DNA of 63,924 nt, filler included, from Guillardia theta CCMP2712 (lineage: Eukaryota; Protista; Cryptophyta), in the NCBI RefSeq assembly GCF_000315625.1. It is 3 parts of 3 records of this genome, joined end to end, with 100 filler letters (N's around TTAATTAATTAA, not from the genome) between each part and the next. Parts side by side here need not be neighbours in the genome. Positions count along the whole stretch, not along the records: positions 19,254 to 43,515 come from NW_005434556.1; 2 more parts are not named here. The stretch is one strand, 5' to 3'. Positions 1-63,924 of this stretch are shown here, piece after piece. A program made the translations under genes and the position numbers. The first letter of the stretch is position 1. The number at the start of each line of letters is the position of its first letter. Under the pieces are notes generated by a model. The model was not told where the DNA came from. It worked only from the letters and a program-made list of their open reading frames with translations, and searched no databases.

Positions 1-155
<155 letters not shown>

Positions 156-300
156 TGAGGGAGGGGGGGGGGGGGAGGACAGAAGGGAGGCGAGCAGACA
201 TAAAAGGAAGGTCTTCACAAAACAGACAATGGCAGGCAAGAGCAAGATGGCTGGTGAAACGGAAAAGGAAGAGCAGGAGGAGCAGGAGGAGCAAGAGAGG

Positions 301-1464
301 TCACGTGATGTGGATGCTGTCAACGCCCAGCAGGTCCTCAGCTTGTAAGAGTCTGTGGGTCGTGTTGTATCCATCTTCAACTTCTTCGCCCTCCGAGTCT
401 GCTGAGCTGTTTGCTCGCTCAGCAGTCTCAGCCGCATGCTCGGGTTGAGAGGACAGCACCCACTCCTTCAGCACGTTCACCCTGCTCCCTCCCACCGGCG
501 AAGTGATCGCCGCCACCCGCCATGGCAGCAGGACGGAAGCGTCGCCGACAGGACAGACCCAGTCGACTCGCCGCTCGACGACAGTGGCGGTGGGGATGGT
601 GAGGAGGGTGGAGCTGGTGCTGATGGCGGTCAGGCGGAGACGACAGTCGGCATGGGCGGTGAGGAGCATGTCGCCGGAGGGAGAGAACATGGCGCTGCTG
701 ACGTGCGAGCACATCTTCAAGGTCGCGTGCTCCTGCTGCGGCTGGCTCACCCTCCACAGCTTGACCTCGCTCTCGGTAGGCGAGCAGGTCACCAGCTCCT
801 CCGCGTTGCAAGGGCTCCAGTCGATCTTGCCGACCTTGTTGCTGACATGCGCCATCATGGTCGCTAGAGGACGCTTCCCCGCCCTCACGTCCCACACCAG
901 CACGTTGCCAGCGTGAGCGGACGCGAGGAGGTTGCTGTTCCTCCGGCAGCAGCGAACTTGAGTGTGTCCGATGGTCTTGGTGAGGAGCGAGACAACAGGC
1001 GAGCCGACGTCGCGAGGATCGAACACCGAGATCATGCCGTCCATGCTTCCTGCCACAAGCATCGGCCCCCAGTCCACATCCGTCAGAGATCGTCCTCCTC
1101 CTGCCTCCGAGCTCCCGCAAGCTGCTCCAAGCCCAGCGTCCCACAACATCACACTCCTCTGCTTCACTGCCGCCAGCCAGCCCGCCCGCGCAGCATCAGG
1201 ACACCAGCAGACGCTGCCAAGGTCAAGCCACTTTCCTGCTGCGTCTTTCTGAACCACAGGCTCCACCCTCCTCGACCTCCCGCCTCCTTCATCCCCTCTC
1301 CCCTCCTCCTCCCCATCTCTCCCCAGCTGATCGTCGACGGCGAACCAGAGGCCCTGCCTGCTCGTGATGGCGATCGTTCCTTGCGGGCCCATGTGTGCGC
1401 TCATGTCCCGGACCTCCAACCCCGCCAGCCCCTCCTCCACAACGCACGTCCGCTCGAGCGCCAT
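301..1464 (-). CDS. WDR59: WD40-repeat protein, WDR59/Sea3 (GATOR2 subunit)-like N-terminus; continues leftward through an intron
   Basis: WD repeats ([39 protein letters not shown]) match my recollection of WDR59 (QVKWN..NANCLATSHDGDVRIWD..AHLSKIHGLDWHP). A GT donor lies near 305 ahead of a pyrimidine-rich tract on the minus strand. Confidence 0.65.
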
Positions 1465-1552
1465 GGCAGAAGCTCCTGAGGGAGGATCGACAAGTCACAT
1501 CCCATGATCCAGCACACCTTGTTCTACTCTTATCCCCCGCTCCCCTCCCATC

Positions 1553-1750
1553 ACCTTTCATCTCATCTCATCTCACCTCAGCTCATCTCAGCTCATCTCA
1601 TCTACTCTCATCTCATCTCATCTCATCTCATCTCATCTCATCTCATCTCTCCTCTCCTCTCCTCTCCTCTCCTCTCCTCTCCTCTCCTCTCCTCTCCTCT
1701 CCTCTCCTCTCCTTCCCTCGCCTCCCCTCAGTCCTCTCATCTCATCTCGT
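1553..1750. repeat. (TCTCA)n/(TCTCC)n pentamer microsatellite
   Basis: Visible tandem pentamers between divergent genes. Confidence 0.9.
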
Positions 1751-1845
1751 CGTATCTGCATTAATCGGGGCAGCATATTTTGCTCTAATTTGCTCATTCT
1801 GCCTTTTTTCGATGAGTGAAACTTACGGCGTGCGTCAGGGAAACA

Positions 1846-4800
1846 TGCTCGCGCCGCTGCTCTTCGTTCATCTGCCCGCACCTCTCCCTCCTCCCCTCCA
1901 TCCTCCTCTTCCTCTCTCCCGAGCCCTACCCATGGCCTCCTTTTCCTCCCTCCTCCCTCTCCCTTCTCCTTCGTTCCACGCTCGCGGCATGCGCGGATCC
2001 TCTGGCATCCTCGCCTCGCCCGTCGCCACGTCGTCCGAGGTCAAGGAGGAGCAGGTGAAGGTGATGGACGCGGTGAGCAGCAGCTGGGGGGGAGCTGGCT
2101 TTGTTCTTCTCCTCACCGCTTCGGTCTCTGCCATGGCGGGAACAGAGCGAGGTCTGCTGCTGCTGGGAGGAAGCTTCTACCCCCTCCTCTTCCTCCTCCT
2201 GAGCTCCCTCAAGAAAGCAGCGAGGCGCGAGCAGCTCTCCTCCACCTCCTACCGCCACATGATCTTTGCTTTGGCAGCTTCCTCGCTTCTCGTCTTCTAT
2301 GGTGCCATGTCGGCGATGTTGGCAGCTGCGCGCATCAACCTGCTGCCTGCGTGCTTCCTCTTGACCTCGGCCGTCACCATGTTCATCAGCTTCTGGATAT
2401 GGAAGATGAGCAGCGAGGAGGCAGCAGGATCAGCAGGAGCAGCAGGAGCAGCAGCAGGCAATCTGCCCCTCCTTCCTTCATTGGCGGGTCCGATGGGGTC
2501 ATTCTACCCGCTTCTCTTCCTTGTCTCGCTGGTTCAGGCGCTGGCAGCAGCAGCAGCTCCTCTGCTCGTGACGCGATGGCTGGGAGTCTTGGAACTCACG
2601 GACCTTCCTCGTGCTCTCTTTGCCCTGCGTCTCACCGCAGCAGGAGCGCTTCTGCGATCCGGCGTTGCCTCCGCCCTCTCGTGGTCGGAGAGGAGAGGAG
2701 GAGGAACCTGGCGGGATCTTCACGCAGGGGCTGCTGTCTCCCTCCTCATCCAGCCTCTCCTCCTCCTCTACATCGTCTCTCCCTGGAGGATCGCTGGTCG
2801 TCCCCTCCTGCTCGGCTGCCTCCTGGTAGACTCGCTGCTGGCTGCCGCGTGCCTTCTCGGAGCCAGCGAGACAAGGGAGCTGGACGAGCGAGAATGCTTC
2901 AGAGCTTTCGGCGATGCCTGCCGTCTTGCGGGGGAAGGGAAGAGCGCAGAGGCGATACAAGAACTGCACAAGGCAAGACGAGGATGGAACGCAGGAGGAG
3001 GAGGAGGATCCGTGTATGCGAAGGCAGCGGAAGACTTTGAGCGAGTGATCCTGGAGGGAGGAGAGAGGAAGAGCATCCCGTCGAATCTAGTCTGCTCTCT
3101 TTGCGACGAGATCTCCAGTATGATCAGCAGCTCCGTCAAGTCGGATGTCAAGGAGAGGAGGGAGAAGATCGATCAGGAACGAGTCGCTTCCTCTCTCCTC
3201 CCTCGTCCTGACGTCTCAAATCAGGCGACCGCCAAGCTTGAAGATGCCGAGGCCCTGAAGGACCTTGCGCAGCTCAATGATGAAGTCAAGGTCAAGATAG
3301 AAACTCCCCTCCTCCTCCTTCCATGCTCCTCCTCCCTCTTCTCCTCTGCGCTCCTCCTCCCTCTTCTCCTCTGCGCTCCTCCTCCCTCTTCTCCTCTGCG
3401 CTCCTCCTCCCTCTTCTCCTCTGCGCTCCTCCTCCCTCTTCTCCTCTGCGCTCCTCCTCCCTCTTCGCCTCTGCGCTCCTCCTCCCTCTTCTCCTCTGCG
3501 CTCCTCCTCGCGCTCTCCTCCTTGTTTTCTCCCTCACCCTCTTCCTGTCTCTGTTGAACGAGCTCTTCCTGCAGGTCCGAGCTCAGCTGAGGCAGGCCCG
3601 TAGTCTCGTTCTCTTCGCAGACTGGAAGCTCGGAGCAGAGATGGTGGAAGTCTTCTTCCCCCCCTCACCCTACTCTCAATCTCCTCCTGCCCTCCTCGTT
3701 GCTCGTCTCCTCCCTTCCTTTCCCATCCCCTGAGAAACTCGATCCTCTCCTCTGAACGTTTTCCCCTCCCTGCTCCTCCTGCCTTCACGTCCTAATGCTC
3801 GTCCTTTGCTAGCGCTCCGCCTACCCGGAGAACCATTGGGAGGAAAGACTTCTAGTCAAGCAGCAGAGGAAAGACAGTGTGCGCTCCATGGCAGGTGATA
3901 TAGCAGGCGTGACTGGAGGAGGAGGAGGAGGAGGAGGAGGAGGAGGAGGAGGAGGAGGAGGAGGAGGTAAAGCTGATAGTGAAAGCAGCGAGTCTGGGAC
4001 AACGAGACGAGGAGCTAGAAAAGAAATCGCGAGCAAAGGAGGACGCGGACCAGGTGACGTTGGAACTCCAGCATGACCCCAGCTAGACATGAACGAACCG
4101 CTGCAGAAATTCCTCAAGGCCGAGCAGCTAGTCCAGCAGGGCCTCTACCCACAAGGTCTCTTCCTCTCGCCCTCCTCCCTCCTGTCCCTCCCGAGCTGAG
4201 CGTTTGAGCAGCCCGGGAACTGCTGGAGGAGGTCGAAGGCTTGTGGCGATTAGCCGGTATGCTCGGTTTCCCCGGCAGACCGTGAGTTATCTGCTTGCTC
4301 TGTTTCCATCTTCTTTCCTTCTTCAACCCTCTTCTCCCCGTCCCTCCCATCCCATCGCAGCCCATCCCATCCCATCTAATGATGCTCCCTCCTCTCCACT
4401 CCTCTCCACTCCTCTCCTCTCCTCTCCTCTCCTCTCCTCTCCTCTCCTCTCCTCTCCTCTCCTCTCCTCTCCTCTCCTCTCCTCTCCTCCCTCCTCTCTC
4501 CTCTTCTCTTCTCCTTCCCTATCCTCTCCCGGCATTCCCTCGCGCTTGCCTCGTACGTCGCTTGTCCTCCTTTGCTCTCTCGGCTCGTCTCACTCCCTCC
4601 CTCAGTTTCGAGTCTGCAATCGAAGATCTCCTCGCCAAGATCGACTCTGGTGCGCCCCCAGCCCCCAACTCTCCTTCCCTTCCCTTCCCTTCCCTTCCCT
4701 TCTCCTTCTCCTTCTCCTTCTCCTTCTCCTTCTCCTCCCTCACCCCGCCTTTTCCTCCTGCGCTGTCTTCCGTCGACTCTCCTGCTGCATCTCTTTCCTC

Positions 4801-5514
4801 CTCTGAGTCGAGGAGTTTCAGCTGCCAAGGACGGCAAGCAACAGCTTGACACACCGATGGTAAGAGGAGGAGAGGAGGGGAGGAGGAGTGAGGTATTGGT
4901 GCAGGAGGAGGCACAAGCAACAGGAGAAAGTGACAAGCCAGTCGACTTCAACAAGGTCCTCCTCCTCTCCCTCCTCCTCTTCCTTATCCTTCTCTCCCTC
5001 TTCCTCCGCTACCTTCTCATCCACCTCACCCTCCTCCCTTTCGCTTCAAATCTCTGCTACATTCCATTTGCCCGCCTCTTTCCGAGTCGATTTTCTTCTG
5101 CTCTCCCTGTCCTCCACGACTCCTCTGCTTGACTTCTCCTCTTTCTGTCTCTTTCTTACCCACTAAGTTCCTCCCCTTCCCACCTTTCTCTCCCTCCTCG
5201 CTGAAAGTTTCACAGGCCCTCGATGAGCTACGTACCCAGGTGGTAGAGGGGAGGGGGGGAGACTTGAGGAAGAGATGAAACATGGGAGGGAGCGAGGGAG
5301 CGAGGGAGCGAGGGAGCGAGGGAGGGACTGGAAGAGAGTGAGAGGGAGAGGGGGGGGGGGAGGGGGGAGGAGGTGAATGGGAAGAAGGAGAAGGAAGAAG
5401 TAGGGTGGAAGAGAGGGGGCAGGAAGTGGAGGGATGCTGATGATTCCGGCAGTACATGGAAAGCCTTGATCGACGACTACAGTGATGGGCTGCCTACATT
5501 TTTATTTGTTGAGG
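1846..5514 (+). CDS. Multi-exon hypothetical membrane protein (about 7-8 hydrophobic helices, then helical C-terminal exons)
   Basis: Long coding exon ~1931-3290 with several TM-like segments. Later short exons (VRAQLRQARSLVLFADWKLGAEM, FESAIEDLLAKIDS, SQALDELRTQ, WKALIDDYSDGLPTFLFVE) have GT/AG boundaries and microsatellite introns. Start and end are uncertain. Confidence 0.5.
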
Positions 5515-5571
5515 TCATTTCAATACTGATTCCACATGTGCAACTTAAATGTCAAGATGAATTCCTACTCC

Positions 5572-6650
5572 TCACTTCTTGCTCCCTCCTCCTCGCTCAA
5601 TCATTGTTTCCGTGACAACCTGAGAGGAGGACAAGGAAGTGAGAGGCAGGAGGGACAGAAAAGAGGAGGAAAGTCAGAGGCAGGAAGGAGGAGGAGGAGG
5701 AGGAGTGGAAGAGGAAGCAGGGGACTAGGGGAGAGAGCGAGCACAAGGACAATGACATGCAGAGAAGATGGAGAGAAGCACCGAGACTGAGGGGGGAGAA
5801 GACAAGAGGGAGAAGACAAGAGGGAAGAAGGGCGGCGGTCGGTTGGGGTGAAGGCAGGACAGGACAGGACAGGACAGGGAACGGAAGGAAACTGAAGGGA
5901 AAAGCGGCAAAACGAAGGGAAGGGAAGGGAAGGGACGGGACGGGACGGGACGGGAAGGGAAAGTTACGAACATTTCGAGATTCTAGAAGTCGATCGACAC
6001 ATTTCGCAAGGCAGACCTGCTGGTCTGCAAAACAAATGAGGAGTACGAGGAGGAAAAGAGAGGAGGGAGGAGGAGGAGGAGGAGGAGGATAGAGGAGGGA
6101 GGAGTACGAGAAGGAAAAGAGAGGAGGGAGGAGTACGAGAAGGAAAAGAGAGGAGGGAGGAGGAGGAGGAGGAGGAGGAGGATAGAGGAGGGAGACAGGG
6201 GAACAACAAGAGTCACCTTTATCCAATCGATCCCCTGGCTTGCTCACACACTTGTTGAAGCATTTGGAGGTTATGCTGTTATAGATGTCCTGCATTATCT
6301 GCATCTCTGATTCCTAAAACAGACCAACACCACCATCAGGCTTCTCAATAGAACAACACAACTGTGTGGTGGGGTTCGTGCTCTTACTCGCTCAGTCACA
6401 TCTCTCTACTTCATTCTATGCGTTCAATTCCTCGATGGTTCTTCTGTCTCCCCTCCATTCTCTCCTCTCTGTCCTCTCTCCTCGCCTCTCCCAGTCATAT
6501 CTCTATCGTTTCTTCCTCTCTCCTCGATATCTCCTCGCATGGTCGCTCTTCCTCTCTCCTCGCATGATCGCTCTTCTTCTCTCCTCGCATGATCGCTCTT
6601 ACCTCTTTCATCTCCCTCAACAGGTTTTCTTTGCCCATTTTGCCGTCCAT
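5572..6650 (-). CDS. Mitochondrial small Tim chaperone (Tim8/9/10/13 family, twin CX3C)
   Basis: Spliced exons give MDGKMGKENLLREMKE / ESEMQIMQDIYNSITSKCFNKCVSKPGDRLDK / DQQVCLAKCVDRLLESRN / VVTETMIERGGGSKK*. Twin CX3C motif; KPG is Tim13/Tim8-like. Confidence 0.85.
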
Positions 6651-6867
6651 CTCGTGTATCCGATCGCAACACCACCCCACCCCCAGTCTCTTAAACACCC
6701 TCGATTGGGTCCAGTACTACCCTACGCTTGAAGATGGTACCCTATATTTAGAGGAAGTTGAATTGTTAAAAATAGGGTGGGGTAGTAACCCCCCCTACCC
6801 CATGATCGATCCTCTCCAATTTGTGCGCCCTCGCTAGCCGCCATAGCCTGCATGAGGAACTGATGAT

Positions 6868-7106
6868 AGAGGCAGGAGCAGGAGCAGGAGCAGAAGCAGA
6901 AGCAGGAGCAGCAGCAGCAGGAGGAGGAGGAGGAGGAGCAGAGGCAGGAACAGCAGCAGCAGGAGGAGCAGGAGCAGCAGCAGCAGCAGGAGCAGGAGCA
7001 GAGGCAGAGGCAGGAGCAGGAGCAGAGGCAGGAGCAGGAGCAGGAGCAGGAGCAGAGGCAGAGGCAAGGGCAGGATCATGGGCAGGAGCAGGATCAGGAT
7101 CAGGAT
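6868..7106. repeat. Degenerate (GCAGGA/GCAGAG)n hexamer repeat
   Basis: Visible low-complexity repeat; the resulting poly-Ala/Pro/Leu ORFs are incidental. Confidence 0.85.
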
Positions 7107-7357
7107 AGGGACGAGACCCGGACTCGTCAAGACTAGATGAGACGAGACGAAAACGAGGACTGATACAGAGGAAGCTGCGAGAGAGGGGAGCAGGGGGTGA
7201 GGGAGAGGAAGGAGGGGCAAGTAGATTGCAGGTAGAAGAACCGAGCAGACAGAGAGGGATAAAAGGAAGGGCTTTGTACTCACACACAGAAAAACATCAT
7301 GAAGAAGAATGAGGAGCACCAGAACTTTAGCCAAACTGGTTGAAATCGCAAGAAAAC

Positions 7358-7389
<32 letters not shown>

Positions 7390-7439
7390 AAAGAAGATGT
7401 CGTGTAGTGGTATCTCGTCGCTGACATCTCATGTAGATC

Positions 7440-9289
<1,850 letters not shown>

Positions 9290-9545
9290 GCGAGGGCTGC
9301 CGCTGCGCTCTCAGTAGCAGTCGGAGGCTTCACGCCATGATGACAGCAGCGCAGTTGACTATCTAGTGCTTCCGTTACTGTTGAAGCAAGATAAGTGAAA
9401 ATGGTGGTAGTCCCCGTCCGATCCGTTACAAGCCCCTGAGCTAAGTGACGTATCAGATCTGCATCATTCGCCCCTCACGTATCAGATCTGTAGCGTCGGT
9501 TTAACGATAGCGACGTCGAGCAAAATGGTAGAAGAGCGGGGAGGG

Positions 9546-9577
<32 letters not shown>

Positions 9578-10016
9578 AAATCAGAGAGGAGAAGTAATGA
9601 GAGAGGAGAGAAGACGATGAGAGAGAAGAGGAGAGGAGCAAAGTGAGAAGTCAGGAAGACATCAGAGTTGAATACTAAGAATGTTCGCAAATGTCTGGTT
9701 GCTCTCCTCCGTCAACGTCATCAGAAATTAACGAAGGAGCAAAGAGAGAAAGTGCGAGAAACGAAACGGTAAATTTGCCACGCTGAGCGAGATATGTGAA
9801 GGAGAGCAGCAGAGACGAGAGCAGCAGCGAGGCCACGATGAAAGAGAAAGAGAAACATGTCGTTACATGCGAAGCTGTTGTTTAAGTTGGCATGCAGGAA
9901 TCTAGTGGACAACCCCAACATTGACAGGACAAACAGAAGAAGAAAAGAAGAGACTGGATACAACAAGTAAGCAGTAAGGAGGAGGAGGAGGAGGAGGAGG
10001 AGGCCTTGAGCTGTAC

Positions 10017-11080
10017 ATGGATTCATCTCCTTTCAAGCTTCTTGTTCTTCTGTCCCTGCTCGTTTCCTTTCAAGTAGCCAACGCTTCTCTTGATCGGCTC
10101 CATGGCCCGAGGGAGTTCGTCCCCTCCTCCTCCATCAGCTCTCTCACCCGGCAGCTCCTGGAGGCGGTGCTGCTGGGGGACTTCAACCTCGCCAACGTCA
10201 CGAGTATCCTCACAGCCGGTGCCGATCCCAACGCCTACGACGAGAACCAGATGACGGCTCTGCACTGGGCAGTGATCAAGGGGCAGAACGAGACCGTCAA
10301 GACGCTCCTCGCTCGCGGCGCCTACACCGACGCCCTCGACGCCTCCTACCGCACGCCCGCTCACTTCCTAGGGATCTACGGTGAGGCATGCGAGGAGGAG
10401 GCTGACCTGACATGACGCGCAGGCTGGGGAGGACCGTACCCCTCCATCCTCAGCTCCCTCTACTTCGCGGGGGCCAACCTCAACGCGGGGGACCAGGCGC
10501 ACAACACGGCCCTGCACTACGCGGCGATGGAGGGGCAGACAGAAACAGCAAGAAACCTGGTGGCCTACGGGGCTCGACTCGACGTCGTGAACCTCTGGCA
10601 GCATCGAACACCTTACGGCATGGCAGTGCTGGTAGCTCCTCCTCCTCTCCCCTGCTCCCCTCCCCATCTTCTCCTTGCTCCCTCCTCCTTCCCTCTCTTT
10701 CTTACTCCCTCCTCCTCCTCTTCCTCCATCTCCGCCCTCACATCACGCAGGAGAATCAAACTGAGACGGCAGCTGCCCTCCTACAGCTCGTCGCCTCGCT
10801 TCCTCCCGCGCAGAAGAGCATCGCGGAGCAGGAGGTGGTGAACGACGTCGTGCCATGCCAGGGCTCCTCGTGCCCGGGCCGATGCCTCACCGACCAGTCG
10901 AACTTGCGCATGGGAGGCAGCACCTGGGGATGCTACCAGAACAACTTCTTCATGGGCCAGCAGCCTGTCCAGGAGCCCCAGCCTCCAGGCCCCCCTCAGG
11001 TGAGCCGACTCGACAGCTGGAAACGCATCCTGACCTCTGTCGCAGCCCGAGCAGCAGCTGGGGGTGATACAGGGAGATGT
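10017..11080 (+). CDS. Ankyrin-repeat protein with N-terminal signal peptide and Cys-containing tail (spliced)
   Basis: MDSSPFKLLVLLSLLVSFQVANA leader. Ankyrin motifs GADPNAYDENQMTALHWA, LLARGAYTDALDASYRTPAH, GANLNAGDQAHNTALHYAAMEG across exons ~10017-10381, 10423-10631 and 10751-10998. 3' end approximate. Confidence 0.8.
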
Positions 11081-11127
11081 TGTTACATGAACTTTATGAA
11101 GCTAGTCGATGAACCTTGTCAAGTATG

Positions 11128-13083
11128 CTAGTCGATGCTGATCACGGACTGCTTTTCCTGCTCATCCACTCGTCCTCGCTTCTGCTGCACAGCTGAGAAC
11201 GCGCCCCCTGTCCGCTTACCCAGGAGGATGTTGGAGTCCGAGCTATTCTCTCTGTCCTCTTGAAAGGTGAGCAGCCTCGCGGGAGGAGAGCGAAACGGGA
11301 GCATCTCCGAGTCCAGCTGCTCCTTCATCTTCCTGATGACCTCAAACTCTCTCTTGTGGTTCCTTCGCAGCTGCTCCAGCCGCTGCTGGCGGACGCGAAG
11401 CCGAAGAGCATCGAGGGAGGGTCGGAGATCGCGCACGAGCCGCTCCCCGAGAGAGAACACCCACTCCTCGCGCCGCATCCCCTCCGACGCCATCGCCTCT
11501 CTCGACACCGCAAACCCGATTCTTCCTCGCTGCAGGTCCTCGAGCACGGGCTTGAACAGAGTCTCAACGGCCGCCACTCGCTTCTCGATCTCCTTGTTCT
11601 CCTCCAGCACCTCCTTGACCCGTCGCTCCATTGTCCGCTGCTGCTCCTTGATCTTCGACTCCTCCACTGAGTCAAGCCGCTCCACCGCTGCCTCGAGAGC
11701 CTCATGCAGGGCTTGAGATTCTGAGCTCCACTCCTCCAGCAGCGCCTCGTTCCGGATCTGAGCCTCGCTCAGACTCAGAAACGTCTGCTCGTGCAGCGCC
11801 GCCAGCTGCTCGCTCCACCTCGACTGCTTCCTCGTCAAGTTCTCTCTCAGCTGCATGCTGGAGCTGTTCATAGCAGCTAACACGTGCTCGGCCCCGTCGT
11901 GGAAGCTCTCGATCACCTTATTGTACCTCTCAAGAGACCCGCAAAACTTGTCCAGGTTGCTGTCCATCTCCTCCATCCTCTTCTTCCTCCTTTCCTTCCA
12001 CTCTCGCTCGCATATCCCCTGCATCCGCCGAAGCTCATCTGCCTTCCTCTTGGCAGCTTCTGCTCGCTGATGACTCTGTACAAGCGGCTGCAAGAGGGGT
12101 AGGAGGATGCGAAGCACATGTTCGCGCTCAGTGTGGTACTGCTGGAGGGCCTCTTGCTCCTCCTCCTCCTGCTTCTTCACATCCTCCTGCAGGAAGTTGA
12201 GGACTTTGTCTCCCTTGTCTTGACATTCAGTGAGGTGTGACCGCAGGCCGAGCGCGTCGCTTCTCGCTGCCTCGATGGCTTCCGACTCTCTCTTGAGGTC
12301 CAGCTGGACTTTCTCTTTCACCTCCTCCGAGGCAGACGCCTTCGCCTGCGCCTGCTCGAGCGTGTCTCTGCCGCTCCTGAGGTTCTTCAACGCTGACAAC
12401 GACTTCTCCCACAACTGTGAGGGTGTCAGTGGGAAAAGAGGAAGAGAGAAAGGAAGAGAGAGGCGGGGAAAGGGGGGAGGAGATGGCAAGCAGACCTCGT
12501 GGATAAGTCTCTTCTTGCTTGACACGTCCTTTGCTTGAGCTACTCTCGACTCAGCTGATTTGACAGCTTCGATAGACTTCGTGATAACGTCATCCGAGCA
12601 TTGCTCGCATGTGACGCTCTTGATATCGTTACAAAAGTTTCGGATGGTGGGTATGATGTCGCCGCGTATCTTCGCTGCGATCTTTCTGTCAAGCTCGCAT
12701 GCGATCCTCGAGTTTTCCGACTGATCCAACGCCTCGCACATGTAAGAGACGTAATCGAGTAGCGAGCTGAGAAACTGGTGCACTCGGTCTCGCTGGCCGG
12801 TAGCTGGAACCGCCTTAATGAGCTGCTTTCTGAGAGCCTGCAGATGAGACGTCTTGGACTCGGGGATGGCGCAGAGCTCGGGGGGCACGCGAGGCTCATC
12901 AGGAAGAGATCTGTCGACAAGGGGGGTGAGATCTAGATCAGACGACTTACCTGGAAGACAAGCGAGCAGCTGTTCGAGATGCTTCCGTGTCAGCGTAACC
13001 ATCTGTTCCTCAGAACAAGATTCCACGTCTATGACTTGCTGCTCCTCCTTGTCCTCCAGCTTGGTTGGCCGCTGAAAGTACAA
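11128..13083 (-). CDS. Long coiled-coil protein with paraflagellar-rod (Flagellar_rod)-like C-terminal half
   Basis: 651-aa ORF containing in-frame introns (e.g. ~12415-12495). The segment AMNSS...LEEWSSESQALHEALEAAVERLD...LFKPVLEDLQRGRIGF aligns nearly ungapped with my recollection of the trypanosome PFR C-terminus. 5' exons probably lie further upstream. Confidence 0.6.
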   Translation of the reverse strand: MYFQRPTKLEDKEEQQVIDVESCSEEQMVTLTRKHLEQLLACLPGKSSDLDLTPLVDRSLPDEPRVPPELCAIPESKTSHLQALRKQLIKAVPATGQRDRVHQFLSSLLDYVSYMCEALDQSENSRIACELDRKIAAKIRGDIIPTIRNFCNDIKSVTCEQCSDDVITKSIEAVKSAESRVAQAKDVSSKKRLIHEVCLPSPPPFPRLSLPFSLPLFPLTPSQLWEKSLSALKNLRSGRDTLEQAQAKASASEEVKEKVQLDLKRESEAIEAARSDALGLRSHLTECQDKGDKVLNFLQEDVKKQEEEEQEALQQYHTEREHVLRILLPLLQPLVQSHQRAEAAKRKADELRRMQGICEREWKERRKKRMEEMDSNLDKFCGSLERYNKVIESFHDGAEHVLAAMNSSSMQLRENLTRKQSRWSEQLAALHEQTFLSLSEAQIRNEALLEEWSSESQALHEALEAAVERLDSVEESKIKEQQRTMERRVKEVLEENKEIEKRVAAVETLFKPVLEDLQRGRIGFAVSREAMASEGMRREEWVFSLGERLVRDLRPSLDALRLRVRQQRLEQLRRNHKREFEVIRKMKEQLDSEMLPFRSPPARLLTFQEDRENSSDSNILLGKRTGGAFSAVQQKRGRVDEQEKQSVISID

Positions 13084-15038
13084 TGCGATGTTATAATCCT
13101 AGAGGTATTCTCAGCATGTTCCAAGAAAGGTTGGAATAAACCACCTGCGAGGTCATCTTGGGTTTGAAAGACTAAAAGATCTGCCTGTGAATCGATGAAT
13201 GAAATTTCAAGAAGATCGTGACAGAGAGCGAGAGAAGGCAAGCGAGGGCACAAGAAAAAAGCAAGTCCGAAGTCGGTTATGCTTGTAGTCGGCAGAATGA
13301 CCAGAACGTACGAGACCTGCAAGGTAGGTTGAGAATTGTCACCTTGATCAAATCAAGATTGGTTTGCTGGAATAAACTGCATTCTCGTTCTTTCCTTCTT
13401 AAACCCTCCCTCCCGCTCTAGTATGTACATCAACGTTTTCTTTATCTCTGTCCGGTATTCTTCTCCCTTCATTCGCTGTCACTCTCTGTCAATTTACCAT
13501 CATTCGCTAACGTGAATTCTTTCGATTTCCGTCTTGTCGTTACTCTATCTACTTCGCTCTGTTGTCCCTCCCTCCCTCCCTCTCCCTCCCTCCCTCCCTC
13601 TCATGGTCTTCTCCCCACAAACTTGTAACGGCATTTCTTCAGAAACCACAAAAACCAAACTAAACTCCATTTAAAAAGGATCAGAGCTGAACCTCCTACA
13701 GCAGGTCCGCCTCATTGATAGGGGGAATGAGGGCGATGAACTGGTAATAGATCCTCTCATACCCCACAATAGGGGAGGTCCTACTCTCATACAGTACCTG
13801 ATAGGACCCACCCGGGTCGTAGCTGGGGTCGTAGACTGCAGGGCGGACGTAGGGGAGGGGGATCAACAAGTCAGATATATAAAAGTGTACCATATCTTTG
13901 ACCTTTTTTTAGTAGGAGTACCAATATTTTGAGATATATAATTGGGTCAAGTGTACTGACGGAGGGTCTCTGGTACTGAAGCGCTATGAACTTTAAAATG
14001 TTTTACCGGTGGGCATCTCGATGGACCAGCAGATACAATTAGTGGGGAGTATCACCCTACCCTACCCTCCTCTGGACCGTTGGGTCAGGCACCATGTACC
14101 CCCTCCGTTGACTGGTAGTACCCCTGTATACATCATAACCCCACCCCCTCCACTTTTGTGTCTTCTAATGGCCCCCCCTTCACACTTGCACATCTCGATA
14201 CTGAATAGGTAGGGTAGTGTCCGTCACACCACCCCTACCCCATGCTTTCCTATACCCTCCTTGAGAATTGCCTGGTGCTTTCTGCATGGAGAGATAGGGG
14301 TGGTCCATGGTTGTCATGGGGGGTGGGGTGGTAAGTGGGTAGGGTCCGTTGGTTCAATTGCAAATTGTAGCGAAAAAAAATGAGAAATGAAGGACAACAG
14401 GACAGGACAGGACAGGACAGGACAGGACAGGACAGGACAGCCCGAGATGGGAAGAGAGGAAACAGAGGAGCGAAGGGATGAGCGGGATATGGTATAGAGG
14501 GAAACAGGGGGATAGAAAGACAAGGAGGAGCGGAGAGGAAACGGTTGGAGAAGGCTGAATGGGAAATGTGGATACCAGTGGAAAGTTGAAGGGAAGAGGA
14601 TATCAGACGAGAGGAAAGGAAAAATCAGGGAAACTACGAGCACTGCCCTTACAGCATGGATGGTATCGTATTGGAGACAATGGAGAGATACTTAGCAAAC
14701 TGAAAGTACTCACAAGCATCGAGATGGTTATCGCATACTGCAAGAGGTACTCGAGTTTTTATTTTAGCACAAAAGGAAGTCATAGGGATGAGATGAATTG
14801 GATGCACTTTCGGTAGTATCTGCACATTCTGACGCGATGTCTTCAGTTGAGCAGGATCTCAATCCAACCATCACATTGACTGTTTTGTGGAACTCTTCCC
14901 AGCCCTTGCGTATCGTCTCCTTGCAGCCAATGTCATCACAACTTCTCAGAGCTTCTCTTACCCTCTCGTCCTGATCCCGAAGAGCTTCTCTCGCCTGTTG
15001 CCGAGACGGGACAGCAGGACACAGGGGGCAGGGTCAGC

Positions 15039-17112
15039 ATGGACCCTGCCCCGGTCTTGGATGATCAGCAGCACAAGCAAAACTGGAAGCAGGTGAAAAA
15101 CCTCTTCAAGTTTCTGACCGGCTTCCATGGGACGAAGAGGGAGGAGGCGTTGGACTTTGACTTTGGGATCGTCGAGCGAGTGCCTGAGAGTGTGGACCTG
15201 AAGCGACTGGAGCTGAACCCCAAGGTGGTTGGCTCCGTGGTGAAGGGTGTCGATCGGGTGCAGAAAGACTACAAACTAGGACGAATGCTGGGGGAGGGCG
15301 CATTTGCTAAGGTTTTGTGGCGCGTTTCAAGCAGAGTCAGAAGGCTTTTGCCTGCAAGGTGTCTTGATAGAGAGTCAGTAGATCGAGTCTGACGACATGG
15401 CAGATTATCTCCAAACTTTCACCCGACTACGATCATCCTTCCATGGAGAAGGAAATCCATATCCTCAAGAAGGTGACCTACTCTTGTTCCTTGCCCGTAC
15501 TCGTGTTCCTTGCTCCTACTCTTGTTCCTTGCTCCTCCTCCTCTTGGTTCTCTTTTCTCGTAATCTTTCCGCCGCCCCCATTGGCTCCTCATTAGTCTAC
15601 TTCACACATTCTTGCTGCTCATCGTTCCTCGCTCTTCCTCTGTCGTTGCCTGCGCTCTTTTCTCAGCGTGTGCAGGTGGAGCATCCCAACTGCATGCGAC
15701 TCTTCACCGTCTACGACGAGCCGACGAGAGCCTGTCTGATCCTGGAGCTGGTGCGAGGAAGCAACATGATCGACAGGTCTCCTCGTCCCTGCCTGCTCTG
15801 CTGCTCAACTTGGTTGCAGGATGGATAAGATGGGGCTGCCTTACAGCGAGCAGGAAGCGGCGAAGGTGCTGGAGGGCATCCTATCGGCCATGCGCTGTCT
15901 TCATAGCATGCACATCACTCACAGAGACCTCAAGCCTGAGAACCTCATGTACGCGTCTGACGTGGAGGTATCGAGCCTGTTTGTCATCTCCTCCTCCCTC
16001 CTCCCTCCTCCCTTCTTCCTCCTCCCTCCTCCCTTCTTCCTCCTCCCTCCTCCCTCCTCCCTCCTCCTTCCTTGCTCTTCCTCCTTCCTCCCTCTCCTCG
16101 TTTGAGTGGTACTCTCCTCCTCACTCTTCGTGCTTCTCCTGAATACTTGACCTGCTTCTTCTTTGCTGCCTCCCCGCTCCTCCTGGCTCACACGTTCACG
16201 CAGGAAGACCCGGACTACAACACGATCAAGGTCTGCGACCTCGGGCTTGCTCAGATCCTCCGCAGCGGGTCCGATGTGATGCACACCGTGTGCGGCACTC
16301 CAGGGTTTATGGCGCCAGGTGAGGAGGGGGAGAGAGAGGAGGAGAGGGGGAAGGAGGAGGAGAGGGGGAAGGAGGAGGAGAGGGGGAAGGAGGAGGAGAG
16401 GGGGAAGGAGGAGGAGGAGAGGGGGAAGGAGGAGGAGAGGGGGAAGGAGGAGGAGAGGAGGAAGGAGGAGGAGAGGGGGAAGGAGGAGGAGAGGGTCGAG
16501 TGATGGGAGGCAACAGAGATATGGAGGAGGCAACCCTATGACAACAAAGCCGACATGTGGTCTATCGGTGAGGAACTTCCCTCTCATGCGTGCAGCTCCT
16601 CCTCCTGCCCCCTGTCCTCCCGCGTGTAGTCCCTGACAGCCTCTGGATACTCAGGAGCGATCATGTACTGGATGCTGAGCGCAGATCTTCCCTTCTCGCA
16701 GGTAGGGCGGAGGGAGAGGAAAGTGACAGACGCATCTGAGCTGCTGGCAGTCCGATGAGAATATTCCAAAGTTTCTCAAAGCAATGCAGCAGGGAAAGGT
16801 CTCTACCTCCTCCTCCTCTTGCTCGCCGTCTTCATCAGCACAAACTCCTCCTCATCATCATCATCATCTCCATCATCATCATCATCATCCTCATCCTCAT
16901 CTCCATCATCATCATCATCATCATCATCTCCGTATCCATATGCATCTTCATCTCACTTCAATCTTTGCCTTGTCTTACTTTGTGCAGATTGAGTTTCCAG
17001 ACCGATATTTCGCTCAAGTAAGCAAAGATGCGAAGGATCTGATAACAGGGATGCTGGCATATGAACCTAAGGTAGAGGAGGAGAAGGAGTAGCTGTGCTG
17101 GTGCTCGTGGTC

Positions 17113-17155
<43 letters not shown>

Positions 17156-17268
17156 GGGGCGGAAAGGAGGGGGAGGAGAAACATGTTGCGAAGTTCGTCG
17201 GAAGAGGGACTGATGGGACTTAGCTGAGGTTGAGCGCGCTACAAGCGATCGATCATGCTTGGATCAAG
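15039..17268 (+). CDS. Ser/Thr protein kinase, CAMK group (spliced kinase domain; the gene probably extends from ~14.6 kb to ~19564)
   Basis: Exons encode YKLGRMLGEGAFAK, EKEIHILKK/VEHPNCMRL, HRDLKPENLMY, IKVCDLGLA, TVCGTPGFMAP, PYDNKADMWSI, VSKDAKDLITGML and SALQAIDHAWIK. Confidence 0.9.
16319..16495. repeat. 18-bp all-purine minisatellite (GGAGGAGAGGGGGAAGGA) in a kinase intron
   Basis: Visible tandem copies. Confidence 0.85.
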
Positions 17269-18350
17269 GTAGGAGGGAAGGGGCGAGAAGAAGAGGAGAG
17301 CAGGAGGGAAGGAGAGAAGAGAGGAGGAGGGAAGGGAAGGGGGGAGGAGAGAAGAGAGGAGGAGGGGAGGGAAGGGGGGAGGAGAGGGGGACAATAGGGG
17401 AGGAGGGGAGACATAGGTTGACTTGCTTTCAGTTTGGGGGAGAACCATTCGATGAGTCGGTCGTTTGCAACCATTGGCTACATAGGACACTAAGAAAGTC
17501 TGACCTCCTCTTTCTCCTCTTGCTCCTCTTCCTCCTCCCAACTTCACGTGCGTCCTTCTGAGACGTCCCGGCAGGAGCTGCCCTGCTTTCAACCGCTACC
17601 ATGATGTGAAGGCTCTCGCGTACTTGACTAACAGGTTCTTCCCTCCTCCTCTGCTTCTTCTCCCCTTCTTCATCTCCTCCTCTCTCACCGTCTCTTCCCC
17701 CCTCTGCTCTCCTTCTTCTCCTGCTCGTTCTTCTCTCTCCTCCTCCCTCCTCCTTCTCTTGCTCTCGCTCGTTTCGATCCCTTGACGTGCAGCAGGATGA
17801 CGAGGAGAACGTATGAACCTGGATCGCAAGTTGGTGAGGACCAGCAACAATCTGTTCGTCACTCTGACAAGCTCTCAGCCGACTTTGAAGGAATTTACTT
17901 CGTTGAATCTGGTACCTCCCGTGCTTCCCTCGCCTCCCTTCTCCTGATCCTTCCTGTTACTATCTCCTTCCCTTCCTCTCCTCCCTCCTGCCTTCTCCTC
18001 TTTCTGCTCTCTTCCTTGAAGTTGACAGGTTACCGCAGGAAAAGTTGCTTTGATGGTGGATGGAATCGAGGAGGTCAAGGAGGAAGAGGAGGAGGAAGAG
18101 GAGGAGGTGACAAGAAGGACGCAGGCGGTGCTGCTGGAGAAAACTTTCTTCGCTCATCTTTCAATCCTCCTCCCCCACGAATGTCACTGCCAGGTACTTT
18201 TCCTCTCCTCCTCCTCGTTCGGCTGACCCGTTCGTCCTGCAGATTGTCGTTCCGACAGGTAGAGAATGAGGAGAAAAGAGTGGGAGGGAGAGGAGGAGAA
18301 GGAAAACGAGCAGAGAGGGGGAGGGAAAGAGGAGGAGTCGGTGAACGAGA

Positions 18351-18458
<108 letters not shown>

Positions 18459-19785
18459 GGAGGAGGTTGCGACATCTGGGTCATTCGTTGTTTCGCAGGA
18501 GGACTTCCCTTCCCTGCCACCCTCTACACGCTCAGCAGCACAGACGTAACGGCAGCTGGAGGGCAGCTGGGAGGGGCTAACGGCTGGTGCAGGTGTGGAG
18601 AGTTTTTGACAAGAATCCCTCGCTGAGGAAGAGGTTGACAGCGATGGCGCTCTACTGCATATCGAAAGATGAGGTGAAACAACTTGATGTCCTCCTGCTC
18701 TGGTCTGCTCTGCTCTGCTCTGCTCTGCTCTGCTCTGCTCTGCTCTGCTCTGCTCTACTCTACTCTGCACTGCACTGCTCTGCTCTTCTCTGCTCTGCTC
18801 TTACACCCTTTTTTCCTCTTCCCCTCTCCTCTTCGCTCTTCTCTTTCTCTGTTCCTCCTCTTGTCGATTGTTTTCTTCCGCCTGCTCTGAAAACTGGAGC
18901 TGCAGACGGCGAGGGAGGAGGAGTACGAAGAGAGGTGAGCTGGGGAAGAGCTGGGGACTCGTCTGACTTCCGAGCAGAGAAAGTTTCATTCGAACTTTGT
19001 CGAGCACTTCTGGTAAGTCCCGAGGGGAGGGAGGGAGGGAGGGAGGGAGGGAGGGAGGGAGGAGGAGGAGGAGGAGGAGGAGGAGGAGGAGGAGGACGGA
19101 GGAGGAGGAGGAGGAGGAGGAGGAGGAGGAGGAGGAGGAGGAGGAGGAGGAGGNNNNNNNNNNNNNNNNNNNNNNNNNNNNNNNNNNNNNNNNNNNNTTA
19201 ATTAATTAANNNNNNNNNNNNNNNNNNNNNNNNNNNNNNNNNNNNNNNNNNNNTCTCTGCTAATGCTACTTTCAGCAGTGCTGCTGCTGCTGCTGCTCCT
19301 CCTCCTCCTCCTCCTCCTCTTTTCTTGTGCTCCTGCTCCTGCTCCGTGTACTTTGCCTCCTCCTTGTCTGCCTCCTCCTCCTTTTCTTTCTTCTCCCCTT
19401 CTCCTCCTCGTTCTTCTCTTCCTCCCGGTCTCTGTCTTGGTCCTTTTTCTCTCCCTCCTCTTCCTCTTCTTCTCCTCACGCGTCACCTGCAGGTCATGTC
19501 CGCGCTCTTCTGCGGATTCGTCGCCTCCTGTTCGACAGCCTGTGTGGCAGCGATCATGGCGTAGAGACGTGAAGCTGAGGAGGAGGAGGAGGAGGAGGAG
19601 GAGGGAGAGTAGAGGCAAGAGGAGGATGAGCAGCTCAAGTCATGAGACTTTATGCGAGAAGAGCATGGAGACGGGGAAATGAAACGACGGAGAGGGAGGA
19701 GGAGGAGGAGGAGGAGGAGGAGGAGGAGGAGGAGGAGGAGGAGGAGGAGGAGGAGGAGGAGGAGGAAGGGGCACGATTGTTCAAG

Positions 19786-19915
19786 TTCATAATATAGCAA
19801 ACGATTAAACACATTCCTGCTCTCGCGTTATGTAGCCTGTTTGAACATGTCAGCAAGAGGGAGAGAGAGGAGAAAGAGAAGAAAGAGGAGGCAGGAAGGT
19901 GAGACGAGAAAAGAG

Positions 19916-19951
<36 letters not shown>

Positions 19952-20809
19952 CTTTCGAAGTCTTGCCAGCAGGACAGGACACGCAGGTGTCATGAGGGAT
20001 CATGGTATAGGCTGAGTAGTCGCAGTTGCAGTTCGTCTCTCGCGCTGAGAGGATGAAGATGGAGGAGGATACGTTGAGCCCTACCCCCGCACCCCAGGGA
20101 TCTTTGCCCTCCTGCTTGCTAGATTCACATGGAAGAAGAGGGAGAAGAGAAGGAGGAGGAGGTAGAGTAGTAGTAGTAGGAGGAGGAGGTAGAGGAGGAG
20201 GAGGAGGNNNNNNNNNNNNNNNNNNNNNNNNNNNNNNNNNNNNNNNNNNNNNNNNNNNNNNNNNNNNNNNNNNNNNNNNNNNNNNNNNNNNNNNNNNNNN
20301 NNNNNNNGAGGAGGAGGAGGAGGAGGAGGAGGAGGAGGAGGAGGAGGAGACGCAGGCGTACCAAGATCGAGCTGCATTTACCGAAACCAGCAGTGAAGAA
20401 GGAGGTCAGCGGCCTACAGAACCATCAACAATACAAAGAGAAGGAGGAGGAGAGGGTCGAGGTTGAGGTTGAGGTTGAGGAGGAGGAGGAGAAGGAGGAG
20501 GACAAGGAGAACGAAGGGCTGGGGAAGAGGAAGAAGAAGACGACAACGAAGGGAGGAAGAGGGCGAGGGCGACCAAGGGGGGGCGGGGGGATGAGGAGAA
20601 GAAGGAGAATAGGGAGAAGGAGAATAGGGAGGAGGAGGAGGAGGATTATCTTACTCATTCGAGGGTCTGCAGACGGTCTGATTGACATATGTCACGTTAG
20701 TGGCGTTAGCGACGGTTGTCAAATTCGTTGAGTTTGACGAGTTGGCGCTGCTGGGGCTGATTTGTCGGACGAGCGTCACATTACAGATGTCCCTGTCAGC
20801 TCAAGTCAA

Positions 20810-20855
<46 letters not shown>

Positions 20856-23800
20856 CGTCCTCGTCCTCGTCCTTCTCCTCGTCCTTCTCCTCGTCCTCAT
20901 CCTTTTCGTCCTTCCTCCTCCCTACTACTACTGCTGCTCCAGCTCCATTTTCTCCTCCTTCTCCTGCTCTCCTGCTCCTGCTCCTCTATCTAGAGTTCAG
21001 CTCACTTGGGAGCGGTGAAGTTCTGGCAGACAATCCATGGGTTCCTTCCCGTTGTCGCATCCGACTGACGTGATGAAGTCAATCCACAAAAACACATATG
21101 CTCCTCCTCCCTCCCTCCTTCCCTCCCCTCCTCCCTCCCCTCCTCGTCCCTCCCTCCCTCGTGCATCCTTCCTCTCTCTTGCTCTGCCTCCTCTTGCTCA
21201 TTCCCTGCTCCTCCTCTCTCTCTTCTCCTCTGCTTCCCCTCCTCCTCCTCCTCCTCTCCCCCTGACCTCGGTGCTGTACAGCTCAAAGTCCACGTGCAGG
21301 GTGTGTCCTGGCTGGCTGGTCGTCCAGTCTTGCGTGAGGATCGAATGGAGCATCCTGCTCGACCAGAGCTTGTTGGTGTAGGCGGACGCCGTGACCTGCC
21401 GTAGTGTCAGACCCCAGCTGAAGTCGAACTCGAGGTAGATCAGCTGACCTTGTAGTAGACGAGGGCGGAAGAGTTGGAGCAGGAAGGACAGTTGCGGCGG
21501 AAGATTGAGTTTCCTGCGTGCGGGCACTTTGAGAGGAGAAGAGGAGAGGAGCAGGTAGAGGGCAGGGGGCGATGGCGAGGAGGATGCGGAGAGCGAGGAG
21601 GAGGATGCGGAGAGCGAGGAGGAGGATGCGAGGAAGGGAAGGGAGAGGGAGAGGGAGAGGGACAGGAAGAGAGAAATCAAAGAGGAAAGAACTGGAGCAG
21701 GAGGGCAGAGGGTAGCATTGTAGCAGAGGATGAAAATTTCACCGGAGAGGATCATCTGACTCCACCAGTCAGCTCCTGCGTCCAGCACATTGCCCTGCCA
21801 CCCCGAGCTGCGGGAGTAGAGAAGCTTCCAGACCGTCGTCTCCTGGCAACCTGCCGCAAACTTCAGCCCGGCTCTTAACAGGCCCCTGTCCAACTTCACC
21901 TTGACACGTCTTCGTTGGCCTCCATTCTGACACCCTAGTGAGGTTCAGGTAGGATCCAGCTGGGCATGCCATGCAGAGGTTCAGAGTTTCGTCCCTGACC
22001 CCCTCAGTCGCCTCGGGGTAGCCCAACGGGGGGCTGACGTGGCAGGTGCCGTCCCCCCGGATGACAAGGGACCAGCTGAAGGCGTTGGCAACCGAGAGGG
22101 CCGGGAAGACTCCAGCTGCAGCGAGGATGCCCGTGGTGTTCGCGCAGAGGAAGGAAGAGCAGGCGAGCAGGTTGTCAAGGGGAGCTGGGATGGTCCCGTA
22201 GGGGCAGGGAACGGCAGCTGGGAGGATGCTGAAGTCACAAGCTCGCTTGCAGATGCCGTACTCGATCCGGGGGGAGAAAGACGAAGGAGCCGTGGTGCAT
22301 CTCTGATCAGCTGGAGAGTAGGTGAGAGTCGTCATGAGCCCAGCTCCGCTGAAGGAGACGTCCCCCTTGCACAGGGAGGGCTGGCAGGAGGAGAGATCTG
22401 GTCAGGGGGTCAGGGGGTCAGAGGGTCAGAGGAGGGGAGGGAGTTTAAGGAAGACCTGCATCTGCAGCGAACGATGCCCCCACCCCGCAGGAGGTGCCCG
22501 GGGAGGAGAGGGAGTAGAAAGAGCAGGAGGAGGAGGACGGGCACTTGCAGGTACTCAGGGGGTCGCACAACCTGCCGCTGCATCCGATGGTGGTGGAGGA
22601 GCAGCAGCCGATGCTGACTCCAGCTATGGAGGTCGACGAGCTGCAAACACCTCCCAGAGCTTGACTGCAGCTGAGGGCAAACGGCTTGCTGTACGGGGAC
22701 GTCCCTTCGTCCTCCACCAGTAGCGCGCTGGTTGAAGACTTGACGTCGAGCCTACCGAGCCGCCAGTAGTCTCCTCCTCCTCTCGAGAGCGACTTTCTCA
22801 CAAGAACTCCGGAGGAGGAGATCACTTGCACCTCCTCTCCTCCGACGAAGGTCTGGCTGGAGGAGAGCAGGGGGGAGTCCTGGTGCTGGACTGCGACTGA
22901 AAGGTTGAAGGAGGTGGGAACGAAGTTGCCAGCTGACTGTTGCATGACGATCCTGATAAGGTCCGGCTTCTGCCCGAGCATCTCCCACGACGTCAGCTCG
23001 TCGTTCTTGTAGATCGCTGCCGCGCTCGAGACGTAGACTGTACCCCCCAGCTGCGCCCGCAGGCGCAAGGACGAGGGGTACATTCCCCAGCTGAGGGCCA
23101 GCACGATCTCGTTCCCAGCTGGGTTCCTGAAGATGGGGATGGACACGTTGACCGTGGTGTCGTAGACCGTTACCCTCTGCTGGGTGAAGTTGTAACCGCT
23201 GGTCTGAACCGAGATGAGGTAGGTTCCGGCAGGGATGGAAAGGGCGAAGGAGGAGGTGGCGGAGAGGTTGGAAGGAGGAAGAGGAGCGTCGGAAGAGGAG
23301 TTGAAGAGGAGCCCACCAGGACAGACCCCATCACAGCACCAGCTCAACAAGACCCTCAAGCTCGACAGCGCAAACTCCCTCGCCGTCTCTGCGTCGTAGA
23401 CTCTGAAGTTGATCCGATAGTTTGGCTGCATGCCCGGGCAGGTGCCGCACCTGTAGTCGGAGGCGAGAGAGGGGCAGCCCCTGCCAGCCTTGAGGAGCCA
23501 GAGGAAGGAGGCGTCGGGGCGGAGGAAGATCGACCTGCTGGGGGCGTTGGGCTCGTTGAGGACGTAGACCAGGTAGTCCTGCTCCTTTCTCTGCATCACC
23601 CCTCCGATGTAGGGGGTGAGCACCCGGGGTAGGTTGGCTAGGAGGGGGTCATCTTGTACCTGCATGAGGGGTACTACGACGCTGAGCTGCTCGTACTGCC
23701 ACCCGGTGCTAGTTGTCAAGTCCTTGCAGTAGGAAGGGCATGCGAGAACGCAGCTGCGCTCGTCCGCGTACGTCTGCGCGGTCGCAGGACACCAGAAGAA

Positions 23801-26371
23801 CTTGGGGAAGGCGATGGCGCCATGGCAGGCGGTGACGTTGGGCCAGAGGACGCGCGGACGAGTGGAGATGGCTCCTGCTGCCATGCCGTCGGCGTACTCG
23901 AGGATGTCAATCCTGCGATCCCCCGATCGGTCGAGGATGCGGAAGAGAACTTCGGTTCCGCTGAGGTTTCCGATGGCGTACGAGGTCGCGTTGCCGACGA
24001 CGCGGGAGAATTCTTGGAAGGAGAGGAAAGAATCGCGGTTGAGGTCGACCTGCGGACTTGTCAGGTAGATAAGGGAGAAAGAAGGTGAAGGAGGTGGAGG
24101 TGGAGCGGGAATCCAAACAACCTCGTAACGAAAGTTCTCTCTGAAGTAAGCTCTTGACTGCTCATAGTTGTCAAGCTTCGTAAAGTTTGCTATCTCTCCT
24201 GCAGAAAGTTGAGACCTTAGCTTTGACGTGTTTGCACTGACCGAACCAAACTGTCAAGTTGGGAACAAGTCGCGTCAAGCACTCAGTGCATTGAGAATCT
24301 TTGCAGGTCAAACATAGGGGGTCGCACCAGTACCTACAGCCGGATGAATGGGCAAGTGAACGAGAGAGTTTGCAGAGAAGCAGAAGTAGAACTGATCAAT
24401 GACAATGATTGCAGATTGAAGAACAAGTACACAACACAAAGAAGCAGGTTGAATCGATGAGGAGATGAAATGATCATAATTGAGATTTTGATAATGTTCC
24501 ACATACGAGAGCAAAAACATCTAAGAAGAAATCAAGGAATGAATGATGATTCATCGCATCTTGTTTTGTTGAGGTGTCAAAACTTTCTGCGACAGGTTTA
24601 GGTTTCACAGTTCTACCAGTAACGATTGCGAATGAAGCTCGAGGCGGTAGCATTTCCCTGACATGATAGGTCAGAGAAAAGCATGAGAAAAGGAAAGAAA
24701 ACACAAGAGAAGGAGAGTGAGGAAAGGATGGGAAACACCGAACAGTGGGAACAAGAAAGAGGAGAGGAGCAATGATATAAATGGGGTGAAAATGAGAAGT
24801 GAAAGCAACAGGGGGAGGAAAATTCAGGGGAAGGAAAGAAGTGAAACAGAAGGAGAACAGATGGAAGGAGGTCAAAGAGAACTCACAAAGTAGGAGGAGT
24901 TGATAAGCGAGAGCCTCTGCTGCCCCGTCGTTGTCATCCACTGACCCGGGCAGGAGAGGAGGGAGCGAGACAGAGCAGACTGGAAGTTGACTGCGACAGG
25001 TAAGCGACGACGAAACACAGGAGATGCTCTTCACCTCTCCTCCTCCTCTCCCTTCCTCCCCCTCCCTGAACCTTTCGCTCTCTTCTCATCCCCTTTCCTT
25101 TCCTCTTCCGCCTCCTCGCCACACCTCTCCCACTCTTCTTCCCTCCTCCTGACCTCGTCCTTTCCTCTCCTTCTCTCTTCAGCTCTTCTTTCCCTTCCCG
25201 CCTACTCAACTCCCCTCCTCCCCTCCCCTCCAGTCTCACCTGGACATGACAGCACAGTCTTATTGCAAGTTTCCTCGTAGATGTCAGCCTGAGCCATCCA
25301 GCACACGTCACGTCCCCCTGACCAGCAGCAGACCCTCCTACCTGCAGTAGCGCGCAAGCGTCTGCCTCGTTCGCCAGCCCCAGCGTGAAGGACAGCAGCA
25401 TCTCGGTGCGCTGCACAACCTTCCAAGGGCATCAGCACGTGCAGACTAGTCAGGAGCAGGACGCACTTTCGACTTCTCGTAGCCTCCCATCGCGTCCACG
25501 TCTGTTGTAGACAACAACGGCCTCTGCTTGCACCAACACACAAGAAAGTCATCACAGCCTTCACCCCAGCCTCTCCTCCTCCCCTCACCACGCTGGTGAC
25601 GTTGGCGTCCTTGCCGTCGTTCCACAGGCTGTTGAAGTTGCTCAGCGTCGAGCAGTGAAACGTCCACGACCAGTCGAACGAGAACTGAAACGTCGACCCA
25701 GCATTCCGATAGCACTTGCTGCGCGAGCCAGTCACGTCCCCCCGACCGTCTTCATGTCCGTTCAGCTCACCTTGAGTCGAGGACCTGCGGCTCGTAGCAG
25801 GAAGAGCATGCCGAGTCGTAGCACATGTTGACTTTATCGCTCGCACAGTCGAACTTGATGTACATGTCTGTGTCAGCGTTGTAGAAGCACGTCCCTGATG
25901 GAGGATCCGAGGTCAGAGGAGGCGGCAACCAGCCATCATGTACCGCTGACAAACAAGAGAGCTTTCGCCGCCTCTCCTTTACAAGCGCTGACCCACGGCC
26001 ACAGCACAAACACCCCGTAGCTCTGCTGGACGTTAGAGATCGCCGTCAAGTCAGCAGCCTCGAGCGAGCAGTCAACGTTGCGGTAAGTCCCTTGAGGGAG
26101 GACCGTTGACGGCACATACTGCAGCTGGGGCAGGCAAGAGGGGTTGGAGCACAGGTCCGCCATTCTGTCCTGTCTGGCCATGAAGACCATCTCGATCGGC
26201 AGCCCGTCGCACTGACTTGAGCTGCTGACCGTCGTCAAGCCGGTAGCGCAACATGCTGAGCTTGTACCTGAAGGTTGACTGCAGCACATAGAGCCCCTGA
26301 GCTTGTCCTGGGCCAAGCGCTAGCAGCAGGAGGCACATGACTGCGAGGCTGAGGGGAGGGAGAGGAGGCAT
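19786..26371 (-). CDS. Large secreted Cys-rich surface protein: signal peptide, Cys-rich exons, EF-hand pair, beta-sandwich region, CxxCPAG (GCC2/GCC3-like) repeats; may be two genes split near 24.5 kb
   Basis: Leader MPPLPPLSLAVMCLLLLALGPGQAQG. EF-hand loops DLNRDSFLSFQE and DRSGDRRIDILE (~24050-23900) run in frame into the 479-aa ORF (IPAGTYLISVQTSGY, IVLALSWG). CMACPAGSY (~21970) and CVSCPAGKT (~19980); many N-x-S/T sequons. Confidence 0.6.
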
Positions 26372-26513
26372 GCGAGGCTGTTGAGGGAGGAGGTAGAGGC
26401 CGATCTCAGTGCATGGGAGGGATCTGTGAGCAACAATCATGAGGGAGCGAGAAAAGTCTTCCATGCCATCTCCCAGCCTCTCACTCTCAACCCCTCGGCC
26501 CTCAATGCCCGTC

Positions 26514-26558
26514 AGTCATGTCAACATGAGAGTGTGAAACTCTCGTGTTGACATGACT
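26514..26558. other. 20-bp inverted repeat (hairpin, 5-nt loop) inside a short direct duplication
   Basis: AGTCATGTCAACATGAGAGT-gtgaa-ACTCTCGTGTTGACATGACT, one mismatch. Confidence 0.8.
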
Positions 26559-27018
26559 CCAACTGCTCTTGCTGTCATCAGCCTTGCGCTCATATCAACA
26601 TGAGAGTTTCATCCTCGAACTGCTCTTGCTGTCATCAACCTTGCGCTCCTAGCTGCCGACTCGTCTTGATCGGACCCAGTCTCTGACTGTACATTCTCTT
26701 TCCTTTGTCCTCCTTGTTTCTCCTTCTCTCCCTGTGCCTCCTCTGCTCTGCTATGCTCTGCTCTGCTCTCCTCTCCTCTGCTCTCCTCTCCTCTGCTCTG
26801 CTCTGCTCTGCTCTGCTCTCCTCTGCTCTCCTCTGCTCTGCTCTGATCTGATCTGCTCTGCTCTGCTCTGCTCTGCTCTCCTCTCGTCTCTTCTCCTTCT
26901 CTCTTCACCCCCCCTCCCCCTGCCGCCATTGAGGTATCACTAACGGCTATTGAGCGGATAAGGCTAGTCAAGTGAGAATGGGAGGGGGAGGAGGTCAGAG
27001 GCGGCAGGAGGGAAGGGA

Positions 27019-27197
27019 GATGCTGGCGTGAAGCTTGTGAAGCGCTTGTAGCATGAAAGACTGGAAGAAGTGTCGATAGGTGGTGAGACGAGCTTGTAGG
27101 ATGGTTGCAGTGCTGATGTGAGTGCGGAGAGAGCGTGTTCACGACGAAGAGATGTCGTTAATGCAAGATAGGATGATCTCGGACTAAGTGAGTAAGG
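27019..27197 (+). repeat. ~180-bp dispersed repeat, copy 1 (probable degenerate 3' exons of the duplicated coiled-coil gene)
   Basis: Closely similar to 32998-33177; the frame KLVKRL(W>TAG)HERLEE is interrupted in this copy. Confidence 0.85.
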
Positions 27198-27660
27198 CAA
27201 GGTTGAGTTTGAAGATTGAAATATGTTAGAGAAAGATGAAGGGACTTTTCATTACGAGCTCCATGTCTGGAATGATGTAGTAGTTGTCAATTCTGAAGAA
27301 TACGATCTCATTGAAAGGTCCTCAGGTCTCGCTATCCAATCAAATCCAAACTGGGCATGTAGATGTGATTTGTGATGAGACATTTGCATACTTGCACACA
27401 CACTCTTTGTTGTACGGGTTGGAAAGATGTGAATGAATAAAAATATGAAACCATGTCATGTCAGTCATCATCATGCTACAAACAGGACAATTGTTGTTAT
27501 TTCATAGAGAAACATTGATGACAAAAGTTACTGTAGCCTTTCAGAACAATCTTACCCTGCTGCTAAATAAAGTCATTTTTCTTGAACCTGCCCATGGCGT
27601 CCGAGAGAAACGTTCGAACATGACGATGTATTGTCCTCAGACTCTGCACAAACATCAGTT

Positions 27661-28150
27661 TTAAGCTGAAGCAAATTGAGTTGAATCGACCTTCCTGATT
27701 GCATTAGAGCCAGAAGCCTGAAACCAGATAGCCTGATGCTGTAAATCCTCACTCGATCGGTCTGCCTCGATGGCTGCGAGCACGGCCTCGATGCCCCCGA
27801 GCCTCACAATCTTGACACTGTTGTCCGCGTTCAGGGCTAGGTTTCTTAGAGCTCCGCACGCCTCCTGCTGCACGGGCTGGCTGGTGGGATGTGCACGCAT
27901 GGCTGCGAGCACGGCATAGAGGTGTTGTCCGCGTTGCAAGCCAGGCTCCGTACTGCTCCGCACGCCTGCTCCTGTACGGGGTGGCTTGAGGAACAAGTCT
28001 GCATGGCTGCGAGCACGGCCTCGATGCCCCCGAGCCCCGCGATCTTGACCTCGTTGTCGTCGTTGACAGCAAGGCTCTGCAGCGCTCTACATGCCTGCTG
28101 CTGTACAGCCTGGCTGGCGGGATGTACACGCATGGCTGCGAGCACGGTCG
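27661..28150 (-). pseudogene. Armadillo (ARM)-repeat gene fragment, frameshifted
   Basis: About three to four 42-aa units (VLAAMRxHPxSxxVQQxACxALxxLAxNxDNxVKIxxLGGIEA). An internal deletion/frameshift lies near 27920 and there is no start. Confidence 0.8.
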
Positions 28151-28317
28151 TTTCATCTCTCCCCTCCCATCAGTTCACCATTCAATACAGTGACCCCGCG
28201 TTGAGCTGAAACTGGCCCGGTCAGAACGTGACTGTGACTCTGTGAGGCTCGGGGCCGCTTGTACTAGTAACTTCAGTCTCCCGGTGGCCCGGACTCCCGG
28301 CGTCCGCCGGAGTCACT

Positions 28318-30376
28318 GAGCAGTCAAGCCTCTGAGGCGGGTTTCCTGAGGCTGTCAGGTTCAACCGTCCGCGATGATGGGAGACGAAGCTACTTGAGGC
28401 AGGAGAGAGAGAGATGAACAGGAGAAGACAGGCAGCAGACAAGACGATGACCATAGGAGAGGAAAGAAAGCATGATAGAGCGCGCACCTGTCTAGATGAT
28501 CTTGTGAGAGCTGAGAGAGGCTGCTAGATGAACGAGTCGAGAGCCGCTCGATATCCGTCAGAGAGAAGAGTAGCGATGAGAGGAAACAACTCCCTCGACC
28601 GGTGAGCTCCTCGCCATCGTCTCATCTGCTGCTCACGTCTCCCAAGCAGCTCCCGCATGTCCTATGACTGTGTGACGGACAAGCGAAGAGCAAAGGCAAG
28701 CTGCCTCTCCAAGGTGACGCCTGCTCGCCCTCTCTTGGTGCTGCTGACGCACAAGCATCGCGAGCAGACGATCTCCGCGGTCCTCGCGACCGAGCAGGAG
28801 TCATGGTGGATGTCGAGGATACGCGAGATGTCGTGCAAGGATCTCAAGAGCATGGTCAGGATCTCAGCGCTAGAGCAACAGGTGACGAGGTCGACGGCTG
28901 TGGCGGAGACGATGCTGATGGGGGTGCTGCAGCTTGTGGGCGAGCAGACCAAGATGAAGATGCTGGAAGAGAAGCTGAGGTGCGACAGGAAGCTGCTTGC
29001 ACGAGCAATGCCGTGTGCTTGCTCTGTCTACAGGGCTGACATGCTGCTGCATGGCAAGAAGCGCTTGCCGGAGCTGACATGGCTGTACAGGTCTGCAGGC
29101 CTGCAGGCAGAGGAGAACAAGTCGTTTGACATGACTCAAGTGCTGAAGATGCAGGAGGAGTGAGTTGGTGGCGGCAGGGGTGATAAGCTTGTGATGGCGA
29201 GGAATGATCAGCCGTCACAAGCAAGAGATGAAGAGGCTGCGAGAAGAGTCGCAAGGCCGCGTCGCTTGTCTCAAGGCGAGTCTGCGCTCCTTGCGCGCTG
29301 TGCGGCGACTTAGCTGGAGGAGGGCGAGAGGGAGGAGATAGGCAGGAGATGAGGAGCAGGTGGAGAAGCAGGAGGAGGAGCAGTGGGTGGATGCTTGTAG
29401 AGCTGGTGACATGCTGGAGCAGAGCAAGCTGAGGGAGGTGAAGGCTTCAAACGAGTCGATGCAGCAGGAGATCGAGCGACTGAAAGGCCTCGAGCTCGAG
29501 GTCGAGCAGCAGACGTCAAGGTGCGATCGATTGCCGTTGCAGCCGTTAGTTCGAGGTTACGGCTGCAACAGAGGCGACGGGCTGGAAGAAGACAAGACAA
29601 GGCTGAATGGGAGGCTGGAGGAGATGGAGAGAGAGATGGAGAGCAGGAGGCAGATAGAAACGCAGCAAGGAGAGCAGATCGCAAGAGCTCTTCACGACCT
29701 CAACGTGACTTGACAAGTACACCGCACACCCCAGCTGACATGAGCGCGTCAGCTCTGCCGTCAGCAGGTCGAGGACCTGAGGAGCTCAAGCTTGTTGCAT
29801 GTGATACCTCATACTGCCTGTCTTGCTGGGCGAGATGCGCGTGTGAAGTTGCGTGTCTGCAAGGAACAAAAGCTGGAGGAAGCGGAAGAAGCGATGAAGG
29901 AGGTCGAACAGAAGCTACAAACATCAGAGAGCATGCGGGTGAGGTGGAGGAGAGGTGAAGGGTGCGGAGGATGAGACGAGGGTGTTGTTGGTGTGCAGGA
30001 GGTCAACGTAGAGGAGCTGGAGAAGGCGCGACAAGACAACCAGGTCTTACAGCAGAAGAATGAGATCTTGAGCAACGTCTTGGAGAGCTTGCAGGAGGAT
30101 ATGCGGGGGCTGCAGGTCTTGTGCGGGAGGAGAGGACATGTTGTTGTGGTAACGAGAGAGCGAAGGTGGAGTATGCGGAGATGAGGGAAGGGAAAGCTGC
30201 TTCAGACGGCAAGATTGTAGAGCTGGTAGAGTGTTGGGATGAAGAAAGGCTGTGGTGATGAGGGAGTGCTGTCAGATAAGACAGTTTGAACAAGAGAAAG
30301 ATGAGTATGCTGAGGCGATGGAAGAGAGACTGAAGGTGACGTGCAAGGAAGCATGAATGATGATTGTATGGATGGA

Positions 30377-30413
<37 letters not shown>

Positions 30414-30425
30414 GTGATGATGATA

Positions 30426-30472
<47 letters not shown>

Positions 30473-31225
30473 AATGTAGATGCAGATTCAGATGACGATG
30501 ATTACGATGATGATAATTCAAATGATGACGACGATGATGGAGATGATGTAGATGATGATGATGACGGAGATTATGATGATGGAGATGATGATGATTACAA
30601 TGCTGACGATGGGAGCAGCAATCTGAAGAGAGAATCTCCCAGACTTTGAAGGAACTACGTCAGGTACATGTCGTGTCGAGACTGATGTGCTCGTGGCCGC
30701 ACTAGCTGAACCACAGACAACAGAGCGAGAAGAAGATGTCTTCTTACACAAAGCACAACTCTCATCTTCGAGGTGAGGAGAGAGAGAGAGAGGTCAGGAG
30801 GATCGCGATGGATGACGACTACCATCACAGATGAGATCTCGTGTTTGACGCGTGCTCTCCATGTGCTGACGACATTGCAGCTCGGTGAGGAGGAGGGGAC
30901 AAGAAACCCTGGGGGAGGCAGGGAGGGAGAGGTAGAAGGAGGGCGAAGGTTTGAAACCTGTCTGCAGATGTGGACGAGCAGATTTCAAAGCTTGAGGGGA
31001 TGATTGTGAAACAGGCAAAGATATTCGACATGAGCGGGGGTGGAGCTTCAAGGCTTGACATTGTGAGCAGGAGGGATGGATAGAGAGCTTGAAGAACGTC
31101 TACGTGAGATCTAGTAGATGTCTTGGTGAGAGCTGATAGGTTGTCTTGCAGTCTTACCATCAGGCGAAATATCAGAACCTCGTCCGTGAATATCACTTGC
31201 TCTTCAACAGAGTCAGTCGTCTCCT
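28318..31225 (+). repeat. Segmental duplication, copy A (~2.9 kb)
   Basis: Near-identical, same orientation, to 40380-43393, including introns and the (GAT)n tract. Confidence 0.95.
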
Positions 31226-33170
31226 GCTCCTCCTCACTTCCACCAGTCCTTCTCCTTCTCGTCCATCCTTCTGCTTTCTCCTTCTTCTCCTCCTCCTCTT
31301 TCCTTTCNNNNNNNNNNNNNNNNNNNNNNNNNNNNNNNNNNNNNNNNNNNNNNNNNNNNNNNNNNNNNNNNNNNNNNNNNNNNNNNNNNNNNNNNNNNNN
31401 NNNNNNNNNNNNNNNNNNNNNNNNNNNNNNNNNNNNNNNNNNNNNNNNNNNNNNNNNNNNNNNNNNNNNNNNNNNNNNNNNNNNNNNNNNNNNNNNNNNN
31501 NNNNNNNNNNNNNNNNNNNNNNNNNNNNNNNNNNNNNNNNNNNNNNNNNNNNNNNNNNNNNNNNNNNNNNNNNNNNNNNNNNNNNNNNNNNNNNNNNNNN
31601 NNNNNNNNNNNNNNNNNNNNNNNNNNNNNNNNNNNNNNNNNNNNNNNNNNNNNNNNNNNNNNNNNNNNNNNNNNNNNNNNNNNNNNNNNNNNNNNNNNNN
31701 NNNNNNNNNNNNNNNNNNNNNNNNNNNNNNNNNNNNNNNNNNNNNNNNNNNNNNNNNNNNNNNNNNNNNNNNNNNNNNNNNNNNNNNNNNNNNNNNNNNN
31801 NNNNNNNNNNNNNNNNNNNNNNNNNNNNNNNNNNNNNNNNNNNNNNNNNNNNNNNNNNNNNNNNNNNNNNNNNNNNNNNNNNNNNNNNNNNNNNNNNNNN
31901 NNNNNNNNNNNNNNNNNNNNNNNNNNNNNNNNNNNNNNNNNNNNNNNNNNNNNNNNNNNNGAGGAGAGAGGGGAGGAGGGAGGGGAGGAGCAAGGAGGAG
32001 GAGGGAAGAGTAAAAGAACCAGAGCAGGAGGAGGAGAGGGTTTCTTTTTGACTTCATTTTATCTTCGCTCATGGTCGTTTGTCAGGAGTCTGCGCTACAA
32101 CGAGCTGCTAGTCGAATCTACACCCTCGAGATGGAGGTGAAGACGAAAAGATGCGAGAGGAACAGAGAAAGAAAAGGAAGAAGGAGGAGGAGGAGCAAAG
32201 ATATGAATACATGAATGATCAGGAAATGAAAGGAGCTGGAAGAGGGAGAAGAGAAGCCTAGAACTAGAGGATCAGCAGGACGAGGAGCAGGAGGATCAAG
32301 AGGAGGAGGAGGAGGAGAAGAGCAGCGGCAGCAGCAGTAGCGGCAGCAGTGGCAGCAGCGGCAGCAGCAGCAGAGGAGGAGGAGGAGAAGAAGCAGCAGC
32401 AGCAGAGGAGGAGAAAGAGCAGCTGCAGCAGCAGCAGCAGCAGCAGCAGAGGAGCAGCAGCAGGAGGCAGGGAGCAGGATTCCCTTCAGCTTGTCTGACC
32501 GCAATCTGACTTGTCATTCAGATTGCTGACCTGCGATCTCAACATTGCAGATGAAATCTTCAAGTCAACAATTTCTGATGCTATAGAGTGTAAATATCCT
32601 GAACAATGCTGCTGCTGCTGCATCATCATCACCATCACTATCTCCATCATCACCATCATCACCATCACTATCTCCATCATCATCTTCATCAACACCATCC
32701 CCATCACCATCATCATCATCATCATCCATCTTCACGTCGCTCCTTGTCGCTGCTTGTTGTCCTTGACACGTGAAGTGACATGACAAGGGTCAATCACATG
32801 CGATGAAGACGCGAGATAGTCGCGAGGATTCGCACTGACCTCCCCATCAGACTGGCAGATAAACACTCATCGTAGAAGACTCGCACAGAGTCCCTCGCCT
32901 CTCCTCTCCTCTCCTCTCCTCTCCTCTCCTCTCCTCTCCTCTCCTCTCCTCTCCTCTCCTCTTGCCCCCTCTCTCCTCTCCTCTCTTCTCCTTCTCTGAT
33001 GCTGGCGTGAAGCTGGTGAAGCGCTTGTGGCATGAAAGGCTGGCAGAAGTGTCGATAGGTCGTGAGATGAGCTTGTAGGATGATTGCAGTGCTGATGTGA
33101 GTGCAGAGAGAGCGTGTTGACGAGGTAGAGATGTCATATGATGCAAGATAGGATGATCTCAGACTGAGTG
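28576..33170 (+). CDS. Many-exon coiled-coil protein of unknown function (copy A; spans a gap)
   Basis: Short exons with GT-AG introns: DLKSMVRISALEQQ, TKMKMLEEKL, SKLREVKASNESMQQEIERLKGLE, EVNVEELEKARQDNQVLQQKNEIL, SYHQAKYQNLVREYHLLFN, ESALQRAASRIYTLEME. Limits approximate. Confidence 0.6.
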
Positions 33171-33177
33171 AGTAAGG
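32998..33177 (+). repeat. ~180-bp dispersed repeat, copy 2
   Basis: Matches 27019-27197; the frame KLVKRLWHERLAE is open; preceded by (CTCTC)n. Confidence 0.85.
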
Positions 33178-33504
33178 TGCTGTTGTGATGCAATACTTGA
33201 TCAATTGATGTACTAGATGTTGTCTGCTACAGAACATAGATGGGTAGTCAGACAGCAACTGAAGGAAACCATTGCAGCACTTCTAGAACATTCAACATCT
33301 CTTGCACAAGACTTTCTCATTACAACATGTAGATAAACAAATCACCTTGCTTTCTTTTTGTGAACCAAAACCAACCAGAAAATCTGAAGCCACTTGCTGC
33401 AAACCCTTGCTCGACAAGAAAGCCTTCATCGTCAACCTCGTCGTCGTTTCAAGCCAGATTCCATAGCGCTTGACACGCCTCCTCCCGTACCGGCGCCTAG
33501 AGGT

Positions 33505-36500
33505 TTAAACGCAGCTCCTAGTGGCTTGCGAGCGGCTCGAAGGGGCTTGAGAAATGGCTCCTCGTTCCTCCAGCAGTCGCCTGACAGGGCTCGAGAGCGT
33601 CTCATCGATGACGGCACCGCGACACATCAGCTCTCTCTCCAACGGCCCGAAGTCAGCTGACAGAAGCCAACGGCCATCCCCAGCTAGAGTCCACGTCATC
33701 ACATGACCTTGAGACAGACAGAACACAGACAGCCTCCTCCCGTCCGGCCCCCACGCAAGCGCATCGACTCCTCCCTCGCCTCCCTCCAGCTCCTCCCGCC
33801 TCCCCGTCTCGACCTCCCACACCCACACCCTATCCCTCGACCTTGACCTTCCGCCCAGCCTCCTCCCGTCCGGCCCCCACGCAAGCGCATCGACTCCTTC
33901 CTCGCCTCCCTGCAGCTCCTCCCGCCTCCCCGTCTCGACCTCCCACACCAACACCCTATCTCCATTGATCGACCTGCCCGCCAGCCTCCTCCTGGTCGGT
34001 ACTGGCACTCCTTCTGCTGACCATTCCACGGGTACCTTCTGCTCCTTTACCCATTCGAGTCTCGTCCTTTCATCCTTCTCCATGTATCGTCCAGTCAAAG
34101 CTATCCTCCCGTCCGCCATGAAGCTTATCTTCCCTATATTCTCTTGCCCCTTATCAAGCTCGAGGCAGCACTTCCCTGTCTCTATATCCCACACCCTCAT
34201 CCTCCCATCCTCTGACCACGACACCAGTCTCTTCCCGTCTGCCCTCCAGCTTAGTATCTTGATCTTGCTCCCATGCGATCCCAGCTCCTTGTCACACTTT
34301 CCTGTCTCCACATCCCATACCTGTATCCTCCCGTCCCTCCTCCCTGTCGCTAGAGCCTTCCCTCCCGGCTCGAAGGCCCCGCAGCTCACATCCTCGCACT
34401 CGATCCTCGTGCTCGCTCGATCCCCGAAGTAAGCCCCGTCCAGCTGAGCTCCCTCCAGCCTCGCCTCCATGAAGTATCCGTGACTCGCGTCCACCCCCGA
34501 CAGGTCAGCCCGCCTCAGGTTGGTGCGGTGGAAGATGCCGTTCCTCAAGATCGCCCCGGGCACTCGCACTCCCTCCAGGTCAAGCCCCGACAGAGCCTCC
34601 CCCGCCGCCACCAGGATCGAAGCCGCGTTCGCTGACGCCCGTCCGGCCTCCTCGCTCCCATCATCTCGCGACGCTCTCACCACCTCCACCAGCTTCTCCC
34701 TGTACTTGTCGCGCTTGCTCCGCACCACCATGGCGTGCTCCTTGATCGACTCGACCTCCTCTTGCAGCCTCACTAGCGTCAGACTCGCCGGTGCCCTCAC
34801 GCGCCCGTCCTCCTGCTCACGCAGCTGCTCGAAGGTTGCCTCCGCCAGGAAGAAGCTCCGCAGCAGGTCGTGCACGAAGCTTACCTCCAGGCTCCCGTCC
34901 TGCTTGTTCTCCTTCACCTGAGTCAGACAGCCTCGCAGCAGCCAGTACCCCAGTTCGCACTTCAACGTCCCTCCTCGCGTGGTCAAGCTGAAGGGCTCGC
35001 TAGACAGGAAGGCGTCTCCTTCCTTCAGGACTACAAGGCTCCTACCTTCCCTGTACATGTGAAGACAGAGCTGTTTAGCTGCATATGAGTACTTCTCCAT
35101 GTAACTCTCGTCGTTGATGCCCGCTTCCTTCGCCCTGGCTTCAAGCTCCGGGCTCTGCTTGAGCTTGGACCACTCGCGCCGGTACCACTCCTTGGCGTAC
35201 TCCTTGTACACGCAGTGCCGGTTGATTGTCCGTCCAGGCTTGGCCCTGCGCTTCTTCTGCAGCCTCGGAAGCACGAGCAGAAGCACCTTGAGCGAGTAGG
35301 GCGTGCTCACGATGCCTTGAAGCTCCGGCATCGACTTCATCGCCTCCTCGTACTTCTCCTTGCTCCAGCCCCCGCCCCTTGTGCTTTTCGCGTGCTGTGC
35401 AATGTACCGGCTCACTCCCTTCTTGTCGCTCAGGCTCATTGGATACACCCAAGCCACCAGCACAGCGTCTCTTGCTTCAAGCCCGCGAGGACAGAATAGC
35501 GAGACTGACTTGCCTTCCTCCTCCAAGTAGCCGCTCCTACACGTGACCACGACCTTGACGTCCCGGCAGCTCACCAGCTCCTCCAGCACCTCCTGCACCA
35601 CGTTCCTCTCCCCTCCCATCTCGTCGTATGAGTCCAGCACCACCATAAACGAGTCGTTCCCGCGTACCCATGCTTGCCATGCCCGCTCGTTGTCGAACTT
35701 CTCTCCTCCTGTATCCTCCAAGTACGCTCTGACGCTCGTGTACTTGGGTAGATGTAGGAACACTGGATATCGCTCCCCCGGCCTCCAGGCCACTCCCGCC
35801 TCGATCGCCCACCTCATCCCCAGTGTCGACTTGCCGGCTCCGGCCTTACCCAGCAGCAGCAGCACCTGCTTGTCCTCCCGCTCCATGAAGCGACTCAGGA
35901 GCTCGTCCGAAGCTTCTCCAGCTGTCGCTCTGATCTCAGGATTGACATCCGAGCAGTTGGTCTCTATGAAGCACTCCATCGCATCCTTCACGCTCTCCTC
36001 CTCCCCCAGCATGCTCTCGATGTCCTTCCATAGACGCCGCGGCAGCAGGCTGCATGCCCCGTGTACCTTAGCGATCTTGCCGGTCGACAGGTCTACCTTG
36101 TCGGCAAAGCCGTAGAGATGGCTGTAGCACCAGGCGTTGATGATCATGTTGGCCTTAGGCGGCAGGTAGGGGGCGCTCTCAGAGGAGACCTGGTGGATGG
36201 AGACGTTCTCAAAGTCTTCCAGGTAGAAGTCAACCGTCTCGTCCCCTGCTGTCTTGAGCTCTCCGCCCTCCCCGCCATGCGTCCCCGTGTTGACGTGGAT
36301 GGACTGACCTAGTCGGGTCATCGCTACCAGCACCTCCTTCACGTCCTCCACGCTCACTTCCTCCTCGCTCTCCCACACGTGCTGACCCGACGGGAGGCTG
36401 AAGACAAAGAACTTGCTGTTCTTGGAGGACTGAAGGACGTAACAACCTGGAGCGGTCTCGACCAGTCCGAGCTCTCGCTTATCCTCATACAGCTTGTACA

Positions 36501-38547
36501 TGCGTCCAGGAAGCAGGTCGTCGGAGTGGGTGACTCTGCCTCGCGTCTGACCTTGTTTGTCTACTTGGCTTCTTCTTTGCTTCACTTCAACAATGGTCCT
36601 CTCTCCCGTCGAGCTCGCGTTTCCTCCCGAGACCTGCTTCGCCACTGCGATGCCTTCCCTGCTGGACCCTACTGCTACATCCTCCTCGGTGTTCATGCTC
36701 CCAGCAGTACTACGGGCCTCAGCCGGGCGCTGCTGGGTTCCTTCGACTTTCTGCTTCTTACACTCCGGCCTCCCCTCGGCCTCCTCCCTCTCACGTCTCA
36801 CTTCTCGATCGCTTCCAAGCAAGAAGTCACCAACGCTCCCCAAGCCGTTCAGATCTCTTCGCTCCATGTCTTCGAAGGCTTTTCTCAGCTCCTCCCTCCA
36901 GTCTTCCTCCGCCTCATTCCACATCATCCCCCGACCTTCATCGTGAACGACCCAGCCAGAGCTGCTGACCCACGTCCTCCAGCCCTCCAGCTCGTTGGTC
37001 GTGCAGTCTTGGGTCTCCCGGCGCTTGTTGTATTCCAGCAGCGAGTAGCACAAGAAGATGTCGCTCAGTCTCGTCATCCTCATCAGCATCACGAAGCTTC
37101 CTACCTCCACTGCCTTGTCCAGCACATAGCAGTAGAACAGCAGCTTCTGCCCGTTTTGAAGGTAGCTCTGCTTCCGGAGATGGCCCTCTATCAAGTCCAT
37201 CGCCTCCTCTGACGACATGGAAGCCTCGTAGCATTTATCTTGCACTCTTCGCTTCCACACGGCTAGAGCATCTCGCAGTTCGTCAGCATCTAAGACGCGG
37301 CAAAGCTCGGTCACGATCGTATAATCCAAGATCGCAATGCAGGTCTTCTCTTTCGGCACTTCCCGGCCAGACTCTTTCCTCCAAGCCTCGAACGAGGGAG
37401 CAAAGATCCTGTCCTCATTGAAGTAGCTCATCACCTCCTCGATAAACTCGCGTCCTACAAGCTCCTCTTCGACAATCGAGTAGAAATTTCCCAGCATCAC
37501 TCGCGAAGCAAACGATACATCTTTGTACCGCAAGAAACACATCAGGATCACTGAGCAGATCCGCCAGCGCGGCAGCTCCTGATTGCTGCTTGAGAGGAAA
37601 TACTTGCATGCTGCTCTCGCTCGATCTCTGAACGCCTCCGTATCTTCACCACAGTACGCGGCCACCAAAACCTCTGCCACTTTTGCCTCCGATCCTACTT
37701 CCGAGTCCACTGACTCTGCTGGCTCCCCATGAACGACTTGCTGTAGACCCTGCGTCACCTGCTTGAGGTCCGCTACAAGCTGACCGTCATCGGCGCCTGA
37801 CTGTTTGTTGTTGTTGACAAGCAGCTTCTTGAAAGCATTGACTCCAGCTGCCTCCCAGGTACGCACGTTGCTGGGGACGCGAGCCAGAAGATGACTTGCG
37901 CGACAGCACGGGCGGGACATGATCTTGAAGTTTGTAAGAAGCGGGTAGTTCATTCCCATCCAGTAGTAGAGGCTCTTGGACATGTCGATCGCCTCGTCGT
38001 CAGGAACTCTCGTCTCATGCCCGATCACAAAGTCCACATGCTTGATCAGCCCCTGCGCTACAATTCCCGACCAGCACAAGTTGAGCACTACCAGCCGCAG
38101 GTACTTGCGCTCCTTCACCAGCTCAGCCAGTGTATCGGTGAGCTCTTGAGGGGTATGATGCTTGCCGCCTATGCAGATCTTACCGTCTTGGTAGCCATGG
38201 CAAGCAAGGTGGAGGACGACTGGCTCTACTCTGCTCAGCTCCCGGGCAAGGTCGGTGATCTTCTTCTTGAAGCAATACTCGAAAACAACATTCTTGGCGA
38301 ACCCTATGAACGCAGCGTCTCCTTGCTCGTGAGCTCCTGCCATGAAGCGGTCTCTGATCAAGTCTCTCTCCTCCTCGACGTTGAGTCCGCATCGCTGCTC
38401 CGCGTCGGCGAAGAACAGCACCTTGAAGGGAGGATCGCCGCTGAATAGAGTATCTGTATCGAGTCGGCTTGGCGGGTCTTCAGCGTCGGAGGTCTTGCAA
38501 CACGCGCAGATACGGTGCAGCTCGACCCTGCTGTCATTCCTCGACAT
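33505..38547 (-). CDS. NLR-like STAND NTPase: CHAT (caspase-like) - helical region - second HG/C protease-like domain - NACHT - pentapeptide repeats - WD40
   Basis: Uninterrupted 1680-aa ORF. CHAT motifs VVLHLACHG and LVVLNLCWS; IHVNTGTHG...IINAWCYS. Walker A LLLLGKAGAGKST (~35824-35862), Walker B MVVLDSYDE, KVVVTCR, TPYSL, SFVHDLLRSFF. Pentapeptides LSGLDLEGVRVPGAILRNG...; about six WD40 repeats. Confidence 0.92.
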   Translation of the reverse strand: MSRNDSRVELHRICACCKTSDAEDPPSRLDTDTLFSGDPPFKVLFFADAEQRCGLNVEEERDLIRDRFMAGAHEQGDAAFIGFAKNVVFEYCFKKKITDLARELSRVEPVVLHLACHGYQDGKICIGGKHHTPQELTDTLAELVKERKYLRLVVLNLCWSGIVAQGLIKHVDFVIGHETRVPDDEAIDMSKSLYYWMGMNYPLLTNFKIMSRPCCRASHLLARVPSNVRTWEAAGVNAFKKLLVNNNKQSGADDGQLVADLKQVTQGLQQVVHGEPAESVDSEVGSEAKVAEVLVAAYCGEDTEAFRDRARAACKYFLSSSNQELPRWRICSVILMCFLRYKDVSFASRVMLGNFYSIVEEELVGREFIEEVMSYFNEDRIFAPSFEAWRKESGREVPKEKTCIAILDYTIVTELCRVLDADELRDALAVWKRRVQDKCYEASMSSEEAMDLIEGHLRKQSYLQNGQKLLFYCYVLDKAVEVGSFVMLMRMTRLSDIFLCYSLLEYNKRRETQDCTTNELEGWRTWVSSSGWVVHDEGRGMMWNEAEEDWREELRKAFEDMERRDLNGLGSVGDFLLGSDREVRREREEAEGRPECKKQKVEGTQQRPAEARSTAGSMNTEEDVAVGSSREGIAVAKQVSGGNASSTGERTIVEVKQRRSQVDKQGQTRGRVTHSDDLLPGRMYKLYEDKRELGLVETAPGCYVLQSSKNSKFFVFSLPSGQHVWESEEEVSVEDVKEVLVAMTRLGQSIHVNTGTHGGEGGELKTAGDETVDFYLEDFENVSIHQVSSESAPYLPPKANMIINAWCYSHLYGFADKVDLSTGKIAKVHGACSLLPRRLWKDIESMLGEEESVKDAMECFIETNCSDVNPEIRATAGEASDELLSRFMEREDKQVLLLLGKAGAGKSTLGMRWAIEAGVAWRPGERYPVFLHLPKYTSVRAYLEDTGGEKFDNERAWQAWVRGNDSFMVVLDSYDEMGGERNVVQEVLEELVSCRDVKVVVTCRSGYLEEEGKSVSLFCPRGLEARDAVLVAWVYPMSLSDKKGVSRYIAQHAKSTRGGGWSKEKYEEAMKSMPELQGIVSTPYSLKVLLLVLPRLQKKRRAKPGRTINRHCVYKEYAKEWYRREWSKLKQSPELEARAKEAGINDESYMEKYSYAAKQLCLHMYREGRSLVVLKEGDAFLSSEPFSLTTRGGTLKCELGYWLLRGCLTQVKENKQDGSLEVSFVHDLLRSFFLAEATFEQLREQEDGRVRAPASLTLVRLQEEVESIKEHAMVVRSKRDKYREKLVEVVRASRDDGSEEAGRASANAASILVAAGEALSGLDLEGVRVPGAILRNGIFHRTNLRRADLSGVDASHGYFMEARLEGAQLDGAYFGDRASTRIECEDVSCGAFEPGGKALATGRRDGRIQVWDVETGKCDKELGSHGSKIKILSWRADGKRLVSWSEDGRMRVWDIETGKCCLELDKGQENIGKISFMADGRIALTGRYMEKDERTRLEWVKEQKVPVEWSAEGVPVPTRRRLAGRSINGDRVLVWEVETGRREELQGGEEGVDALAWGPDGRRLGGRSRSRDRVWVWEVETGRREELEGGEGGVDALAWGPDGRRLSVFCLSQGHVMTWTLAGDGRWLLSADFGPLERELMCRGAVIDETLSSPVRRLLEERGAISQAPSSRSQATRSCV

Positions 38548-38599
38548 ACTAGAGAAGCGAAAGATTAAGGGGAAAGAGTAGGAGGGAGAAGATTAACAT

Positions 38600-38732
38600 A
38601 AGAAGACAACACTAGAGGCAGACAGCGCCAGACAACACTAGAGGCAGAGAGCAAGACAACACTAGAGGCACAGAGCAAGACAAGACTAGAGGCAGAGAGC
38701 AAGACAAGACTAGAGGCAGAGAGCAACACAAG
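38600..38732. repeat. 24-bp minisatellite (AAGACAACACTAGAGGCAGAGAGC) x~5 just upstream of the NLR ORF
   Basis: Visible tandem copies with no spacers. Confidence 0.85.
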
Positions 38733-39098
38733 GCAGGAAGCGGGAGACGAGGAGAGATTCGAAGGGGTAGTTAGCAATACATTGAGGGGGTAGGGGTCAT
38801 TCCGGAGAATGGCATGGTGCGGGCCCGTGGCCCGGCCGATGGCCGCGTCACTGAGAAGTGACTCGGGCAGCTAAGTGACTCCACGCTGCCGCAGTGCCGT
38901 ACGATGAGCTGAGCCGCAGGAGGCTGGTTGTGTGGAAGCCGCNNNNNNNNNNNNNNNNNNNNNNNNNNNNNNNNNNNNNNNNNNNNNNNNNNNNNNNNNN
39001 NNNNNNNNNNNNNNNNNNNNNNNNNNNNNNNNNNNNNNNNNNNNNNNNNNNNNNNNNNNNNNNNNNNNNNNNNNNNNNNNNNNNNNNNNNNNNNNNNN

Positions 39099-39600
39099 CA
39101 AGAGATCAGCCAGGCACAAGACCCCCAATATGGAGCCTGTCTTGATCATGAAGCAAACGAAGCTTGAAGGTGAAAAGCAACAGCTTGCGGCCAGAGAGAA
39201 ACGGCTTCGAGGTGACAAGAGACAGCTTGCGGCCAGAGAGAAACGACTTGGAGTTAGAGAGAGACAGCTTAGAGTTAAAGAGAGACAGCTTCGAGATGAA
39301 GAGGCAAGGCTTCAAGATAAAGAGGCAAAGCTTCGAGAGGAAATGAAGGAAAAGAAGCAGGCAGCCTTTACCTGGACAGAGTCAGAAGCTCGGCTTGACG
39401 GTATGGGGTTTTGCAAGGAGGAGAAATACTTCCGTCTAGATTGCTCTTACTTATGGGGCACAAATGTAAACAGCGGAGAGCATCTTCTTCTCTACTGCCG
39501 AAAAGCATTCCTGGAGCAGTTCCGTTTCCTGCAAGAGCAAGTGCTAGAGCATGGTGCTCTTGGATGGATACAAGGCTCTCCAGGAGCAGGGAAGACGACA
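39099..39600 (+). pseudogene. Truncated Crinkler (CRN/CR)-like effector: heptad coiled-coil header + start of P-loop NTPase
   Basis: Repeats of (QL)xx(K/R)E, then LLLYCRKAFLEQFRFLQEQVLEHGALGWIQGSPGAGKTT. The frame collapses into purine microsatellite right after the Walker A; the 5' end lies in a gap. Confidence 0.65.
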
Positions 39601-39758
39601 GGGGTGGGGAGCAGAGGAGAGGAGAGGAGAAGGAGCAGGGAGAGGAAGGGGGGGGGGGGAGAGAAGTAGGAAGCTGCTCGCCTAAGAATGTATGTGATGT
39701 GATGAAAATCTCATCGATGTCGCGGGGAATGACCTGCAAACCTTTAGAGAAACGCTTG

Positions 39759-39789
<31 letters not shown>

Positions 39790-40379
39790 GTCCTAGCTCC
39801 CCTCCTACTCCCGCGCTCCTGCTCCTGCTATCCTCCTGCTCCCCTGCTCTTGTCCTCTCCTACCTCTGCTCCAGCTCTCCTCCTACTTGAACTTCCGCCT
39901 TCCTCACCTCAATCTTCACGATGTGATGATCCGCGTGCCATTTCACCATCCACGTGAAGACTGGAGCTGCTGTTAGCGAGAGAACGGAACGAGACGAAAG
40001 CAGGAAGACAGCAACAAGAGCGATGTGACATGCAAGTTGATACATGACATGTTCAAGAATGCATGTGGGTACGTAACATATTCGGAACATGCATTCTCAC
40101 ACAACATCTTAAACATTGATCTATCAGATGTTGATAGCTCGAAATTCTCACATTCTTTCACAAGCATCATCGTGAACAGAACATTTCTCACCTATTGAAA
40201 TCCCTCCTCCCAACAGAATCCACCATTTACTCATCAGCAAACTTGCCCCTAAGATCTTGAAATCCATATTGAGCAAGTTGATTATTGAAATGCTGTGACA
40301 AATCTCCGTCATCGAAACTTCCTTGCTTTTCACCTCCACTTTCCCCCCTCAAGCGACGGCAGGCAAGACAAGCAGGGGG

Positions 40380-43393
<3,014 letters not shown>

Positions 43394-43615
43394 CCATCCT
43401 CCTCCTTCTCCATCCTCCTGCATCCTCCTCCTTCTCCTCCTCCTTCTCCTCCTCCTTTCACCTCCTTCTCTCCTCCACTACTGCATACGACCTTTAAGTT
43501 TTCTATCGAGGGGAGNNNNNNNNNNNNNNNNNNNNNNNNNNNNNNNNNNNNNNNNNNNNTTAATTAATTAANNNNNNNNNNNNNNNNNNNNNNNNNNNNN
43601 NNNNNNNNNNNNNNN

Positions 43616-46600
43616 TACGTGTAGCGACATTCTTGACAGCATGTTCACTTCGTATCGGAAAGCCATGAAGGCCTTTCGGAGTAACAGTTGCTCCACTGCC
43701 ACCTCCCGCACTCTTTCACCGATCCTCCGCACTCGCACAGAGAACACTTTGACGTAGAACAAAGTAAATGCAAATCTTAGAATCAACCTGCGGCATGTCC
43801 GGTAGTGCTCAACCTTACTTTGTTCCCACTGCTTCTTGAGTTGTATTTCTCTGTCCCTCTTCTTGGTGATGGCAAGGAAGCTAGAAGACTGTAAACTCAA
43901 AAGGATCTTGCTCGTTTCTTTTTCCAACAATCCCATTTGCAATCCACCTTCAATCACAACGAATTTGTTGCAGTGCAAGATCTCGAGTCTGCTGGTTTGT
44001 AATTCTTTAGAGAGATTGTTATCGACAACAAACTCTTGTGTTTCATCCTTTCTATGCACAAAAACAATAAGATTGTGCAAGTCCTCTGGAAACATTAGAA
44101 CATTCACCATGTGTTTCGGCAGCTTCAGAAAAGAAGAGATCCTCTCCTCTAATGTTCCGGTTAGTGAGGCATCGAAGGCAGAGATTGGAGGATCAAGTTT
44201 GCAATTCAGACAGATTGCTGAGGTAAGTTTCCGAGACCAACCCTCATGACGACTGATGACACCTTGCAACTGAAAGATTTCTTCCTTCAAAACTTGAAAC
44301 CGATTCTGATAAATCGATTCCTCATGCCATGATGTCCATCGATTGAAAGCTGAATACAGCGAGTGTTGATGCCATTTAGATTGAATGAGACGACAAACCT
44401 GCCACTCCCCATAGCTGCGAAAGCAAAAAACCTTCAACATGTCAAAGAAGTATTTTTTGAGCTTGACACAAAATGTTCGAACAGCAATATGAAAGAACAA
44501 ACGACGAGCCCGATAAAGCAGAAAGTTATTCAGAAAAGCATTCAACACAAAAACAAGTGTTCGTTTGATTGATAGCTGAGCAAGGAAGTGCGATTGCTCC
44601 CATTCCTTACGTGACTCAGCCACGCCCTCTACCAGCCGCCGGAAAGCCTCGGCCGTGTGCCCCTGTATCCTCCGTGCTACGCTCTGTCGGGCCAGCTCCT
44701 CGAGCCTCTCCGTCCGATGACCCAGCTTGGCGCTCAGCTCCGAGCAAGCTTGCTCGAGCCCTCCTACACGTCTGGCCGCCCTCCCTGTCTCGGCATGGCC
44801 CAGCCACAGGTCGAAACCCTGGCTGAGCGCCCAAGCTCGGCGCCGCGCCTCCAGCCTGTCAGCCAGCAGGCACATCCTCCTCCTCCGTACTGCCGCGGCT
44901 CTCCAGGTCGCGAAGCTTGCTGCCTGCGTCCTATGCAGCCAGCGGCCCAGCACCCGACCGCACAGCTCGCGAGCTCGCTTCCGCCACGTCACCAGGTCCA
45001 AGTAAAAGTCGAAGGCTGCTGCCAGACGCGCGTGTATCATGCGGCGGAGCACTCGCTCGCATAGAGCAAGCTGACGCCTGTCGCGCTGAGCTTGACGGAG
45101 CCTCTCGGATCTTGCCTTGTCGGCTTCTTCTGCCCACTTGTCGTATGCCCGCGACGCCAGCCCGGCCTGCCAGCGCTTGACGGCCCTCGTGCAAGCTTGT
45201 CTCCTGACGCGTGCGGCGGATGTCGCTGACCGCCAGCGCTCCAGCCCCTGCGACAGGTCTCTGCATCGCATCTTGCCCAAGGCCTTCCGGCAGATCTGAC
45301 GCGCTCGCCGAGCCCGGCCCGTAGCCGACCTCAGCCCCTCGAACGCCGCTCGCGTCTCGTCGCTCGCGGCTTGACGATCCAGGCGAGCGTGCAACGACTG
45401 CTTGAGCGCGTCAAGGTGCTGAGCAAGCTCCTCGCTCCGCCTCTGCTCGCTCTGGAGCTGGCCCTCGAGCCGGCTGACCTCGCGGTCTTGATCCCGCAAG
45501 GCTCGATGCTCCGACACGGCGTCAGCGAAGGCTTCGAAGGCTCTCCCGAGACCCGTCAGCTCCCGTCTCGTCTGCGCGCGTCGGTCCAGCGCTCGACGCC
45601 TCCGTGACTCAGCCACGCCCTCTACCAGCCGCCGGAAAGCCTCGGCCGTGTGCCCCTGTATCCTCCGTGCTACGCTCTGTCGGGCCAGCTCCTCGAGCCT
45701 CTCCGTCCGATGACCCAGCTTGGCGCTCAGCTCCGAGCAAGCTTGCTCGAGCCCTCCTACACGTCTGGCCGCCCTCCCTGTCTCGGCATGGCCCAGCCAC
45801 AGGTCGAAACCCTGGCTGAGCGCCCAAGCTCGGCGCCGCGCCTCCAGCCTGTCAGCCAGCAGGCACATCCTCCTCCTCCGTACCGCCGCGGCTCTCCAGG
45901 TCGCGAAGCTTGCTGCCTGCGTCCTATGCAGCCAGCGGCCCAGCACCCGACCGCACAGCTCGCGAGCTCGCTTCCGCCACGTCACCAGGTCCAAGTAAAA
46001 GTCGAAGGCTGCTGCCAGACGCGCGTGTATCATGCGGCGGAGCACTCGCTCGCATAGAGCAAGCTGACGCCTGTCGCGCTGAGCTTGACGGAGCCTCTCG
46101 GATCTTGCCTTGTCGGCTTCTTCTGCCCACTTGTCGTATGCCCGCGACGCCAGCCCGGCCTGCCAGCGCTTGACGGCCCTCGTGCAAGCTTGTCTCCTGA
46201 CGCGTGCGGCGGATGTCGCTGACCGCCAGCGCTCCAGCCCCTGCGACAGGTCTCTGCATCGCATCTTGCCCAAGGCCTTCCGGCAGATCTGACGCGCTCG
46301 CCGAGCCCGGCCCGTAGCCGACCTCAGCCCCTCGAACGCCGCTCGCGTCTCGTCGCTCGCGGCTTGACGATCCAGGCGAGCGTGCAACGACTGCTTGAGC
46401 GCGTCAAGGTGCTGAGCAAGCTCCTCGCTCCGCCTCTGCTCGCTCTGGAGCTGGCCCTCGAGCCGGCTGACCTCGCGGTCTTGATCCCGCAAGGCTCGAT
46501 GCTCCGACACGGCGTCAGCGAAGGCTTCGAAGGCTCTCCCGAGACCCGTCAGCTCCCGTCTCGTCTGCGCGCGTCGGTCCAGCGCTCGACGCCTCCGTGA

Positions 46601-49232
46601 CTCAGCCACGCCCTCTACCAGCCGCCGGAAAGCCTCGGCCGTGTGCCCCTGTATCCTCCGTGCTACGCTCTGTCGGGCCAGCTCCTCGAGCCTCTCCGTC
46701 CGATGACCCAGCTTGGCGCTCAGCTCCGAGCAAGCTTGCTCGAGCCCTCCTACACGTCTGGCCGCCCTCCCTGTCTCGGCATGGCCCAGCCACAGGTCGA
46801 AACCCTGGCTGAGCGCCCAAGCTCGGCGCCGCGCCTCCAGCCTGTCAGCCAGCAGGCACATCCTCCTCCTCCGTACCGCCGCGGCTCTCCAGGTCGCGAA
46901 GCTTGCTGCCTGCGTCCTATGCAGCCAGCGGCCCAGCACCCGACCGCACAGCTCGCGAGCTCGCTTCCGCCACGTCACCAGGTCCAAGTAAAAGTCGAAG
47001 GCTGCTGCCAGACGCGCGTGTATCATGCGGCGGAGCACTCGCTCGCATAGAGCAAGCTGACGCCTGTCGCGCTGAGCTTGACGGAGCCTCTCGGATCTTG
47101 CCTTGTCGGCTTCTTCTGCCCACTTGTCGTATGCCCGCGACGCCAGCCCGGCCTGCCAGCGCTTGACGGCCCTCGTGCAAGCTTGTCTCCTGACGCGTGC
47201 GGCGGATGTCGCTGACCGCCAGCGCTCCAGCCCCTGCGACAGGTCTCTGCATCGCATCTTGCCCAAGGCCTTCCGGCAGATCTGACGCGCTCGCCGAGCC
47301 CGGCCCGTAGCCGACCTCAGCCCCTCGAACGCCGCTCGCGTCTCGTCGCTCGCGGCTTGACGATCCAGGCGAGCGTGCAACGACTGCTTGAGCGCGTCAA
47401 GGTGCTGAGCAAGCTCCTCGCTCCGCCTCTGCTCGCTCTGGAGCTGGCCCTCGAGCCGGCTGACCTCGCGGTCTTGATCCCGCAAGGCTCGATGCTCCGA
47501 CACGGCGTCAGCGAAGGCTTCGAAGGCTCTCCCGAGACCCGTCAGCTCCCGTCTCGTCTGCGCGCGTCGGTCCAGCGCTCGACGCCTCCGTGACTCAGCC
47601 ACGCCCTCTACCAGCCGCCGGAAAGCCTCGGCCGTGTGCCCCTGTATCCTCCGTGCTACGCTCTGTCGGGCCAGCTCCTCGAGCCTCTCCGTCCGATGAC
47701 CCAGCTTGGCGCTCAGCTCCGAGCAAGCTTGCTCGAGCCCTCCTACACGTCTGGCCGCCCTCCCTGTCTCGGCATGGCCCAGCCACAGGTCGAAACCCTG
47801 GCTGAGCGCCCAAGCTCGGCGCCGCGCCTCCAGCCTGTCAGCCAGCAGGCACATCCTCCTCCTCCGTACCGCCGCGGCTCTCCAGGTCGCGAAGCTTGCT
47901 GCCTGCGTCCTATGCAGCCAGCGGCCCAGCACCCGACCGCACAGCTCGCGAGCTCGCTTCCGCCACGTCACCAGGTCCAAGTAAAAGTCGAAGGCTGCTG
48001 CCAGACGCGCGTGTATCATGCGGCGGAGCACTCGCTTACACTGATTTCGCAGTTTTCGTCTTCGTTTGACAGTTTGAGAGTATTGTTCGAATACAGTTGT
48101 TATGATTTCTTTGTATTTTTGTCTGATCATTTGCTCATTAGCTTTGAGTGAATTTCGCTTAGGTTGCCTCCTTCTTGTAAACGTTTGCTTCTTTTCTTCG
48201 TATTGATGGTACCATGCAGTCATGAATCGCTTTCCAAGAAAGAATGTGTGTCTTTCAAACAATATATCTTGTTTGTGTATTTTTGCTGTGGCGTTTTCCA
48301 CCTTGAAAGTGGTTGGGGCAGGCAAGTGATTTGAGATTGTCTGTTCTAATCTGGTTTCAAAGTTCACAGTTGTGAGCTCAGGGAAGTCTGTCGAATCTTT
48401 CACGAAATGAATTTCTGCTGTCACTTGTTGATCATTCAGACAATTGAAGAACAGACGTTTGACATCTTGTCGGTTGAGATTACCATTACTGAACCCCTCA
48501 CAACATCGAATCAATATATCAGACCACCGCTCACTGTTTGACAATAATGCGACGTCACTCCTAATGGAGATAGACGTCTGAAGTTTGAAGAGCATCAGTT
48601 GAGATCGGATTCGAAGCTTTGATTTTATCTCCTTGTCAAACTTCACCCATGACTGCCATCGATCATACGACCTGTATAACAACCTTCGTTGAGACCTGTT
48701 ATTTGAGTCATAAAAGAAAGTCAAAGGTCAAAAGGTTGGTCACCTCCGTTGCAAACTGATGGTCAAGTTGCATTTTCTCCGGGAAAATCGTGCAATGGAA
48801 AACCATCGGAGCATCAGATAGGACTTGAAATGATTCAATGATTTTTGAGTAAGAGAGTTGATCCGTATGCTTTTTAGCCTCAGTGCAGCCCAAGAATCGA
48901 GTGCTTTATGTGACATTTTGATCATTGTCCTGAAGCAGAAGTTTGATATTCGAGCCTTGAGATGTGATCGAGACTTTACATAACATCTCCATTCCTCAAA
49001 GTGAACTGAGGTACAAGATCTGACTCGGCGACGTGTTATCAACGTTCGGACATGACTTTCATGTCTCCTCCTGTTGGAGTACATTTCGAGCAGATGCATG
49101 GTTCGTTTCTTGTCATTAACTTCATGAAGAACCTCAAGATTCTTGATGGTAGATGCAAGTCTTTTCGACAACCACCTCCGGACTCGCTCTGAATGTTCGA
49201 GATCCGATTGGAGAATTTGGAGATCTTCCATG
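43616..49232 (-). CDS. Giant basic helical protein with Sfi1-like (centrin-binding-type) repeats and coiled coils
   Basis: A >1700-aa exon plus an upstream exon joined by a ~50-nt intron (~48696-48744). Recurrent F/L-x-x-W motifs: AASFATWR, SQGFDLWL, SQGLERWR, SRAYDKWA, YSAFNRWT, SVHFEEWR, HKALDSWA. The 3' end lies in a gap. Confidence 0.7.
44609..48035. repeat. 993-bp coding tandem repeat x~3.45, almost perfectly identical
   Basis: Period of 993 is shown by repeated ORFs (45604, 46597, 47590); each unit is 331 aa. Confidence 0.95.
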
Positions 49233-49908
49233 ACTTTCAAGGAGATGACAGAGACGGGCTGTGAGCTTGCCAGCACGCTTCTCTCACCTCATCCTCCTCC
49301 TCTTTTCCTCCCCGTCCCACCCCTCGCCTCCTGTCTCCTTCTGCCGCACATGGTCGTCATACGCCCCATTCACGCCATATCGACATGCGATTTCAGCAAG
49401 CCGGAATAGGGCCAAGCAGGTAGGGTGGTGGCAAATGTCGGGAGAAGAGGGGGGTGGGGTACGGATTGGTACAAAGACTTCATCGGAGAGGAATGGTCAA
49501 GCGAGTATAGGAGGCGAGGTACAAGAGCGAGGAGGAAGAGGATACAAGCGAAGACAATGATGAATTTGCAGACGAGTTGAGGAGTTAAAACGGAGAGAAA
49601 GTGGAAATGACGAGGCGAATTGTTAAAGGAAAATGCGTGACCATTGTATTCACGAAGCGAGCAAAGCCACCCTTTCCTCATGTTTCAGCGAAAGTATACG
49701 GCCTAGCATCTGTATCATTCCTTTTGTCAAACAACTACACCCTAAATGGACGGGACGCATGTGGGGTTGAAGTAATCATCATATGCATCCCCTTACAGTT
49801 CTATGACGTTTTAGTTTGTTGAAGTAACAGTAAGCAATAACAATGATCAACAAATACAAGATTGTAGATCTACAATCTGACCAGATCCTGATCCGAATTT
49901 TCTGTTGC

Positions 49909-52131
49909 TCAAGCCTGTCTGCGCTTTACGCGCACATTCAGTCCGTTGGCTGTGTGGATCGTGGCACCAAACATCATCCCCACGTCTGATTCATTCGGGA
50001 CCTTGGGATCGTGGTTTCCAACCAGTTCGAACGAGTAGCGCTGAAAGATCTTCGTGAGCATCACAACTGACTCCATCAGGGCGAACTGATCGCCCAGACA
50101 CTTCCTCGGCCCAGCCCCGAAAGGCAAGAAGGCATAGTCAGCATGCACTTCGTTGGGATAGAGCGTCTTCAGATCAGGGACGTACCCCTGCCATTCAGGC
50201 AACCCCTCTGCCCTGCGCTGGGCATTGTACTTCTCTACGAGTTCAGGAGGTGTTGGTCTCCTCCACCTGTGGACAGATTAACGTAAGTTCTTGCAACAAG
50301 GTCCACAACAAACATCATTCATTACCTGTCGGGATCGAACTCATCAGGCTTATCCCAAAGGAGTGGAGATCGATGCAAGTTCCAAACAGAGAGGAAGAAA
50401 TCGCTTCCCTTGATGATTTTCACTGCATTCCCCTGCACGGAGCCATCGAGATTGCTTGCCTTTGGCAAGACATCTGCATCAAGAGCTCTCCGGATCAAAA
50501 TCGGGGGCTCGGGGAAGAGCCTTAGCGTCTCTGTGATCACCAGCCTGACCTGCTCCAGTCTTGGCATGTCCTCATAGGTTGGGGATCGGCCTCCCAAGAC
50601 ATCGTCGATCTCCTTCTGCATCTTGGCCTGAGCTTCCGGATGTTGGCTCAGGAGCCATGTCGCCCAGGTCAACATCGAACCAGTCGTCTCGTGGCCAGCA
50701 ATGAGCAAAGTGATGAGGTCGTCTCGCAACTGCTTCTGAGTTGCATCGGCACCCCTCAGGTCCACGAGGAATCTCAGCAGCGAGGGATCGTTGACGTTGT
50801 CGTAATCCTTGTTGATGAGAGCATCCAAGTCAGTCTCTTGCTTCTCGTTCACGACGTTGAGGATGAGTTTGTCCAGGACTCCATTCAGAAGCGCCATGTC
50901 CTGTTGAAACTTCCGCTGACGGGGTACAAGGGCAGGGATTGGCCATTCCGCGCCCAGCCCTGGAATCTTCCAGTAGGGGAAGTAGAACGTGGATCGATGC
51001 TCAGCTTCACGCAAGGCGCAGAGAGCAGCTTCAACCACCGGTGAAAGCTTCTCTACAGACCCAAAGTCATAGTTGAAGACAGCCTTGCCGATGATGTCGA
51101 GGGAGCAGCTGTTCCAGTTCTCCTCCATGTCGATGATCTCGTCGGTGTCTGCCACAGCATCGAGCTTTGCCGAGAGCCGATCGGTACATTCCGAGAACAT
51201 CCTGCACATTCTATTCAACCACGCCTGATGAAATCCAGGAACGAGAGCTCTGCGCCTCTCCTTCCAGACTTGGAACGGAGCAGGGATCAAGCCTTGCCCC
51301 ATGAACGGTTCAAGAATTTCAGTCAGAACCCCCTTATCATACGAGAAGACGTTGTCTTTCATGATGTGTCGGATGACTAATGGGTCAGAGGCAACCATGA
51401 ACACCTTGCAGAAGAATCAAGGTCAGAATCAATCATCGAAGCAGGGTTGGAGTACCTTGGGTCCAAAGCACAGCTTGTACAATCCGCCACAATCCTTGAA
51501 ATATTTGTACAGGGGCAAGAACAGGGGCCCACCAACAAGATCATCCACAACACCCTGTATGAGCATGTGCGATTAGAATGAAGCAAAATGATCAATATGT
51601 AAAACCTCTGACTTTACTGCGCCGTCCTGAAGTTGTGCATACTTTTCCTTGTCACCGTAGGTAAGAATGATGTTTGTGATCCACAATGAGATGATGTCCT
51701 GAGAGGAAAAGCAAAGGATCAACTTGAAATCCATCGAGATCGCATGATAGTATAGCTCACTGTGAGTGTGACATCCTTCTTGGCCATTCCCTGTTTCTCC
51801 ATCTTCCTGATATCCGCTTCTTCCTGACAGAGATATCATGAATGGCTTGATGATAGAGCTTCAGCGAAGCTTCACCTGCTTTAATCTGTCCTTGCCGAAA
51901 ACTTCTGCATCAAGTTTGGGCCCCTGCATTCTCAGCGAGAGACGTGGGACTCGGCGCCCGACCTACAAGTCTTGATTCAGAGCTCGACTGTTGATGTCCT
52001 GTGGGGCAAACCTGGTGGACCCGAGAGTTCTTCGAGGCGAGAGAAGAGGCAAGAAAGTTTGGCGATGGAGTGAGGAAAGCACTTGACAGGACGGGGAGGA
52101 GGAGGGTCAGAAACCCTGCACGTCGTGCCAT
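49909..52131 (-). CDS. CYP97: Cytochrome P450, CYP97 family (carotenoid hydroxylase-type), plastid-targeted
   Basis: [81 protein letters not shown], heme motif [15 protein letters not shown]. Bipartite leader [18 protein letters not shown]|FLTPS. Confidence 0.93.
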
Positions 52132-52994
52132 CCCCGCCGCGTGCATGGCAGGTAAGCAGGGGCCGACAAGATTCGTTTCCGGCGGCGGTGATTCATGTAA
52201 TAGAGGCAGTTTTGTTATTAATAAAAACTATATGGTCATTATATCTTAACTAATTATTAGTATGAGAAGTATCGGGGATGACCAAGGAATTTCGAGGTCT
52301 TTGAAAATGTCATGCTTCACTCCCCACCCATCAATTTTATGACCCCCCTCAATTCCATTTCTCATACCCTACCCTACGACCATATTCCTGTTTTCACCCG
52401 GTCATTTCAAGCTCACTACCCCTGCTGAGCTGTTTTACTACCCCCGTACATCCCGGCCCCCTGATTCCACTACCCCCTTTCAGAAGACATTGCAACGGTA
52501 AGTAACGGTCGTCACAAAAGTAGACTTGAAGTAAGCGGCGGAGCCTGGGCCGCGCTCTTACTTGCCAGTCAGCGGCGGACAACACACTGTGACAGGCTGC
52601 CGGGGCTCAGTCGGCCCTCAGGTGCGCCGGGGCCCGGGGGCCTGGCCGCGTCGACCGGGTCAGTCCCGGATGCCACGGGCATCGTGAGGCTCATCGGATG
52701 CCACTGGGCCGCTGGCAACAGTGAGCCTCCGAGGCACCGTTCATGGTTTACCGTCCGACTGGCACTGTGCCTCACTGTTGTCCGTCAGCCCCAAACTGCC
52801 AGGCTCCCGTACTTGGCCGTCACTGGACTTCTCCAGCCGGTCGCCCTGTCGGAGCAAGTTGAGGCCGCGCCAGCCGCTGTGCCGGGCCGCCTCGGACTCC
52901 GGGACTACCCATGACTCGTCGGATTGTCACCTCAGTGACTCGGCGAGCCTCGACCTTGAATATTATCTGCTTCAGTCTGCCTCTCCTTTTCCGT

Positions 52995-55900
52995 ATGTGG
53001 ATGACTGAGGTGAGCCTGCTTACAGTCTTTTTCATGTTTTAGCCTCCTGCTGTCGTCAGGTTCCAGCGTTTTCCTGGTTCCATCGGGAGGAGAGAGTGGG
53101 GCGAGGAAGGGATGAGGAGCAGAGACGAGGAGGAGGAGCAAGGGAGAGGGAGGTATACACTGTAGATCAACAGGGATTCGAATCTCCTGGGACAAACATG
53201 AGCTGCACCTGACGCTTGCTTCACAGATCCGGTATGGAATCTGAAGGAGACGCCGTGTTTCGACGAGCACAGGATCTGATCAAGGCAGATTCTGCTCCTT
53301 CCATCTTCTCAGTGCACTGAAATTTCCACCAAGGTTGATGGCAAGTTAGACGAAGCAAAAAGGCTCCTGGAGCAGGCTGCCATGGTTTGATTCTTGTTCG
53401 TTCCCCTGCTGGACTTGTAAGGAGAATGGCTAGGCATACAAACGCGAGGGAGCTCTCAAGAAAGAGACAATCATGTTGGAGATGCTGAAACGAATAGGCG
53501 GCGGAAAAAGTCAAGGTAACGAGCCTTGCACTACTTCGGTGAAGGTTTTGAACGATGGAACTCAGAAGCCAAGAAGGAGGCGCCAAAGGCAAAGGCATCC
53601 AAGAACAAGATTGACTACAGCAAGTTCGACAAGCTGGAATTGAGCAGCGACGAGGAAGAGGAGAAGCCAAGAGTGTGAGTGACGTGCACAATATGGATTG
53701 CCTGACAGCGACTGAAGTCGTCGATTGATACTGAAAGTTCATCAGGGAGCAAACTAAGGTAACGAAGCCACCGATCGAGCTCTTGGAGGCAATGAAGAAG
53801 GTGGATGAGGCGAAGTCCAGAGGTGAAGTTGTCCAGCCATGTTGGCTTCTTCTCGCGCTGAACCTCCTCATGGCAGGGAATGCAAGAGACATCCAAGAGG
53901 CAGAGATTGCAGCCGCCAAGGCGTTGGAGAACGTAATCCGACTCGTGCCACGACAAGTCGAGCATCTGATGAGGCTGAACAGGCAAGTCCTGAGGTTCGC
54001 AAGCGATTCTTGGACATGCTGCGAGAGATGGGGGCTCCACTACCTGCGGTATCCTCCTCTTGTTCTGAGCTAGGGTTGTGACTCGACTTTCGTGTTAAGG
54101 ATATCGAAGGACTCGCTCAAGCCATGCCGCCTTCCGCTACGCCTGAAACCGAAAATCTCCAGGAACTACTGATCAAAATCTCATAAGAAAGGTGGCTGAC
54201 TGGGTGATTCCAGGGAAAGATTAGCCAAATGAAGTCTGTCTTCGATTCCAGTCTGGTGCAGATATTCGACTTCACTCGACTCAACTGACATTCGTTACAA
54301 GGATAATTTGTCAAAGGAGGCGAAGATGCTCAAAGACAAGGTCTCTCTTTCTATCAATCCCTCTGCAATGACTTGCAGTGAAGGAGAAGCAACTGAAAAA
54401 GTTGAAGACCTTTGACGACTTGATCTTGTTCATGCAGCAGTCCGGCCTGAGCAATCGTAAGTGCTATGCTTGAGACCGCCTATTATCAGCCATTCTTGCT
54501 GACGATGCGAATATAGAGGAAATCAAGGTTGCCATGACAGCTCACGAGATGGGAAATTCAGAGGTTTTGAAATTATCAATTGAGTGAGAGGGTTACTGAA
54601 GTTCTGTAAATGTGAAGGCTGTACAACGAGTCTTGTCGGAAGCAGTTGCCCGCTCCTTCAACAAGAGCTCGATGGTATATGCAATAATGCAAGGATGTCT
54701 AGTCTTGTGCTGAATACGCAAAAAATCCAGGAGAAGGAGGAGGCCATAATTGACCAAATTGAGGATCTTACAAAACGTCCGATCAAACTCGTTTGACGTC
54801 AAAGTGACGCTAGTATCAGGATTATCACACGAAGAGACTTCGGGTAGAGGGCACAAGGATGTTCCAGAAACTAAAGAAGTGGTGTTTGTTTCCCTCTGAG
54901 TTGTCTCTGCTAGTAATTCATATGCTTCGATCCAGCAAGCAAAATCAAAGTCTCTGAAGGCTGAAAAACCATCTGGACAGAGGCAGACAAATTCAAGAAA
55001 GGTTTTCAACGAGTTGACAGAATTCAGAAGAATCTCAAACAATTGATCTTCCAGGATGAAGCGCAGAAGTACAAAGATCGAGGAAATGTTGCTTTTTCAC
55101 AAGAAAACTTCAAAGAAGCTCTGGAAGTTAGAATTTGTTTTGGAGATTTTGAGTTTTTAACTGATTTCCCCAGCATTTCTCAAAAGCCATAGCGATGGAG
55201 GAGGCGCCGAATGCTGTTCTTTACACCAATCGGTCAGATATTTGTATCCCAGGACTCACTTGTACTGTCTTACCCGTTCATTTCAGAGCTGCTGCAAACA
55301 TACGCCTAAGCGAGTTTGAAGCAGCTCTTGCAGATGCGACGATGGTCTGACTGGTTGGCTGAGATCCAAGACGTCGGTTGACGTAGGGTGCAGGCGATCT
55401 CTGTAGATCCCACCTATGTGAAGGCATGGTTTCGCAAGGGGCAGGTGGACAGCAGCAAGGGCTCTCAGTGTTTGACGTCATGGCAGGCGCTGGAGGGTCT
55501 CACAAGGTGGCAAGACAGCATTACCGCGTACAGGAACGGGCTTGAACTACTTCCTGACAGCCCTCAGCTACTCGAGGGCATCGAGGTGACTGAGTGACAT
55601 TACCTAGGCGGCATTATGAACGTTGTCAACAGCGAGCGGAGAAAGCCCTCCAGTCTCGTGAACAACCTCCGGCTGGAAGATCAGCACAAACTTCAGCACA
55701 GATTTCAGCGCAAGACTCGAGTGTAGCCGTGCCCAAGTACGAATTGAAGCAGACAGACGCCTACATCGAAGTGGTACGGCAAGACCCGTCAAACATGTTG
55801 ACTCTCAGTGAAATTTCGTTCAGAATGTAGAGCTGCTGCTGAAGGAGAGTATGGAAGGAGTGGACCTACACCAGCACGAGACTTCCCTCAAGCTGATTGC

Positions 55901-56065
55901 ACCTCCTTATCAGGTATGTGCAACGATGAGAGGTTGCGTTCAGTGAAGACGATTCAGACGTTGGAGATCGCTCTGCCATCAAGAGTTGATACGCAGGCGA
56001 CGAGAGCAAAGTTTGTTAAGAAATCTCATGTTCTGAAAGTGAAACTTCCACTGTTAAATCAGTAA
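52995..56065 (+). CDS. TPR co-chaperone with C-terminal CS (p23/PIH1_CS-like) domain; many ~50-nt introns
   Basis: DYSKFDKLELSSDEE. Carboxylate-clamp TPR AQKYKDRGNVAF...LYTNRAAANIRL...YVKAWFRKGQAL. C-terminus PKYELKQTD...LEIALPSRVDTQATRAKFVKKSHVLKVKLPL*. Confidence 0.8.
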
Positions 56066-56775
56066 ACAACGTTAGTTTACTGACAAGACTGCATTTCATT
56101 TGAAAACTTCGAGTAGCACCATGTATTCGAGTGTGTGTGCTCGCATTTAGTAACTTCGTAGCAGTCAGATACGGGTAAACTGGCGAGGGAGAACTTACGG
56201 AGCAGAGGTCATGTCGATTTTGTCGTCGTCAACATGTGGAGGGCACTCCTGCATGCCGTGGTTCTGATACTTGGAAGTCATGCTTCCATCACTGCATCTG
56301 AGTACAAGTCAGTCACTGCTACGAGCAAACTTGTGTGGAGCTTACTCGCTGTACATGTCGAAGAATAACTTTGAGAACTGAACAGCACAGTCGAGGTGAG
56401 TCAGATTCTTCCATGGCACAACGATTTGAGCAGAAACAATATGAATTGAGGGAGCATGTGCCGAATGAAATGCAAAGGAACTTCTCAGAATAATTTGACT
56501 CAGTTTTACATGTTGAGAGGGAGCATTAGACACTGATGAATGGAGACTGATTAGTTCGACATCGATGGAGATGATGTAAGATCAGGAAAGACTTGCCCTA
56601 ACCATGCAAGGGGAGCAATAGTATGAAAGGGAAGCGAACCAAAGTGGAAAGATAAATCATCAGTCAAGAAAGTCAGGAAAAGAGAGAACGAAGAGAAGAG
56701 TTAATGACAAGGGAAGTTTTAGTGAATGAAGAAGAGGAAGGAGGAGTGAGCAAGAAGGAGGAATGAGAGGAAGGG

Positions 56776-56845
56776 ATGATGATGACGACGACAATGACAA
56801 TGACAATGAAAATGACGACGACGACGATGATAATGATGAGGGTAA

Positions 56846-56922
<77 letters not shown>

Positions 56923-57040
56923 GGATGATGATGAGGAGGAGGAGGAAGATGGAAGGAGAAGGATGGAAGGAAGAGGAGGAGGAAGATGAGGAGGAGGAAG
57001 ATGGAAGGAGGAGGAGGAGGTGGAGGAGGAGGAGGAGATG
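56776..57040. repeat. (GAT)n/(GAC)n/(GAG)n trinucleotide tract
   Basis: Directly visible. Confidence 0.9.
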
Positions 57041-57699
57041 ATCATCTATGACGTTGAGCATGAAGGAGGCGGAGGCAACCAACCTGTGTGCGAGCGAGCA
57101 GAGCGAACATGCTGAGATCGATTCCGAAAATAGAACAGGAGGTCCATCTAGGCCTCCTTTTGAGGGGTGGGTTGTGAGCGACATTGTGGGTGGGGTAGAC
57201 CAGTAAAGTATTACCCTACCGGTTCATTCATGCTCTGATATATTATATTTGATGGGGGTAATTCCTAGACACTACCGGTCAGGTACGACAGGGTGGGGTG
57301 CTGAGCGAAGGGGTATTCTGACCAGCAGAGTTGACGCTCTTGGGGACTGAGCGGACGGTCAAGTATGCCGCGCAGCAATGCTGCTTGTTCAGGCAACTTC
57401 AGAGGAGAATGGGGGGAGAGGATGTAGAAGACGAAGAAGAGGGGGAGAAGGATGAAGAGGAGGATGGAGGGAAGGAGGAGGAGGAGGAAGACGGAGGAGG
57501 AGGAGGAGGAGGAGGAGGACAAGGTATGTTGAAGGTGACACTAACAAATTAGGATGAGAAATTATTCTAATGTTGACTTTATTTACTTATGACTTCAATT
57601 CTTGACTGTCTTACTGAAATATTGTTGTAGAGAAATGATGGTGCCATTGTTAAACTTCACAGACAAGCTTTTCTTGTCACAGAAGATGCGAGGAACATC

Positions 57700-60230
57700 T
57701 TGCATAGTGTGATGTTCGAGGTTGCTTCCTGTGTGGATCGGAATACCTCCTTCAGGGATCAACGAGTTTGCATGTTTTCTGTTCCTACAACAGCTGTCAT
57801 GATCACTCTTTCCTCGCCTTCCTCCTCAGCCCCTCACCTCTTCTTCTCCAACTCTCTTCCAGGAAATCCCTTGACCCTGACTTGCAGAGGAACCGTTGTG
57901 CTCGAGTTGGTCTTTTGTGGCAGGAGAGCTGCAGTTCCATTCTTGATGCTGCAAGGAGATCAGAAACTTGGAAGATCTCAACTTTGCCAACAATACCTGA
58001 ACTCAAACTTTAGGACTTTGCTGTCCATCAGCGGCGCGATCCAACTTGCTACAGGTTTCATGAGGTATCCCAACGACGTGTTTGTCGGCGAGACGAGATC
58101 TAGCCGCACAGCATTCTGGTCGTGCATATTGTTGGGTTCCCTCTGAGCCTTCAAACCTATGGAACTGCCGTTGATACACTGAATTCCGTTGTAGAATTGA
58201 CATCCCACACATAGAGTGTCTATCTTTGCAATGAGAGTTCGCTTCTCCTTGGATTTGTGGTCATCTGACATTCTCTCTCCTGTAACAACCTTGACCTCCT
58301 TCTTAGACTCTACTTTCTTTGGCTGAGATTCAGAAGTTTGCCTTTCTGAAACAGACGACACGGCCTCTGTCTCAAAGTTTGAAGCAAAGTTCAAATTTCC
58401 TGCTCCGTAGATGCTCTCGTAAAACTGTTTGCTCATCGGTTTGACATTCGACATTCCAAAGGATGACTCATCCATGAACTGTTTCTCGCTGATGTCATCC
58501 AACTGCGATGAGTTCATTGCCGAATCTTCCACGATATCCGAATGGTTTGCAAAATTTGTTGAGTTCTGAAAAGAAGCATTCGATTCTTCATCAACGTGCT
58601 CAGATACGTCCTGTTCTGAAGCGTTGAGCATTTTCCGATGCTGTCTCAGCAGGCTTCTGATTGAACCCGAGGTCGGCGGTAGAATGACATTCGACAGGTC
58701 AGGAAAGTCTGCGTTGTTGATCTCGAGTTCCTCAGGATACAAATTTTTGAGACGATCTATCGTGGATTGATTCCAGCGGATCGTGTCGGACTTCATTGCA
58801 TCGAAGACGGCTCTGTGAGTCCCAGGGTCAGCCTTCAATCTCCTCATCTCGGTTTCGATATCAGGTCTTTCCTCTCTCAGCATCTTCAGGTCTTCCAGGC
58901 CTGAGTAGTCCATGATAGCGGAAGAAATAGAAAAGACTGAGTCCATACGGGCCGAAGCCTCTCGTCTGGGAAACTTTTTCTGGAAAAATTCGCTGATGAA
59001 AAGCTCGCCCCCAAACTCGTTGTAAAGACTTTTCCAGGTATCCAAAAAGTACAGATTTTTGATCTGCAGAGAGAGTAATGATATAAAGAAAGCAAGCTCA
59101 GCTACATTGCAAATCTCACTTGGTCAACGCTGGTTTCAAGATTGAAATACTTGAAATACTGATTGAAATTCATTCTTCGGTCCTTGTAAAGGAGAAAGAT
59201 CCGCTGCTTGTGCGCAAAGAATGAGACTATGTTTTCTAATCTCTTTCCATTCAAGACCCCAACCTGGCAAAAAACATCTTCAATCGAGATGGTGAGATGA
59301 TTTGTGTATGTCTTGCCTTCAATCCATTTCTCTGTATCACTCGGACAAAGAACTGATGAAGAGTCTCGTTATTTGTATGATTTGCCACCTCACTCTTCCT
59401 CGCTTGTTCGATTTGTTTCAGGTCCGCTTGAGACACATGCGAGAAGTACATTTCCGCATCATTATTCAACTCGTCTGAATCGTCCCATACGTCTTGGATC
59501 CTCGACGTTTCATCTGTGGTTTCTCGTTCGCTCCCATCCTCCTTCGGGTTGCTGCCATCAGATGAAACCTGTACAAGCGATTCTCAGGCAGAAAAGATGT
59601 GGCTACGGACATCGCTGAACCTTGCTGCCTCTTTCTCTTGCAGAGCCACTCGAGAATTCTTCTCTTTGACGGTGAAGGTTTTCTATCTCCTTTGCTTGTT
59701 GCATGAGTGGGCCAACCTGTCGGAAAGTGAAAAGAGAGACCACAGAACGAAGCTCTCACAGAGGAGAATGATAGCTGCTCATCCCTCCTGCTCATCAAAT
59801 CCAGTGAATGCGTCAGGAGGATGCGGGGAACGAGAGAAGGATGGGAACCTGAGCATGCTTTCCTGCATAACATCCTCGGACTTGATCAGCTCCGAACGCT
59901 CGGACACTCCCGATTCTGACTTGACGTTGATCCCCAATGAGCTGACCTCGCTCTCGTCGCCTGATATCTGGATGGATCCGAGCGCAAGTCAAGGTTGACA
60001 AGGGAGAGAGAGGGGTCTTCACGTACAGGTCTGGGAGTTGCTCCTCTCGGCTCTATGGAGAACTGTTCCTGACATTTCTTCTTCACCATTGAGTAGAAGT
60101 CCATGTACGTCTGATTGAGGGAAGAGTTCAGGCTCCCAATGTATGAGACGTTCTTCTCTTGCAGCGCCGCCATGTCGGTAGATCCTCTCGCCTGCTCTGC
60201 AACCTTCGCCCTGATGGTCAACTTGATTGC
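57700..60230 (-). CDS. Spliced protein with a HIRAN domain near its C-terminus (possibly the 3' half of the upstream TPR gene)
   Basis: HIRAN signature TLCVGCQFY...LKAQREPNNMHDQNAVRL...LGYLMKPVASWIAPLMD at ~58000-58225; coding exons continue upstream to ~60230. Confidence 0.7.
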
Positions 60231-60387
60231 AACCTGAACGACAGGTCTGTCAAATCAGCTCGTCTCCTTCTCGCTTGTATTACCCTCACTATCTCCGGCA
60301 AATGTTTGAGATACCCTTTCACTGTCACATGCGTTACAGGCGGAACTGGAAGAGGGCAAGGAAGGTTTGATCAAGGAGCGTTTGCTT

Positions 60388-62581
60388 ACCTTGCTCTCTC
60401 TCCTCTCCTCCCTGCACTTGCCGTATTCGCGTCACCACAGTATCAATCAACCTCGGGGAAACGTCGGAGCCGTTGACGGCTTTCATAAGGAGCTGCGGGC
60501 GCGAGCATGTCAGAAGGGAAGGGGCGAACGTGCGAGCGGTACTCTGATCGAAGAGGACTCATCTTGGAATCTCTTCTGCCTCAGCCACGCATGCCATTCA
60601 TAGCAGTGAGACAGGACCAAACCCGCAGCCTTGTCACCCTCCTACGGAAAGGATATGAGGCGATCTTCGCTCACCCTCATAACCAGCCCGACCTGAATCT
60701 CCCTCCTCTCCAGAAGCTCCTCGACCCGTTCGAACCTGCTCTCACGGACCATCAGGGCCCTCTCAATACCCAATGGTGGGTCCCGACATGTAGTTTGCCG
60801 TCGCCAAATCTCCACTTGACGTCCTTTTGCACAGGAGCTTTGCATAATTCAGCAATGCCGCTGCATTTTCTATACACCAGATCAGTTCAGTATCAGGGCT
60901 GCTGCGACTTGAGGACATCACGTACCAGGATCATCTTCCAATGCAGAGTTGTACAAACTTTCGGCCCTCACCGAATCACCAAGCTACAAGAAATTAGCAG
61001 TAGTGCAACGAGTACCTACTTGTTGAGGCACCTTCTTGCTCAGGAAACCGGCAAAGTTTGTCTTGTCGTTCGAGTCCATCACGTTCAGCTTCTCTGCCAT
61101 GGAGTATCTTCGAAGAGGTGAGAGAAACCGACGACGAGACAGACAGATTTCACAGTTTGAACGCTTGCTGGTCTTCTCCCAGCTGATCAAACGCACATGC
61201 AAACCTGATCTCAATTTCATTCTGGTGTCTCGAAGATGCAAGCATCTCATCTTACACGCTCAGGTGCTTTCCTTTCATGAGCTCTGATCCTGTCATCGTC
61301 CATATCTGACGAACTCTACGAAAATTCCCCCGCCACTTGCAAGATATCAGGCAGAGCTGGGAGACAGCAAAACAAGAGACGATAGGAGGGTTGATAGGAG
61401 GGAATGGAACAAGAATAAGTTGTATCTGACGCACCTGCAGCAGCCAACAGTAGTCACTCGCTAGTCGCCCCAAGGGGCTGCTCTTTGCCGTCTTGTTTCG
61501 ATTCAGAAACGCGTGCTGAGGAAACTTTCAAACCCTCCTGTAACCTCCAAGTCCAGACCTCAAGAACAAGAGATTCGATGGCTTTCTTATAGGCTGCTTC
61601 TGCCTCGCGCTGCTTCCCTGAACGGATCAGGTATTGAGAGTAGACAAACACTGCAGCATGTGTCAAGTGCTGCCGAAGCATTCAGTAGAGATATCCTTAC
61701 AGACATCAGGGCTTGTGGGGTCTTGCTGATATGCTATGCTCTTCAGTCCGGCAGCCTGTGCGGGGTCTTTTGTCTCCAATAGCCCGGAGTAGAGCAGAAT
61801 CGCCTGACAACTTGTCATGTGTATTTTCATTGAATGCGAGCAAGAAACCATCGTGTTGTTTGGGTTAGAGTGGATTGCATGCAGCAGAACTTGTTCGGCT
61901 TGCTTCTCGTCCCCTCGAGCGATCAGCCCCTTAGCTGATATTGATCTTATTAGTAAGACACCACAAACACATTGCAGCTACCAGCATCGTTGAGAAAACT
62001 GCTGTCCCTCCCGTGATATTCCTTGTCTAGGTTGTTGACAGCAGGCAACGACTTGAGCTGATCCTGCTGAGGCCTCTCAGGCGAAACTCCTTCAAACGTG
62101 ACAGTGCGCTTCTTGGGTATCGGGGTAGCCTCCACTCCCGCTGCTTGCTCCAGGGTTAGTGAATGAGTCGATAATGATATGATGTTGGTGGTGATGGTGA
62201 TGGCATAAAGATGTGGATGATGGAGAAGTAGGAAGAGATGAGCGAATGATGCTGATGATTGTCCAGTCCTTCACCTGCCACCCTTGTATGGTTGTTGTCG
62301 CCTTGAGGTGGTTGAGGAGCATCCGCAAAGATCACATCCTCAGAGCCTTCTCCTGTCTTCCGTCTCTTCTTAGCTGGACCATGAGCCCCTGTCTTTGTGG
62401 GCACGTTCCCTCCTCCACCCCTCAGGTTCATCCCAAGTTTTCTGCAGTCTGATCCGTCTGACCACGACATGGTCGGGTAGCCGCTATCCCTTGGATGCAT
62501 CTCCCCCCCCGATGACCTGGAGGCCTGGCCATGCAGTACCAGCAAGAGGATACAAACTCCTCTCGTGCTGAAGGTCCGCAT
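60388..62581 (-). CDS. TPR-like helical-repeat protein with signal peptide, LRGG motif and NLS-like PAKKRRK
   Basis: MRTFSTRGVCILLLVLHGQA leader; MNLRGGGG; PAKKRRK. TPR-like exons GDEKQAEQVLLHAIHSNPNN, YSQYLIRSGKQREAEAAYKKAIE, LGDSVRAESLYNSALEDDP, ALLNYAKLL. Confidence 0.6.
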
Positions 62582-62968
62582 GCCTCAACACATGAAACCG
62601 CCTGTTGTTCTCATGGACTTTCTAGGATTCCCGTGGTTCTCAAATATCGTCATGCTCGCACAAACGAGCGCAGGATCATGCACGTTGTTGACTGAAAGTC
62701 CTGCGTGCCTCACTGCTGCCCCTCCTTCGGACTTCTCCTCCTGCTCCTGCTTCTCCTCCTGCTGTCCTCCAGCTTCTCCTCCTGCTCTTTCCTGTTCCTG
62801 GACTGAGCATGAAGATCGAAATCCGAATATGGAGATGAGGGCGATGATAAACATGATAAGATCAGGGTGGGCAAGTGAGGGGATGCGGGTTCCTTTATAA
62901 CACAGTCAGGGGCAATGCCGGCACAGTCGAGGGTGTGAGGAGCAAGAAGAGGGCGATGATACCGGAGG

Positions 62969-63924
62969 AAGAGAGGAGAGGAGAGGAGAGTAGAGTAGAG
63001 TAGAGTAGAGTAGAGTAGAGTAGAGTAGAGTAGAGTAGAGTAGAGTAGAGTAGAGTAGAGTAGAGCAGAGCAGAGCAGAGCAGAGCAGAGCAGAGCAGAG
63101 CAGAGCAGAGCAGAGCAGAGCAGAGCAGAGCAGAGCAGAGCAGAGCAGAGCAGAGCAGAGCAGAGCAGAGCAGAGCAGAGCAGAGCAGAGCAGAGCAGAG
63201 CAGAGCAGAGCAGAGCAGAGCAGAGCAGAGCAGAGCAGAGCAGAGCAGAGCAGAGCAGAGCAGAGCAGAGCAGAGCAGAGCAGAGCAGAGCAGAGCAGAG
63301 CAGAGCAGAGCAGAGCAGAGCAGAGCAGAGCAGAGCAGAGCAGAGCAGAGCAGAGCAGAGCAGAGCAGAGCAGAGCAGAGCAGAGCAGAGCAGATCAGAG
63401 CAGAGCAGAGCAGAGCAGAGCAGAGTAGAGCAGAGCAGAGCAGAGCAGAGCAGAGCAGAGCAGAGCAGAGCAGAGCAGAGCAGAGCAGAGCAGAGCAGAG
63501 CAGAGCAGAGCAGAGCAGAGCAGAGCAGAGCAGAGCAGAGCAGAGCAGAGCAGAGCAGAGCAGAGCAGAGCAGAGCAGAGCAGAGCAGAGCAGAGCAGAG
63601 CAGAGCAGAGCAGAGCAGAGCAGAGCAGAGCAGAGCAGAGCAGAGCAGAGCAGAGCAGAGCAGAGCAGAGCAGAGCAGAGCAGAGCAGAGCAGAGCAGAG
63701 CAGAGCAGAGCAGAGCAGAGCAGAGCAGAGCAGAGCAGAGCAGAGCAGAGCAGAGCAGAGCAGAGCAGAGCAGAGCAGAGCAGAGCAGAGCAGAGCAGAG
63801 CAGAGCAGAGCAGAGCAGAGCAGAGCAGAGCAGAGCAGAGCAGAGCAGAGCAGAGCAGAGCAGAGCAGAGCAGAGCAGAGCAGAGCAGAGCAGAGCAGAG
63901 CAGAGCAGAGCAGAGCAGAGCAGA
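62969..63924. repeat. Long pentamer satellite (AGAGG)>(AGAGT)n>(AGAGC)n running off the window
   Basis: Directly visible, ~950 bp. Confidence 0.97.

Follow-up and report, generated by a model that had tools for sequence, protein, structure and literature searches.

Cryptophyte receptors and the origin of a built-in protease

NLR/STAND receptors whose N-terminal effectors are enzymes have been well documented in animals, plants and fungi and, more recently, in bacteria. Nothing on such receptors in cryptophytes was found in the searchable literature. A stretch of Guillardia theta CCMP2712 DNA (the window; 63,924 nt including filler, joined from three parts of three records) raises the question of whether an alga encodes a receptor of this kind with its own protease and, if so, how that combination arose. 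The original prediction, made from the DNA itself, was that an intronless 5-kb ORF in the window encodes an NLR-like receptor with a built-in CHAT effector, possibly acquired horizontally or retroposed. The locus lies in the piece taken from NW_005434556.1 (positions 19,254 to 43,515) and is a nuclear gene of G. theta, a native member of its genome.

Locus and open reading frame

33505..38547, minus strand: chimeric gene encoding CHAT-mod2 joined to mod3-NACHT-pentapeptide-WD40, a complete 1680-codon ORF with stop codon

The G. theta ORF runs uninterrupted over 1680 aa to its stop, the second-longest ORF within the 24-kb piece being 479 aa. From its residue count the product would measure ~187 kDa. 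Its reading as a single intronless gene in an intron-rich setting is upheld on both counts: contigs from sequencing runs are collinear with the gene and contain no spliced joints, and G. theta genes carry 5.3 introns on average (PMC6260743). The motifs first noted in the gene, HLACHG (38194-38211), LNLC (38074-38085) and LLEERGA (33556-33576), are likewise present. Public protein collections do not contain the exact product, so the gene model is without annotation backing. The encoded protein has six parts (CHAT, mod2, mod3, NACHT, pentapeptide repeats and WD40 repeats) and combines the tripartite architecture of NLRs, with an N-terminal effector, a central NOD and C-terminal repeats, in one polypeptide. 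Residues 260-880, not described previously, comprise two further domains and a gene-fusion junction.

The CHAT protease domain

37843..38442, minus strand: predicted CHAT-type clan-CD cysteine protease domain, aa ~36-235 (Pfam, family profile, predicted fold)
38194-38214, minus strand: His motif LHLACHG (H117), within the CHAT domain
38065-38091, minus strand: Cys motif VVLNLCWSG (C158), within the CHAT domain
38497..38511, minus strand: conserved N-terminal I-C-x-C-C motif, aa 13-17 (CHAT-like paralog alignment)

Searched alone, the query scores under the Pfam CHAT cut-off (PF12770; 15.9 bits, E 0.0089, cut-off 24), and the identity of the domain is firm because of its family profile and predicted fold. 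Pfam CHAT is matched by 14 of 18 paralogous domains (best E 1.2e-6), most CHAT-like paralogs also sharing the I-C-x-C-C motif. When compared with the PDB, a profile of the 18 paralogs matches SAVED-CHAT (8tl0_A; E 3.7e-17, 65.6 bits, 160 residues) with the His and Cys motifs both in register. The same protein is the best Foldseek match (E 3.9e-10, TMq 0.61) of an AF2 model of the domain (pLDDT 82, pTM 0.82), followed by Csx29, legumain, GPI transamidase (PIGK), CED-3, caspases and separase. In the alignment with 8tl0, H117 falls on the His of IGHG and C158 on the Cys of LNAC; the dyad of that protein is H375/C422, and its H375A/C422A double mutant is inactive (bioRxiv 10.1101/2023.06.23.546230). 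As judged from profile and model, this is a CHAT domain with a clan-CD (caspase/hemoglobinase) fold and an intact, predicted catalytic His/Cys dyad. The intact CHAT effector originally proposed thus stands, including the caspase-fold match expected over aa ~40-205.

The probably helical and Tox-HDC-like domains

36718..37695, minus strand: mod2, probably helical, aa ~285-610 (recurs after protease domains in the G. theta genome)
35893..36519, minus strand: mod3, Tox-HDC-like, aa ~677-885 (paralog alignment, Pfam)
36274-36300, minus strand: invariant mod3 motif IHVNTGTHG (mod3 paralog alignment)
36121-36141, minus strand: invariant mod3 motif INAWCYS (mod3 paralog alignment)

Elsewhere in the genome mod2 is located after CHAT-like or Peptidase_C14 (metacaspase) domains. 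It has no match in Pfam or the ESM Atlas, and a 7-sequence profile of it finds none in the PDB.

In at least 11 paralogous NLR-like genes the second domain, mod3, forms the native N-terminus, as it does in unrelated STAND proteins elsewhere. Its distant relatives carry it ahead of NACHT and ANK, NACHT and HEAT, NB-ARC and TPR, or AAA and LRR, and this variety of NTPase and repeat sets marks mod3 as an NLR-type N-terminal module. All 33 of its invariant residues are kept in the query. The likeness to Tox-HDC (PF15656), which is predicted to be a toxin domain and has the signature H, D/N, C, falls below the cut-off of 21 in the query itself (11.3 bits, E 0.4). Four of the 11 mod3 paralogs match this family in Pfam (best E 1.5e-4), precomputed PF15656 matches exist for the paralog GUITHDRAFT_141136 and the Hanusia protein P0004, and a distant 270-aa relative (P0020) reaches E 4.5e-4 and 20.9 bits, slightly under the 21-bit cut-off. 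With Tox-HDC, mod3 shares the invariant His and Cys, but it occupies the N-terminus of NLRs rather than the tip of polymorphic toxins, and it has no solved or Atlas fold match: Foldseek against the PDB returned nothing below E 0.2, the wide VIA-align search only generic alpha/beta domains (best Z 5.7), and the ESM Atlas TM values below 0.4 by shape and scores below 0.85 by features. The weak match and invariant His and Cys suggest that mod3 is a second, effector-like domain. One G. theta NLR family thus has a rare Tox-HDC-like module of unassigned fold as its standard N-terminus. Weak recurrent matches to protein-tyrosine phosphatases were rejected, since the mod3 alignment has no conserved Arg six residues past the Cys.

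The NACHT, pentapeptide and WD40 half

35506..35865, minus strand: NACHT NTPase core, aa 895-1014 (Pfam PF05729 and Walker motifs)
35824-35850, minus strand: Walker A GKAGAGKST, aa 900-908, within the NACHT core
35620-35643, minus strand: Walker B VVLDSYDE, aa 969-976, within the NACHT core
34588..35505, minus strand: NOD-associated region from the NACHT core to the pentapeptide repeats, aa ~1015-1320 (collinear with bacterial relatives)
34414..34587, minus strand: pentapeptide repeats, aa ~1321-1378 (PF00805, 30.1 bits; aligned to a bacterial relative)
33628..34401, minus strand: WD40 repeats, aa ~1383-1640 (Pfam)
33730-33981, minus strand: two 126-nt tandem WD40 copies, 89-91% identical
33508..33627, minus strand: conserved C-terminal tail with RRLLEERGA, common to paralogs and the bacterial relative P0005

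All three families proposed for this half exceed their Pfam thresholds: NACHT (28.7-31.6 bits, cut-off 26.7) with Walker A and B both located and intact, the pentapeptide repeats (cut-off 20.2) and WD40 (48.8 bits, cut-off 27). The intronless NACHT repertoire of G. theta comprises at least 18 loci. The association of a NACHT-pentapeptide-WD40 order with endosymbiotic bacteria also holds, the closest bacterial relatives coming from Mycoavidus, Coxiellaceae and Rickettsiales. Bacterial proteins of this type, which include a metagenomic one (P0005, contig L033), several copies in Mycoavidus, and others in Coxiellaceae, Rickettsiales and Myxococcales, are collinear with the alga's all the way between Walker A and an LLxxRGA tail, a span that takes in the helical region, the pentapeptide repeats and the WD40 repeats. 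They differ in that identity is 25-28%. In P0005 the match starts at Walker A, and neither CHAT nor mod3 is among the families listed for the protein. An ancient bacterial link of the whole NLR family, in either direction, is possible.

Chimeric origin within a tandem array

36525..36640, minus strand: fusion junction, codons ~637-674 (homology to the donor ends at 36641; DNA homology to NLR paralogs begins at 36524)
38548..38871, minus strand: 5' flank common to the donor paralog L014, with short tandem repeats at 38603-38732 (DNA comparison)

The two halves of the gene have separate relatives. At the DNA level L014, a separate 642-aa gene 22 kb away, matches codons 1-636 and the 5' flank with 92% identity; this identity spans 38732 to 36641 (from -185 nt to codon 636), and further matches of 76-87% continue upstream as far as 38871, ~325 nt before the ATG. 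The NLR half resembles instead a cryptophyte family whose usual architecture is mod3-NACHT-pentapeptide-WD40, and whose 11 G. theta NLR paralogs, like the Hanusia relative, have their own ATG 0-150 aa ahead of mod3; paralogs were read within loci of ~3.3-4.3 kb, many ending at the locus edge, so that the architectures seen are partial. Synonymous divergence is 0.11 (dS) between the N-terminal half and L014 and 0.6-1.5 between the NLR half and its paralogs, indicating that the NLR half is much the older. DNA comparison accordingly identifies the gene as a recent chimera, in which a duplicated CHAT-mod2 gene has been fused in frame to an older NLR gene. The co-duplicated 5' flank implies that the N-terminal half came by DNA-level duplication. 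The assembly misjoin raised earlier is countered by contigs that cross the junction with 0 differences (36361 to at least 36827) in runs X1, X3 and X5, which belong to three studies. Against contamination, also raised earlier, sequencing runs from nine studies of G. theta contain the stretch.

The chimeric gene sits inside a tandem array of CHAT-protease genes, and G. theta has an expanded set of caspase-fold proteases with varied partner domains. Three features of the array flank the gene:

40380..43456, no strand assigned: repeat B', 95-96.5% identical to repeat B at 28318-31294, part of the tandem-array unit
32998..33177, no strand assigned: repeat A', 91% identical to repeat A at 27019-27197, downstream of the chimeric gene
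27731..28156, minus strand: Armadillo-type repeats surviving as a truncated remnant in the next unit of the array

Other CHAT-family genes of the contig also have the B/B' segment upstream, and the neighbouring ORFs have no Pfam match. Assembly gaps lie at 38943-39098 and 31308-31960. The paired repeats were considered as an empty and a filled insertion site. This was rejected because the supposedly empty unit holds the truncated remnant, related to the C-termini of the CHAT-ARM paralogs L018, L019, L021 and L022 and thus derived from another CHAT-family gene; the unit is a decayed member of the array, not a pre-insertion site. Local DNA duplication and fusion, rather than retroposition or recent horizontal transfer, explain the gene. 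The recent, datable, in-frame addition of a CHAT domain inside a tandem array provides concrete evidence for mix-and-match evolution of NLR effectors, which is usually merely inferred, and the locus illustrates how immune-receptor-like genes acquire new effector modules.

Proposed mechanism

The analysis shows what each of the named domains is, that the catalytic and NTPase motifs are intact, that the gene is a chimera within a tandem array, and that its junction is real in independent data. Taken as a whole, the product is probably a chimeric STAND/NLR-type protein, formed when a CHAT-mod2 unit was recently fused to a resident NLR, with a protease that would act by induced proximity. The duplicated copy of the neighbouring gene, together with its 5' flank, was joined in frame, 6 codons before its stop, to the start of the older NLR gene. 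The WD40/pentapeptide end may keep the protein off until ligand is bound, whereupon nucleotide-dependent oligomerisation driven by NACHT would gather the N-terminal modules. The CHAT protease could then be turned on by proximity, as in the SAVED-CHAT filament or with caspases on the apoptosome, and would cleave substrates with defence or cell death as the outcome. Architecture and the precedents in fungi and bacteria are what suggest an immune or cell-death role. The self-contained sensor-switch-protease originally envisaged survives as an architecture, with its CHAT fold and dyad, Walker A and B and repeats, and is not supported as a horizontally acquired or retroposed gene.

Native mod3 may act as a second effector. 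That the protein is a functional dual-effector NLR, a Tox-HDC-like family member that very recently captured a CHAT protease from the adjacent tandem array, is a tentative reading that we hold at somewhat less than even weight. Were it true, the gene would show, at a dated stage (dS ~0.1), how effectors are swapped or stacked in a previously undescribed protist immune-receptor repertoire, and protist algae, like fungi and bacteria, would deploy built-in caspase-fold proteases downstream of NACHT sensors. Two enzymatic modules in series before one NACHT are unusual; the older may be sterically compromised, or the newer functionless baggage. Comparison of the chimera with the two parental-type genes gives a simple experimental handle.

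Alternative explanations

The young fusion, not yet decayed, could be a real but functionless accident of a fast-rearranging tandem array, and its domains would then be uninformative on any current role. The array is visibly unstable, as the truncated ARM-repeat remnant in the neighbouring unit attests, and several CHAT-like paralogs lack the catalytic Cys or His in the alignment. RNA-seq signal is very low, with four reads on the gene in raw run X20 (6% of the run read), and an omega of 0.5 in the N-terminal half fits relaxed constraint on one of two copies. Against this, all 1680 codons are open, the catalytic, Walker and invariant mod3 residues are all retained, and contigs from what are likely transcriptome assemblies cross the junction, the assignment of X1 and X5 as RNA runs being a guess. 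The N-terminal half also shows 42.8 synonymous and 80.2 nonsynonymous differences, a clear departure from the neutral expectation of ~27 and ~96 (chi-square ~12). An accident of this kind is unlikely. Omega in the NLR half is 0.25-0.47; the value of ~0.5 in the CHAT half corresponds to moderate constraint over few substitutions. Neutral dN/dS coupled with silence had been named as one outcome that would count against the original prediction: omega is below 1 in both halves, and the RNA evidence is thin.

It is improbable to a greater degree that the locus encodes a CHAT-mod2 protein and, from an internal start, a separate mod3-NACHT-WD40 protein, with the protease not physically built in. Each half does exist as an independent gene elsewhere in the genome, and contigs cannot prove a single transcript. 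However, no stop codon separates the halves, the MKR-type leader and start Met found in all paralogs have gone from the NLR half, and no Met occurs from the junction to ~aa 689, already inside mod3; the contigs that cross the junction without differences include those from likely RNA assemblies.

That horizontal transfer or retroposition brought in the whole gene as one unit, or that the gene is a contaminant, has very little to recommend it: the gene is intronless in an intron-rich genome, and outside cryptophytes the NLR core has its nearest relatives in bacteria, collinear through the C-terminal tail, but the paralog count suggested at the outset gave at least 12 NLR and more than 20 CHAT-like genes spread over many contigs, relatives in Hanusia phi are closer (45-60% identity) than those in bacteria, the halves differ in age and nearest paralogs, and GC content is similar to that of the surroundings. 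Whole-gene horizontal transfer is thus largely refuted, and with it the proposed foreign or retroposed origin. A retrogene was specifically rejected because donor homology, tandem repeats included, runs at least 185 nt 5' of the ATG in a DNA-level array, and recent transfer or contamination because of the host paralogs, the Hanusia relatives and the nine studies.

Comparison with known systems

The proposed induced-proximity receptor is similar in plan to fungal HET-Q2-like NLRs and protease sensors, which combine CHAT or S8 proteases with NACHT or NB-ARC and WD40, TPR or ANK repeats and activate gasdermins (PMC8851545, PMC12881547). Both have an N-terminal protease, a central NOD and C-terminal superstructure-forming repeats, among them highly similar tandem WD40 units. 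The G. theta protein differs in its cryptophyte host, in the pentapeptide repeats between NOD and WD40, in the mod2 and mod3 domains between protease and NACHT, and in having gained its protease by recent fusion. A gasdermin is neither adjacent nor detected, the genome search with PF04598 giving no match while a control search was equally silent.

SAVED-CHAT, from the type III-B CRISPR/CBASS hybrid of Haliangium ochraceum (PDB 8tl0; bioRxiv 10.1101/2023.06.23.546230), is the closest solved homologue by both profile and fold. The aligned His/Cys dyad is shared, and activation through oligomerisation is a plausible common principle. It is a bacterial protein of ~18-20% identity whose sensor is the cA3-binding SAVED domain rather than NACHT-WD40, and its substrate, PCaspase, has no identified counterpart in the G. 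theta case.

The apoptosome and inflammasome (Apaf-1/CED-4 or NLRC4 with caspases) likewise couple a STAND ATPase with repeats to a caspase-fold protease activated by induced proximity. There the protease is a separate, CARD-recruited protein, whereas in G. theta it is covalently built in and of CHAT rather than C14 type. If the algal protease is activated by NACHT oligomerisation, the logic of a caspase on a STAND platform would extend to another eukaryotic supergroup.

Architecture of the CHAT-NACHT gene

The gene studied here is a single ATG-to-stop open reading frame of 1680 codons (window 33505-38547, minus strand), formed when a local event recently stacked a caspase-like protease, in frame, onto an NLR native to this cryptophyte. 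The second-longest open reading frame within the same 24-kb piece spans 479 aa. In Guillardia theta, where 79% of genes have introns and the mean is 5.3 per gene (PMC6260743), an uninterrupted 5-kb frame is atypical; contigs from sequencing runs are collinear with the gene and contain no spliced joints, in agreement with the single intronless frame originally predicted. The CHAT and C-terminal motifs lie where that prediction placed them, the two Walker motifs (named there without coordinates) are located here, and its NACHT, Pentapeptide and WD40 assignments each exceed the curated Pfam cut-off.

Motifs and domains of the CHAT-NACHT gene
38194-38211, minus strand: HLACHG motif (CHAT His)
38074-38085, minus strand: LNLC motif (CHAT Cys)
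35824-35850, minus strand: Walker A, GKAGAGKST
35620-35643, minus strand: Walker B, VVLDSYDE
33556-33576, minus strand: LLEERGA, C-terminal
aa 895-1014: NACHT (Pfam, above curated cut-off)
aa 1339-1374: Pentapeptide (Pfam, above curated cut-off)
aa ~1383-1612: WD40 (Pfam, above curated cut-off)

Within the 87.1-Mb, 669-contig G. theta assembly, searches recovered 18 or more NACHT loci and 10 or more canonical CHAT matches, with no other pair at one locus; on the strength of these searches, whose counts are lower bounds, this is the sole CHAT+NACHT gene of the genome. Paralogs in public databases carry GUITHDRAFT_… names (Guillardia theta CCMP2712), and the next relatives are from the cryptophyte Hanusia phi.

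The CHAT protease domain

Residues 1-260 alone score 15.9 bits against Pfam CHAT, under the cut-off of 24. An alignment of 18 paralogous CHAT-like domains from the genome (A1) defines a His motif, P-V/I-I/L-L-H-L/F-A-C-H-G, and a Cys motif, L-V-V-L-N-L/A-C-x-S; 14 of its 18 members match Pfam CHAT (best E 1.2e-6), and its profile matches the solved SAVED-CHAT structure 8tl0 (E 3.7e-17), the two motifs lining up. The AlphaFold2 model of the region (pLDDT 82, pTM 0.82) has SAVED-CHAT as its top structural match (E 3.9e-10, TMq 0.61), followed at lower rank by Csx29/TPR-CHAT, legumain, GPI transamidase, CED-3, caspases and separase. H117 and C158 align with H375 and C422 of SAVED-CHAT (chain index and published numbering differ by 20, equally for both residues), and the H375A/C422A double mutant of that protein is inactive (bioRxiv 10.1101/2023.06.23.546230). 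Profile, predicted fold and aligned dyad thus supply the caspase-fold match whose absence was to refute the original prediction. Judged on alignment and model, the original CHAT call is correct despite the weak single-sequence score. Ahead of the protease fold, an I-C-x-C-C motif (aa 13-17, window 38497-38511), kept in most A1 paralogs, could serve for acylation or for binding a metal.

Chimeric origin of the gene

All 11 NLR paralogs have their own ATG 0-150 aa ahead of mod3, the domain preceding NACHT, and the Hanusia relative P0004 likewise starts at its own Met (MKR…), with its residue 33 aligning to residue 667 of the G. theta protein. Compared with these, only the CHAT-NACHT gene carries a 640-aa N-terminal extension, and its NLR half (mod3 through the C-terminal tail) lacks the family leader and start Met. 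The extension matches L014 with 87% protein and 92.4% DNA identity; L014 is an independent gene that encodes 642 aa, has a stop codon of its own and lies on the same contig at a distance of 22 kb. DNA homology to L014 begins no less than 185 nt 5' of the ATG and extends to codon 636, six codons before the L014 stop, and homology to the NLR paralogs starts at codon ~675, which places the junction within window 36525-36640. These homology boundaries identify the gene as a chimera. By synonymous divergence from the nearest paralog, its halves differ sharply in age (N-terminal half: dS 0.11, omega 0.50, with omega 0.34 in mod2; NLR half: dS 0.6-1.5, omega 0.25-0.47).

The chimera is no assembly artefact, and its architecture is real. 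Contamination or misjoining is countered by the presence of the stretch, in whole or part, in runs of nine studies, with contigs from three of these crossing the junction.

Contigs crossing the junction
36361-38047: run X1, 0 differences at junction
36361-36827: run X3, 0 differences at junction
36361-37491: run X5, 0 differences at junction

The original prediction had proposed horizontal acquisition or retroposition. Recent transfer or contamination is not supported, given the many native paralogs, Hanusia relatives at 45-60% identity and the local GC content, nor is retroposition, because the 5' flank was duplicated along with the coding part. A short tandem repeat just upstream of the ATG (38603-38732) is shared with L014 (2336-3150), where it is several-fold longer.

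By an automated guess, X1 and X5 probably represent transcriptome assemblies (44 and 39 Mb in total). Run X20, the only one certain to be RNA, yielded four reads on the gene in the 6% of it that was read; assuming a conventional stranded library, their orientation agrees with a minus-strand transcript. Expression is thus detectable, though thinly documented. In the CHAT region (window 38203-38353), X1 and X5 contigs share the same differences from the window, at least 10, and the likely DNA run X3 is identical to the window; two fall within the His motif, both at third codon positions, with that at Ala115 certainly synonymous. The shared differences suggest that an expressed allele exists, or else a second, nearly identical copy.

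Tandem array and protease family

Direct repeats lie on both sides of the gene; they are listed here with the neighbouring remnant and the assembly gaps:

28318-31294: repeat B (B-B' identity 95-96.5%)
40380-43456: repeat B' (B-B' identity 95-96.5%)
27019-27197: repeat A (A-A' identity 91%)
32998-33177: repeat A' (A-A' identity 91%)
27731-28156: truncated Armadillo-repeat remnant, all that the neighbouring array unit in the window retains
31308-31960, 38943-39098, 20208-20307: assembly gaps (runs of N)

On contig C118, copies of the B segment also immediately precede other CHAT-family genes (97-99% identity in L021, a paralog locus), and five further CHAT-like genes occur in the same orientation within 52 kb. 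This arrangement makes the locus a tandem array whose unit is a B segment plus a CHAT-protease gene. Reading the flanking repeats as an empty versus a filled site was abandoned because the neighbouring unit retains its Armadillo remnant. One run of N falls some 400 nt before the ATG, and such gaps leave the promoter region and unit boundaries incomplete.

Elsewhere in G. theta, CHAT-like domains are partnered with Armadillo repeats, mod2 or ResIII-helicase-like regions, and a Hanusia relative also has Armadillo repeats. Loci L029 (G000:C207:72062-72448) and L030 (C59:373111-373485) encode a divergent CHAT-like domain followed by a ResIII/helicase-like region. Some family members have lost the catalytic Cys; in L025/L026 (G000:C177:37707-39402), two head-to-head, nearly identical genes that each join a CHAT-like domain to Armadillo repeats, both His and Cys are replaced, hence these are probably pseudo-proteases.

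The mod2 and mod3 domains

Two further domains, mod2 and mod3, occupy the part of the protein that the original prediction did not describe. Mod2 (aa ~285-610) gave no matches in Pfam, PDB or the Atlas, and its carriers so far are cryptophyte proteins, apart from one unnamed ENA protein. Its relatives begin with a CHAT-like or Peptidase_C14 (metacaspase) domain, making mod2 a partner domain of caspase-fold proteases. A tandem array at G000:C97:155230-231682 contains about 10 mod2-bearing frames of roughly 624 aa, some with in-frame TGA codons; GUITHDRAFT_101222 suggests by analogy that they probably join a metacaspase (Peptidase_C14) domain to mod2.

Mod3 (aa ~677-885) lies immediately N-terminal to NACHT in all 11 NLR paralogs read, with invariant motifs IHVNTGTHG, F-x-E-D, S-I/L-H and NMIINAWC-x-S (alignment A2). 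Four of the 11 match Pfam Tox-HDC (best E 1.5e-4), described there as a 'toxin with a H, D/N and C signature'. The predicted fold (pLDDT 71, core >90) has no convincing match in PDB or ESM Atlas. Across 1.84 billion representative proteins, an exhaustive profile search recovered just 167 relatives; in six of 10 scanned (drawn from the more distant ones), mod3 precedes a STAND NTPase (NACHT+ankyrin, NACHT+HEAT, NB-ARC+TPR, AAA+LRR, NACHT alone, NB-ARC/AAA alone), thus behaving like a genuine NLR effector module. Sequence context points to an unusual effector-like domain native to the cryptophyte NLR.

Bacterial relatives

Outside the cryptophytes, the NLR core is closest to bacterial NACHT-Pentapeptide-WD40 proteins (25-28% identity). 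One of these, P0005, is collinear with the NLR half from Walker A to the LLxxRGA tail and is encoded on a clearly bacterial contig beside a second such gene; on this metagenome contig (L033:8001-17716), a 205-aa frame separates the two. In line with the link to endosymbiotic bacteria drawn in the original prediction, the relatives with names group in intracellular or symbiotic lineages (Mycoavidus, Coxiellaceae, Rickettsiales and Myxococcales). Their similarity is compatible with ancient exchange, in either direction, at the level of the NLR family. Mycoavidus MAGs hold many NACHT-Pentapeptide-WD40 copies.

Proposed mechanism

The interest of the gene differs from that first proposed, lying in local protease stacking onto a native NLR; the gene is neither foreign nor retroposed. 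Modelled on other STAND proteins, the WD40/pentapeptide end would keep the protein off and sense ligand, and NACHT would oligomerise upon nucleotide exchange, thereby concentrating the N-terminal modules. CHAT proteases are turned on by oligomerisation in SAVED-CHAT filaments (bioRxiv 10.1101/2023.06.23.546230), and fungal NLR-like sensors with built-in CHAT or S8 proteases activate gasdermins (PMC8851545, PMC12881547). With a function inferred from architecture, the gene would add a variant to the known protease-bearing NLRs. Behind the added CHAT-mod2 segment, mod3 may continue to act as an effector; alternatively, the fusion may be neutral. A gasdermin search gave no matches, as did its controls. 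Two WD40 tandem units of 126 nt (window 33730-33981) are near-identical (89-91%), and paralog L005 (3511-4291) has at least six such units in tandem. These may reflect repeat shuffling in the sensor domain, and shuffling of a comparable kind occurs in fungal NLR sensors.

Follow-up and report, generated by a model that had tools for sequence, protein, structure and literature searches.

The locus and its open reading frame

The window analysed here is a stretch of 63,924 nucleotides, filler included, from the genome of the cryptophyte Guillardia theta CCMP2712 (87 Mb, 669 contigs), and the locus described below lies on contig C118 of that genome. Translated on the plus strand, positions 36105-36420 are interrupted by many stops. 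The motifs from which a His-Gly...Cys protease-like module had originally been predicted at this place are encoded on the minus strand, within a single unbroken open reading frame (33505-38547, 1680 aa) of which this interval makes up aa 710-814. From its N-terminus, the frame encodes a CHAT-like domain, a helical region, a Tox-HDC domain, a NACHT NTPase, pentapeptide repeats and WD40 repeats (Table 1), the last WD40 blades being near-identical tandem copies. Among named proteins, the nearest is a hypothetical protein of Guillardia theta CCMP2712, which is a paralogue of the product of this frame. The module had been placed directly before the NACHT, and this is where it was found, with its motifs at aa 750-809 and the NACHT at aa 895-1014; the linker of aa 821-894 between the two is conserved only among cryptophyte paralogues and was modelled with low confidence.

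Table 1. Features of the 1680-aa open reading frame, with nucleotide positions counted from the first letter of the window.
Feature	Residues (aa)	Nucleotides	Strand	Basis or remark
Whole open reading frame		33505..38547	-	1680 aa, no stop or obvious intron
Divergent CHAT (caspase-like) domain	~40-235	37843..38430	-	Pfam and paralogues
Region helical by eye, no Pfam family	~260-636	36640..37770	-	Collinear with stand-alone CHAT-family paralogues
Fusion junction	~630-650	36598..36660	-	Paralogue alignments from both sides
Extended Tox-HDC module	670-820	36088..36540	-	Alignments, Pfam on relatives, model
Tox-HDC N-terminal beta-hairpin extension	670-720		-	Precedes the Pfam-equivalent core
Pfam-equivalent Tox-HDC core	721-820	36088-36387	-	
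Motif IHVNTGTHGG	750-759	36271-36300	-	
Motif FYLED	774-778	36214-36228	-	
Motif MIINAWCYS	801-809	36121-36147	-	
His757 codon	757	36277..36279	-	H of motif 1 (N-T-G-T-H-G, [S/T]GxH signature)
Asp778 codon	778	36214..36216	-	D of motif 2 (F-x-x-E-D)
Cys807 codon	807	36127..36129	-	C of motif 3 (A-W-C-x-S), shortly before a short helix
Linker ahead of NACHT	821-894	35866..36087	-	
NACHT NTPase	895-1014	35506..35865	-	Pfam PF05729, 28.7 bits against a cut-off of 26.7
Walker A loop GKAGAGKST	900-908		-	Inside the NACHT
Pentapeptide repeats	1339-1374	34426..34533	-	Pfam
WD40 repeats	1383-1612	33712..34401	-	Pfam

A divergent Tox-HDC domain

A search of the genome identified 14 places that match the module. 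In an alignment of the 11 intact Guillardia copies (A1; module numbering is protein position minus 669), residues H81, N83, T84, H87, G88, E107, D108 and H115 are invariant (n = 11), as are N130, N134, W136, C137 and S139; Asp778 and Cys807 are found in all 11 copies. Searched against 1.84 billion representative proteins, the A1 profile recovered 168 at E <=0.001 and 81 at E <=1e-10, and the core common to these relatives corresponds to profile positions ~40-150. The His and the Cys were expected to be conserved among homologues, and they are: of the 121 homologues that cover the core, 94% keep His757 and 96% keep Cys807, together with Asp778 (83%), Asn753 (94%), Gly755 (95%), Gly758 (95%), Trp806 (88%), Ser809 (93%) and His785 (69%). 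As a check, a profile was built from 114 homologues without the window copy and its top eight, closest relatives (P0001-P0008). The window module scored 132 bits on this profile, while 500 shuffles scored 4.9 bits or less. The module is a genuine conserved domain, beyond chance, and is probably catalytic.

Although the original prediction took the domain to be unnamed, it has had a name since 2012. Judged from its paralogues and from profiles rather than from the window copy itself, the module is a divergent member of Tox-HDC (PF15656), the "Toxin with a H, D/N and C signature" (Zhang et al. 2012, Biol Direct 7:18; PMC3482391). The family was defined from an RHS/YD-type toxin of the phage APSE of Hamiltonella, whose C-terminal tip it forms, and is found as well in Coxiella, Xenorhabdus and Photorhabdus; it has three motifs, [SGxH], D or N, and an absolutely conserved C. 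Its predicted fold is a Rossmannoid sandwich, "similar to" those of caspases and flavodoxins, and its predicted activity that of a thiol peptidase or transglutaminase (PMC3482391). The window copy has all three of these motifs, in that order, T754-G-T-H757-G being motif 1, D778 motif 2 and C807 motif 3, and its model resembles the fold predicted for the family in being alpha/beta and Rossmann-like.

Taken alone, the window module (aa 670-890) has no Pfam or NCBIfam match even at E 10, being too divergent to score on the PF15656 model by itself, and PF15656 found no match in the six-frame translation of the genome; control genomes were silent too, so this search is uninformative. Five of the 11 Guillardia copies do match PF15656, all over profile positions 2-114 of 130, one paralogue (L002) with 22.8 bits against a gathering cut-off of 21 and the four others with 14.7-17.6 bits, below it. 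In a wider alignment of 65 relatives (A2), 18 match PF15656 at E <=0.01, the best of them at E 9.5e-9, and no second family turns up repeatedly. One relative (P0049) scores 29.3 bits, and three (P0052, P0046 and P0031) have strong PF15656 matches in precomputed annotation. One check proposed at the outset was whether homologues occur at the tips of RHS toxins or in other NLRs, and both kinds exist, in the RHS/YD toxins of Zhang et al. 2012 (PMC3482391) and in the NLR-like paralogues and bacterial STAND proteins.

In the literature searched, only Zhang et al. 2012 names Tox-HDC, and no assay or structure was found for any member. A sequence search of the PDB with the A1 and A2 profiles gave chance-level rows only, with no solved member, and a tblastn search of phage genomes for the APSE toxin tip gave a chance match only. 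The described Tox-HDC domains form the C-terminal ends of polymorphic RHS/YD toxins that proteobacteria and phage APSE encode for secretion. The window copy, by contrast, is N-terminal and intracellular, is fused to a NACHT NTPase in a eukaryote, and has an extra N-terminal beta-hairpin extension (aa 670-720).

With A1 alone, AlphaFold produced a mediocre model (pLDDT 75), whereas AF2 with the 65 sequences of A2 produced a confident alpha/beta model over aa 670-830 (pLDDT 91.3, pTM 0.87). In module numbering, the model starts with two beta-hairpins (residues 26-36 and 44-58) and a helix (64-76). The strand IHVNT (81-85) follows and runs into G-T-H-G, and after it come a small hairpin and a short helix spanning D-F-Y-L-E-D, the strand VSIHQ (113-117), which carries His785, and the strand MIIN (132-135), which runs into W-C. 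The Cys lies three residues past this last strand, before a helix at 140-143, and short helices (140-148) follow it. The model reproduces the layout first proposed, in which one strand leads to a His-Gly and a later strand to a Cys: His757 and Cys807 each come after a strand, with one further strand between them. Asp778 is at the end of the short helix before the middle strand, compared with a strand end in the 2012 prediction. Because a conserved Asp and an extra strand lie between the His and the Cys, the arrangement looks like a putative His/Asp/Cys triad rather than a caspase dyad. The proteases of clan CE (Ulp1, adenain, YopJ) share the order His, Asp/Glu, Cys; this clan was considered and dropped, no such structure having appeared in any fold search.

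For neither model did a Foldseek match in the PDB fall below E 0.03. A search of the BFVD viral models gave nothing, and the matches in the ESM Atlas were all to clusters without a name, at a recognition value lower than is usual. There is weak structural resemblance to non-protease Rossmann-like enzymes and to Cys phosphatases, at a generic level. It is possible, though clearly not the favoured reading, that the module is an enzyme that depends on its Cys but does not cleave proteins, such as a transglutaminase, deamidase or acyltransferase acting on a host or cellular target. The choice between "thiol peptidase or transglutaminase" was left open by Zhang et al. 2012 (PMC3482391), one bacterial relative with a peptidyl-arginine deiminase-type domain provides a protein-modifying context, and the resemblances just mentioned point the same way. 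However, the structural matches are all of that generic level, the phosphatase C-x5-R loop is absent from the sequence, and no positive pointer singles out any one chemistry.

Fusion with a CHAT-family gene

The N-terminal domain of the window protein matches Pfam CHAT (PF12770) with 15.9 bits (E 0.009, cut-off 24), and a paralogue on contig C4 that is 47% identical to it reaches 27.9 bits, above that cut-off. The CHAT part has 22 matches in the genome. Its candidate catalytic His117 (LHLACHG, 38197-38199) is invariant in the paralogues and its candidate Cys158 (LNLCWSG, 38074-38076) is kept in nine of ten. The region of aa ~260-636 goes with the CHAT-family gene and not with the NLR family, as it is collinear with stand-alone CHAT-family open frames of 657 and 701 aa. 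The 657-aa copy lies 22 kb away on contig C118 and stops 13 codons past the end of the similarity, its DNA being 92% identical over the stretch that begins 185 nt ahead of the ATG and reaches about codon 636; a second stand-alone copy, on contig C86, is 59% identical over aa 9-617. Further CHAT-family members on C118 encode CHAT-armadillo proteins that have no NTPase.

Similarity to the CHAT-family paralogue stops at about aa 632 and similarity to the NLR paralogues begins at aa 634; the start methionine (Met4) of one NLR paralogue (L016) lies opposite Val635 of the window protein, encoded by GTG (36643-36645). Since the similarities end and begin at aa ~633 from both sides, the window gene is, on the evidence of these alignments, a recent in-frame fusion of a nearly complete CHAT-family gene with a nearly complete Tox-HDC-NLR gene, aa 1-632 belonging by the same comparison to a separate CHAT gene family. 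One option in the original prediction had been an ancestral effector to which CHAT was fused later, and the alignments of both the CHAT and the NLR paralogues fit it, with Tox-HDC as the original effector. The product would be one fused polypeptide.

It is unlikely that the CHAT and Tox-HDC parts are instead not one protein, either through an assembly chimera of paralogous loci or as adjacent genes with separate transcripts. All ten other Tox-HDC paralogues are without CHAT and the close CHAT paralogues examined are without the NLR part, the junction falls exactly at gene ends, and several CHAT-family paralogues lie on the same contig, as would suit such a reading; but the frame is open across the junction, with 1680 codons free of stops, and the assembly gap at this locus, an N run, is 396 nt upstream of the ATG, with none inside the gene. 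A collapsed duplicate is contradicted by the 8% difference between the CHAT part and its closest copy. Separate genes would be compatible with the in-frame Met618 and Met683, and a protein word search in the range of 924-2940 aa returned no protein of the locus, yet the codon opposite the start methionine of the paralogue is the GTG noted above.

It had been proposed that this protein carries two clan-CD-like proteases in tandem. The first is the divergent CHAT domain. The two domains are not strictly in tandem, with ~450 residues, helical by eye, between them, and the assignment of the module to the caspase-hemoglobinase fold is not supported. Like CHAT and the other caspase-like proteases (clan CD, PF12770), the module has a His-Gly before the Cys, each after a beta-strand; unlike them it is smaller and has a conserved Asp between the His and the Cys, and no significant sequence-profile or structural similarity links it to CHAT or caspases. 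Aligned with hhalign, the Tox-HDC and Guillardia CHAT profiles matched with a probability of 0.9%, no clan-CD Pfam family matches any of the 65 members of A2, and comparison with the PDB by Foldseek and VIA-align yielded no clan-CD structure: the top 50 matches of the Foldseek PDB, VIA-wide and VIA second-look searches include no caspase, gingipain, legumain, CPD or CHAT, an absence that does not by itself amount to a different fold. We therefore consider it quite unlikely that the module belongs among the clan-CD proteases proper, working through a His-Cys dyad, and that the protein has two homologous caspase-like proteases, even though the His precedes the Cys, both follow strands in the model, the sole local hhalign match between Tox-HDC and CHAT superposes the two His-Gly strands, and the Rossmannoid sandwich expected for the family was called "similar to" that of caspases by Zhang et al. 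2012 (PMC3482391).

Effector position and proposed mechanism

The ten other intact Guillardia paralogues of the Tox-HDC-NLR part have uninterrupted open frames of 794-2015 aa. Each has its Tox-HDC motif 110-240 aa into the frame, and a Walker A loop ~155-165 residues after the motif. A Pfam scan of five of these ten showed WD40 repeats in four, of which two also had a pentapeptide match at the cut-off applied; the fifth and shortest instead showed Tox-HDC and a weak NACHT (21.0 bits). The Guillardia family of Tox-HDC NLR-like proteins comprises at least 11 intact, intron-free copies. A second cryptophyte also has the family, as the Hanusia phi entry of EukProt contains a homologue that is 53% identical over aa 693-1541. 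Of 120 proteins from outside the cryptophytes that cover the core, 44 have the domain at the N-terminus, four have it at the C-terminus and 59 are short or stand-alone, the short proteins being possibly stand-alone and many of them coming from short contigs. Predicted STAND NTPases of bacteria carry Tox-HDC in the same N-terminal position as the Guillardia proteins.

NLR and STAND proteins with swappable N-terminal effectors include animal NLRs, Apaf-1, fungal NACHT-WD40 proteins (HET-E), and bacterial Avs and bNACHT proteins. The window protein resembles these in its three-part layout of effector, NACHT and repeats (WD40), in belonging to a large lineage-specific paralogue family and in its near-identical tandem WD40 blades; it differs from them in the pentapeptide segment between the NACHT and the WD40 repeats. 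Tox-HDC is not listed as an NLR effector in the literature searched, and a search for literature on Guillardia NACHT proteins returned nothing relevant. Matches to PADLOC defence models were confined to the repeats of the bacterial relatives; the models did not recognise the Tox-HDC NLR-like proteins, a further difference from the systems named above.

As Tox-HDC sits where NLR-like proteins keep their output domain, we infer that it is the executing enzyme and, by analogy, that it would be switched on by NACHT oligomerisation. Taking all of the evidence together, we think it likely that 36088-36540 encodes a divergent Tox-HDC domain that is the N-terminal effector of a Guillardia NLR-like STAND protein, to which a CHAT gene has recently been fused. 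The repeats would sense a ligand, the NACHT would then oligomerise, the clustered Tox-HDC domains would be switched on, and the activated domains might modify or cleave proteins of the cell, in a manner that may be analogous to the effectors of other NLRs and of bacterial Avs/bNACHT and that could serve immunity or cell death. A fuller scenario seems to us distinctly improbable, namely that a cryptophyte-specific NLR family took up a bacterial Tox-HDC, possibly from a Chlamydiota-like source, as a cell-death effector, and that the fused CHAT, which would give one sensor two different cysteine enzymes, acts in sequence with it, one processing or releasing the other after NACHT oligomerisation. 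Very improbable indeed is that the module serves, without catalysis, as an adaptor or in oligomerisation, its His, Asp and Cys being structural, for example metal-binding: while no activity has been shown for Tox-HDC in the literature searched and the conserved His751, Asn753, His785, Trp806 and Ser809 could form a binding site, the same domain is the C-terminal toxic tip of polymorphic toxins, it also occurs in the short proteins mentioned above, and its conservation is concentrated in an H/D/C set at strand ends, as is typical of active sites.

This is no new kind of system; Tox-HDC as a family, the layout of NLRs and the swapping of their effectors were all known already. What does not appear in the literature searched is Tox-HDC as an effector of cryptophyte NLR-like and bacterial STAND proteins, and the recent fusion to CHAT. 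Tox-HDC has so far been a purely computational prediction dating from 2012, though found in toxins of insect and intracellular pathogens. An effector role in NLR-like proteins would give it a second, independent context, which argues for a cell-killing or protein-modifying activity, and would add an effector type to the list for NLR-like immune sensors. The Guillardia copies, numerous and intact and in one case equipped with an additional CHAT protease, are natural material for activity tests, and the fusion itself offers a clean example of how the effector ends of NLRs may be rebuilt by the joining of neighbouring genes.

The relatives outside the cryptophytes come in varied architectures and surroundings. 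Those that could be named include MAGs of Chlamydiota (Simkaniaceae) and Anaerolineae, and a search for related loci based on A1 found two Chlamydiota loci. Several relatives (P0046, P0031 and P0052/P0069) lie on contigs with bacterial neighbour genes. A Tox-HDC-NACHT-ankyrin gene adjoins an IS66 transposase gene, and a Tox-HDC-NB-ARC-TPR gene adjoins genes for Fic, HTH and group II intron maturase proteins. A Tox-HDC-NACHT-HEAT architecture is seen in one relative (P0043), and in a PAD_porph-Tox-HDC protein the domain is C-terminal. In the bacterial assembly GCA_021772275.1, two Tox-HDC-STAND-LRR genes flank a U-box gene.

Uninterrupted frames and relatives of the Tox-HDC-NLR genes

The window gene (33505-38547, minus strand) and all 10 of the other intact Guillardia theta Tox-HDC-NLR paralogues (L015-L024) are single open frames without interruption, 794-2015 aa in length. 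The nuclear genome of Guillardia is rich in introns, and the family's nearest outside relatives are bacterial (Chlamydiota and Anaerolineae MAGs). Because uninterrupted frames in such a genome coincide with bacterial nearest relatives, these sequences hint that the Tox-HDC-NLR family may have been acquired from bacteria.

In one bacterial assembly (L025), Tox-HDC-STAND-LRR genes of 1095 and 1179 aa lie on either side of a U-box gene, a eukaryote-like E3 ligase. The arrangement suggests an island of effector or conflict genes, and the bacterium carrying it is possibly host-associated. On two metagenome contigs (L026 and L027), a protein of 697 aa carries a peptidyl-arginine deiminase domain of the Porphyromonas type and, at its C-terminus, a Tox-HDC domain scoring 29.3 bits. 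This single chain holds two putative protein-modifying modules.

Coordinates of CHAT-family paralogues, assembly gaps and Tox-HDC relatives
Feature	Location	Positions	Remark
CHAT-family paralogues (L033-L038, L040)	outside the window, on contig C118	about 127100-127768, 137093-137758, 139448-140227, 150204-150863, 167465-168121	clustered
Assembly gap (N run)	window	38943-39098	lies 396 nt upstream of the window gene's ATG
Assembly gap (N run)	window	31308-31960	
Assembly gap (N run)	window	20208-20307	
Two Tox-HDC-STAND-LRR genes around U-box gene (L025)	GCA_021772275.1, JAJFMJ010000020.1	6001-14107	
PAD-Tox-HDC protein (L026)	metagenome contig	283-2376	
PAD-Tox-HDC protein (L027)	metagenome contig	711-2804	

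CHAT-family genes on the same contig

Clustered CHAT-family paralogues lie outside the window on C118, the contig that carries the window gene. Both of the cluster members scanned are CHAT-armadillo-repeat open frames, one of 1249 aa and the other, whose frame is cut off, of at least 1299 aa. The cluster also includes a stand-alone open frame of 657 aa, the protein of which is 87% identical to aa 1-642 of the window gene.

A stretch of 87 nt about 700 nt downstream of the window gene (32742-32828) shares 98.9% identity with C118:143160-143246, near the CHAT paralogue. It probably represents either a dispersed repeat or what is left of the segmental duplication.

Flanks and WD40 end of the window gene

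Long ORFs are few in the flanks (19254-33500 and 38550-43515), and the five flanking ORFs tested matched no Pfam family except for a sub-threshold PEGA match at 22445-23884; these flanks offer the window gene no functional context. Apparent ORFs at 30825-32072 were dismissed as evidence of genes because their frames cross the N-run gap at 31308-31960.

The final WD40 blades (about 33720-33950, aa ~1533-1610), as seen in translation only, are near-identical tandem copies in which V-W-E-V-E-T-G-R-R-E-E-L-x-G-G-E-x-G-V-D-A-L-A-W-G-P-D-G-R-R-L occurs twice. In this they resemble, at the level of translation, the WD40 repeats of fungal NACHT-WD proteins, which are hypervariable or have recently been homogenised.
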